Assembly: GCA_030704615.1 (NCBI GenBank)
Contig: CM060732.1
Location: 15,066,001 to 15,130,000 of the forward strand
Length of the DNA: 64,000 nt
From: Takakia lepidozioides
Taxonomy: Eukaryota > Plantae > Bryophyta
Direction: 5' to 3'
A model generated the notes under the pieces. It did no database searches and was not told the DNA's origin. It saw nothing but the letters and a program-made list of their open reading frames with translations. Positions 1-64,000 of this stretch are shown here, one piece after another; position 1 is the first letter of the stretch; each line of letters opens with the position of its first letter. Position numbers and translations under genes: made by a program.

Positions 1-2611
1 TTGCGGCTGGGGTACTTTTAGCTGGAGCGACAGTTAGGAAAGCAGGCCGGTTAAGCCATTAGCAGGCATGCTACACTAGCAGCCTGGTGCGGCCGGGGCC
101 TAATAATGTTATCCCTATCATGGCCAACATGTCTTAGACCGGCGGAAGGAGATCTTGCATGAAACCTATTGCAAAGTGTTGTAAATGGTAATCTCCATAA
201 GCCTCAACTTTGGGGAAACTTTGCAGTACTCCAGGTCTTCCAAGCTTCGATAGCCTTTGTGAGCACACCCCACATTCAAGATGTCAACCATAATACTTCA
301 CAAATGCTTGAGGTTGCAAACTTAGTGAGGGTGACGAGTAAGAACACTGCACATGCTAACGTATATGATGTCCTGTTCGCATAGGTTTTGCACTGAGGTA
401 TACTATGAATGCTCTGGATGGACTCTCCTCCATGTCTTGGTACTTGCAACCCATCCACATTCATTCCAGCAGTCCATCGCATCACTTGTACATCCCTCAC
501 AAGGTCAAATCACGGGAACACTGTTCCAAAGCTACTATGCACGGAGTTTCAACATAGACATGATCTACCACTGGAGTCTGATTAGAAGTGCTGTGGTGTG
601 TCGGATTGAGTGTTGGAGGTGTTCATCTTGATTGGTGGTCTGAATTGTGCAGGACAGACTACACTAGAGATCAGCTCATAAGTGAGCTGGCAAATGGAAC
701 CAAGGTGTTGTTCTGGATGGGCCGACAATCCCGCTGCTCCACATTGCTTTAAGCACCAATGGCCTCCTGTCTCTATCAGGCTGCATCCTCAGGGCTCTGC
801 AGCCGTGCCCCGAAGGAGTGCAGTTCGGACTTGGAAGCCAACCGAGTGTGCCCAACTGAGCGTGCCTGTAGCCCCCCACCCATTGCGATGCCAATGGGAG
901 ACAATTTTCTAGGTTGGGGGATGCCAAAACGCATCAAAATTGAATAATGGTCTCATACAAAAGGAAGCCAATGCTATGGACAGCGACCCATCGTCACAAA
1001 AGTAGAGGGCACACCTCAGCACAAAAAATAAGAGGCGATAGAGCTGATGCTGCGGTAAGCATCCATTTCTCAGTGAAACATGATTCCTCTTCTACGAGCT
1101 CTAGTCCTACATCTTGCTTGCCTTCCGACTCCTCCTCATCGGTGTGCAGCGTTCTCAACGAGGCAGATAGTTTACCGGGGATCAATTCTTCAAAGTGCAA
1201 CCCAGATGATGGGCGGTAATGCAATGGATGATTTCTGACGAGGCCCCTAAGCGACAGCAAGGAGGAGCAGTTATGTGAAGAACTTGCAGCTGCAGCACGG
1301 GACAACGTACTTCTGCATCCCAGCGCAGCTGTTGCCTGTAAAGCCAATACGGCCATCTTGAGCACTTCTGCAATGCGGGGCAGTGCAGAGGTGTTTTGCA
1401 GGCTTCTGTGAGAGATCTAGAAACGAGCTATGGCGATGGAAAGCGTGGCTGGGCCGGGCCCAACACCATCATCCAGGCACTGGTCCTGGACAATACCATG
1501 ATACCTGCATCTCCATCGTCTTTCCAATCAGTACAGGAGCACACTCTACCTCTTCCACGCGTGGCGTCATTGCATTTGCAGCCGCGAAAGCCTATAGATC
1601 ATCATGTGCCAAATGTCCTTTGTGGAGTCTAGGTACTCGCAAAGAACGTGGGGACCCAGCTCGAGCCTCACAAACCTTGAGGCAAAGGAACCCACGAGAC
1701 CCAGTTACCGCAATTTTCTTGTAGTCTGCAGAGGGTGGGTAACCCCATACTATAATGCCGCTTGTAATGGCTATTTCCAATTTTGTTGTAGGATCCCCTG
1801 TATTCTAAAGAGGGCCCCAGTTCGGAGATGGAAACTTATCTGGCAGGGAAAGACAAAGCTGTGGTGGATTAAGAGGAACAAGGGGGAATTGGGTGTGGCA
1901 CATAAGCAGATCCTAGTGCTGGAACCACAAGCAACCATATTTTTCACCTGCTTTCTGTAGTTGAGGTTCAATCTTAGAGAAGTGCACTTGTAAGTTACCT
2001 ATGTTGAAAATGGACAATGATCATCAAACATGACACTACTAATGCTGGCTAGGATTGACAAGTAGACATTGTGTATTGAATTATACCATGTTCTTCCTCT
2101 TGCTACAAATACAGGAGACGCCTCTGCATGGCATACCATAAATAAGTGGTATTGTTTACTCATGGAAATCAACTCACGCAAAACAGAACGTAGTCCATTG
2201 AGATATGCTAGATTCGAACCTAATGGACAAGCTCAAGGTAAGCCAGTATGCAATTGAGCTGCGATACTGAAAATCTGCTGGTTGAGGATAAGGGGTCAGG
2301 GTTCAGAATTTTCACTCTAGGTGGCTCTGAACAGCACAATCAAAACTCTAAACCACTTATAGAACCAATCGTTCTCCCTGCAGAGTTACAGTGGAAAGGC
2401 ATCATCCCGAAGATGAGGTCCCATATGCTCAGTGGCTGATCCACCAGGACCCCTTTCACCATTCAGACTCACAAGGTTACAGTATTTGACAGCCATCAGC
2501 CTCTTTGTGGATGCTATCGAACGAAAATCAAAGTGACCTCACTAGCATGCTCGCTGATCAAGTAGCACCATATGGAAATGTGGGGTAGGCATGCCTAGAA
2601 AGCAGGATGCC

Positions 2612-5600
2612 TCAACGTGAGCGTGCGATGTCATTCACAATACTCTGCTGAAGGATTTGCCTTGTGAGTGAGGTGGCACTCAGCACTCCCAATGGTTCAT
2701 GCAGGGTGAATACCACCTCCTTGGTCTTGCCAAAATACACCTGCACCACACTCAGTTTCCCAATTGAACTTTAAGCGTCATCAAACTGTGAGATTGAGCT
2801 TCTACTTGTACAATTGTTCGATATTTCACTACAACATGCATTTGACCTTGTTTTGGACACATTTGAAATTGAAGTGAATGCATTGTATTGAACTACTTAA
2901 TACATGTAAGTGGATATAATTGGTGACCTAAGGCCGATCAGGTCCTTCATAGTAGTGCCAGTGTGAAGAACCTGGTCATACTCAGTAACACCCATTCTTG
3001 GATTTTGTGTCATGGAACTTGAATTCAATAGTTTCCGAGATTTTGAAAAACTTACATATCAAGCTCAAGCTGTTCTGGACATGGAACATTACTGCAATAT
3101 TAGCTCTGACAGTCTTCAGCTAGACTTGTAATCTTTAATAGAGCAGGCTACTTTGACATCACCAGATCAAGCTGTGTCATCAAGACTTCCAGAGTCGAGT
3201 GAGAGAGGTGACCTGATCCAGCCCATTACGCAGTTTACTTTCCATCTCCTCCACCATGCGGCCCATGTTACACAAATGCCCATCCCCACATGAAAGATCT
3301 GCCTCCATCTGCACCACCCTTTCCTCATCTGTAAACTAGGATACTCCGAGAAAATTAATTTTATTTTCTACGAGAGAATACTCCAGCTATTAGTAAGTTT
3401 AACAACTGTTGCAATATTTACACTGCATGAGCATGCTAGCTCCCCATACATTGAATGACTCGAGGTCTTGGAGAAGCCATTTCCTCCAACAGAAGAGTGA
3501 GGGTGCTGAATACCTGACGGGTGATTGAGCCTGAAAGACTGAAGGAGCCGGATGTCTGGTCAGCCGTGGTGAGAGCTAGCATTATAGTGCTTGTCAAACA
3601 ATAGTGCACTAACCCCTCTTCTTCTTCTCCTACCTGACTAGCCCACCCCACCCACCATTATTAACTCTGTTACTATACCAAAGAGGTTAAAAAAAGACGA
3701 ATACAGTTCAAAGCAGTCTTTAGTACTCCTGAAGTCGGTGAGGGCCCCTATCAATTGGCCCATATACACTTCATTGGCACAGAAAATATGCCTGAGGCAG
3801 TGAGCTTATTTCTTCTGGACATCGTAGTTCTGAAAAACCAAGATGACCAGTTCACCGAGGATAGTGGAAAAGGTAATAACCTCAATCACGTGGATGGCAT
3901 CCCAGTGCCCCTGCTGCAGAAGGCCACGGCGCCCATCTGCTGTACCTGACCCATCTGCAACCTCCATGGTTACCTATCTTCGTCAGTCAGTCTGCCTGCT
4001 TATATAAAACCATCTGACGTAGTAAGATTATGATTATTATGAAGTACAGTGGTTGTGGATATCACCCTAGTTGGGCTGAGTGAAGAGGTAAAGATACCCA
4101 ACCTTGCACGGAACTGCAAAGCTAGGTTACAAACTAACAAGCTTTCATTGCCAAACACTTGCCATAAAGAAAAGTCAACTACTGACATTCATTCTAAAAA
4201 CTGTTGGGAAAATAGGCAGCACATACCCTTCTTTATGAGGACACAAGCTACAAAGCCTCCCCCATTTTCAGGCTCCCAAAGGTAAACTGATGACATTCCA
4301 CCTTCATAATACCTGCCACACATGCCTTACGACTCTGTCACAAGTCTGATGGGCGACGCAGTTCCAAACTTGTTGCATGCCAGTGCTTACAAACCAGAAC
4401 TGTGAACGATGCACTTATGGCCAGTGGAGAAGGCCGTGTAGAATGTAGTGGAAGGTGATAAAGACTCTCACATTTGCTAGAAAAGAACAGAGCAATGTGA
4501 AACTAAACAGCATGGCAGTTGCTACTCAATGATATGCAACAAGAAGAGAAGGGAAGTTAAGGACCTCACTGGTCACGGTAAATAGAAAAGACCTCGTTTG
4601 CCTCTTGCTCAAGCTTCCGCAATTCTGGAGACGGCTGCACACCATCCTCCAGCTCAGGCATATACTTGCTGGACCATGGAGATCTGCTCATGTGATAACC
4701 AGCTATTTCTTAGATAGTCTACCCAATGGACAACCAGCACACATTCTAGTAGGGTTTCCAGGTGTTTTCTGTGCAATGAGGTGGTAAGTCACAGTGTGCA
4801 GCTACTACTACAAGCCACACATCCTTTCCCGTCCAACTATACAGGCCCCCCCTGCTTGAAAGTCGAAAAATAACTAGGTTAATTTTGTACTTCTCAGTGT
4901 ATTTTCAGCATTTGGCAGAATTGGCAAAGTCCTAGGCCTGTTGAATTAAGGGCAGCGCAATATACTACCTGTAGGAATCACCATCACGATTGTAATCACA
5001 TAGGAGAAACTGCTTGCCATGTTCTTCATCCCAAGCCACCTAATCTCAAGCAACAGACAAATATCATCACCACAGCATGTCAGCCTTGTGCACGCTTCTA
5101 ACCCGCTTCTAGTACAAGAGACTCTTCCCACCACGGATAGAGAGAAGACTCCGGCCGAGGCCTGCGTAAATAAGAGCCTCCACAAGAGGTAATAAGATCC
5201 ACTCTATCCCCAGGCAATTTCAAGATGCCCTATCTGTTCAGCATTCCGATAGGGACCTCTTGGAAGTCTATGCCTGCACTACGCGCGAGTAAGCAGCTTG
5301 CAAGCTGGTCATCAGAAATGAGAACTCCTCTTCCACGAAGATACCTGCTCCTTCAGATTCTGCAGCCTAATAGTGATAAAGATTCCTCCAAAGATGAGCA
5401 TTCGAGATGTGTAGTCCCCTGTGCTGGCACGCTTCCTCTCCTGAGATGTAGATCTGGACATGGTGAAGACAGACACCCAAAAGAGAGAGAGAGGGAGAGA
5501 GAGCTTGAGAATGGGAAGGACCTGGAGAGGCTGGTCAACACGAGAGAGAAGTTCCGGAGAGTTAGCGGGCATCAATCCCACCAAGGAGGCCAATGCTTGC

Positions 5601-5650
5601 TGCGACTGAGACGGGGGCATTCGTCGCATTAGATCCATGGCGGCCTCCAT
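2612..5650 (-). CDS. CPB: F-actin capping protein subunit beta, 8 coding exons, 272 aa
   Basis: Hand-spliced exons, all GT-AG with consistent phase: 5522-5650, 4969-5039, 4570-4683, 4227-4312, 3881-3954, 3514-3633, 3213-3308, 2612-2740 (819 nt). Translation [13 protein letters not shown]...[20 protein letters not shown]...[12 protein letters not shown]...WDAIHVIE...LTSTIML...[29 protein letters not shown] matches the CP-beta family throughout. Confidence 0.97.
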
Positions 5651-6244
5651 GGCCGGCTGGCTGGGTCTCACAGTTGCTTCTTTACCTGACTTGCTATTCC
5701 GCTGCAACAGTGTCCCATAAGCATGACATACAACAACCGATATCCTACAAACCCTTCTACTTAACAGCTTCTCTGCCCACTTTGTTCGCCAACCCATCAA
5801 CCTGCAAAGACTGCCCCTTCACTTCTTCTCAGCTTCTGCGATGTCCGTCCGTCCGTCCGTCCTAGGTAGCTTGTCCTTTTTCATCAGGGGGAGGACTTAA
5901 ATCCAAAGCTTTGGAGATTGGCTAGCTAGCTTTTGTGTGATAGTCTGTTTTCCTCAATGCTACGTGTGTCGTCCCTATCGATAGGCTTCAGGACATGTAG
6001 GAAGCAATGGCTAGAGACTGTTGCATACATACAGCAACATTACATACATATGCTGACAACATGAATAATCCTTGTCACTCGCAGCCAGTAAATGTCTAGG
6101 ATTTTGCAGACTATTTCAAGTTAGAAGAAGCACTTGCATAAGCCGGAACGCTGCTGTGATGACTATACCTAAACCAGTTGAACAGGAAAAGGTTTCACTA
6201 AACGGTCTCACCTAAGTAGTTAACATTAAATTTGGCTTTGGCAG

Positions 6245-7230
6245 GAGGTGGAGGCAGAGCGGAATGCAGCCATGGACTGCTTTGCACATCTGGAGGCTGA
6301 CTATGCCAGGGAGAATGTCCAGCTGAAGGAGGCAAAGGTAAGAATGTACTCAGAAGACGTTGTTTGCTGTAGCCTTGTGGCCATAGACCCCGCACCCAGT
6401 TTGGCTGGAACAAGGCAAAGGTAAGAGAGAGTGAACAGGAGCGAGATAGATAGAACACGGGGGAAAGGTTAGTGCTGGATGGAGACAGAAAGAGAGGTCC
6501 TTGAATCTTCAAATCCTGAGACACACAAGGTTTCTTGTAGGATGCCCTATAAGCTGTATTTGGGGCGCTAGCTTGGCAAAAGCAAGGGTGGAGGAGCTGG
6601 AGAACAAGACATGGACATTGCAAGATTGTGTAGCCAGGAAGCAGCAGCATGTGGAGTCATTGCAGGCCCTTGCAGAGAGCTCTAAGAAAAAGATAGATGC
6701 TTGCCGGGATGCTGCCAAGGCTCTGTTGACCAAGGTGTGTCATTTGTCTTCCTCATGTTCAAAGGTTTTGGTCGCTTGAGGCTGCCAACTTAAATGTTGT
6801 GGTGGTTAGATTTGTGTTGGTATATGATTGTGGTGAATGCACGACTCAAGCTTACAACGGCCTCTGATTCTACGTTGTGGAATGCAGCCATTCAGGAGGC
6901 CTCCTTGCTGGAAGAGATTGCATGCCTGAAACGAGCTCCAGAGGCAACAGAAAGAGACCTGCATACTACTCAGGCAAAACTGATCGCAAACCCAGCTGTT
7001 CCTTGGACCATCTCTGCTGCACAATATAGTCGCTTCTGGCATCTAGCTGTGTAAAGAAAGAAAGAATAGTAGGCTGGTCTTACCAGGAGAAGTGTGATGT
7101 GACTATGGATATCAGGGTGTGGGTTCTTCTGAGCAGGCAGAGGTGGAAGCAACACTTGAAGTTGTGGCACTGCGAGCTCGTGTAGCAGAATTGGATCACC
7201 TACAAGAAAGCCAAGGATGATGCTGTTTAC
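6245..7230 (+). pseudogene. Exon fragments of an unidentified coiled-coil protein gene, probably disrupted
   Basis: AG/GT-bounded exon 6245-6337 (EVEAERNAAMDCFAHLEADYARENVQLKEAK), plus heptad-like pieces at ~6570-6734 (AKARVEELENK...AKALLTK), ~6896-6990 and ~7137-7200. Phases do not join cleanly and there is a stop at the start of the second piece. Confidence 0.4.
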
Positions 7231-9006
7231 CTAAGAAAACAGAAGAGGGGCAAGCTCAAAAGGCCAGTGTTCTTAATTATTTATTTCTGCTCTGAGACTT
7301 CAGCTGAATTGTTATTTTGCTTCATAGGGAGGTCCTTGTGTGGAACACATACATACGTCTAGTCTCAAATATTGACTGCTCAAGGATCTGACATTGAACG
7401 TGTTCTACAATCTACAACTTGTAATTCCGGTGGATGCAAATTTCTTTCAGTCTGTCTATGGGGGACCCCACCTAAAAGCCTTGCAGTGGCAGGTTTCCCC
7501 TCTTGACAATCTTGGCTTGGAGTCTTTCAGAGAGGTGTGGTTGAAAGAGAAGTCCAGACTGTACCAGGTGCTTTTCCTCGCAGCGTAGAACTTTATTTGG
7601 GCTGCATGTACATCTTCCAAATGCTTGCAACCTTGTGAGTTCAGGATTTGAACAACATCCAAAACTAAGACGTCTATCATAGCTTCGTAATTGAAGTATT
7701 CACATTGTAGGCCTCCATCACTCAATTGAAGGAGAAGGTTAGTTAGTACAGGTCTTCAAAGACCGAGGTACAGCAAAAGTCTGCAACTGCCAAGTTTGAG
7801 ATTGGTTGGTTCTTGTTATTCCATTTGTTTTAGAACCGGCCTTGAATGTTGTTGACAGGGAATGACAGCAAACTCACTAAATGTGCGGACCAGTCGATTT
7901 GAGTTACAAAAGGGGAGCAGGCTTGCATGGCTTTGGACCCGTGATGATGTCATTCCAATAGAACCTGGGCTTCTATCCCGGCGCTCACTTGTGATTTTTG
8001 CTTACGTTCTGGCACTCCATTTCATGGTAATTACATGTCCAAAATGCACATCTGTGGAGCCTAACTTTACTACTTTACTAATCTTGTGAATTTGGCATCT
8101 CTAGGTTTGGTTCAGATTCTATCTTACTGTCGTCATCATCATTCTTTTTTCACCATCATTTTTGCCCTGGATGCAGGTTGTGGTTTCTTACACCTCCAGC
8201 CGTCAATCACCCTATGAGTGGTTGATGCCCTTGTCAAATACCACAACTGCGCAGTACGACACTAAAAGTGCTGTGTGCAAAAGATGACAACTCAAGACAA
8301 CTTTTTTATGTTTACCAGGAGGCTCTGTAAGTTCACTGGATGTTAGACTTTACATTGTCTAGTAAAGTACATTTACAACAAACAACATTACACTGTAATA
8401 TTCACCAAATCCTCAGCTGAATGGCTTTACCACGTAGGGCATTCTATTGTCCATCCACTACAGTAATGTCACTAGCCTACTTATGAACAAGCCACTTCAA
8501 AATGGTAATAAACAGCATGTAGGTTCCTTAAAACAAGTTTGATTGCAACAGACTTCCAGTCGCACAAGAATTTGAGACTTCAGATCAATGCAATCAATGC
8601 AATAGTAACGATGGTGACGAGAAGACCAAGGAAACAGGTCATACAGACCATAAATTGTTGGTTGGAACAAAATCTTTCTCCCTCCATCAGAAGACCACTT
8701 GCCCTTCACCTAATGAAGTATGCCAGATGTAGAAGAACAGATCTTGTTAAAGGACCACTAACAGTTCATGCTGTATAATCCACAACCATTGAATTAATGG
8801 ATGGTAAGAGATGCTTTGTTATGGGGCCATTTCCGACATTACCGTCTTAGAGTGTGGGACATGGCGAACCACCATGGAAAGGACAACACAATTGAGTCAT
8901 AAAGGGAAAAACACTTTGTCAATTTGAACATCCAACATTGCGCTTGCGATGTCCACTGCAACAGGGGCAAACATACCCAAATTCTCTTAATAACCAAAAA
9001 AAGAGC

Positions 9007-11145
<2,139 letters not shown>

Positions 11146-11717
11146 TGTGATTTTTAAGCAAGGAAGAAACTGCCTGCCTGCACAGAGAAATTGGCACTGT
11201 GAATACATTAGAGCGAAAGTGCGGCCACACATGCTTTTCGAATTTTGATTGACAAACACTCAACCTTGAGGGAGAATCTAGCAGACACGAGAGACACGGA
11301 GCACATAAGTCCCATCGGCAACTTCCCCAAGTAATAATCAACAAAACTACAGGAAATTTCACAATCACAGGCTGATATTGAATGCAGAAAACCTAGTACC
11401 GCAGGAGAGAGCGAGACTTACTTGAGGTGGTGTGAGGCAGTGGCTTCGTTCAGCGCTGGTGCGAGCGAGAGAGACAAAGGTGTTGGATTAGGGCAGGAGG
11501 CGGCCTTTCTAGGATTCATTTAACCGTGGGTTCCATGGAACCTAACCATAGCCAGTTTCTATTCTGTAAATAGACGAATGAATTTAATGGATGAATGCGC
11601 AATGGCCACCTTCTTCTGAAGTTTCTCTCTCTCTCCGAGGTTCTTCTCTCGATGAGCAGCTTGAGAAACAGTGACTATGGCAGGCAGACGCTGCTTTTGT
11701 CTCTAGGTGTGTGTATA

Positions 11718-12056
11718 GGAGAAGGGTCTCTCTTGAGACCCTTCTGGAATTTTCGGTACCCCCCCCACGGGTACCTCAAATCTCGGAAGGGTCTCAAGAG
11801 AGACCCTTCTCCGGCGTAAAGAACCATGATATTTTTAGTACCTTCTAGCCACCGTAAGGTATTTTGCGGCAAGGACCTTACGGGGCCTTCTGCACTATAG
11901 ATGACCTAAAATTGAACTAAGAAAAATATCACGGTTCTTTACGTGTAGGGTAAGGGCCTCACGCAAGGGCTGTCACAGGTTAAAGCCACTGGAACGAGGC
12001 CGGAGCCCGAGTGACTAGTGGCACAAACGTGTGACGGCCCGCACGCAGGGCCCTTA
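11718..12056. repeat. Triplet of abutting long hairpins (A 11718-11812, B 11815-11943, C 11951-12056)
   Basis: A has 27-bp perfect arms GGAGAAGGGTCTCTCTTGAGACCCTTC / GAAGGGTCTCAAGAGAGACCCTTCTCC. B runs CGTAAAGAACC...GGTTCTTTACG. C runs TAAGGGCC...GGCCCTTA. Confidence 0.85.
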
Positions 12057-12976
12057 AACGTTCCTTAAAAAAATCCCCACCACGTGTCCCTTCTTTTAGG
12101 CCCCCAGATTTCTTTTAGGCTTCTTTCCCCCGCTGCGGCATCTTCTTTGCTTCCCCCTCCTTTGGTTCGTCTGATCTCGGAAAGATGCTAGAAAGACGTT
12201 GGAAAGGCGCGAAAATGGGGGAATGGTGGCAGGAGTGACCTTACGGGATGGAACGTCACTCCGCAAATTTCGGTTACGTTCCATCGCATAATTCAACTGC
12301 TCCGGGGGGCGTTAGGTATAAGCCAACTGGAAATACAAAGGATTTTATTAGCAACGTTTACGGAGGGGACAAGACGATTATTATGGCGTCCCGTTTGCAT
12401 TGCACCTGTGGCAGGAACAACCAATTTGCACTTCTCACGTGTGATGGGTTGAGGTATGACTCGGGCCAAGTCCCCACGTGTGGCCTAGATGCACGTAAAG
12501 GATTTTGGGGGCAGATTATGCCTTTTTTGAGGCAAATTAAGAAGCAGAAGATTGTCGCTCCACGGCGCTGGCGCATTCTGCATTCCTAATGGGCAATTTG
12601 ACTCTCCTAATCGGCTGTTTGACTTTTAGCTCATTATGGCATGTAGCCAATCACAGGCCTCGCATAATCTGCCCCCAAAATTTGTTTATGCACGTTCTCT
12701 AGTACGTAATTTGCTTTGGCTCGAAATTCGGGCCTTTTCGGGGGTCATTTTATATCCCGTAAAGAACTAGGGCTGATTTCTCTTTGTAAATTTCTGCATG
12801 TTATACAGCGTAACAGCCAGCCACACAATTACCAGTGCATTACACGAGTGTGTAATGCACACCTGCAACATTTCTATATCTTTACCTCCACGATCTTTTC
12901 TCACATGAAGCTACTAGCGGGGAGAAAGGATAAAGGAACGATGAAAAGAAAAGAAGTCATCCTATATGTTTACGCA

Positions 12977-13383
12977 AGGTAACGCCCCTCCTGTCGGGCA
13001 TTCGCAAATTTTCGGGCCTTCCCCTTGGGCTATCGCCCTTGGCGTCAGGCCCTTAAATCTGGGAATGCCCCCCACTCAAGGCATTACCCTATACGTAAAG
13101 CACCGTTCAGATTTTTCCTTAGTTATTTGACGCCCCTCCCGATGCAGAAAATAGGCTCCAGCATCGGACGCATCTTACGAATCGCGTAAGATCCTCCCAG
13201 CTTGGTCGGGCGCATCTTGCGCTTTGTAAGATGCGTCTTGCCAGGAAAAATCTGAACGGTGCTTCACGAAAGGGCAGGCCCCAGCCCGCGGGCGTTCTGC
13301 GATTTTCGGGCTACTAGCCTCGGGCTAATGCCCTCGGCAGCCAATCCTCAATCGCGGAACACCCTCGGGCTGGGGCCTTCCCT
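12977..13383. repeat. Second triplet of abutting long hairpins (D 12977-13090, E 13094-13268, F 13271-13383)
   Basis: E arms: CGTAAAGCACCGTTCAGATTTTTCCT / AGGAAAAATCTGAACGGTGCTTCACG. F arms: AGGGCAGGCCCCAGCCCG / CGGGCTGGGGCCTTCCCT. D arms: GGTAACGCC / GGCATTACC. Confidence 0.85.
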
Positions 13384-14014
13384 ATCGCATAATCTGCCAT
13401 CATAATATGTCGGCCACCTTTTGATGACTTTTTTAGTTTTGGTAGTTTATATCATGCCACCACTTACTAGGACTAATTTTGACACCTCTAACTAATATGA
13501 TTATGGTTGTACACATCTTATAGTATAGAACTGATACTTCATTGAATGCTTAAGATAGTACATGTGCACTCCAGTTCACTGCTATTAGAGAAAGTTAGCA
13601 CAAAATAATTTCATGTGCGGTACATACTACAAATCAATGTCTTGATCACTGTGGGCTACTTGCTTAGGGCAAACTTCGATCATTACAAGTCGTCCTAATC
13701 ATTGTGACCTGATGCTCGGTACTTCTATCAGCACAAATTGTCTTCTATCAGCACTATTTGCCATATCGATATAGTGCTCTTGGCCCGATAAAATCTCGAT
13801 CGCTTATTATGCTTGGATAAAAATTCACTGTTCACATCCAACTAGATATTGAAGGTGCAATTATGACAATTACTGAATGATGTACCGATTTTGGCATTTT
13901 CAATTCTGGAGTTCTCAATCCGACAACCAAGATGTGCTGTAAGTAAAAAGAGAGGGGCCTACAACCCATGACAATCCATCCAGCCAATACACCATTTATC
14001 CTGGGACGTATCAG

Positions 14015-14340
14015 ATGGTACATTGAACACACTGGCCAAATTTCAAAGCGAACAAAAATCATTTGGATGGGCAACCATCTGTTGGCCCATTGAATGAATT
14101 TCGATTGATCTCATATTACTCTGGGGCCTCTTATATGGCACATTGAACATAATGGCCAAGTCTCTAAGCGAACCAAAATCATTTCGATGGCCAACCATCC
14201 GTTGAGCCATCAAATGAATTTCGATTGATCTGATATTAGTCCGGGACCTGATACATGGTATGTTGAACATAGTGGCAAAGATTGAAAGCAAACGAAAATC
14301 ATTTGGATGGACAACCATTCAATCGCCCATTGAATGAATG
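14015..14340. repeat. Diverged tandem repeat, ~120-bp unit, nearly 3 copies
   Basis: Units start near 14015, 14135 and 14255 and share ...TTGAACA...AAAATCATTT.GATGG.CAACCAT.... Confidence 0.85.
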
Positions 14341-14417
14341 TGGTTTCGTATACTGGGACCTGTTACATGGTTTTCCCTTTGAAGCTCTTTTTGTAGTGTC
14401 TCCTGCCTCGTAATGCG

Positions 14418-14646
14418 GTGCTCCAATGTCCACTTTATCCAATATGTTTAATATTCTCCACCTGGAACAGATCCACATATGTGTGCAGAAATCCTTAAAA
14501 AAACAAATGACCATCTCAACTTTTATAAGCCTCATCCCCAGCTTCCAGTTTTGATGGTCATTTGGTTTTTTAAGTTATATACGCATGTGTGGATATGTTC
14601 CAGATGGAAGATATTAACATTGGAAAAATAAGAATTGGAGAAGCAC
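14418..14646. repeat. Fold-back / MITE-like element
   Basis: Imperfect inverted arms of ~100 bp, e.g. CCACCTGGAACAGATCCACATATG versus CATGTGTGGATATGTTCCAGATGG, around a short loop. Confidence 0.75.
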
Positions 14647-15329
14647 CTCATTAGGAAGCAAGAGACATTACAGAAGACCTCGGCATGTTGAACATCTGGA
14701 TGAAGAACCTTGCCCATCGTCGCTTTAAAGTTCTAGCGCTTCTGAAATGATCACATGTTTGTTGGTGGAAGTAGATCTCGTAGGCCACATTGATCTCGTA
14801 CCCATCGAAGACTCTCGTTGGCCACATAGAACGGTTTATGTGATACATTTTCACAAATGCGATGTGATACATTTGTGAAATGATATCACATCAACCGTTT
14901 AATGTGGCCAATGCACGTCTTCCGTACCATGGCGGAAATGTTCGCTACTTGAAAGCACAAACACAAATAATCCGTGTAAACAATCTCAAGAATCATATGT
15001 ACTGCAAGATGTTTCATACTGCCGATGTTCATGTAGCTGAATTATTTAAGAACTTCCATGCCAACAACATCAGATCCACTGCGACTGCCATATTCCAAAT
15101 TCTGTATCAGCCACCACGGACATGAAACCAGGAATTTCGCACAAAATCTCCAATTCATTCAATTTATGGTGGGCCATGGCTGCAGCCTGCAAGCTGGCCG
15201 GGATGGCTGATACGTCCGTTTGAACATGACAGTCTCAGAGGACGTTGGCATGGGAATAGCAAAAAGAGTACTACAGAATTCAGCTAGAGGAACAACAATA
15301 GCATGAAACACCTTACCGTAAATATGATT

Positions 15330-17960
15330 GTGTTCTTCCACTGTTCCCAGATTCACTTGAATCAATTGAGTTTCTTCCGTTATTGTCCATCTTGCAATCT
15401 CTTGTCCGATGGTTGCAATCGTGGCAGGTACTTCACTGATTTGAATGTCTTTTTCCCTTTCTTGATAGAAACGGGCAGGGTGTTGAGGTGTGTCCATCGC
15501 TTCTTCCTCCGGATCTTCCGTTCTCGAAGTATTTGGTTCTCCTTGGGTGTTCACTATGTGACATCCTACTGTTGTGGTATGTTTGGCCACTAGTTGCCCA
15601 ATAGGTTCTAACTGGGGATGTGTTGCGTATACTGTGGCTTCTTCTTCATCCGACAGTCCCCTGGACCAATCATACTCTTCCACTATGCAAGGTCGTTTCT
15701 CTCGTGGAATGGTACCTCGTTGCTTCGTAGTGATGGTGAATTGTTCTGCTCCCTTTTTTATCGTGAGAGTCTGACTTCCCCAATCATGGTGTGATTGGGC
15801 TTGTGTTAACCATGGTCGGCCAAGTAGTAACGAATATCCTTCTGCCACATCCTCCATTATGAGAATGGTTACTGATACTTCATATACCAGTCCTGCTACT
15901 TCCATTGCAAGTCGTCTGATGATACCCAATGGTTGCACTTTTCGTTGATCAGCCATTCGTACCGTGAATGGGGCAGGTTCCATGTGCCCCAATCCTAGTG
16001 ACTTCTTCATCTTCTCTGTCATGATATTCACTCCGGATCCTCCATCGATGAGTACATCCGTTACCATTTTCCGTCCAATACGTACTTGCACTACAACAGA
16101 TCGCGGTAGTTATGACTTCCAAACCGTGGTAGTCATGGTTTTCTTGACTTTGACCGTGACTGCACCATGTTTTTATATGAACCCGCAGTCGTTCATACAA
16201 CTGTAGTCATATGAACGACTATCTAAGTAGTCGTCTGTATGACTACATGGCTCCGGAATGGGCGGAAGGCTGGTCAACAGCAATTGACCAGATTTAGCTC
16301 ACCATTCACAGTCATTTCCATGACTACAGTGTACATGGATGAGGTTACATAGTCATGATGACTACTGGGGATTTTGTAATTTGGTGTGTATAATACAATT
16401 AAAACACCATATGATCACATGAATGACTAATGGGTGTATTGGTTAACAGGTAGTGAACTATAACTCTTATAATAAAGAGGTTGCAGATTCAAACTCATCT
16501 AAGTACAATGAAATGGATAAGCTAGGGATAGCACATGGTACCCTAGATGGGCTGCCACGTGGTTTTTTCATTATTATAAAATGCATTATGCCACATGGCA
16601 CAATGCGGTGCGACGCGATGTCCGACATATGTTTTTTTTTTAAAGTTTTAATTTAATTTAATTTAATTTTAATCAATTACTCACCACACCACGTGGCGCG
16701 GCAGCGGCGATTACAGTATGGTATATATTACTGCAGTGAGAGATATCACTTGGTTCATCTAACTGTAGTCATCCGGACTGTACCATCATGTACTCATTGT
16801 ATTCACTTGGTTTGCACGACTTACAATCATAGAAGTCATATGTACCGTTTATGACTGCATAATAGTCATATATACAGTAATAAATACCGCGATCTGTTAT
16901 ACTGTTGTATTACGGGTATTGCTTTGTCGTAGTCTAGAGTTTGTCGTATAGTTGTGGGTTTAATCGTGTAAACCTCTGGTGTTGGTTTTTGTTTTGGTGT
17001 GGGGGTCAATGCCTCGATTGCCCGAAATAATGTTTTCTTGCAGTATGGAGCAATTTTTAATAATTGTCCAATGGTAATTTGGGTCTTGGTCTAGCAAATT
17101 ACTTCCGTCAATTCTGTTTCCGTGGTTGCATTCGTGGTCTTCATCGTTGGTCTGATTTGATTGTCTGGAGTTGGCTCCCCGGAAGGTATATGGGTTCCCT
17201 CTTGCATTTGAGCTATGGCTTTATTTACCTCCTGGTGTAAGCTCTTTTCTTCCTGCCATGCTGCACTTTCTGGATATTGTTTCCGTTCTTCTTCAATCTC
17301 CTTATCTGGAGGTTTCTGTTTCTTGGCCTGAGTTCGGGTTACCGCAAGGGTATCCACTACAGGGGTTACCACACTCACGGCTACACTCGGTCCAGCTTCC
17401 ATATTTCCCACTTTTGCCTCATGCTTGATTCGCAACTGGCATTCATGTTTCCAGTGCCCCTCTTTCTTGCAGTAGTGGCATCTCGTGATTTCTTTGTTTC
17501 TGGGTTGGTGTTCTCTATCCCGTGGTGGATAGTCATCTCATGGCCTCTGATAACGATTACCCATATTGTATCGTCTTGGTCCATCCGATCCTCCCCGTCG
17601 GATTTGGACTTGGTGTAACCCCACCTCTCGTGTGTACCCACTCTTCTTGGCCCGTTGGTTGTAATACAATGGCTGGTATTATGATTGTTCATATGACAAA
17701 TATCACAATATTTGTCTTTCATGTGGCATTCCGTTGCCAAGTGTACTGCAGTCCCGCATTTGTGACACCATGTTGCCTTTCGTGGCCCTTCATCTTTAAA
17801 ATTCTTGATAGCCTCTGCTATCTTCTGATCCAAAGTGGTTTTATCAATCACTTCTTTCTTCTTTTGCTTGGGCTTTTCTTCATCATCATAATCTTCTTCT
17901 TCCAAGGGATCCTTGGAATCTTTACTTCTGCTTTGATGAAATCCAACATTTGGCAAGAGT
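15330..17960 (-). mobile_element. Truncated Ty3/Gypsy fragment A (gag zinc knuckles and aspartic protease)
   Basis: CCHC knuckles CHKCGTAVHLATEC and CDICHMNNHNTSHC; protease VLIDGGSG...LLLGRPWL. It ends just before RT and is clearly related to the element at 37061-49888. Confidence 0.9.
16089..16904. mobile_element. Non-autonomous CACTA (EnSpm) element, 816 bp
   Basis: TIRs CACTACAACAGATCGCGGTA / TACCGCGATCTGTTATACTG; 3-bp TSD TTG at 16086-16088 and 16905-16907; many internal ATGACTAC/GTAGTCAT-like subterminal repeats. Confidence 0.9.
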
Positions 17961-18044
17961 TTTTTTTTTCCCTCTCTCTCTCTCTCTCTTTAGGCAGAAA
18001 ACTACCCTGGACCTGTTCGCAGTCTATGACATACATTACTACCC

Positions 18045-19620
18045 CCGAATGGAAATTCGGCACCCAATATCCAACAGGGGAAGCCCGGATGAAGTCGCCT
18101 CGGGCGCAGAGACCGGCGCGTGTGTGACAGAGAACATCCCCTGGATGGAGATTCGGCGCCGAATTTCCATCCGGGCCCCCCCAAAGGAAGTCGTGTCGGG
18201 GGGTCAGGCCGAAAACTGGCCGGCATAAAAACATCCCCAGATGGAAAAACGGCGCCGAATTTCCATCCGGGGCGGTTCGGATGCAGTCGGGGAGGGGGGA
18301 GAGGTCGGCACCTGGCCGTCACATTTCAACCCCCGGACGGAAATTCGGCACCGAATATCCAACAGGGGACGCCCGGATGAAGTCGCCTCGGGCGTAGAGG
18401 CCGGCACGTGTTCGACAGAGAGCATCCCCTGGATGGAGATTCAGCGCCGAATTTCCATCCGGGCCACCCCAAAGGAAGTCGTGTCGGGGGTCAGACCGAA
18501 AACTGGCCGACATAAAAACCTCCCCAGATGGAAAAACGGCACCGAATTTCAATCCGGGGCCGTTCCAATGCAGTCGGGGAGGGGGGAGAGGTCGGCACCT
18601 GGCCGTCATATTTCAACCCCCGGACGGAAATTCGGCACCGAATATCCAACAGAGCGGCGGAGAGGCCGGCACCTCTCCGACAGAGACCATCCCACGGATG
18701 GAAATCCGGCGCCGAATTTCCATCCTGCAGGTAGTTCGAATCCCGGATGGATGGAAATCCGGCACCGAATTTCCATCCAGCAGGTAAGTGGAATCCCGGA
18801 TGGATGGAGATCCGGCGCCGAATTTCCATCCTGCAGGTAATTCCAATCCCGGATGGATGGAAATTCGGCGCCGAATTTCGATCCAGCAGGTAAGTCGGAT
18901 CGCTAGCGTATGGATATTCGGCGCCGAATTTCCATTCGCCAGGTATTACATCGCTCAGAATTACCTTCGTGCAGGTAATTCTTATCGATGAATAACCTTC
19001 CTGCAGGTAATTCCGAGCGTAGGAAGGTAATTCATCGCTCAGAATTACCTGCACGAAGGTAATTCTGAGCGATGAAATACCCGGCGAATGGAAATTCGGC
19101 GCCGTTACCTGCTGGATGGAAATTCGGCGCCGAATTTCCATCCATCCGGGATTCGAATTACCTGCAGGATGGAAATTCGGCGCCGGATTTCCATCCATCC
19201 GGGATTCCACTTACCTGCTGGATGGAAATTCGGCGCCGGATCTCCATCCATCCGAGATTCGAATTACCTGCAGGATGGAAATCCGGCGCCGGATCTCCAT
19301 CCATCCGCTCTCCGCCCAACCTTGCGGATGGAAATCCCCCCGGATTCCATCCATCCGCCTCCGAATTACCTGCTTGAGGGAAATTTCGCGCGCCGCCCTA
19401 CCTGCGCGGATGGAAATCCGGCGCCGGATTTCCATCCATCCGCTTCTGAATTACTTGCGTGAGGGAAATTTGGCGCGCCACCCTACCTGCGCGGATGGAA
19501 ATCCGGCGCCGGATTTCCATCCATCCGCTTCTGAATTACCTGCTTGAGGGAAATTTCGCGCGCCGCCCTACCTTGCTGGATGGAAATTCGGCGCCGGAAT
19601 TACCTCTACGTTGGAAATTC
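18045..19620. repeat. Array of about 20 GGCGCC-centred palindromes with higher-order tandem and inverted organisation
   Basis: Consensus GATGGAAATTCGGCGCCGAATTTCCATC, with a perfect 32-bp copy at 19113-19144. Spacing is ~96 bp inside ~290-bp units (18050-18650), ~53 bp (18700-19300) and ~85 bp (19330-19600). Confidence 0.92.
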
Positions 19621-20683
19621 CGGGCCTCTTTCCGTCGATTTTCATCCGACATGGAGGGCTTCATCCGACATTTAATTGCGCAGTTGGGCAATAAATGTCC
19701 ACCGCCGTCGGTTTTTATTCGGGCTGGCGACACATGGCTTCTTGGATACGTACCCTAAATCTCATGCTAATCTTGGCTTAACATGCTATTCGAGGCATGT
19801 ACCCCAAAAACGGAGATCTTTTTCCATTTTGGCTGGGACTTATGCCGCCTGAAGGGCGTGGCTCTCCTGAGAGAGACCTCACATCCAGACCGCGGCGGAA
19901 GTTGAAAGCTCTGTACTACGGACGACGGCCAATCTCTCGCATGGCCAAACTGAAGCTCCAGCAGGAGATTCCAGTGTCTTGCTCACAACCCGCGCCAACT
20001 GAAGCCGAGTACTCTCAGGCAAGCCACTTCTGCTTTCGCTTTGTTCGATTTCTTTTTTGCTTTCGCTTTGTTGCCTCGCTTTGTTTTTGCATCTTCATGC
20101 TGGCTTCGCTGGATGAGTGAACTTTAGATAGTTGAGTGAACCTTACATTGTTTGCAATGCGTGTGCAAATCCGGCAGCTGTGGAGAAGGCTGCTTGTGCA
20201 TGTCATTCTCAGGCAATTGTTGCATTTGTTTTCATTGTTGTTGATTGAAACCCAATCTCACCATACTCCACAAAATGCACTGATTTGCCCCAAGCCAAAT
20301 CAGCCCTTTCGCTTGGTCTTGCAATCCTTCACACAATGAAAGCTCGCATTCCCAATTCCAGTTCTCAGCTTTGCCACCAAAGCCACTATAACCTGCTCTT
20401 GACTGGTCCTCTTCCCAATCGTGCTTGCTCATGCATGTACACAATCTGAAACCATCAAGGTGCTCTGGAATTACCTGCAGCATGGTGCTTTCATCTCTGA
20501 AGCTGAAGATCGAATGCCAAGGTCTACCACCTCGTAACCCACATCGCCTCCGCTTCTAACAACCAAGAGTTCCACGGTGCTCCTTGCATAACAACTTGGT
20601 TTCTCTCATTCTCAAGCAAAAACCACAAGTGCTACAACTAACTCGTATCTGGCACTCACAGATACGAGCTCATCTTTCTCGAG

Positions 20684-21000
20684 TGATAAAGAAGAAGAAT
20701 ACAAGCACGAGCTCACAAATCTGAAGCATAAACTCATGCATATATAACCTCATCACTCAAATACAAGTCAAGCCAAGTGCACCCCACGCCATGGGGAATC
20801 CACACTACGGCGCCATAGCTAGGCGCGGTGAGGCTCAACTCGAGAAAGATGAGCCTCCCGCGCTTGCCGTGAAGATAACCACTCCAGGGCCTAAATCTGC
20901 CTTGACCCCTGGATTGACACTTGGGCCAATCCCAAATGTCAATATGTAAAAGCTAGCTATTTCCTAGCTAGTTTCACACTAGTGGTAAAATAACTTGACA
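20684..21000 (-). repeat. 317-bp segment, near-identical inverted copy of 52355-52671 (LTR-like, TG...CA)
   Basis: Direct comparison: TGATAAAGAAGAAG...TAACTTGACA is the reverse complement of TGTCAAGTTA...CTTCTTTATCA, with few substitutions. Confidence 0.88.
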
Positions 21001-21001
21001 G

Positions 21002-21910
21002 TGTTGCATAGATGCAAGTATTGATGCTAATCATGCTACCATGCTATAGGAATTCGACACTATAGAATACAAAGTGCTTTTATAATTAGGAGCTCTCCTC
21101 CCAACCACGAAGACACCAGAATAATACTCTGGTACTTCTCCCCCGAGCTCTTACCTGTTCGACTCCAAGAGTCACTACTAGATGTAATCTGATTGGTCAC
21201 TCAAGTGTTATGTCCTTTCAGGATACAGCCAATTAATAGCTTAGAAAGTAATTGCTAGATAGTTCTAGTTTCAATACTCCCACTAACTAACTAACAATTA
21301 TTTCTGTTCAGATCATGGGACTTTTTCTTCTTTGCTCAGCACCCCTGCTACTTCTTTGAACTTGAAGTGCTTTAGCTTGGATAAGCTTTTGGTAAGCATA
21401 TCAGCAACCATATCCTCAGTGCTGCAATACTTCAGCTCTACTTCCCCACTTCCAACCTTCTCCCGTACAAAGTGATATTGTATTGTGATTAGACGTCCCT
21501 TTCAAATATCTTAGTATTCGTTTGACCGCCTTCCAATGCCTTTGTCCTGGATTCGATAGAAATTGAGACACCTCTCCCACTGCATAAGCAAGGTCTGGTC
21601 GAGTGCATACCATCGCATACATAATGCTTCCCACGACACTGTGGTATGGTACATTTAACATACCTTCTTGCTCCTCAGTTGTTTTAGGGCTCATTTCTTT
21701 AGTAAGCTTCTCTCCCGTCTCCATCGGTGTGGAGGAAGGTTTGCTTAACTCCATGTGAGTACATCTTGGATGTACTTAGTTTGATTTAGACAAATAGAAT
21801 TCTTCGCCTTATTTCTAGATACTTGAATCCCAAGGCAGTATTGTATTGGTCCTAAATCTGTCATATCAAATTCGGCTGACAATTCTGCCTTTGCTTCTTG
21901 CATTAGGGTT
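21002..21910 (-). mobile_element. Ty1/Copia 3' remnant: partial RT, internally deleted RNase H, PPT and 3' LTR (21002-21276)
   Basis: FDMTDLG...VPYHSVVGSIMYAMVCTRPDLAYAV...HWKAVKRILRYLKGT, joined directly to HFVREKV...DMVADMLTKSL. PPT AGTGGGAG is followed by TATTG...CAACA containing a TATAAAA box. Confidence 0.88.
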
Positions 21911-21914
21911 ATAG

Positions 21915-23990
21915 AATGAAGGGAGTGAATTGGAGATGAAGAAACTCAATAGGGCAATGGTGAGGCAGATGAAGTGCCAGTTGGCAAAATTGGTGACAGA
22001 CATTCATGAGGAGTTCCTGCCACCAATTCTAGAACAAGAGGAGCTCATGGACGAAGAGGATCAAGAGGAGCAAGATCACGAACGAGAGACACCAATACAA
22101 TGAACAACAACAACACCAACACAAACACCACCAGCAACACAATCACCACCAAGCCAATAGACACTAGTACAGGCCACAGCAGGGCCATCTACTCAAGAGG
22201 TAAACCCTGTAACACTACCAAGTGTCCTGGTAGCATCAACTTCAGTAGCAGTGGATGATTTCCAAATCATACCATGCAAGCAGGATGGGGAGTGGTTAAA
22301 GTATTCAGAGGAATACTTTAAAATGATGGTAGTACCAGCCCACCAAATCCCAGAAATACTGGAGAAGGTTTTCAAAGCTTTAACTCCCTGCAAATCATTG
22401 GGTCAATTGCATCTGCTCAATCAAACTCTTATTCCTCTGAGATATAGGATGAGGCCACTGGCTAAGGAGGAGACATGGTCAGGGGCAGAATTGGTTGAAT
22501 TCTAGCGCCAGGCTCCCTTGGAATACAAGGAGCTGGTAGCTTACATGTGGGCAGTGGGGCAATTGAAGATTAATCCTACGCCGGCAGTAACCATTGTGAT
22601 GGGATGCCCAAGTTTTTATATTGGCAGTTACTTGTACCGCATGTTCGTAACAATGAGGGGAAGCTGGCAGCGCTATGAGAGTATTGAAAAAGATACTCAC
22701 TGGGAATTACCCAAATTCCAGCCACCAGAGAGAGTCACATGCACTTCAGCATATATGAATAGGCCACTGTATGCTGAAGCATGGCGCCAGGCGAAGGACC
22801 ACTTTTCACCATTGGTGTTGGACAGAGACCACCCTTTCAGAGAAACAGGGGTCTAAGCTGTTAACTGGTTAATGGGCAGCAAGACAACAAAACACATTAT
22901 ACCATGGACCAAGGAGGAGCTGCAAACCTACCGCGAAACCTTGACCAACAAAATCGATATGGTACGAGGGGACGGGATAGCAGAACACCCTGACGAAGAA
23001 AGCTGGCCTACTCACGAACCAGAGGAGCAACCAAACAGTGATGATAACAGGAACAAGAAGCTGCCACCACGACAATCCTGGGACGCACTTCCTACCTCGC
23101 AGACAGGCATGCCACCACCTTACATCCCCAAGAGATACAGCAAGCACAGGAACTGACGAAATTGTGCGGACACAATTTCAAAAGAGGGGGGGGAATAAAT
23201 GATAGCGGCTATGCTACGAGGGACAAACAACGAGGGTCACAACGGGACATACCGGGTAGTGATGGACGTACACTACCTGAGCCACAGGCAGAGACGGCTA
23301 AGTACGGGGTACTTAGCCAATGGCGGAACAAGGGTACATTACCACGAGAGCAGTAGTGGGTAGTGTAGTAACCGTGAGCCGTGAACCACGATATCACACG
23401 GCCACGTTAGCATCGGCTTTAACCAATAGAGGGAGTAGTGGACCGTTTACCACTATGGCTCACGACCACTGCAACGAGCCACTTTTTAGCAAACCTTTTA
23501 GGTTGCGTAGGCAGTTAGGCAAACGGTCATTAACAACCGCAGGCTGTAACGGCTCTTTCGAGCATAGTATAAAAAGACTGCACACAACTTAGAGAGGGTG
23601 TGCAATATGAGTATGAGTATCAGTGATCAGTGTGTACTTATGTGATGATGTGACGAACTCTGAAGTAAAGCCATGATATTCGAAGTATCTCTGTGTAGAG
23701 TGAATGTGAGATAGAGAGAATGTGCATTATGAGAGAACGAGAGATGGTGAGAATGTGTATCATCTCAGAATAGTTCTTGTTTTATCTCGACTACCATCTG
23801 CTTGTATGGACAAAGAGGCTTCAGTCTTTTCGACTAAGATCTTTTATGCTAAAGAGACTGTAGATTGGGCTTAATCAATAGGATTAAGCAGCCTACAGGG
23901 ATATGGCTTCATACGACGTTCATGGTTTAGCTATCCTTAAAACGATTACTTCATAATCGTTTCTGGAAGCATACCGTCGGACAACCTCTG
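21915..23990 (+). mobile_element. 3' end of another LTR retrotransposon (Gypsy-like): extra-ORF remnant, PPT (23180-23195) and LTR starting at 23200; right boundary uncertain
   Basis: ORF pieces 22251-23156 are homologous to the 3' extra ORF at 38250-38980. AAAAGAGGGGGGGGAA is followed by TG, and a TATAAAA lies near 23568. Confidence 0.6.
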
Positions 23991-24287
23991 TTGCATGTCT
24001 TAGGAAATGGGCAGTAGTGTTGATAGCCTGTTTTGTCTAAGTCATAAACCAGCGGTTCACAGTGGGGGCTGCTATTTCATGAGCGGCATGAGCGGCATGA
24101 GCGGAAAAAAAAAAGCATGAGCAGACCATTGTGTGAGTCCACGGAAATAGGGTTAGGAGGCACGGAAATAGGGTCATGTGAAGTTGGAATGTGGCACCAG
24201 TGGACTTGAAATGCAACATTTTATTGCAAATTTTTGTGCAAGCCACGTCTATACAGTGTGTTCTAACTGTCATAGCCGGAATGGGCA

Positions 24288-27200
24288 CTACTCTCCTACA
24301 CCCTCCGAGGAACTTGCCCCACCTTCTTCCTCATCCCCCTCATCCCCCTCATCCTCCGAGCTCTGTGATGCATCAGTTCCACTATGCCTCTCAAAAATCC
24401 CGTCCTCTCCTTGGGGGACCGTCCACCTCACCTCCTGGGAATCTTCTACGTCTTCTCCCCCACTTTCCTCAACAGAATCCAAGACAAATCTACGAGCCCG
24501 ACGGGCTCTAATAGCTGCTGCCCTCCTCCCTCATCTTCATTTTCTTGAGGCTTGCCTCGTCTAAAATCTGCTGTACACGACTACGTTCGGAACACCTCCT
24601 AATGGACACCGAAGCAAGCCGGGCAGCATAAGTAGGAAGGATGTACTCCCTTTCTGGACTAGGCATGAAATCCCCCCTGGCAAAAAAAGGCACGTTCCTC
24701 CTGCCCATGAACTCCGGTGTAGACGTCCCTCCGGCAGTACTTGGCATCCTACAGTAAGAACAAATCCACTTCAAGAATGTCAATACCAGCACAACCAGAA
24801 AGGGTTTTCAATGAAATAAGAGAGCGGAGGGAGGTGCCTCACAAAATCTGGAGGCAACTTACAATGCCACACTCACTCTCGTAAACCGGGGGCTCCTCGC
24901 CTCGATCCCAACTTCCTCCCCCTGCTCCTTCTCGGATTTTTCCTCATCCTCCGAGGATGCCTCTTCCTCTTTTGGCAGACGTTCAGCCCGCTGCAAGTTC
25001 CGAGTTGTGGAGGGCAGTATCTGGCTCGAAGGCGAACACATGCCTGTCGGACAACGTCCCTGCCCACATTGAAGCACTTGAGGAACAAAGCGGGCGGTTA
25101 ATAGCTTGCGGCATGCAATTGCAATCGGGCCAGGGGACAAACTGAGCACGTGAAGGCTTACCCGTGCCGCATGTGAGGTCCAGAATCCGCCCTTTGGACA
25201 TCCGAGCACGTCTCCATGAGGGTTTGGATGAAAGCAGGGCTCCGGGTCCGGCTGTACCGCCACGGTTTGCCTGTCTTTGTGTCCTTCGGCATACTGGAGT
25301 GGGGCACATAGTTGTAGAGGACATCGTAGGTTACAGGGTCCACAGCGGCATCAACAAGACGACCGTCGTTGCGGAATTTGAACGTAGACCCTCTCTTCAC
25401 AAAGCAATATGCCTCAAACACCAATGTCTGCACATCCAACAAAGAAGGGATCAACTCCAGGGTCTACTTAACATACACCACAATATGAAGTGAATGCAAT
25501 AGATTGATAACTTACACTTTGGCCCTCTGTTCGCAACCCCTGTACTGATGCAGAACCATTTTCTGAGGAGGACCGGGGTGACACTTTTCGGTGTCCACCT
25601 TGCCACCGCATTCTCTGTGGTCTTCCCTCTCGTGGCAAGGACAACCACACATCCACCGTCATCCAGAAGCATCCCCGCCAGCCCAAACCCGGCTTTCCAG
25701 TAGTCCTCAGTAAACCTGTTCCAGGTGGGCACACCATCCAGGCCCTCCAGCAGCTCCCCATCTGGAATGTCGAGGAGAATCATGTCGCAAGCTCTCTCCA
25801 CCTCAACCCCCCCCCCGAGTGCTCTTGCAATTCGTGCTCACAGCCGTGAAGAATTCCATCATGGCTTCAAAACCAGGGTGTCTTTAGGCTCTGTACCGGC
25901 AGCCCTCTTCTTGGCTTTCCCCTTCTGCTCCGCCAGAGACTTGCTGTGTGCCACCTTCTTTGCCCTGGCAGCGAGAGCGTCAAGGAAGCTCTCATTGACG
26001 CATTGGATGATGGTTGGAGGTTCTAGCTTTGGCCTGTGCGTAAACGTCACCGCCGAATACCGCCGTGTAGGCTCGCCCTCAAATGCCAACTTCTTGGCAG
26101 AGCCAGTCCCACTCCGAACTGACTTGGGAACCCGGACGACCGGTGACTGGTAGGAGCAACAGCAGTTGCAGGACCTTGAACAAAGTCGTCGTCCGAGTCA
26201 CTCTCTTGGGTCCCCTCCTGCGCCTCCTCCGATGCCCCGATGGTTTTCTTCTTTTTGGGTGTTACTGCACTCACCTGTTTCCTTGTCCTTTTCCTTTGCC
26301 TTTGGCCTTTACTCTTCTCATGCAATTTCTCCTGAATTCCTGCCTGAGCAAGCTCTGCCGCTTTCCTGGAGTTCGCAAGCGCTTTTGCCTCTTTTGCACC
26401 CAACGGAGGCAGCGGAGCCCGGTTTCGTCGGAATTCAGCATCCAGCTTCAATTGAAACTCGGATGGGTCGAGCGAGCCGGGCGGAAGGTCCACATACCAA
26501 GGGCAATCACGCAAATGTTCCAGATGCCACTCCTTCACAATATCGTCAGTGTACATGGAGTCAGCCCCAGGGTTCCTCCATGCCAGGAAGAATGGTGGCT
26601 CGAAAGACAGATGACCTTTTCTCCAAAAGGGAGAACTTGCAGTACCTGCATTCATGAAAAACACAATGAGTCCCTGAAATGCATATTCGGCACCATTTTC
26701 CCAGGTTGGGGCGGATGTGAGTGGGCCTAGAAATGGAAAAATGGCGCCGAATTTCGGTTTTCGGACTGCCACCCTAGGGACTTAGCCATCTTGGGAGCCC
26801 TGAACTGAAATTCGGCGCCATTTTTCCCGGTTTGGCCCGAAGATGGCTAAGTCCCAGAACCGCAATAGGGCCTGGAACTGGAAAAATGGCGCCGAATTTC
26901 CAGTTCAGGGCCAGCCACCTAGGGACTTAGCCCGAAATGGCTAAGTCCCTGAACGGCAATAGGGCCTGGAACTGGAAAATGGCGCCGAATTTCCAGTTCA
27001 GGGCCAGCCACCCTAGGGACTTAGCCCGAAAATGGCTAGTCCCTGAACGGCAATAGGGCCTAACTGGAACCGAATTTCCAGGCCAACCCGAAAATGGCTA
27101 AGTCCCTGAACGGCAATAGGGCCTACAACTGGAAAATGGCGCCGAATTTCCACTTCGGGCCAGCCACCCCTAGGGACTTAGCCCGAAAATGGCTAAGTCC

Positions 27201-29900
27201 CTGAACGGCAATAGGGCCTGGAACTGGAAAATGGCGCCGAATTTCCAGTTGAGGGCCAGCCAGTCTAGGGATTTAGCCCGAAAATGGCTAAGTCCCTGAA
27301 CGGCAATAGGGCCTACAACTGGAAAATGGCGCCGAATTTCCACTTCGGGCCAGCCACCCTAGGGACTTAGCCCGAAAATGGCTAAGTCCCTGAACGGCAA
27401 TAGGGCCTACAACTGGAAAATGGCGCCGAATTTCCAGTTCAGGGCCAACCAGTCTAGGGACTTAGCCATTTTCGGAGCCCTGACTGGAAATTCGGCGCCA
27501 TTTTCCCTAACACCACATGAGGCTCTAACATCCTGAAATGCAAGGCCTTGAAAGAAAGGCAGCGCGTATGTACCTGTACAGAAGGCGCATTGCTGCTTTG
27601 TCCGCGTTCGGCTGGTCGGTGAACTCGTGGCTTCGGCGAGCATCTGCTATCTCCCGAAAGAATAGGTTGGTTTTAGAGCAGAAAGTACCTCGTCACATAG
27701 TCACGTAGGCTCTCTGCTGCAGGAGATATCTCCATCTTGAACTGATGTGCTTGTGTGTCCAGCTGCTCTTGCGCATTCGTCGTCACCTGTGGAGATTCTC
27801 CATCAGATCGCTTTCCTAAAAAACAATGAATCCACCCCCTACTAGAGTAGAAGCCCCAACGAAGCGTGGGGAAGTACCTGAAACCACCATGTCATGCAGT
27901 TCATCCAAATGTCGAATGTGGGGTCAGAGAGTTTGTCCGGTTTGGGGAAGCTCCACATGTCCCTGGTACTTTGGGAACCATTCCAGATTTGGAGCCACCG
28001 GGTTTGTCCAACCACCCAGCATATTCGTAAGCGCCAAACACCACAAAAAGGAGTTGTTGCCACCACAATTTGGTTAAGAATGTATCACCTTTTCTGTTGC
28101 ATCCACACAGGATGTGGCTAGACGATGGAGCTTCTCCAATGTCATCGTGGGCTTCAGAGCGCGAGAGTAGTGCTTCCCCACCTCCACCAGAAAGTCGGCA
28201 CCAAGGGCGGGATCAGCTATGGCCACGTACTTTACATCTGCGACTTGTACTTTATGCGGGCCCTCACCTCCGCAGCTTTGACATACGATTCGAGTTCCGG
28301 GAGGGTTGGATTCTTCTCCTCTGACTCCATGTAGAACCTCCGCGCATGTGCCAAATCCTGCTGTATTTTCGTCTGCTTACGATTTGATGTCGGCCATTGC
28401 AGTTTTGAGAAGACTGTAATCTTTGGGCCCCGCAACCTTCAGCACAACACAATCCACGGCGAAATGCCAATCGAGGTCGTTGGGGTGGGCTTGGGCAATG
28501 TGCTCCATCCATGCAAGGAGGCGATGATTGCCGTCCCACACGTAGAACATCTTACCGGACAAGTGCTGGAAAAGAGGATCACTAGCAATCGATCTCTCGA
28601 ACTCCTCATTTCGCGTTTGCCAATGGGGACCCCATTTGTCCACCTCATCGGAAGTGTGGGCACGGGAAGCTCCGTGGTCATTCTCAATGGAAACGTAAAA
28701 CGCGGCAGACCCCATTCGATATCCATCCCGGAAAGAGAATTTCAGCTTGTCGATATCGCCTGGGAGGGCAGGTCTCACCACCTGCAATGACACCAAGCGG
28801 CAAAGGGGAATTCGAAGCTTGGCCGGGTACACCATGCCCCCCAGCACCCTGCCAATGTTGCTGTGGGTTGCCTCCAACATCTTGGCAGCGGCCAACTTCA
28901 TATCCGCCTCAGACATGACGTCTGCTGCAAAGGGGTTTTCCGGCAGCCCACCAGGACCGCCAAATCCAGCCTGTATGCTCCGGGTTTGGGGCCTGGGGAT
29001 GTCCGGGAGGATGTCATCCTGGTCAGAAAGCTCCCTGTCGTCCTCCTCAACAGGGTCAGCCACCTACGAAACCACCTCCAACACTCTCCCCGTCTCTACT
29101 ACCCTCTCACTGGCTTCACCTCGAACTTGCACAATCCGTGCTCTTTCTGGTGTTCTTTCCTCTCCTCCACTCTCCACCGTATGGGTAATTGCGGGGGCTG
29201 CTCTTGCCCGCGATGGTCTAACCGGTGTGTTACTGCCTCTCTGTGGTGTCTTGGAGGGATCCACCGTCTCTGTGCGTCCTCGCTTACATTGGCATCTGTC
29301 ATTTGGGCACCCCTGGCCTCTTTAGTGGCCTTTTCTCTTTCCTCCTGGCTAGCATTCTGTCTCGTCTATTCTTTTGCCCTCTCTTTTGCCTCTCACGGGC
29401 TTTCTGTTTCTTACTAGGGCTAGCAGCAGGGGAGCCCTCCAGGACGACCACCTTTGATTGAGGCGAACTGACACCCTCGCGCGCACTGCTCACTCCCCCC
29501 TCCGCAGCCCGTGACGGCTCTCTCGCCGGGGATTGCATGTGCTTAGCTTTCTTCTTTTTCTTTGCGTGGGCGGGCCCTACTGCATGTGCATGAACAACCT
29601 CCATTGCCGGATCTGCTGTCCTCATGTCCTCACGCCCTTCACCTGCCATGCCGCCTGCACCAACCTCCCCAATGCCTATTATGTCGTACTGTCGTTGCAA
29701 GTCCTCCCGTCCACCAACAAAAGGTTGAAGTTTGCCCTCTCGCCCCAAGTTGGGCGATTCAAACATGCAATGAGTTGGAGCTGTCGATGATACCACCAGC
29801 GTGTCGGGCTCGTCGTCACTTTGTGATTCCCAAAAATCGTGAAAACCAACATCGGTGCAAAACCAGCATCGCAACGAGCAGCGCAACCACCATAGCAACA
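24288..29900 (-). pseudogene. Spliced, disrupted gene: low-complexity N-terminus, ParB/Srx-like domain, beta-class amino-(N6A/N4C) DNA methyltransferase-like domain, acidic tail
   Basis: ParB-like FYVWDGNHRLLAW at ~28509-28547. MTase motif IV-like DMILLDIPDG at ~25757-25786. Motif X/I-like RSPAFIQTLMETCS..GRILDLTCGTG (~25160-25240), then ASMWAGTLSDRHVFAFEPD. Several frameshifts and stops; exon boundaries are approximate. Confidence 0.7.
26680..27510. repeat. Tandem array of ~95-bp self-complementary units centred on GGCGCC, apparently intronic in the ParB-MTase gene
   Basis: Unit GGCTAAGTCCCT...AACTGGAAAATGGCGCCGAATTTCCAGTT...AGGGACTTAGCC, with about 10 core motifs. Confidence 0.9.
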
Positions 29901-31849
29901 ATCGTGTAACAAAAATGAAAACATAACAAGTTTAGGAAGTATGGAGAGCCATGCTAGCTTCAGCATTGAGAGGGCTCTTGTCATGGCAAGAGCAGGGCTG
30001 GAACAAGAGCTAAGAGATGCGGCAAGGCCATGGAATGTGCACCTAGGGTTTCAGAGCTTGGAAGAAGAGCTCTTGCACCACAAGAGAAGTGTCTTGTGGC
30101 TGGAAATGTAAGCCTTAGGGTTTCAGGAGCTTGGCAAAGGCTGTGGAGTGCTTAGTCTTGTCTTAGAGAGCATCAAGGAGCCAAGGAGCCAAGATAGGGG
30201 GCTGATATCTCTTGTGTGAAGAGGTTGCATATGTGGAGCATGTATTCAGCTCATTGAAGCTTCCATCTTCAAGCTTGGAGGGCAAGCAAGGAAGAGGGAA
30301 GGGCTGACTTCCCTTATGTGAGGGCAATGCATGTGTGGAGCATGCTATCAGCCTGGTGAAGGCTTGCACTTTCAGGTGTGGGAGTGCAAGAAAGGAAGGA
30401 AGGGCTGGTTTCCCTGTAGGGCATGTGGAGCATGCTTTCAGCCTGCTGAAGCTTGTATTTTCAGGTTTGTGGGTGCAAGAAATGAAGCAAAGGAGCTGAT
30501 TCTCTTATGGTGAGAGTGGGGCATGTGTGGAGCATGCCTTCAGCCCATTGAGGCTCTTGTTTTCAAGCTTTAGAGAGCTAGAACGGAAGGTCTAGGGCTG
30601 GTTTCCACTTGGAGTGAAAGAAAAGCACTTGTAGGGCCTATGTGAGTTGGGGTTTCAACTTCAAGCTTGAAGGGAGCGCAACTCTTGAAGCAGCAGGTGT
30701 AGGGGGCTGGAATAGGCTCTAAGACAGATGCTATGGCCAAGGAAAGTGCTTGAATGAGTGCTCACAAGGGCTGGGAACCAGCAGGGCTTGGTTGTTTGCC
30801 ATTGAGTTTAGTGGCGTGTTTGGGGAGGCTAAATGAGAAAGAAGGCTTGGTTTGTGGCAACCACCTCATGGCTTAGGGCTACTATGGTGGTGTGTGGGAG
30901 CCGAAAGAGCAAGAATACCTTGCTGATTTCCTCACAGCCGCCATAGCTCGATGGAAAGAAGCCTAGAGTCCAAGAGACACAAACCCTAGCTTGGCGTGGC
31001 TAAACCCCTTGGAGAAATGGCTAAACTGCTAGATTCACAATCCGAATCAGAACCTTCCGTAGAAGACACAGGAGGTGAAGGTGGCCTAAACCACACACCT
31101 CGTCTCGTGTACCCACTAGTATCGCTAGTGCTCGAACCGACACTGTCCCCAGCAACTAGTGGCACGTCCCTGTTGACACTCAACCGGTCATGAACATGTC
31201 CCTAACCCCCTCTCCACAAGGTAACCGGGTAGAGAACCTGTTGCGGCTTATGGTTTGGAATACTAAGTTCCTAACATAGCCTACACCTGTACCTGCATCC
31301 ACCGCAAGCACTCCTATGGTTGGCTGGTCATCACCTCCAACCTCACCACAGGAGAAACAATGTCGGTCTGGCTGGTCATCACCCCAGCCTCACCATCGAC
31401 AGCATGCTCTAGGACTGGCCGGTGATCAAATCCGGACCAATCACCTAAAACAAGCGCCCACACAAAACTAGCATGGCGCACAGTCAAGCATGCAGGTATG
31501 GAGGGATCCAAACACAAGAAATCAGAACGACAACTCCCCCACACCAAAAACAACTCCACGGTGTTGCTCCTGCAATGACACCCCAGCCCAAACCCGGACT
31601 GACTCTTGCCTCCACCTACGGAAAGGTCTTGGCCTAATGAGAGGGTGGAAACTACGAGGAAGAGAAGCTAAAGCAATGCCTAACCCCAGCATGCCCTCAT
31701 CCCAACACTCTTCCTCTCCTCTCTTCCCTCACTTGCATGATCATGGGAATATCATGAAGATACTCCTCAAACCGCCCTCCACGAGCTTCAAAATTCGGCC
31801 TTCAAGACCACATACCAGTCCTTAGGCAATCCACCAGTGCCTCCACGAG

Positions 31850-32340
31850 TCAGCACAGGCCGTCCACAGGTCAACGGGCCACCACAGACCAGCACAGGCC
31901 CACACAGCTCCCTCACACACGCCCCACGGCCACTGGGCACAGCCTGTCACATACCCGGCCCCACAGGCCACTAGGCGTCACAGCCCCTCACAGCCCGTCA
32001 CAACCCCAAAGGCCTCAGCACGGCCTATCACAGCCCTCAGCCCAGGCCACGGGCACAACCTGTCACAGCCCCAAAGGCCTCGGGCCCCCCCACCCCCTCA
32101 CGCCCCAAAGGCCATGGGCACAGCCTGTCACAGCCCTCACAGCCCTCACAAGCCCCACAGGCCACTGGGCACAGCCCGCACCCGTCACAGCCCACATGCC
32201 ACTGACAGCCCGTCACAGCTCGCCACAGCCCCTCACAGCCCCAAAGGCCTCAGCACGCCTGACACAGCCCCTCACAGCCCCAAGGCCATGGCAGGCCCGT
32301 CACAGCCCCCAAGGCCACATAGCCCCTCACGCCCCATCCA
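31850..32340 (+). repeat. CACAGCCC-rich degenerate minisatellite, of the kind also seen in the LTR and post-integrase region of element C
   Basis: Many CACAGCC(C) motifs; the reverse-complement motif occurs at 37670-37820, 42200-42290 and 49610-49760. Confidence 0.7.
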
Positions 32341-34720
32341 TGGCCACCGCTTCTGACTCATACCGGCGGTGCAAAGTTGTTTCTTTGCCATTGTTGTGGG
32401 ACAATGGAGGATGTATGGAGCTACCAAGGGGCCACGAAGGTACTCTGGGGCGGTGTGCACCATCGGTTGGATGATTTTATCCAAGAGTTTGATAGTTGGT
32501 GTGATTTGCACAAATGCGCAATCCACAACTATTTACACCTTTCATGGCATGGAAGGGCTATTTCAGCAGCACCTTGGGGGCCGCCTATGGATGATTACCA
32601 TGAGTTCAGGCGGGGGCATGAGGTTGAGATCGAGGAGTGGAGGATGTACTGGTCACCCGACTATGTCTCCATCACTAGGGGCACTAGAGCCACGAGGGCA
32701 GTGGCTACACCTGCCGCTGCACCGGCAGCTTCAGCAAGTAACAATGGGACTAGTGGGACTAGTGGTACAGTAGCTACGACGTCCCCCCAAGCCACTACCG
32801 CACCAGCACTAGCACCCGTGCCTGCCTTCAACCCTGTTGTGGAGTTCTTCGAAGAGTTGAGAGAAACTACCAAGGGTGAGGACAGAGAAGTTGCGAAGCT
32901 TGCAAGAGTTCCAACGGAAGCCGACCGAGAGCTTGAGGGAGGCTTTCACTCGCATGAGGTGCTTGATAAATGTAACCCAAGGGGTTACGGAAGCTCAAGC
33001 AGTCCAATTCTGGTATGGGATATGGGACAAGGAGCTGAGGAAGTGTTATTGTTTTGCATCCTGAGTTGCGCCCAGGCCAGTTCCAAGGGAACAATGGTGG
33101 CCGGGGGCGAGGTGGAGCAGCCCAGAGAGGACGAGGTGGCCAGCCACGAGGTGCAGGCCAAGGGCCAGCTCAACATGGCCAAGAACGCAGAGGTCAGGGG
33201 GTTGACCAAGGCATGGCCAACCAGCTTTAGTAGCTAGAGCAAAGGCTCGCTGCCATGGCTACAACTCAGGTGGTACCGGCTCTAAGGCCGGATGGTCCAC
33301 CTCCTGCTCCTGAGGGAGGAGATATGGGAGGCATGGGATTCATGTGTGGAGCCACCCACTAGTGCAGGTGGAGTCTGCTGCAGCCGTGACTCGAGGAGCA
33401 GCACGAGTTTCCTGAGCCACGAGGTGCAGAGGTGGAGTTGGATCCACAGCGTGGGGAGGCAAGCTGTCAGGCTAGGCTTCCTCAGTCATTCACATTGGCG
33501 GAGACAGTGTCTACGCCATCCATGGCACCTAGTTCTCGCCCGACTGTTACCGGAGCGGAGGTTACTATGCCATTGGGGAGAGCTACACGGATAGCACCAC
33601 TACCTAGTGTTGCCAAGGCTACGACAGCTAGTGTGCTGCTAGGAGCGGCCACATCTGTGTGTCAGGCTCCATTGTTCTCGGCTACCATGATTGCGACGCC
33701 GGGGGTAAGACCAGCTGAGGTGTTCAGGCTCGCAGCTACACTCTGTGAGAGTGGGAGGTTACTTCATCTTCTGCGGAGATAGTGGGAGGTGTAGTGCCGG
33801 AGGGATCCTCGGATTTGAGGGTCAAGACTGCCACGGCGGCGCCATGGCAAGCTGCAGCTGCCAGGTTGATGGAGCTGCCAGCTAGGCCAGCCATTGAGCG
33901 CGCCATGGTGACACCTGGAGTTGTCATGTTAGACAACCAGGATGGCATTTTCTGTTTGAGTGGACCGGCAGGCAAGAGGTACCGCCACTGCGGGTCTTGT
34001 TGGACTCGAGAGCTCAGCCATTGATGCTGGGCAGAGCTGCTATTGCAGGCTTGAGCCTCACGGAGGCGGATATGGAGCCTTGTCCTTTCCAGATACAGAC
34101 GTCTCTGGGAGGATCGGCAGGCTCGGGGCATGACACACGGCGTGAGTTGGCTATCAGACTACGGCCGGATCACCCTACAGATGGCTCAGTGATGCAAGCC
34201 AAGGACATTTGTGACAGACGGTCTCATACGATGTCCTGGTTGGTGGGGGCAGTGTTTACCCCATGGGCTTCACCCTGGATTTTTGGGAGGAGTCAGCTTC
34301 CTATAGCCTGCATGGCAGTCAGGGGAGGGCCGGCGTGTGCAGCTCTCTGTGACGTTCATAGAAGAGTTGCGGTTGCCCAGCGAGGCAAGATGCCGACACT
34401 AGCAGCATTCACAACGGCAGTGAGTTGGCCTAGAGAGTTGCTTGAGGGCAACACTCATTCAGAGGATGTGCCACCACCGGGAGAGCATGATGACATGTAT
34501 GGTATGGCGGAGTTGCCTACCATGGTTACTCAGACTCCATTGTGGGGCACGAGCAAGGATTTGCAGCGGGATGCTGATCGACGGGTGCAACAAGCCTGGG
34601 TGGAGGCTTTTTGTACCGTCAGGAGAGGAGGAGAGTGCGGGGATTGCACCAAGACCACCTCAGTTGTCTCCATTGGACACCACACCCTATTGTGTGGCAG
34701 TATCCGGATGAAGCATTTGT

Positions 34721-35670
34721 CTTCTGGACTTGTTTGGCGGGATCAGCACCGGATTGGCTGATGTGTTACAGGCAGGTGTACGAGTTCGACGTTACCTGTA
34801 TATGGAGAGGGATGAGACTGCACGACGCGTTTCACTTCGCCATGTTGCTCAGTTGGTGCAGCGGTACCCTGAGTTGTTGTCGGTGTCTGCAATTCGTGGA
34901 TATCAGCAGGCCTTGCCAGCAGACATTTCGTTGCTGGGGCGCAGGATTTGGAGCGGTTGGCTCCATTGATCTAGTAGTGGCAGGTTGGCCCTGCCAAGGG
35001 CATTCATCAGCCGGGCATGGCAATGGATTGCGAGACTCGAGGTCGGGTCTGTTTTGGGAGATGGTGCGGTTTTTGCGCCACTTGCAGCTTCATCAAGCTG
35101 TATCTCCAGCATACATCTTGGAGAATGTGCCACTGATGGGCGATTCTTGGGCCAGGGTGATGGCCAGTGTGCATCAAGTCCGGTCATGGCTTGGGTCAGC
35201 AGTGTTGCTAGATGCAGCTACAGTGGGGTCACAGGCTCATCGTCCACGGCTATGGTGGACTAACTTGATGCCACCCGCACTGCTCAAGCGTGCATTTGAT
35301 GGGTGCAGCCGCCAGCACATCTCACAGTGGATAGCATTCTGGACACAGGGAGGCAGTCTCTCAGCGTGTGAGACACGATGACCGTTCGCCTTTGGCAGTG
35401 GTCAACAAGGTGGGTCAACCACGAGCAGCATTACCTACACTGCTCAGCTTCCCAGGATCGCATGCTTTCCGGGATAGTGGATCTGGCCTCCTATGGGATG
35501 CTCAGTTGTAGCAGTTAGTGGAGTCTAATGCTGACGAGCGTGAGCGGGCAATGGGTTTTACCACTGGTACCACGGCGATGTCGTCTCTTTCTGAGGCAGC
35601 ACGTCGTCAAGTGTTGGGGCAAGCAATGGATCTCAATTACTTGACCTGGATTATCAGCTTCGCTCTGGCT
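34721..35670 (+). pseudogene. C5-cytosine DNA methyltransferase domain (DNMT3-like) inside the pol of element B
   Basis: Motif I LLDLFGGISTGL, IV IDLVVAGWPCQG, VI ILENV, VIII AHRPRLWWTNL, IX ERERAMGF, X RRQVLGQAMD, in canonical order. Two frameshifts and one TAG. Confidence 0.93.
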
Positions 35671-37060
35671 GAGCAACGCAGAGTGCGGAGTACACTTCCC
35701 TCGATGGTCTCTCTGCCTACCGAGATGGTACAGGCAGTGAGTGGGGGCGAGCATGTGAGGACCACGGGTGCATGCATCCATGGCACACGTGGGAGGTGCT
35801 CGAGGTTCAGAGGAGTTGGCAGCCAAGGCGGCTGTGATGGATGAGGTTGGGATTTTCCCGGGTTGAGGAGGTCCTTAAGGATGAGATGATGGGGCAGGAT
35901 GAGGCCTTGTCATTGACTGAGTAGGCAGGGAGTACTGCTCAAGAGGTTGCAACATAGCAACCACTGGAGCGTCCTACCTCTAAGCCTTGGAGGTTGCAGT
36001 TACGGAGGACAATTGGGAGCCTGACATTGGACCCATTGTCACCGGAGGAGAGAGACGACGTATACGGCGGTTCTTGAGGGCTTACAGGAATTGCTTTGCC
36101 TTCAATTTGAAGGACTTGGGAGCACTGAAGGGTCAAGAGATCCGTATTGAGTTGGCCACTGACACGCCAATCTTTCGGAGACCCTATAATACAGTGACAT
36201 GGAGAGGTCTTTGATTCAGATGAGGACTCAAGATCTCTGGGAGGCAGGTTTGGTGGAGCTCTCTGGTGGAGAGTATGCTTCAGCCACAGTGATGCCAGCC
36301 AAGAGGATGTCTATGGCAATTGGACGAGACGTATGTGCGGTGATTACCGGCCTGTAAATCATCAGACCAAGTCCGATAAGTATGCCATGCCAATACCAGA
36401 GGAGATCTTTGATGCCATCGGGCATGCTAAGGCCTTTAGCACTTTGGATTTACGATCCGGATATCACCAGTTGCCAATCAAGGAGGCGGACAAGCAGAAG
36501 ACGGCATTCTGGGGGATCAATGAGCACGGCAAGGATTGCCTATATCAGTGGCGGTTCTTACATTTGGGCTTAAGAATGCTCCTGCAGAGTTTCAGAGAGT
36601 CATGGATAGGATTCTAGCAGGGGTGGACTTTGCTCGGTGCTACATAGATGATATCATCATCTTTAGTGTTACGATGGAGGAGCATGAGAGACACCTTCAG
36701 GTGGTATTGGAGCGCTTGAGAGTGCACGGATTGAAGTTGCATCCGGGGAAGTGCAAGTTTTTCCACAACCAGATTGAGTATCTGGGTCACATGATATATC
36801 CTGGAGGATTGGGGTACCACACTAAGGTAAGGCCATTGCACAAAACCACGCCCCACGGATGTGAGCCGAGTTTGAGCTTTCATGGGGTTGGCAAACTATT
36901 ATAGACGGTTTGTCAAGGGATTTAGTACCATTGCAAAGGCTCTAACCAAGCTGACCAAGGTGGACCAGGAGTGGCAGTGGGAATGAGCAGGAGGAACGAG
37001 CTTTTCAAGAGCTCAAGGCGAGGTTGACCTCGGCGCCTATCCTGAGACGACCTATCAGGG

Positions 37061-37937
37061 TGTCGCGCGGCTTTTACTCACCCATCCCTTCGCTATCCGA
37101 GGTGGGAACTCCAAGATAGAAGAGTTGGAAATCTCTAAGCCTCAGCCCGCTCAGAACATCAGTCATGACCTACAGCTAGTGTATCATGGGGGTGTTTCCT
37201 ATTTGTTTCCTTCCCATTCATGTTAGCTAGTTACCTTACTATTGCAATTAAGTATCAGTTTGCTTCAAAAATCTATCGGATTCCATCCATTCATTCCACA
37301 GCTTCACTCAGATCTCTCTACACAGTGTGAGTATGAAGTATGTATCAGATTAATATCTATCAAGTATCAGGCTGAAGCCATGGTCTCTATCTGCTCTACA
37401 TTACAACTCTACTTCTTGCATTCAAGTATCAACAGATCGTTTCCTCCTACTCCGTGCTCTCCCTCTTCTCCTCAGAGATGCGCTCTCCGCTCCATTTCCA
37501 AGTTCTGATCCCCCGAAGTGATCATCCTCCAGTCCCCGCTCCTCGCTTTATCTTCCTACCGTGGTTCTAACCGTTTCCCTCACTAACCGTCATCCGTGAA
37601 CTAACATGTTCCATTCGCAGATGTTGTTCCCCACAGTCGTTCCCTGTCCTGCTATCCGTTCCCTATGGTCGTGACAGCTGTGTCAAGCTGTGACTGGCTG
37701 TGTGAAACTTGACTGCTGTGCGACTGTGTTGGGCTGTGTCGGCTGTGTCGAGCTGTGACTGGCTGTGGCGGCTGTGTCGGCTGTGTCGGCTGTGACGGCT
37801 GTGTTGACTGTGACGGGTTGTGTGTAAAAAGTGCGCTGCTGTCACCCCTAAGGCTCCTGTTGGTCTCAGTCTGTGCAAAAATTAAGGGTACCCCACAGAT
37901 CCCGTAAAGTGCCTAAGTCCCAGACAGTCCTCTAACA
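37061..37937 (-). repeat. 3' LTR of element C
   Basis: Matches 48982-49888; adjacent PPT GAGAGGGGGAAGGGG on the minus strand at ~37941-37955. Confidence 0.95.
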
Positions 37938-37953
37938 TTACCCCTTCCCCCTC

Positions 37954-40900
37954 TCAAAAAGCCGTGTCCTCACGGTTTACTGTTTGGGATTCCTTTGTGA
38001 GCACCCTTCTGACGTTAGAGTCTCGTGAAGGACTCGTGTGCGAGCCCGTGTCTGTCACTGGTTGAGGAGATGATTGAACACTACCTGGATATGTCAGTCC
38101 CTCTGGAGGCTGATATCGAGGTAATCTTTCAGGCATAGGAGACCCCCGTCGCTTCTTCTCTGCCATCTGAATTGCATAGTCCTCTGCCATGTCAAAAGAG
38201 TCCGCTGAAGAAAACAGTTGTATCAGAATCCTCGTCCCCCCTGAGGTGTTTTAACTGTCGAACTTAACTGGAATTCTCTGGGGCATACAATGTTGTCCCA
38301 CCATGTCTGGAAGTTTAAATTGTAAAACTTGTTGTAAGCGCTGAATTGCAAAATTGGTGAAGACCCTGAGCTCCTTGTCTGTCCAGGTGAGTGGGGTACC
38401 AATGACTTGTGAATTGTGCAAGTATTTCCATGCCTCATGTCCCTTAAAGAAAATATCGTCAGGGCCGAATTTCTGTGTTGACAAATTGTTCCAGGCCGCA
38501 TGAAACCATGAACGAATCTGAGAATCCTTTTGCATCATAACTTTTGCCTCATATAGGTACATATGAGGGTGGCACTGAAGGTAAGACCCAATGATCCCCA
38601 CTGGAATAACTCAGAAAGCGCGTTTGCATCTTCTGCTGCTCAATGTGATAACGTACCAGAAAACAAGCAGCGTAGTATAACCCGCAGCCCATGACAATAC
38701 TTGCTACCTCTTTGGTCTTGGTATAAATGAATCCATGTACAACTTGGAAGGCAATTAATTCCTTCAACATGGTACTTGCCTCATGCCAGTACTGCGCAAA
38801 GTGATGATCCTCAATTGGTCGATTGTTCGGAAGAACTTTAGTCCTAGTTGCCACTGGCAGCCAAATGCGCATGATTTGATAGTAATGTGCCAACGACTGC
38901 GGAGGACTAAATTCTTCCAAGCCAAATCCAACACAATGGGAATTTGGTTGAAGGGCATAATCATAGCCCGACTGTACTCCCGTGCAGCTGGAGTTTTAGG
39001 TGGGTTAAAAGCAGCATTCCCCCATACCTCAGGCTGTGGTGGCTGTGGTGTGGCTGTAGTAACAACAGGGTCAGCTACTGGCACAGTGACTTGTTGTGGT
39101 GTTGGTGGCACTGGCTCTTGTACCATTGGCATCTCCTGCACCCCCTGCGAAGAAGACTGAAAAGCCAAAGTTCTGGCTTGTAAATAAGAAGCCATCAGCT
39201 GTTCCTCAGGTACAAAGACTCTCTTTGTCGATATTTGAAGTGAGGTCCTCCACTGAGTCTGCAGGCCGTCTACATCCTCCTGTAACTCCGCTATCCTACT
39301 ATAGACATTGTCTATAGTAGTTGTGGCAATGTTCTGCACTTGCAGTCTGAGCTCATTCATCTCGCTTTGGGTGAGCTTTCGTGGTGCTTTGCCCTCCACC
39401 GGCCCTTGTGCTAACCAGACCTGCATAAGGTGGTTATCCACCAAGTTGCTTGTGGCACCCTGAGAGTCTGCTCCTCTGTGAGCCTGTACATCTATCTGCT
39501 GCTGTAAAGCCTCCATGCGCTCGCATGAGGTTCAACCAAACTCGCATAGCAGCAGCCAGATTATTGGCTTCCTTCCAAGCCTTGTTAGCCACAGAGAGTT
39601 CATTTCTATTGGACATGAGCGTTTGTTGCAATTCCAGGATGTACCTCTCTTGGTCAGCTTCAACCTGCCTGTATTGCTTGAAGGTATTCTCATTGCGACA
39701 GATTGTATTCTTCATATCGACAATGAGTTTCTTGCTCGACATTCTCTGCCTTCGTACATCTTTCCGCTTGACTGTTAATTTCTATTGTAGTTGGTCAAGC
39801 GTAGTTGTGAGTGTAGCACATTGTATGGCCATCCTGTCATGCACTGTCTGCAACTCCGTATGTAGTGCATTCACTTCTTGCAACTTGCTTTCATGCTTCA
39901 CCTGCATTTGGTATAGCTGTTGCTTATGTGCTTCGTGCAACTGGTCTTGCGAGGCCTGCCTCAATCAATTGTTCCTTGGCCAATTGCAAAGCCGCTTTTG
40001 TACTCTCTAAGTCTTGCTGTATCTTGAGAGTGACCTCTCATCGACCTTGTTTGCACACTCAGTGGCAAGTCGAGCCTCAAACTCCTTCCTGAGTTCCTCC
40101 CTCAAAGCTGCCAATTGGGTAGTTGGAACATGGGATTTGACATAAGTGCCCAACAAATTAAGTGTCCTGCTTATGGAACTCATAAGCATGGCCTGTTGAG
40201 GGTCATCATGGTGAGCTTGCTGCTTTCTCCCTGATCCTCAACAGTGTGATGCCTCACGAACCATTCAGGCCATTGCCCCACCAGATTTTCTTCCTGAACC
40301 ACTTCATCCGTCACAGGTGCTGCAGTGTCTTGACATTCTACCTGTGGTACCTCCGTCACAGGTGTGTGTATTATATGCACCGCAGGGTTTCCCCTGGACA
40401 ACCGTGCACCTCCGGAATCACTGTTTCCGACCAGACCAGAATTTTCATAGAGAAGGTCCCCCTTCTCAATTTCTGCCACCACCTGTTCTGTAGTGGGATA
40501 TCTAACCCTTCTTTCTCCAAATCAATTATTTCTGGTGGCTGCATGGACAACTTGTGGTAACTCTGTGACAAGCCGATCATCTGGCTGTGATGGCTGTGAT
40601 ACTGAAGTAACTTCCTCTTCCCTCTCTGAAGGTCCTGCTTCCAATAATAGCAGCTCTCTGTGCTGCTGTGCCCCTTCCCTGCACAAGAGCTTGGGAAACA
40701 TTATCATGCGGTTTCCGTGAAGCCAGTGGATCCGCCACTACAGTCTTTCCCCGCCTCTGTCTCTTAGTCTGGGGTTGCCCTGCCAGTCCACCCTCACTGT
40801 GTGAAGAGCCTTGCTCTTCCATTGCAGTGGTTTCGGTCTCAAACACTCCCATCTCCTTTCTTTCCGAGCATCAAGTATGCAGAATCAAGAATTATTTGAG

Positions 40901-41520
40901 CAATGATTGGGCCAGACACTATGATAGGAGACTTTGCGGCAGTGCCCTGTAATCTTTTCATCTCCTCTACCAGTGCGTTGTACATTATGTCCGCCCATGC
41001 TACCTCTTCTCCTCTCAGGGCTTTGAGTATTTCCTCTGTGAAGGATCTGCTCAAATACTGTTGGTTCTGTTTCATGGCAAACAGAACGTTCAATACCTGG
41101 CCTACCTCCCTTAGCCCTGGGTACACGGCCTTGGTACAAGCATAACCCTGAGTTTTAAAGAAACTCCCTTCTTGGAATAAGTCCCCTATTTGCAGTCTTG
41201 CCCTGTGCTCCTCCACATGCACCTGACCTGATGGCAATTCAAACAATTGCTGTAGGTATAGGGGAGTAATTTCTAATTCAACTCCCTTCACCGTTGTTGC
41301 TCCTGTCCTAGGCTCAAAGTTCTCTGCAAGAATTGTAACATGTACTGCCTATGGTGCAATGTCCAATCTTTGCTTTGCAATCCTTCTAATCGCAGCTCCT
41401 TCAGTAATTGTACCGCCTGTGGAGTAGCAATCGTTTGTTTCTGCAGGATTGTGGTGCTCTTCACCCTGATTTCTTCCATTCCTCTCACTCTCTTCATTCT
41501 AGACCCACAGAAAGGTTTTG
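37954..41520 (-). pseudogene. Large extra ORF region downstream of integrase in element C, probably one frameshifted ORF
   Basis: Chain of same-strand ORFs: 41288-41713, 40839-41291, 40577-40852, 40180-40482, coiled-coil 39434-40189, 38764-39516, 38549-38920, 38251-38601, 37954-38190. Confidence 0.7.
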
Positions 41521-44500
41521 GCTGTAACAATTGAAGAAATGCCTGCAGGGCACAAAGCATAAACGTATGGTTGCCACAAAATGCTATGGGTAATTTCTTG
41601 TAAGCCTGCGGGGCTTGCAAGCATCGATTAAGAGAAAAGATCCGCTCTGTTCTTCCGTCCCTATGCCACTGCGTAAGTAATATTGCGAGCGTATAGTCTG
41701 TTAGTTCCTCCATAGCTTCAAAGCTATAGCATTGATGGTTTTGTCCCGTCGAGACGCCCGTTACTTGGAACGACGCCGACTCTTGCGCTTAAAATCCCTC
41801 CAATTTCTTGATCCTGCTTCTGGCTTTGATTGGCTGTAACCGCTGTGACTGGATTTTAGATTTAATTTTCTTTAGTGGACTTTCCCTGCTGGACTGTCCA
41901 CTAGGATAACACATGTGACAAGAATTTCGCTTTTCTGTACTTGCCGTTTGTTCCGTTGCCTTTTTCCGTATTCATTAATGGGCCCGCCATTCATCCGAAT
42001 TGACGTGCTAAGTAGGTACTTTGACGGCCATTCTTGTCCTTTCTTGATGACACCTGTTCTTGCACTTCCTTCTCAGCTGTGTGTCGCGCCCTGACTTCCA
42101 CGTGTCCATTTCTAAACTGGCTTCCGTCCTTTCTTCCGCCGGCCATTTCCTGAAGTTATCCTGCGTCCACCTGTCACTGATTCTATGGATTGTGTAACCC
42201 TAGTAGGCTGTGTTGAGCTGTGACAGGCTGTGTCTGTGGGCTGTGATAGGCTGTGGTTGTGGTAGGTGTGATAGGGCTGTGATAGGCTGTATATATGCTC
42301 GGCCTAGCGACAAGTGCTCCATACTCCGTTGGTATCACTGGCGCAGCCCGTGACTGCTTTTGCGTTTCAACATGCAAATCATGCTGCAATGGTTTGTCAT
42401 GGATACCACTGTACCCCTTCAACTTATTGGCATTGACTCTTCCCAGCATCTCTTTGTTAATGGTTTGTAACATGGCGGTGTTGTTATCATACATCTTCTG
42501 TATGACATAAGGTCCTTTCCATGGTGATTTAAGCTTAGAAGCTTTAATCTTTCCCTTCTTCTGCAACCAGAGAACCAAATCTCCCGTCTTAAAAGTCTTT
42601 AACTTGCCTTCATCAAACTGTTCCTTCCTCTTCATCTGAATTCTGGTCATATTATCAGCTGCATCAGCACGTACTTCTTCCACATGGTATAATTCATGTT
42701 TCCTGACCTTAAATCTTGCAATGGTTCTCATGGTAGGTAACAGGAATTCCACTGGAAGTAAAGCTTCCATACCATAAACTAATTGGAATGGTGTATACTT
42801 AGTGGTGACTTTATATGAAGTCCTGTATGACCACAAAGCTGTCAGCAGCGTATCCCAATCCGTTCTGTTTGCATTGACTATCTTAGCCAAGATAGTACAT
42901 AGTATTTTTGGTAGCCTCTGCCTGCCCATTACCCTGTGGGTAATATGTTGTACTCTTCCTATGCACAATCATGAACTCTTTAGTCAATAATTCAATGGTC
43001 TCATTAATGAAGTGACTTCCCTGATCACTGATAAATTCCAAGGGACAGCCAAATCGTGTAAGTATGTTCTCATACAGGAACCTTGCTGTGGACTTGGCTG
43101 TGTTGTCCCTCAAAGCTTTAGCTTCCACCCACTTCGTAGTATAATCAGTGGCTGTAATTATGTACCTGTTCTGTGTATTCTTGGCTGGTGGGTTAATTGG
43201 TCCAACAAAGTCTAGTCCCCATTTCTGAAATGGTTCCGTAGGCATTGTAGGATGCAAAGCCATCTTCCCAGATCTCTGCAAAGGTCCTAGCCTCTGACAT
43301 TCATCACAACTCTGACAATACTTGTGTACATCTTTGAACAAAGTAGGCCACCAGTAACCTGCATGTAGTATCTTCCTACTGGTAGTCTCTTCTCCAAAAT
43401 GACCTCCTGCCACTCCTTTATGAACTTCCTCCAAAACTTTATTAACTTCATGGTGGTATAAGCATCGCTTCAGCACTCCATCTGGTCCTAGCTTATACAT
43501 TCTGCTCCCTACCATAGTGTAAGGTAGAGCCTTGATAGCAATTCTCTTTCTCTGCTCCTTTCCATAACTTGGTGGGCACTGACCATGAGCAAGGTAGTAT
43601 CTGATTGGCCACTGCCAATCTAACCAGTCATCTGCACTTCCCTGCACCTCCACTGCAATAGACTCGCATCTGGTAATTGATCATCTACTCCCGTGGCTGG
43701 TTCTCCTGTTGATAACCGTGACAAGTGATCCGCCACAAGATGCAGCCTCCCAGGCTTGTAAACAACCTCGAACTCAAACTCGTGCAAGATTATCAACCAT
43801 CTTGCTATTCTTCTTCCGCTTATCAGAGGTTTGTTTACCAGGTATATCAGAGCCTGGTGATCCACATAGAACATAAACTTCTTGCCCAACAGGTAATGCC
43901 TGAATTTCTTCACTGCATAGATCATTGCCAATGCTTCTCTTTCCGTTGTGCTATAATTTCTTTCGGCATTGTTCATCAATCGGCTAGCATAGTACACAGG
44001 TGAATCTATCCTTCCTGTAACATTTTGGGCTAACACTGCTCCTAGTGCTTCTCCAGAAGCATCACAGTGAATGAAATATTTCCTGCCAGTGAGGATTAAT
44101 CAGCACAGGTGTAGTTGTTACTGACAATGTAAGTTCCTCAAAAGCCTGTTGACATTCAGGTGTCCATGCAAACACTGCATCTTTCTTCAGAAGTTTGCTC
44201 AATGGTGCTGCTATCTGTGCATACCGTCTGACAAATCTTCTGTAATAACTGGTTTGCCAAGGAATCTCCTTAGACTCTTAACATTCACTGGTGGTGGAGA
44301 GGCTTTAATGGCCTCTGTTTTCCTGGGATCCACAAGAAGTCCCCTCTTACACACAATGTGTCCCAGAAGCACCCCTGAGTTCACACAGAAAGTACACTTC
44401 TCTGGATTCAGGCCCAGACCTCTCATCCTGCATCTGGCCAGACATAACTCCAATTTATGCAAGTGCTCATTCTTAGAGCTGTACACACTGAAATCATCCA

Positions 44501-47500
44501 AGAACACCTGCATGAAAAGATACTCATGAAAAGATTCACTTATCACTCTCTGAAAGGTTGCTGGTGCATTACAAAGTCCAAAGGGCATGACTTTGTATGC
44601 ATAAGCACCCCAGTCTGTGATGAAAGCTGTCTTTCCTTGGTCTTCTTCTGCCACTTGCACTTGATTATAACCACTGAAGCCATCCATGAATGAGTATCTC
44701 ATGGCCTGCCACAGTGTCCAATACTGCTTCTGTGAATGGCAAAGGGAAAGGATCTTTCTTCGTACAAGCATTCAGCTTCTTGTAGTTCACACAAACTCTT
44801 AGTTTACCATTCTTCTTGGGAACTATCACAATGGGTGACAACCAAGTTGTATACTCTATTGGGTATATAAACTTAGCCTCAGCCAACTTCTTGATCTCTT
44901 CTCCAACCTTCTGTGCATAGTTGGGATTCATTCTGTACCTTGCCTGCTTGATTGGTACTGACCCTGGTTCCAGTTCAATCTTATGCTGACAGATTCAGGT
45001 GGTATCCCTTTTAGATCCTCATAGCTCCAAGCAAATACATCTCTGTATTTGATGAACAAACTCTTAGCTTCTTCAAAGAATTCTGGCTCCAAATCAGCTC
45101 CTACCTTCACCATCCTCGGTTCCTCTTTTCCCACATTCACTTCCCTCACCTGCTCATCAGCTGTGATTGTCCAACCAGTCACCACTTCATCCTGTAAACT
45201 CACAGTGGCTGGTTCCTCTAGGATTTCCATTTCTCCTTCTCTTTCTTCATAGAAATGTGATGGGTAACTGCTGGTTTCCTCTTCAATTGGTGTTGCTGAC
45301 ACTACACCACAGCAGATACCTCTTAAACAACTTAGGCCTTCCAGCCGCATCTCTGCAACCTGCTCCCACTCTGGGTGTGCAGCAAACAGGGTAGCTTCCT
45401 GCTCCTCATCCAGTCCTCCTCTCCAGTCATACTCTCTGACCCCTCGAGGTCTTCTCGTAGCAGGTAATCTACTAGATTTCTTTGTGGTAATTTGTATCTC
45501 GTGCATCCCATTATGCACGGTTAGTAACTGAGAATTCCAGTCATGGAATACCCTGGCCTGTTTCAGCCACGGACGTCCCAATAATAAGGAGTAAGCCTCC
45601 ATGACTTCATCCATCTTCAACACAGTTACTGTGATCATAAAGCTCCATCTTCTGTATCTGTATCTTAAACTCCTCTTATTAATCCCAATGGCTGTACACC
45701 CTTTGATCTGCCATTGTTACCGTAAATGGGGCTGGTTTCATGTTACTTAGACCAAGCTTCTTCTTAATATTGTCTGTCATGATATTTATTCCAGAGCCTT
45801 CATCTATCAGTACATCAGTTAGTTCTGTGCTTCCAATTTCTCAATTGGATTACTGGCATAGAATAATCAAGTCATGACTGTTTCTTTTCCTTTCTCGCCC
45901 TTCCGCCTACATCCAACATGGTCACCTTTCGTTCAGGTCTGTGTTTCCTTTCTCATGGGCAATTCGATTGATTGCTTGATACAGCCTGTGTCTACATAAG
46001 GTGCTACATCCAATAGCTGTCCAATTGTAATCTCTGCTATTGGTCTGGCATATTACTTCACAAGCCAAAGTCCCTGTTCATTACTTTGCATGTCTGCCAG
46101 CTTCTTTCTTCCTTTCATTTCCTCACTCACTTCTTCTTCTCCATCAGAATCAGAGGAATCTGCCACAGGAATATCAGTACTCTTCTGCATTTCCCTTATG
46201 GTATCTGCCACTCCTTGTGCAGTTCTTTCTCATCTCTCCAGCCTCATCATCTTCAGGCATATCACTGCCACCATTCATTATCATCATCTTCCTCGACTAC
46301 TGGAGGTATTAGTTTGGCTTTGCTTCTTGTTACTTCATTGTACTTACTTCTGGTACAACACATGGCCTAACCATGTGAGCTGCCACCACTGGGCCCTCAT
46401 TCACAGGAGCTCTCATCTCATTCTGGTGTCTAATCAGAATGAAACAAGCTGCCTTGCGATGTCCTGGCTGATACAAATAGTAACACATTTCTTCACCATT
46501 GGGTCCTCGCCCTTGGTCTGCTCTTGGTTATTTCTGTAATCCTGATTCCCGGCTGGTAATTCCCCCTTGGATTACCCTGATAGTTGCCTCTGGAATTTTC
46601 TTGGTAATTCCCTCTGAATTACCTCTCCCTTCCATTGCCCATTGTTATAACCACCAGACCTACTATAGTGGTCCTGATCATTGTTTCTTCTTGGCTGGGG
46701 TTGCACCTGATGCACATTACTTGCCTAGGTTCTCTTGCAGCTGTCCTTCTGTTGTAGTAACAATTCTCAGTAGAATGGTTATCCATTTTTACAGATAGTA
46801 CAGTGTTTCTCCTTCATGTGCATTCAGTTGGTATGGCCCTTCATTCTGGCACTTTGCACACCATACCCCTTCCTCCAGTGTGTTTGCAGCCTCTGTGGCA
46901 TACTTCTTCAAGATTTCTTCTAATCTTTTCTCATAGTTATCCCTCTTCAACTTTCTCCTTTCTCTTACTCTCCTTTTTAGTTCTTGCTCTTCTTCTTCAT
47001 CTGACTCATCCTCAGAGTCCTCATCCTCATCCCTTTTCTCTCCCTGAGCATTCCCAATTGCTCAATTCTGTTTGCAGTTTCAAATGCCTCCTCCACTGTA
47101 TTATGGGTAACATATCCACTTCTTTTTGCAACTCTGGTCTTAGTCCACTCACAAACCAAGTCTTCTGTAAACCTGGTGCTGGTACAGCAGCCAGCTTTTT
47201 CATCATCAATTCCATCTTTTCCATATACTCCTCAACAGTTTCATGCTTCCTTTGCTTTAACTGTTGTAAACTTCCATACACTTCATGCTCAGTTTTACTT
47301 GTTCTGAACCTATTTCGAATGCTGTATTCAAGCCATTCCAGGTTAGGAAATGATTATCAGGGAATCTTTCATACCATTCACTTGCTTTCTTTATAAGTGA
47401 ACAAGGAAACAATCTCATCTTGGCATCATTGCCATTCTCATTGTTCACTATACACATGTGCTCAATGGGCTAAATGTGTACATCGGAAACCCCTTTTCCT

Positions 47501-48960
47501 GAATATATTGAAAATGTGGTTTTGCCCGTGTTGGTTGTAACGCCATCTGTGGCCCTACCTTCTGCCCACTGACAGGTGCTGGCACCCCTTGCTGGTGCTG
47601 GTCCCTCAGGACCTGTTGTTGTTGTGGTGGATCTTCCACCAAGTGGTGCCCTTGAGCACTCCCCCTACTATGACCCCACGATATTCATAGTATTCCCAGC
47701 TCCAGTTGCACTACTTCCCACACTCCATGTCCCCCCAGAGCCAGATCCAGGCAGCCCGCCTGATCCCCCTGAGCCGACACCTTCGTTGGCCTGTGATCCA
47801 GTGCTCCACTTGATCCAGGTCCAACGGGTTGGGATGTCCTGGTTGTAGTCTCAACCTCAGCTGTTGGGTCTACTTCTTCATACTCTCCTTCTTCCAATTT
47901 CTTCTCTCTATTTTCATCCTCCAAGTTCTGCCCTTGGGTTTCTTCTTCACTCATGTAACTCAACTGCAATGGTGTTGGAGAGTCTGAACTCTCCGTGGGC
48001 TCTGCCACATCCTCTCCTCCTTCTTCATCACCTTCCGCTTCAGAAACTGGAGTTCCTGCTTTTGTGTTCCATGCCAACTCTTATCAAAGATTTCTGTCAA
48101 ATCTTTTATCCAGGGATGTACCTCAGATCTTTCACCTCGTGATTGATCTTCTTCCCGTACCAAATCCCTTAATCTTTCTTGCAAAGAAAAAGAAGGAGTG
48201 GCATCCAACTCTAGTTCTTCCGGTATGGGTGATGTACTCTCTGATCTTAATGATGTGAGAGTCCAGATGATTCCCCTATGTCTATTCCTCTCTCCCCAAA
48301 GATATGGATAATTAGCTTTCAGATAGCTTTCTCTTTTTGCTGAATATCTCTGGCATCTAGCTTCTCTTTCATCACTCATGTCCCATGTCTTTCATTTCTT
48401 TTAATGTGGCAATAACCAAAACTCTCTTCTGTAATATCTCTCGTATATGCCTGGGTTTCTTTCAAGCTTCAATGCACCCTTGGCTATACTAGAAGTCTCC
48501 GTTACCATATAACCATATGGCAAACAGTCTGGAAAGCTGTTCTTGGTGTGAGTTTGATCCACAAAATATCCTTTGGAATCCAATTCTTTACCAGTACAAG
48601 CTCTTCATGCATATGAGTATAAATATTCACCTTTCTTTCCTCCCAGCCTTCTACTCGCTTAATGGATAGCAATGCTATCACATAAACCAGTGTTGGTAAC
48701 CAACGTGCTCTTCCTCTACAGGCCACCTGATAAATCTTTATCACTCCTTTCTCCAGACCCCACTCAAGGTCAGCATCATGCACTCTCTTAATAATGTTTT
48801 CTTTACAACCGTCTGGCAATTCCAAGAACCTCTGAAAGAATCGTTTGGACAATCTTTCCTTCTCAGTTTCACAAGGAATTTGATTCACATCAAATTCTTT
48901 AATTCTCCAACCACCATGATCCCACCAGATGCCTGTTGCATCTGGTTGTTCATGACCCAG

Positions 48961-48979
48961 TTCCCCAGTATGGTCGCCA
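48961..48979 (-). promoter_or_regulatory. Primer binding site of element C, possibly tRNA-Arg-like
   Basis: TGGCGACCATACTGGGGA lies 2 nt after the 5' LTR. The tRNA identity is from memory of similar PBS sequences and was not checked. Confidence 0.75.
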
Positions 48980-48981
48980 AA

Positions 48982-49888
48982 TGTCGCGCGGCTTTTACTC
49001 ACCCATCCCTTCGCTATCCGAGGTGGGAACTCCAAGATAGAAGAGTTGGAAATCTCTAAGCACTCAGCCCGCTCAGAACAATCAGTCATGACCTACAGCT
49101 AGTGTATCATGGGGGTGTTTCCTATTTGTACTCCTTCCCGCATTCATGTTAGCGAGTTACCTTACTATCTGCAATTAAGTATCAGTTTGCTTCAAAAATC
49201 TATCGGATTCCATCCATTCATTCCACGGCTTCACTCAGGTCTCTCTACACAGTGTGAGTATGAAGTATGTATCAGATTAATATCTATCAAGTATCAGGCT
49301 GAAGCCATGGTGTCTCTATTCTGCTCTACATTACAACTCTACTTCTTGCATTCAGCCAGTATCAACAGATCGTTTTCTTCCTACTCCGTGCTCTCCCTCT
49401 TCTCCTCAGAAATGCGCTCTCCGCTCCATTTCCAAGTTCTGATCCCCACGAAGTGATCATCCTCCAGTCCCCGCTCCTCGCTTTATCTTCCTTTCCGTGG
49501 TTCTAACCGTTTCCCTCACTAACCGTCATCCATGAACTAACATGTTCCATTCGCAGATGTTGTTCCCCACAGTCGTTCCCTGTCCTGCTATCCGTTCCCT
49601 ATGGTCGTGACAGCTGTGTCAAGCTGTGACTGGCTGTGTGAAACTGTGACTGGCTGTGCGATTGTGTTGGGCTGTGTCGGGCTGTGTCGAGCTGTGACTG
49701 GCTGTGGCGGCTGTGGCGGCTGTGTCGGACTGTGACGGGCTGTGTTGGACTGTGATGGGTTGTGTAACCCTCCCCCTAAAGTGCGCTGCTCTCACCCCTA
49801 AGGCTCTTGTTGGTCTCAGTCTGTGCAAAAATTAAGGGTACCCCACAGATCCCGTAAAAGTGCCTAAGTCCCAGACAGTCCTCTAACA
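48982..49888 (-). repeat. 5' LTR of element C
   Basis: TGTTAGAGG...GCGCGACA on the minus strand; highly similar to 37061-37937 with scattered indels. Confidence 0.95.
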
Positions 49889-51760
49889 CAGGGGGCGTCC
49901 CTTTCAGCTGCATACGGATTGGAGCATGTTGGGTCTTGGAGCGGTGCTCACACAGGTGGATGATGAGGGAAGAGAGTTCGTAGTGGCTTATGCTATCCGC
50001 TCGAACAACGCTCCAGAGGCTAAGTACAGCTCATATGAGGGAGAGTGCTTAGCTGCAGTGTGGGCCGTGGCACACTTCAGGTGCTATCTATACGGCAATC
50101 TTTTCACCCTTGTCACAGATCACCAGCCACTCAAGTGGTTGATGGAGTCAGAAAAGCTTACGGGGAAGCTTGCACGGTGGGCACTCATACTCCAGGAGTA
50201 TGACTTTCAAGTTTTGCATCGACCGGGTTTGGTCAATCGGGATGCGGATGGATTGAGTCGCAATCCATGCATGAGCCAGCAGGATGACACTGGAGCTGGG
50301 TGGCATGGTGAGACGGAGGAGGAGATGGTGCCGGGATGGCACGCATCTGTTTTTTTGTGTATCTTGGCATCGGGAGGTCAGGTTGGACCTACAATAGGGA
50401 TGACTGTAGACGGAGTGTCTGAGGACCCTGAGGCTAGTGATGAGCCAGGTGGTGCCAGAGATATACATGAGGATTCGGCTGTGTTGGACTACCTCCGCAC
50501 GGGAGACACGGCAGCCAGTGTGACTGCCAGGGAGAGGGATCGGATCCTGCAACGAGCCAAGAGGTTCAAGTGGGAGGGGATACACCTACTTCGAGTGTGG
50601 GAGGATGGTCGAGTGAGGATTGTGCCTTAGCCCACACAGCGTGCATGGTTAGTGCGGCATGCCCATGAGGAGTTGGGGCATTTTGGAGTGCGACGCACTC
50701 ACAGTTTACTGCAGGGGCAGTATTGGTGGCGTGGTATGCATACAGAGGTGCAATAGTTCATGGCTAGGTGCATGGTGTGTGACAGGGTGCGTGCTTCATT
50801 CAACGCCCCTACACCACAGTTGCATCATTTACCAATCATGGGATTGGGCTACAGGTGGAGTCTTGACTTCGCAGGACCGTTGCCACTGACTATGCGCCAC
50901 CACAGATATGTGCTAGTGATGGTGGAGCACTTCTCCAAGTGGATTGAGTTGGTTCCATTGCCTGACAAGGCTAGTGAGGGGGCTGCGTATGCATTTTTGG
51001 ATCGTGTGCTTAGCCGATTTGGTGCTCCAGCTGAGGTACTCACGGACCAAGGGAGAGAGTTCTTGGGGGAGTTTCAGGTTTTGTGTGATAAAGCCTTGAT
51101 AGACCACCGCACCACTTCTCGGGATCATCCTGAGGCCGATGGCTTAGCAGAGAGAGTTGTTCAGACGGTGAAGAGGGGTTTGCGCAAGTATGGCTTGCAG
51201 AAGGGACACCTAGGAGATTGGGATCTTCAGGTTCCTTGGTTAGCCATGGGCACAGGTTCAGCAAACAAGCATCACTTGCCTCCTTCTCACCATATTTCCT
51301 TCTCTTTGGCCAAGAGCCGGATTTGCCTGCAGCCATTCGTAGGGACACTGCTCAAATCCTTAACCTTGACGATCCGGACGTGTGGGTACGTGCATGTGAT
51401 CAGCGTGCATAATTGTTCAAGAAAGTCATGCCCATGGCTTTTGAGAACCTTGCCATTGCACAGCACCGTGATACGTTGAGGTATGCCACTATACGTGGTG
51501 GAGGATATCGTCCTGGGGTTCGGAGGTTTAGCCCTGGTGACTATGTTTATTTGCAGCAGACTGCTCCTACGACTCTGGATGTTACTGCAGGGCGTGTTAT
51601 TCTGAGGGGTCGAGAGGTGTTGCCCTCAGGGGTCCTGATCTTGGAGGGTCAGGATGGCATGACTTGGAAGGACCATGTACGTAATTGTGCGCCATGTCAC
51701 CTTCCCAATGTCGATGGCAGAGTTGACCCAAACTTGGCAGTGGTACCTGCAGGTTTGAGG

Positions 51761-51904
51761 TGCATGCTCTGTGGGTCTGCCAAAGGGGCAGCCACCATGC
51801 TGGTGTGTGATTGATGCTCAAGGGGTTGGCATATGGGATGTTTGACACCACCTCTTGAGAAGGTTCCTGACGGAGATTGGTTGTGTCCACACTGCTTGGG
51901 ATAG
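51761..51904 (+). pseudogene. PHD finger at the C-terminus of element B pol
   Basis: CMLC...[32 protein letters not shown] is a C4HC3 pattern with the typical P..VP.GDW.C..C tail; one in-frame TGA. Confidence 0.92.
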
Positions 51905-52164
51905 TGGCAGTGGACATGACTGGAGGCAGCTAACAAGACATGGGAGGCCAAGCTCATAGGAGTCAATACATGAGATCCCAAGCTCAAGTTCCCAGGTTGC
52001 AAGACGACGACTAACGATGGGGCAACTCTTGCACCCGGCCTCTTGATCTATCGAGTTTGAGTGTAGTAGGGATAGTGGTGGAAGACTTAGTGAGGCTATG
52101 GTCACTATCACATCTTGTGGCTACCTGGACTTAGAGGGACCTAAGCACTAGCTAGGGGGGCGAT

Positions 52165-52851
52165 TGTGTGGACTAGTAACTGCCATAGTGGGCAGCATAG
52201 TGGCAGCCTAGTGACTGACTAGTTGTAGCCTAGTGGTTGGACTAGTGGGTGGACTAGTGATGGACTAGTGATATACTAGTGTGTGGCGTGCACATGTGTT
52301 GTGTGGTTTTGGACAGCGATGTAGTTGTGTAGCGATATGTATGCGCACGACAGCTGTCAAGTTATTTTACCACTAGTGTGAAACTAGCTAGGAAATAGCT
52401 AGCTTTTACATATTGATATTTGGGATTGGCCCAAGTGTCAATCCAGGGGTCAAGGCAGATTTAGGCCCTGGAGTGGTTATCTTCACGGCAAGCGCGGGAG
52501 GCTCATCTTTCTCGAGTTGAGCCTCACCGCGCCTAGTTATGGCGCCGTAGTGTGGATTCCCCATGGCGTGGGGTGCACTTGGCTTGACTTGTATTTGAGT
52601 GATGAGGTTATATGTGCATGAGTTTATGCTTCAGATTTGTGAGCTCGTGCTTGTATTCTTCTTCTTTATCATTGTGTGGACTAGTAACTGCCATAGTGGG
52701 CAGCATAGTGGCAGCCTAGTGACTGACTAGTTGTAGCCTAGTGGTTGGACTAGTGATGGACTAGTGATATACTAGTGTGTGGCGTGCACATGTGTTGTGT
52801 GGTTTTGGACAGCGATGTAGTTGTGTAGCGATATGTATGCGCACGACAACA
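52165..52851 (+). repeat. Two direct copies of a ~180-190-bp LTR-like repeat (52165-52352 and 52673-52851) separated by the 317-bp segment
   Basis: Both copies run TGTGTGGACTAGTAACTGCC...GCGCACGACA; the first directly follows the PPT of element B. Confidence 0.85.
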
Positions 52852-53952
52852 CTTTTGGAGAAACAATCAGATACCAGACCTTATGCATACATTGCTGGTT
52901 AGGATTGGTCGATTGGGGTTATCTGCCCTTATGCTGTCAACTAAGGATTGAATTCGAGAGCTATTTTCGCCACTCCATAGCAAGGCTTTTTCATGTAGAA
53001 GCCATTCTCACACACAGGGATAGGGGGCACAGGTGTTGGCTGTGGCTCATAGACATTCTGTTGTGGTTCGTTTTGGTGCCTTTCTGGCCTCATCCACACA
53101 AGAGATGAGAATTATGAAGAAGAGACTACACTCTCCACCAAATTGCCATGCACATCCTTTCTCTCCTCTTCCAAAAACACTGTTCCAAGGCGGAGGTCGA
53201 ACCGCACGCAGAATTACTGCTCGGATCCATTCTTGCTGGGGATTTTGGCTTTCGAAGTATGGGGAGGACAGTACACGACAGGTCACTTGTTAGCGTCCAT
53301 GGCGACAACAGAACGATGCTTACGCGTACAATACAAGTGCAGCAAAGGCATGGGATAGTCTTCAGCCCATCCAAGAGGCCAGCTAGAGCACGATCACACA
53401 CCAACCATGGAGAAGAGTCATAAGTGCAAGACATAATGACCCCTCTCCTCGAAGACTCTATAGCTCTCTCTCTCTCTCTGAAATTGCGGAGAACCTGCAA
53501 GAAAGGAAAGGTCATGATACAAATTAACTACAAAGACACAAGGAAAAGAGAGAAATGGGGCACAAGAGTGAGGCAATCCGTGAGGATTTGCTAAACTAAC
53601 CTTTTGATTTCATCAATCAGTGTACGCATAATTCTGAGCTCAAAAAACTATACCCGCTCGTATGCAAGACTCCCCCAAAGGAGACAGTGTGACCTCATAC
53701 TTCATACTTGAATAGACAAATAGTGAAGGCTTCTTCACACTGTAAGGGCAGACCTCTCTGAGATCATACCCCACAGCCTATAGGGGGCATATGCCTGAGC
53801 AGGAAATGCAGATGCTACTGCGTCAGAATCTGTATTCAATTGCACTCTCTCTGATGGAGGCCTATTCTCTGAGCGTTCAGCACAAGTAGACCACTTTGCC
53901 AAATTTGTAGGCTAAACTTGGCCCTGATGGCCCTGATAAACTTGGCATTGTG

Positions 53953-55153
53953 ATCCTGATACTTAATCTTGTTATCCCATGTGGAGCTACATGGGATAAC
54001 ACACCAGTTTCCCCTGTTCTTTTCCTTGTTTGTTAAGGTAAATGGAGCTCATGGGGCAAACACTCTAGTTTACCTGTTACTTTCCCATGTTGTTCAGATG
54101 TCAGAGGAAAGGTCACGGGGAAAAGAAAAATCTCCTTTTACAACTCTTCCCACACAAGACAAACGTACATCATTCCCTGTTGCTACACAGGGAACGTTCC
54201 GAAAGCTCCTTGTGAATTGGCTTCCCTGCACTGATCGAGGGCATGCAGGTGCTCTAATTAAGGAAACAACCAACGAGCTAATGAAGGGTCGTGGGGGAGG
54301 CTCATACGTCGCCATGATAAACTGAAGAGACAGGAGCCCTCTTCTCATCAGGGCCTCGGCTCCGAATCGTACCTTGGATTAGACTCGATGGACACCAAGA
54401 AGGTAGCCCTTATTTGAGAAGGATGGCAACGGCGTAGAATCCATGGTCGACAAGAGTTGCGTCGAGTGCGTCACATGTCCCTCATCTGATCGTACTCTAC
54501 TCCAGTTTTGGTAACGCACAGAGATATCCCCGAGGTCCTCCTCCTTTCACTCTTGGCTTACTTTTGCTTAGTCTGGTGGATTACAGCACTGTCTCCATTC
54601 CCTGGGTTTAAAGTACCAGAGTAAGTACCCATATCGCAGAAATCAGACCCGTGACACTGATCATGCTAACCAGTATTATTCACCTTGCTTTAGCGTTCAA
54701 CTTTGCTGGTGATACCAATTGCAAGATCTATTCTTAATCTGATCTAGCAGAAGAGCTGCAATTTTACCACTGTTGTGTATTGTCACTAAGAAACAACGAA
54801 CTGGCATTGCTTAGCCATGTTTATTCATCCAGTCTTCAGATTTGAATATCCAGAGTGTTTGGTTGAGGACAGCAAAGTTATGGCACAAGGAGCTTTCGAA
54901 CGTTCCCTGTGTAGCAACAGGGAACGATGTACGTTTGTCTTGTGTGGGAAGAGTTGTAAAAGGAGATCTTTCTTTCCCCGTGACCTTTCCTCTGACATCT
55001 GAACAATAGGCCGGGAAAGTAACAGGACAACTAGCGTGTTTGCCCGATGAGCTCCATTTACCTCAAATAAAGGGGAAAAAAAACAGGCGAAACTAGTGTC
55101 TTATTCCCATGAGCTCCACTTACCTCAACAGAAGGGGAAATTAAGTATCAGGA
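53953..55153. mobile_element. Long-TIR fold-back element (Mutator-like?), arms ~260 bp
   Basis: 53953-54214 is the diverged reverse complement of 54883-55153, e.g. CAGATGTCAGAGGAAAGGTCACGGGG / CCCCGTGACCTTTCCTCTGACATCTG. No TSD seen. Confidence 0.65.
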
Positions 55154-56403
55154 AAACTGGTACACCGGGAACCTTTCCTCTGTAGAATGAGGGAACTTGG
55201 TCACTAATTCCTGTGAGAAGACTGCTACATCGCTGGAGAACAGGAGCTTCTGTGACATTTTATAATTAATCACAACTTGACTTGGATTGAGTGTAGTCAC
55301 AGGAAGGAAATGAGGAGCTCAATTAAGCCTTCAAACTGTGTTCCGGAACACGGGCGGTACCATGAAAGTGTTCTTTCTTTCTAGACCTATCCTATGTGAT
55401 TCCTACCATTATTGCAATCTCGCACAGAGATTTATAATTTTGGAATCGTGACAAACAAACGAGAAACAAACACGATAACACATTTGCTCATGATGACAAG
55501 CTGTCCTGCTTCTTAACTTCCAGGCTCTACGTTGGCTGCAGAGGCTAATGCTCTTGAAAAGACGAATTTCCTGAAGTGCATCCAGGTTTGTCAAAAGATA
55601 CTTGAGGATAATCAGGAGGGTCCACAGAACCTGTCCTCATACCATCTGGCTAAGTCAAATTTGAGGCAGCTCCAGATCAACATGACACATTTGCAGTGTG
55701 ATATTTACAAAGCTCCCATGATGTTTAGATTAGGAGGAAGGAATCCATAACAAGAGGATCAGCATGCACACTCCCTTGCCCGTCCAATTTACTCTCCTTC
55801 CCCAATTTTTTAGTGCCAAACAGTTTTGAAGTAAGGGAAGATGCTGGAGGCGCCTCATCAGTGATAGGGATGGACAATGGAGGAGCCTCTTCAGCAGCAG
55901 AGGAAGATGGAGGGGACACTTTGTCAACAACAGTCGGTGCAGGTGGAGGTGCCTCAACAGCAGGAGGCTCGGTAACAGGAGAGGCCTTGCGCCGCTTTTC
56001 AATTGGCTTGGAAGCTCTATGAACGTGGATTCACCGAATCTATTTCATTTTGGTTCCCAGATCTCTATCAGATGACACCTCTCTTTCTGGCTCCTCCCTG
56101 CCATGGACATGGTGAAGCCTCTACTAAGTGAGCTGCAAAACTAGTTAGGGAAAAACATAAGAACTTGGGTCAGAACCTGTCATCCAAAGCAGGTCAATAC
56201 TACTTTCAGTACCTGTCCAAACCAAACAACTTGGCCCAACTCATGAGATAATGAGTAAAAGGTTGATCAAATAGCTATGGACAATTCCATGACCAACAAA
56301 GATGTTAAAATATAGCCTACCTGACTGGGGGAGACGACATTGAGTACCATATCCAACCATTGAGAACGATATCCCTTTTCACGCGCAAGGATCCTTGGGA
56401 TCT

Positions 56404-56506
56404 GGATTGGTGCAGTGCTGGTAGTAGAGATCAATGTAATCCACATCCAGCCTCTACAAGCTGGCCTCACAAGCTTGACATACATACTCTAGGTCCCCTC
56501 AAACTG
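56404..56506 (-). pseudogene. Aldo-keto reductase gene fragment
   Basis: V*GDLEYVCQACEASL*RLDVDYIDLYYQH matches the plant AKR motif GDPEYVR.ACEASLKRL.VD.IDLYYQH; two stops. Confidence 0.8.
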
Positions 56507-57709
56507 TGACGTTCTAGGCTTCGTCCACAACACTACTAGAAAGAATGTTTTCTCATACTCTAATGAGATAGTCTCATCACAGTACAACCAGAGCATAGAA
56601 CCAGGTGGGCTAGCTGCTCTCCTCAGTCAAATCACTTCAATAAGTCTAACAGTTTGAAGCAAATCAACTGTCAGCAAGCTCTCTGGTACTGGGACATACA
56701 AGCACACTAGCATGATGCTACAACCTCCTCCACTCCACGGGCTTTCCATCTAGAAACTTGGTCGCGCGGAAGTTAGGCATAACTTTCAGAATCTTGTGCC
56801 AAGAGATCCTCGGTCTGAATAGATGCTACGAACCTATTTGAACGAGGCCCCAAGTGGTTGCAACTTACTTATTTTGACACTACCAACCAAATGCTCTTGT
56901 TCTTCCACGTCAGACCCTCCTAAGAATGAGTCCCTCTCTATAGAAGGATCAGGTTGGGTCACATCCCACACTACCCCACAAGAGAAAGGGTCTCCAACTG
57001 CCCATTGATTCTTTTTTAGAATAGGCTCCCCATCCTCCAGCAAATGCAGTCTTGATTTTATGTCCTCAAATTCATAAGCGACGATAAACTCGTTACGCCA
57101 TTGTCTTGATCCCGAGCATACAGGGAAAGCCATGAATTTCTGCCTTAAATGTTGTACCGGCCTCTACAGGAATAGAGTGTAGCCAAGGGAGTCTAACCCT
57201 CAACCTTTCAGGTGTACTCTAACTTCCTAGCCAGCAAGTCCATACTCAATTATTGAAAGTGTAGCTGGTATACTAACTACTTAACCTGAAACCAGACCGT
57301 AGATTATTATGGTGTCGATTCACCCAGATTTTATTGCACGACTTCCTGTTTTACCAATCTTTGCAGTCTTTGGGCGCTTGGTTTTCTATGTAACTTGCAC
57401 CTTGCGCGGATGCGAAGTGGGCTTGGCTATGCTAGTTTCTGTAAAACCATTCGTGCTTTTACTTGTAACCGGTGTCGATAGACACACTTCAGACAGTATA
57501 ATATGATATATGTTTCACTGGGCAAACAGTACCCTTATACATCTACAATTCAGACAAGATACACATCGTATTGATCGTGGAAACCGCACAGATTGATATG
57601 GAAAGTTGCGGCCGTGGATCTACTGGCGGTTTGATATCTAAGTATATTGGCAGAGGGCGAGTGGTCTGAAAAAATTATTATTGGGCAAGTCACTAAGTCC
57701 TGTGGTTAA

Positions 57710-58682
57710 CCCTTAAACGCCCAGTGCCATAGTTTGACTTTTTTCAGAAAACATGACCCCTTAAGTGAAAAAAAGGTGTAACTTTCAGAAAATTAATTTT
57801 TTAAAGAACTTGACCGCACATTAGGTGCGTACCTTCCTCCTGCATCCACCTGCCGAATTTGAGGCCAATCAGCCCCAGATCCACAAAATGCCACCGTTGA
57901 ATGTGGGCCCCACTATTGGGGCCCTTTTGAGAAACATATCCATTTTTGGTAATTTTTTAAAGATTTGAGTGACGGGATCAAATGGGATTGAGGCGAAATT
58001 AGCAGGGTTTCATCCTCTTGAGATCCCTCATCCAACAAGCCAAAAAGTATCCAATTTGGCCAATGCATGTGATGTTGCCACTTGGTCAAACCTGGGAAAA
58101 TCCCATGTTTCTCTCCCTCTCTCACACGTGTGAAGAATGAAACAACGAGAATTACCTTTATCAAATCGTGAACCCCCCCCCCTTGCGTGATGAGACCTCT
58201 TTGCAACTTGGCAGATCCAAGGCAATCGGGCAATGAATCTTGGTGTGCCAGGTGCCCAAGAACACTATATTTTTTTTTCACACAATTCCATGGAGAATGC
58301 AAAAAGTTATTGAGGCGAAATTAGCAGGGTTTCATCCTCTTGAGATCCCTCATCCAACAAGCCAAAAAGTATCCAATTTGGCCAATGCATGTGATGTTGC
58401 CACTTGGTCAAACCTGGGAAAATCCCATGTTTCTCTCCCTCTCTCACACATGTGAAGAATGAAACAACGAGAATTACCTTTATCAAATCGTGACCCCCCT
58501 GCTTGCGTGATGAGACCTCTTTGCAACTTGGCAGATCCAAGGCAATCGGGCAATGAATCTTGGTGTGCCAGGTGCCCAAGAACACTTAATTTTTTTTTCA
58601 CACAATTCCATGGAGAATGCAAAAAGTTATTCAGATTTTCTTAAACCCAAAAGCCCGAAACGGGCTACTGGGCGTTTAAGGG
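57710..58682. mobile_element. piggyBac-like non-autonomous element, 973 bp
   Basis: Perfect 16-bp TIRs CCCTTAAACGCCCAGT / ACTGGGCGTTTAAGGG, flanked by TTAA on both sides (57706-57709 and 58683-58686); internal ~320-bp tandem duplication (57987-58630). Confidence 0.85.
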
Positions 58683-59049
58683 TTAATGTCTTGTCACGGC
58701 AACAAGCTAAACTCCCGTGAGACAATCACATGGTAGAATGACAGGTGTGTCAAAGGCAGGAGCAACAGCCAATGTGATACTCGCTCCCAATGATGTGGAC
58801 ACGGTTTTCTCACGACTCTCAAGTCAATGGACTTCCTAACATGCTTATGGATGAGGCTCTGCAGAATCAGTGATCTTGGATATGACCGAGTCCCAAACTC
58901 TGTTAGCGTGTACTGCCTGCTTTAAAAATTAATATCTCCTAATCTAGGCAATCATTACTAGAACTACAAGGTTCTAGTGTGGTAGGAATCGAACTTCTTG
59001 CTAACGTACAACAAAACCATGCAGTGTGCCAACAGGAGATGCATCATAA

Positions 59050-59540
59050 GGAGAATTGGATTGCAAGTGATCCGGAGGCTACTTCAACCACGCAAGCTAG
59101 CCCCGAGAAAGGTAGCTATGTCGTCATGACCCGACAGCAAAGAGATACGCTAGGTAAAGGACCTTGGTATGTGGCGCCGGAGTCAACAACATCCGCGAGC
59201 AAGATGATCTGGACTTCATAGTAATGAAGTCAGATGCACGGGAGGTTACATAGACCGTACTTCGAGAAGATGACGACATACAACCGAAGGAGAATGAGGT
59301 AGCATATGCAGAGGTGGAGCCCTTGGTGATAAACCCAACGTCCTCCTTCCCACCCGCGGCAAGATCAAAGGTTCCGGCATTTCGACCGTTAGCACCGACA
59401 AGTTTGCCCAAAAGAAAAAACATCATCGACCATGCAAGTCACGGACGAGATAGAGCCCTACAACTTCATGGAGGATTCGTGTCACATTCAGGCAAACATC
59501 ACTTTTGCTCAACTCATTCTGTATCCCCAGAGGAGCTCAA
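59050..59540 (+). mobile_element. Degraded Gypsy gag-protease linker remnant
   Basis: VVMTRQQ and QANITFAQLIL resemble AVTRTQ and ITIGQLL in elements A and C. Confidence 0.4.
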
Positions 59541-62500
59541 CGCTGCAAGTTCACCTTAAGATCAGTCCATATAATTGAAGAGGGGTCATGCAACATACAT
59601 GAAAATGGCACGAATAAAGGAGTGTTAGGTGCGTAAGGGTGGTTACCTTGCGACTATTGTGCTTCAATTTGTGGGCATTGCAAGGGTTTGTACCTGGAGA
59701 AGAAGAGTGGGTTACCGTGGGTGATGACTGATGGGGGACAACTGGTTGTGGCTGCTGGTCTTGAGCAGCAAGGTGCTTCAGGGGTGTGTGTAGTTGATTC
59801 AGTTGAGTAATGGAATGCCAGTTGAAATTGAGAGAACATCTGCGGCATGCTCACTGGGAATCAGTGGGTGGTGATAGTTCTTTATGAGTGTTACAGTACT
59901 GCAGTAGTCGTCTATGCATAAAGAAGAAGGAGAAGAAACAGGGTTGGGGGGATGGGTGCTTGAGTGCGAGATGGTCTTGGTGTGATTGGGGACGCATGTG
60001 AAGCCTCCTCTGGTACCCTTGCCATAGCCCTGTTGGCGGCAGCAGCGCGTGGCGTGAGGCCATTATCATAATTGTGGCACCATCTGGGGAGGGTTGTCCA
60101 GTCTGGGTGCCCCTTTCTACAAGTGTGTAGCAGCCCGTAAGGTCTTATATGCCAATCAAGTCATCACTTCGGGGGAAGACGACCATGTATTAAAGTATCT
60201 TTTGTTGCCTGGAGATAACAAACGTCTTACATTGCCAGCTTGCGAGCTCAGTATGATGGTGTGCCCCATCGCATAATTGTAGGCACTGGCTGTTAAGAAC
60301 AAGGGCCGCTGACAAGTGAGGGCCGCAGCCGCTGTGCAATAAGGGTAAATTTGCTTGCAGAGACGCTTGAGTAGCTTACTACATGGGAGGGCGTTCCCAT
60401 GGACTGCGGGCCCTTGTACCAGCCAGAGATCACGAGGGGTAGGGGTAGAAGGGTGCTCCACTTGCCAACATCGAACGCGCCAAGCCACAGGGGAAGGTAG
60501 AGTTCGATGGGAGCATAACTGACTTGGTACCAACACGGGGAGCCGAGAACCCACCAGGGAGGGCCAAGTATGTGTTGTTGTAAACCTTGATCCGGGGAGG
60601 TGCAGATAGAGTAATCAACTGGGCAGTGGGCCTGCCCAAAAGGGGGCAGGCACATACCTTCTTATCAAAAAGCTGGTTTCCTTGACGTAATGGTGTTCAT
60701 CCCGCTGCAGCGCCGGGAGAATAGTCAGGGCCTTCCGCCTACTAGGGGCCGTGTTGGGGGAGTAAAGCCATTGGGGGCATTGTGAGGGCATCTTTAAGGC
60801 ACACAATTGGGACGAGAACGTTCCCCTACCTGCTAAGAGCGGGGTGCATTCCAGCTTGTTGAGCATTAGAGCCCGTCTGAGCTGCAATTGCAGACGCCAT
60901 GGGGTCTCCGATCCTTCACATGGGGGGCTGCCGTAGTGCATATGATGATGGAAACGTCGTTGCGTGAAAGCCTTGAATCTGATGCTGGGATCTGTTTGTT
61001 GTGGCCTCGGTGTACTCGCCATGCAGGTTGTACGCTGGGGGCGTCGCATACCACATCGCCAGTCGCCATGAGGTTTTCATGGTGTAGATGTGCTTGCCCA
61101 TTGGGAATGCGGTGCGCGCAGACCTGTTTAGTGTTGGGGCCTGCCTTTTGCCATGTCTGATGCTCTCTACCATACCCCAAACCACTGGCTCCCTGGCTTT
61201 ATCAAATCTTACCCATCTCTGCCTTGTTATACTTGCCTCCTTCATAATAGAACTACCTGCCCTCTCACAAATGTACAGCTCTTCCAGTATCAGGCAATGC
61301 CCTGTTAGCATGTCTCCCCCCTTTAATCTGTATGACAAAGCCCCGCTCCATAATGTAACACCTCATATTTGCTCCGCACTGACTGTACACCGATTTAACC
61401 CTCATTTCTGTTTTACATGCTCTTTCCCAAACATGGACTATCAAACATCTTCGTCCTCCTCTCAACAAGCAATGTGGACAAAGTGGCCATTTCTCTTTCT
61501 ATCAATTCCAAGCTTGTGCTACTCTCTTCAAGCAATTCCACACAAATACTTTTACTCCATGATTTACTCCATTACAATTATCATTGTCACGCCGTCACTC
61601 ACCACTTCGTGAATACATATTATCCATTTTCTACTCACTTCATCCCACAAAACTCATCCTACCACAGACTATATGTGTCAAGAAAATAACACTATCTATT
61701 CATCCTCGCCACCTCATCCCCAAATTTTTCTACAGCGAACCACCTCCCTCTCCCTTCTTATCTACTAATTCACCCATTATCTACTGCCCCCAAGGTAGCA
61801 CCTCCTCACACTAGCTCTATGCTCCCTCATAACACCTCACTCCACACGCTACGCTCCTTCGCAAACTCCAATGTTATGACCACCCCGAATCCCACTCCAA
61901 CATATTTTCAAACAATGTGTACATCCCTACCAGCCACATCTTTACACGTTACAACATCCGTACCATATCCAGGCAGCGTATGGTATTCCTGCCATAGCAC
62001 CTGATTACACATTCCAAACCCTCGAGGAACTATTCCACTCAACACTTTCCCATCTTCACACAATACCACCTTTGTATAAACCTCGGATATCCTATGTACA
62101 TCTGTCACCATACTCGATTATACACCTCAAGCCCCAGGCAGACCGTTTTACCCAATACCTTCGCCTCATTTAATCAAACTCTCTATCCATGATAATGACC
62201 GGCTTGCTCATTCCCTGACTACAGTGCCGGCGCTCGTTACTTCGCCGCTCCATAAGCCCACAGACATATTACACAGCGCAGCTATGGTCCCTGACGGAGC
62301 ATCACCTCCACCACACACAAAGCTTCAGCCCCATAAATTCTTTCCACACCCTATAACCACCCAGCCGTCACTCGGGCACAAGTGGATAATGGCCACCATC
62401 AACACTCCTCGTTGTTCTCTCTGTCAGCATCACAGCAACCGTCCCGGCCACCCCAGCACCACCCCTACAAATAAATTGCAATCGCCACCTACAGCTTCAC

Positions 62501-62787
62501 GCACTCCACTCACAATTCTACTCTCTCCTTGCTCCCACCGCTCCTACACTATCCACCTCCATCTCCATTCTCACGGTAGTTTAATCTCCTATACATCCAC
62601 TTCCTCTTCTCACATCTCACCCGCTAGCTTTCAATCACGTATGTCTTGCTCAAAGTTAAGTAGCATTCAGAAAAGTGCTGGCAGTATTCAGAAACAACCC
62701 CGCCCCCAAACTAGCATAGTCACTCATAGAAAAAGGTCAAACACGCGCTCAGAGTCTATCCCTTGTTCTACTCCAAGGAAACACCAC

Positions 62788-64000
62788 ATGGACAGTGACG
62801 ACGACGACATGGAGCATCTCCCCAAAGAAGAGGTGGCCGCCAGTGACATGCACCTTTCCGAAGAACAATTCTTTGCTGCAGCCACCATGACCACTCCACA
62901 CAAAGCCCTTCCAAGGCCAACAGCAGACAGGTGCCCGAGCGCCTAGCAGTCAACACATCACCAACATCAAGAACTCCCGGGCATCTACGCACACCACATC
63001 CCGCCACACTCACCGCACCAGCCGAGCTTGGCACCCAACCTACGTACTAAAAGAACTGCAAGCGAGTTCAGCAGTGAAGCTGGGAGCAGCCACTCCGACC
63101 CCAAAAAATCTCGATGTCCCACTGCACAAGGCCTTCTCCAACTGATGGACACCTCAAGCCCACAAGACTTGCCACTACTTTGGCTGGGATATCAAGCACA
63201 TGAACAGCATGCGGTAGACTCAGGCCACCCATTCATCACGGAGGAGCGTTCATCTTTTGAACTTCAACGACTGGACCTCTGTGTTTCTGAGATCCACAAA
63301 ATGAGGCATTGCACTTGAAGTCTTACCCGCACGTCCCTCAGTTATTTTTCCCAGTAGTAGGACCTGATGGGTGAGAAGGCCAGCTCTTCCCGCTCACACA
63401 ACTGCCCAAGGGAACCCAAGTTGACCCTTTATCTGGCCTCCCGATCTTGCCCCCACATATCTTGATACAATTTGACAAGGACACAGATATGCCCAAGGAA
63501 CAAGCCTTGTACCGTGCGCGCAAGCGCTTTGAGGAAATGAACATCCCCTTAGGGAGCATTCTCTACTCCCCACTCACAGCATACACAAAGCATGGAAGCA
63601 AGACCTGGATGGGGCTCCTCAAGGTAGAACTGCTCCGACCCACCATCGGTGGTGTGGCACTCTTGCAAGGAAATCGAGCCTTCATGATGGAAATGGCCTC
63701 TGGTGCATCAATGCAGGGAAAAATTGAAAAGGCATTTGACCTGCCTGCTTTGTCCGACCATCTATCGCTCTACATAACAAGCGAGTCTCTGTTGGGGACG
63801 ACTAGCGATAAGCTAACCAGGCATATCATCATGGAAACATTTCTTCACGGTGATGAATTTGAATAATGCACGTTTACAAAGTTGGTCCCGACACGAAGTT
63901 TTGTTTCATCTACATGGTTGCAGAGGACACAAGGCAACGTCTGCTGGTACAGGGTATGCGGGTTAATCATACGCTGATCGAACCAGTGATGCGCACTCGC
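62788..64000 (+). pseudogene. Disrupted ORF, possibly LINE ORF1-like, running off the window
   Basis: Low-complexity N-terminus followed by a globular region (WMGLLKVELLRP...LLQGNRAF.ME...GKIEKAFD), behind a 1.3-kb C-rich, G-poor leader. Stops and frameshifts present; the family call is tentative. Confidence 0.35.

Follow-up and report, generated by a model that had tools for sequence, protein, structure and literature searches.

The window, by which we mean the whole 64,000-nucleotide stretch of DNA that was analysed, holds a Ty3/Gypsy retrotransposon whose domains run in the order gag, protease (PR), cytosine methyltransferase (DNMT), reverse transcriptase (RT), RNase H (RH), integrase (INT) and PHD finger; the Ty3/Gypsy order gag-PR-RT-RH-INT, with a DDE integrase, is present. 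Its coding parts, and an element nested within them, are as follows.

32398-33755, plus strand: gag, broken (tblastn to Marchantia Mp_4g09160; family profile)
33985-34360, plus strand: aspartic protease, broken (family profile E 7.8e-23)
34712-35670, plus strand: DNMT3-like C5 cytosine methyltransferase domain with four frameshifts and one stop (PF00145; DNMT3A as best PDB match; motifs)
35955-35963, plus strand: conserved stop in a readthrough-type context, TAG CAA CCA
36190-36980, plus strand: reverse transcriptase, broken (RVT_1 E 4.7e-22 and 3.7e-05; tblastn)
36985-37060, plus strand: RNase H region, first part (tblastn to MARPO_0091s0058, residues 971-995)
37061-49888, minus strand: nested unrelated LTR retrotransposon, element C (LTRs 37061-37937 and 48982-49888)
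49889-50261, plus strand: RNase H, second part (RT_RNaseH E 1.3e-34)
50457-51630, plus strand: integrase, broken (rve E 1e-13; tblastn to Klebsormidium KFL_009030040)
51761-51895, plus strand: C-terminal PHD finger with one stop (PF00628 E 5.5e-06; family profile E 5.6e-19)

An earlier note on this DNA had placed the DNMT between protease and RT on the same strand, and this holds, with the protease motif LLDSRAQPL at 33997 upstream and RVT_1 downstream. Pfam matched PF00145, RVT_1, RT_RNaseH, rve and PF00628 in the element, the note having proposed such a search for PF00145, RVT_1, rve and PHD; the window protease piece had no Pfam match, and its relatives carry PF13650/PF13975. Element C, which the note had put at 37061-49893 and which we bound at 37061-49888 on the minus strand, splits the RNase H of the DNMT-bearing element, has a 5-bp target duplication (CAGGG) and gave no DNMT profile match. 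It is a Gypsy element with a tRNA primer site, extra frames after its integrase (38764-41788) and strong CpG depletion (observed/expected 0.23-0.32). For PHD-bearing elements, we take Chlamyvir to be a lead. The window also contains an intron-flanked ribosomal S12 exon of the host (10515-10934, minus strand; PF01248 E 9.8e-24), with four PDB matches at about 1e-44, presumably plant ribosomes, and the remainder at 1e-29 or weaker. This plant-like exon, and the fact that the closest named relatives of the element come from liverworts, make a seed-free land plant the likely host. A pair of inverted repeats of about 270 bases, 85% alike (53954-55153), is possibly a small DNA transposon.

All six of the C5-MTase motifs reported by the note were located in the window at the place it gave. 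We take their numbering to be that of C5-MTases.

34724-34756, plus strand: motif I, LDLFGGISTGL
34980-35000, plus strand: motif IV, AGWPCQG
35118-35129, plus strand: motif VI, LENV
35235-35249, plus strand: motif VIII, AHRPR
35536-35559, plus strand: motif IX, ERERAMGF
35614-35631, plus strand: motif X, LGQAMD

The motifs stand in the canonical, unrearranged order. The domain matched PF00145 above the Pfam cut-off (E 2.4e-12), and a family DNMT profile scored 171, 141 and 87 bits on its three pieces, the best score on 20 shuffled windows in six frames being -1.5 bits. DNMT3A came first among the PDB matches of a window piece (E 1e-05), and the family profile, built from 44 sequences, also favoured DNMT3A (E 5.9e-27) ahead of DRM (1.6e-15), HhaI (3.3e-09) and DNMT2 (3e-05). 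As a stand-in for the fold comparison we used a natural relative, L006, whose domain is 68% identical to that of the window; its predicted model (pLDDT 96) aligned to DNMT3A with a TM of 0.73, and the best 30 matches listed were all DNMT3 structures. DNMT3 is closer than DRM, DNMT2 or bacterial enzymes both by sequence and by fold (the latter from L006), which bears out the earlier description of the enzyme as DNMT3-like.

The window copy itself is damaged. Its DNMT motifs are spread over three reading frames: the frame shifts near 34935, 34954, 35303 and 35357, and 35509 is the site of a stop. Gag and protease upstream are likewise broken, so this copy, as assembled, would be unable to make the protein. 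Some of the breaks may be assembly noise, since the LTRs of element C differ by 13 substitutions but 20 indels over 875 aligned bases; the A repeat pair of the DNMT element, described below, has no indels. Compared with other copies in the X1 and X2 contigs, the DNMT-element region of the window showed A>G at 45 and 47 places and T>C at 35 and 37, as against G>A at 21 and 24 and C>T at 18 and 21 in the reverse direction. The window copy thus mostly holds A or T where other copies hold G or C, an excess that would be expected from decay of methylated cytosines.

Five breaks within one domain would suit a host DNMT3 fragment that was captured a single time and is now in neutral decay, or motifs that match by chance. 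We give this reading scarcely any weight, and four lines of evidence rule it out. The first is the gap between the family profile scores (87-171 bits) and the best shuffled score. The second is coverage: in the organism's sequencing contigs the DNMT reaches the same depth as gag and RT, in agreement with the view that it is family-wide and not a single capture. Altogether 40399 and 44382 contigs (two runs of one sample) matched 32300-37100 and covered 30 of 30 bins, and contigs of four sequencing runs covered all or most bins. Summed depth in X2, which is not a copy number and serves only to compare domains with each other, was 0.57-1.23 million in DNMT bins and 0.38-1.11 million in those of gag, protease and RT. 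The third is constancy of order: protease, DNMT and RT followed one another in each of the 41 loci where protease and RT are both present, the loci having been collected through DNMT patterns. The fourth is selection. Between subfamilies, where dS could be computed, the DNMT gave dN/dS values of 0.09-0.16, far below 1, as the note had asked to see: 0.12 (L031/L033, dS 0.26), 0.087 (L057/L068), 0.114, 0.14 and 0.16. The window and L024 gave 0.09; with amino-acid identities of 44-68%, most window comparisons were saturated. For two pairs of decayed genomic copies the values were 0.36 and 0.45 in the DNMT and 0.28 and 0.37 in RT. On these sequence comparisons, the DNMT is judged to be under purifying selection. 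Its catalytic residues are also retained across the family, with the motif IV Cys in 178 of 182 full-length domains and the motif VI Glu in 181 of 182.

Protein searches returned 43 and 64 proteins and 230 clusters at 50% identity (E up to 1e-30), and 282 metagenome loci were found, of which 80 were kept for analysis. The named hosts are Marchantia, Calypogeia, Sphagnum, Klebsormidium, Closterium and Monoraphidium. The statement that a DNMT is not a standard feature of land-plant Gypsy lineages needs revision: one widespread Gypsy group, associated with liverworts and mosses, carries it as a standing feature. Among 250 proteins with a DNMT match, the DNMT lies after protease or before RT in 69, after RT or RNase H in 83 and before integrase only in 26, and stands alone in 72. 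These positions include a second architecture, RT-RH-DNMT-INT, which forms a sister group and whose sole named host is the chlorophyte Monoraphidium. This sister group is large (P0056-P0084 and many of P0105-P0251), with the order RT-RH-DNMT-INT-PHD and often WECQ at motif IV.

In trees, the window clusters with Marchantia and metagenome loci (SH-aLRT 98 for RT-RH and 99 for DNMT). A single branch splits the two architectures in both the RT-RH tree (99) and the DNMT tree (87), with all DNMT-before-RT rows on one side (21/21 and 35/35, respectively); both are quick trees with long-outgroup roots. The RT-RH tree held 30 of the 60 rows of the second architecture and the DNMT tree 15 of those 30, the outgroups of the latter being two long, bacterial-like C5-MTases. 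From these trees, made up of element rows and outgroups, we propose one capture of the DNMT followed by a move within the polyprotein.

Between DNMT and RT, the window and 37 of 43 related loci have an in-frame TAG or TAA followed by CAR-YY. Because the loci are redundant (L008 and L015, for example, have identical DNMT rows), these are not 37 independent events. When frame was ignored, TAR-CAR-YY occurred 200-360 nt 3' of the DNMT in 34 of 40 and 3 of 3 loci of the two nearer subfamilies, against a background expectation of 0.019 per 160 nt, and in none of the 20 loci of a third subfamily. The end of the DNMT and the start of RT are close in 47 loci, 26 of which have both in one frame; among these, TAG or TAA followed by CAA or CAG was found 80-91 codons before RT in 18 of 18 loci of the two nearer subfamilies, and TAG/TAA-CAR before RT in none of the 8 of the third. 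L031 has a single stop in 2331 codons, from gag to PHD, and L047 a single stop in 1700, each in frame with RT. Three Marchantia proteins terminate 79 residues past the DNMT domain and one Calypogeia protein 81, which is where the loci have the stop. CAR-YYA after a stop is a readthrough signal in plant viruses such as TMV, and MuLV and SIRE1, too, rely on a stop in frame (PMC2194720, PMC2754532, in the text available). The strict CAR-YYA form was found in the window and 5 of 43 loci, and CAA CCC in 31 of 43, including most moss-associated copies. No RNA structure beyond that of shuffles was detected downstream of the stop in the four loci tested (z -0.4 to -1.4).

The position of the stop suggests that the DNMT is likely to form the C-terminal end of the Gag-PR product, with RT to integrase reached by readthrough. 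The phrase 'inside pol', used of the DNMT by the note, thus does not fit this lineage, where a conserved in-frame stop comes after the enzyme and makes it most likely the last part of the Gag-PR protein. It is quite probable, from the arrangement of the reading frames, that RT, RNase H, integrase and PHD are made by stop readthrough at a few percent of the DNMT level. In Klebsormidium-like proteins the DNMT continues into RT without a stop, and with the stop-less third subfamily this implies that a Gag-level supply of DNMT is not needed across the whole group. In that subfamily (L056-L080), no TAR-CAR-YY was found between gag and protease in the eight loci checked; the gag-protease distance was a multiple of three minus one base in 6 of 8, a hint of a programmed frameshift before protease.

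In working copies, the DNMT would be made as the tail of the Gag-protease protein, as the stop comes next, and at the Gag level many enzyme copies would enter each particle. We lean towards its being freed by the element's protease and packaged. It might then place 5mC on the cDNA before integration, so that a new copy resembles host DNA or evades host enzymes acting on unmethylated DNA; this step is put forward tentatively, at a little short of an even chance. Taken whole, our best explanation, which we hold to be rather better than evenly probable, is that the window contains the broken DNMT3-type domain of an abundant Gypsy element of the KnitGypsy-Dnmt3 kind, whose enzyme would be a packaged, cDNA-methylating tail of Gag-PR.

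An alternative target is host chromatin. Guided by the PHD finger, the DNMT could hold the element itself in check by methylating the insertion site and its surroundings, or resident copies, and would then not act on free cDNA. The window element and many relatives, of either architecture, carry a PHD finger at the end of the integrase, and insertion-site effects and host benefit are discussed by de Mendoza 2018 (PMC5890265, in the text available). In this lineage, however, the conserved stop leaves the DNMT unlinked to integrase-PHD in most products. This suits a component of the particle better than an enzyme tethered to the integrase, and we consider the chromatin alternative unlikely. It is rather improbable, further, that the domain is retained for nucleic-acid binding, RNA methylation or as a particle scaffold and makes no 5mC in DNA. 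That possibility would accommodate the Klebsormidium enzyme, which did not methylate yeast DNA in a test that its authors call inconclusive (PMC5890265, same text). It would also accommodate the occurrence of WECQ in place of WPCQ at motif IV in 11 of 51 domains of the window-type architecture and 45 of 101 of the other, and the lack in the element of extra CpG loss, which would have been a sign of self-methylation (observed/expected 0.49-0.64, flanks 0.52-0.61); the nested element C is lower. Weighing against it, the catalytic Cys and Glu are nearly invariant, the nearest folds belong to the DNA-specific DNMT3, the profile match to DNMT2 is far weaker (E 3e-05), and related Dnmt3 domains of SymbioDIRS methylate CG de novo (PMC5890265). 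The missing CpG loss and the yeast result also count against the packaged, cDNA-directed enzyme, which remains our preferred reading.

The ends of the element are unusual, with the layout A-internal-PPT-B-A-B in the window.

20684-21000, minus strand: repeat A1, likely the element's own 5' end, inverted and displaced; begins TGTC, preceded by ACAC
52151-52162, plus strand: polypurine-tract-like (PPT) run directly 5' of B1, 86-92% like six related loci there
52163-52352, plus strand: repeat B1, ends GACA
52355-52671, plus strand: repeat A2, begins TGTC, preceded by a 2-base spacer
52671-52848, plus strand: repeat B2, the element's 3' end, followed by ACAC

Two matching LTRs are absent from the window element, which ends in A on one side and B-A-B on the other. 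A1 and A2 are 99% identical (three transitions); B2 differs from B1 by no substitution and one 12-base indel. TG...CA ends with a short target duplication were found in the window, L043 and L057, the 4-bp duplications being ACAC (with the 5' end inverted), AAGG and GGTC, respectively; L062, the third complete-ended locus, has none. The ACAC match (chance about 1/256 for four bases) and the 4-base duplications in two of three complete-ended relatives make A1 likely to be the element's own 5' end. Among 19 loci that reach PHD, A-internal-B-A-B is complete in three and partial in others. At the B-A junction the window shares GACA-NN-TGTC with L024, L043, L057 and L062, and just upstream of B1 stands a purine run. 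By eye, no TGG tRNA primer site follows A1 in the window, L043, L057 or L062, whereas element C has one; a tRNA gene search found none.

If the true LTR starts after the purine run and consists of B, spacer and A, the inserted form would correspond to a circle with two LTRs, one of them opened at its spacer. Cutting each strand after CA would produce the ends on which a DDE integrase acts. The A-B-A-B ends, the GACA-NN-TGTC junction and the 4-bp duplication fit such a permuted circle, and we give nearly, not quite, an even chance to the possibility that a two-LTR circle is opened at this palindromic junction and then integrated. A DIRS-like layout was noted in the Klebsormidium element by de Mendoza 2018 (PMC5890265, available text).

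The region upstream of gag appears to be rearranged.

18025-20683, minus strand: likely the beginning of a long 5' region that includes a tandem array; lower limit inferred
24042-32397, plus strand: high-copy region 5' of gag (in X1, X2 and X5 its summed depth resembles that of gag)
24986-25837, minus strand: antisense frame, broken, in which motifs like those of amino-methyltransferases can be picked out by eye (DMILLDIPDG..LLDDGG and ILDLTCGTG)
28377-29063, minus strand: antisense ParB/DUF3723-like frame, WDGNHR (atlas DUF3723 clusters 0.96 and 0.95)

Summed depth is high at 19300-21000 and low at 21144-23909, with steps near 21000 and 24040, and a 6-bp GTCATA is common to both presumed breakpoints. 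The steps and the common 6-mer agree with a displaced 5' end, and A1 was likely displaced by an inversion or a misassembly (18025-24042). No joint across the presumed inversion was seen in the contigs, the lower breakpoint lying outside the stretch compared. Pieces of a relative of element C flank it, at 15159-18000 on the minus strand (gag and protease) and 22000-24040 on the plus strand (a 3' extra frame, a purine run and an LTR-like stretch); that both are related to element C does not prove continuity. A Copia-like remnant is visible by eye near 21300-21900. Tandem arrays at 18000-19600 and 26700-27500, on either side of the presumed inversion, have a similar motif with a common near-palindromic core. 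The second array lies in 24042-32397, which is somewhat more probably part of the DNMT element than a separate nested element.

The antisense frames in this region (24986-29063), in several broken pieces and as high in copy as the retroelement, may be cargo of the element, a ParB-like/amino-methyltransferase-like gene, which we offer as a lead only. The ParB-like frame matched a PHROG ParB-like profile at E 0.03, and the other frame had atlas scores of only 0.80-0.84. Riccia sorocarpa R1sor_008990 matches both parts in the same order, the ParB-like part at E 6.6e-10 and 1e-14 and the methyltransferase-like part weakly, through the C-terminal part of the Riccia protein (E 3e-4). No methyltransferase match was obtained in Pfam or PHROG, no useful match in PDB and no match in the 80 related loci, and the enzyme type suggested for 24986-25837 is likewise a lead.

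All of this could be joined into one account, which we regard as improbable in its entirety. An old, unclassified green-plant Gypsy lineage would have captured a DNMT3 once, before the chlorophyte/streptophyte split, and relocated it within the polyprotein; in land plants a leaky stop would load particles with the enzyme, priming would be tRNA-free, and a two-LTR circle would be cut at its palindrome. In this host an antisense ParB-like/amino-methyltransferase-like gene would have been added, giving an element of about 19 kb with two DNA-modifying enzymes.

The Klebsormidium element was described as a capture in that lineage, with the role of the enzyme left open (de Mendoza 2018, PMC5890265, available text). 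Relatives in liverworts, peat moss and Closterium, together with the large sister group, suggest instead an old and widespread lineage, and members in the genetic model Marchantia make the enzyme's role testable there. The conserved stop predicts DNMT at the Gag level and RT-integrase through readthrough, and the end structure predicts a circular route that is unusual for a retroelement with a DDE integrase. In public sets, element copies carry the host gene annotation 'DNA (cytosine-5)-methyltransferase', so DNMT counts in seed-free plants can be inflated.

Several known systems bear comparison. The catalytic domain of mammalian DNMT3A/3B (PDB 6w89, 6f57, 2qrv) has the same motif order and fold (TM 0.73), but identity is about 21%, and the retroelement domain lacks PWWP and ADD and is embedded in a polyprotein. 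MuLV gag-pol, SIRE1, Tca2 and TMV (UAG-CAR-YYA) likewise have one in-frame stop between coding parts, and the window-type stop matches the CAR-YY of the TMV context (PMC2194720, PMC2754532, text available). It differs from them in sitting after protease and DNMT, in having no downstream structure that we could find and in reading CAA CCC in many copies. The plant Ty3/gypsy clades of REXdb (Neumann et al. 2019, PMC6317226) share the domain order; in its accessible text Chlamyvir is an alga-specific clade, and the words 'methyltransferase', 'PHD', 'Marchantia' and 'Klebsormidium' are absent. In a literature search that covered subscription journals thinly, we found no report of a DNMT-bearing land-plant Gypsy, its stop or its junction, nor anything on these in the accessible text of PMC12344493, PMC9033089, PMC9940879, PMC2774666 and 10.1101/2021.02.12.428880.

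The note had mentioned DNMT-bearing retrotransposons from dinoflagellates and Klebsormidium, and both are on record as SymbioDIRS-Dnmt3 and KnitGypsy-Dnmt3 (PMC5890265, from which, in the text available, the following comparisons are drawn). SymbioDIRS-Dnmt3 of Symbiodinium shares a Dnmt3-type domain in a retroelement and A-B-A-B repeats, and methylated CG de novo in yeast; it has a tyrosine recombinase, whereas the window element has a DDE integrase and a target duplication. KnitGypsy-Dnmt3 of Klebsormidium nitens is closer, sharing the Gypsy domain set, a Dnmt3-like domain, free of introns and unrearranged, that sits between protease and RT, DIRS-like A-coding-B-A-B repeats and purifying selection. 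Klebsormidium KFL_009030040 (PR-DNMT-RT-RH-INT) falls on the same side as the window in both trees. The window element resembles KnitGypsy-Dnmt3 in its workings and may well share its descent. In contrast to it, the window element resides in a likely land plant at very high copy number and has a C-terminal PHD, which the main text of that paper does not mention, as well as a 4-bp duplication, the palindromic junction described here and possible antisense cargo. Its DNMT is followed by a conserved in-frame stop and is not in one open frame with RT, so we class it as a variant, not a plain member, of the KnitGypsy-Dnmt3 group. A DNMT-bearing Gypsy of this kind was already known from one green alga (de Mendoza 2018); new here are the conserved stop after the DNMT, the permuted ends with their junction, the sister group with DNMT between RNase H and integrase, and the possible antisense gene.
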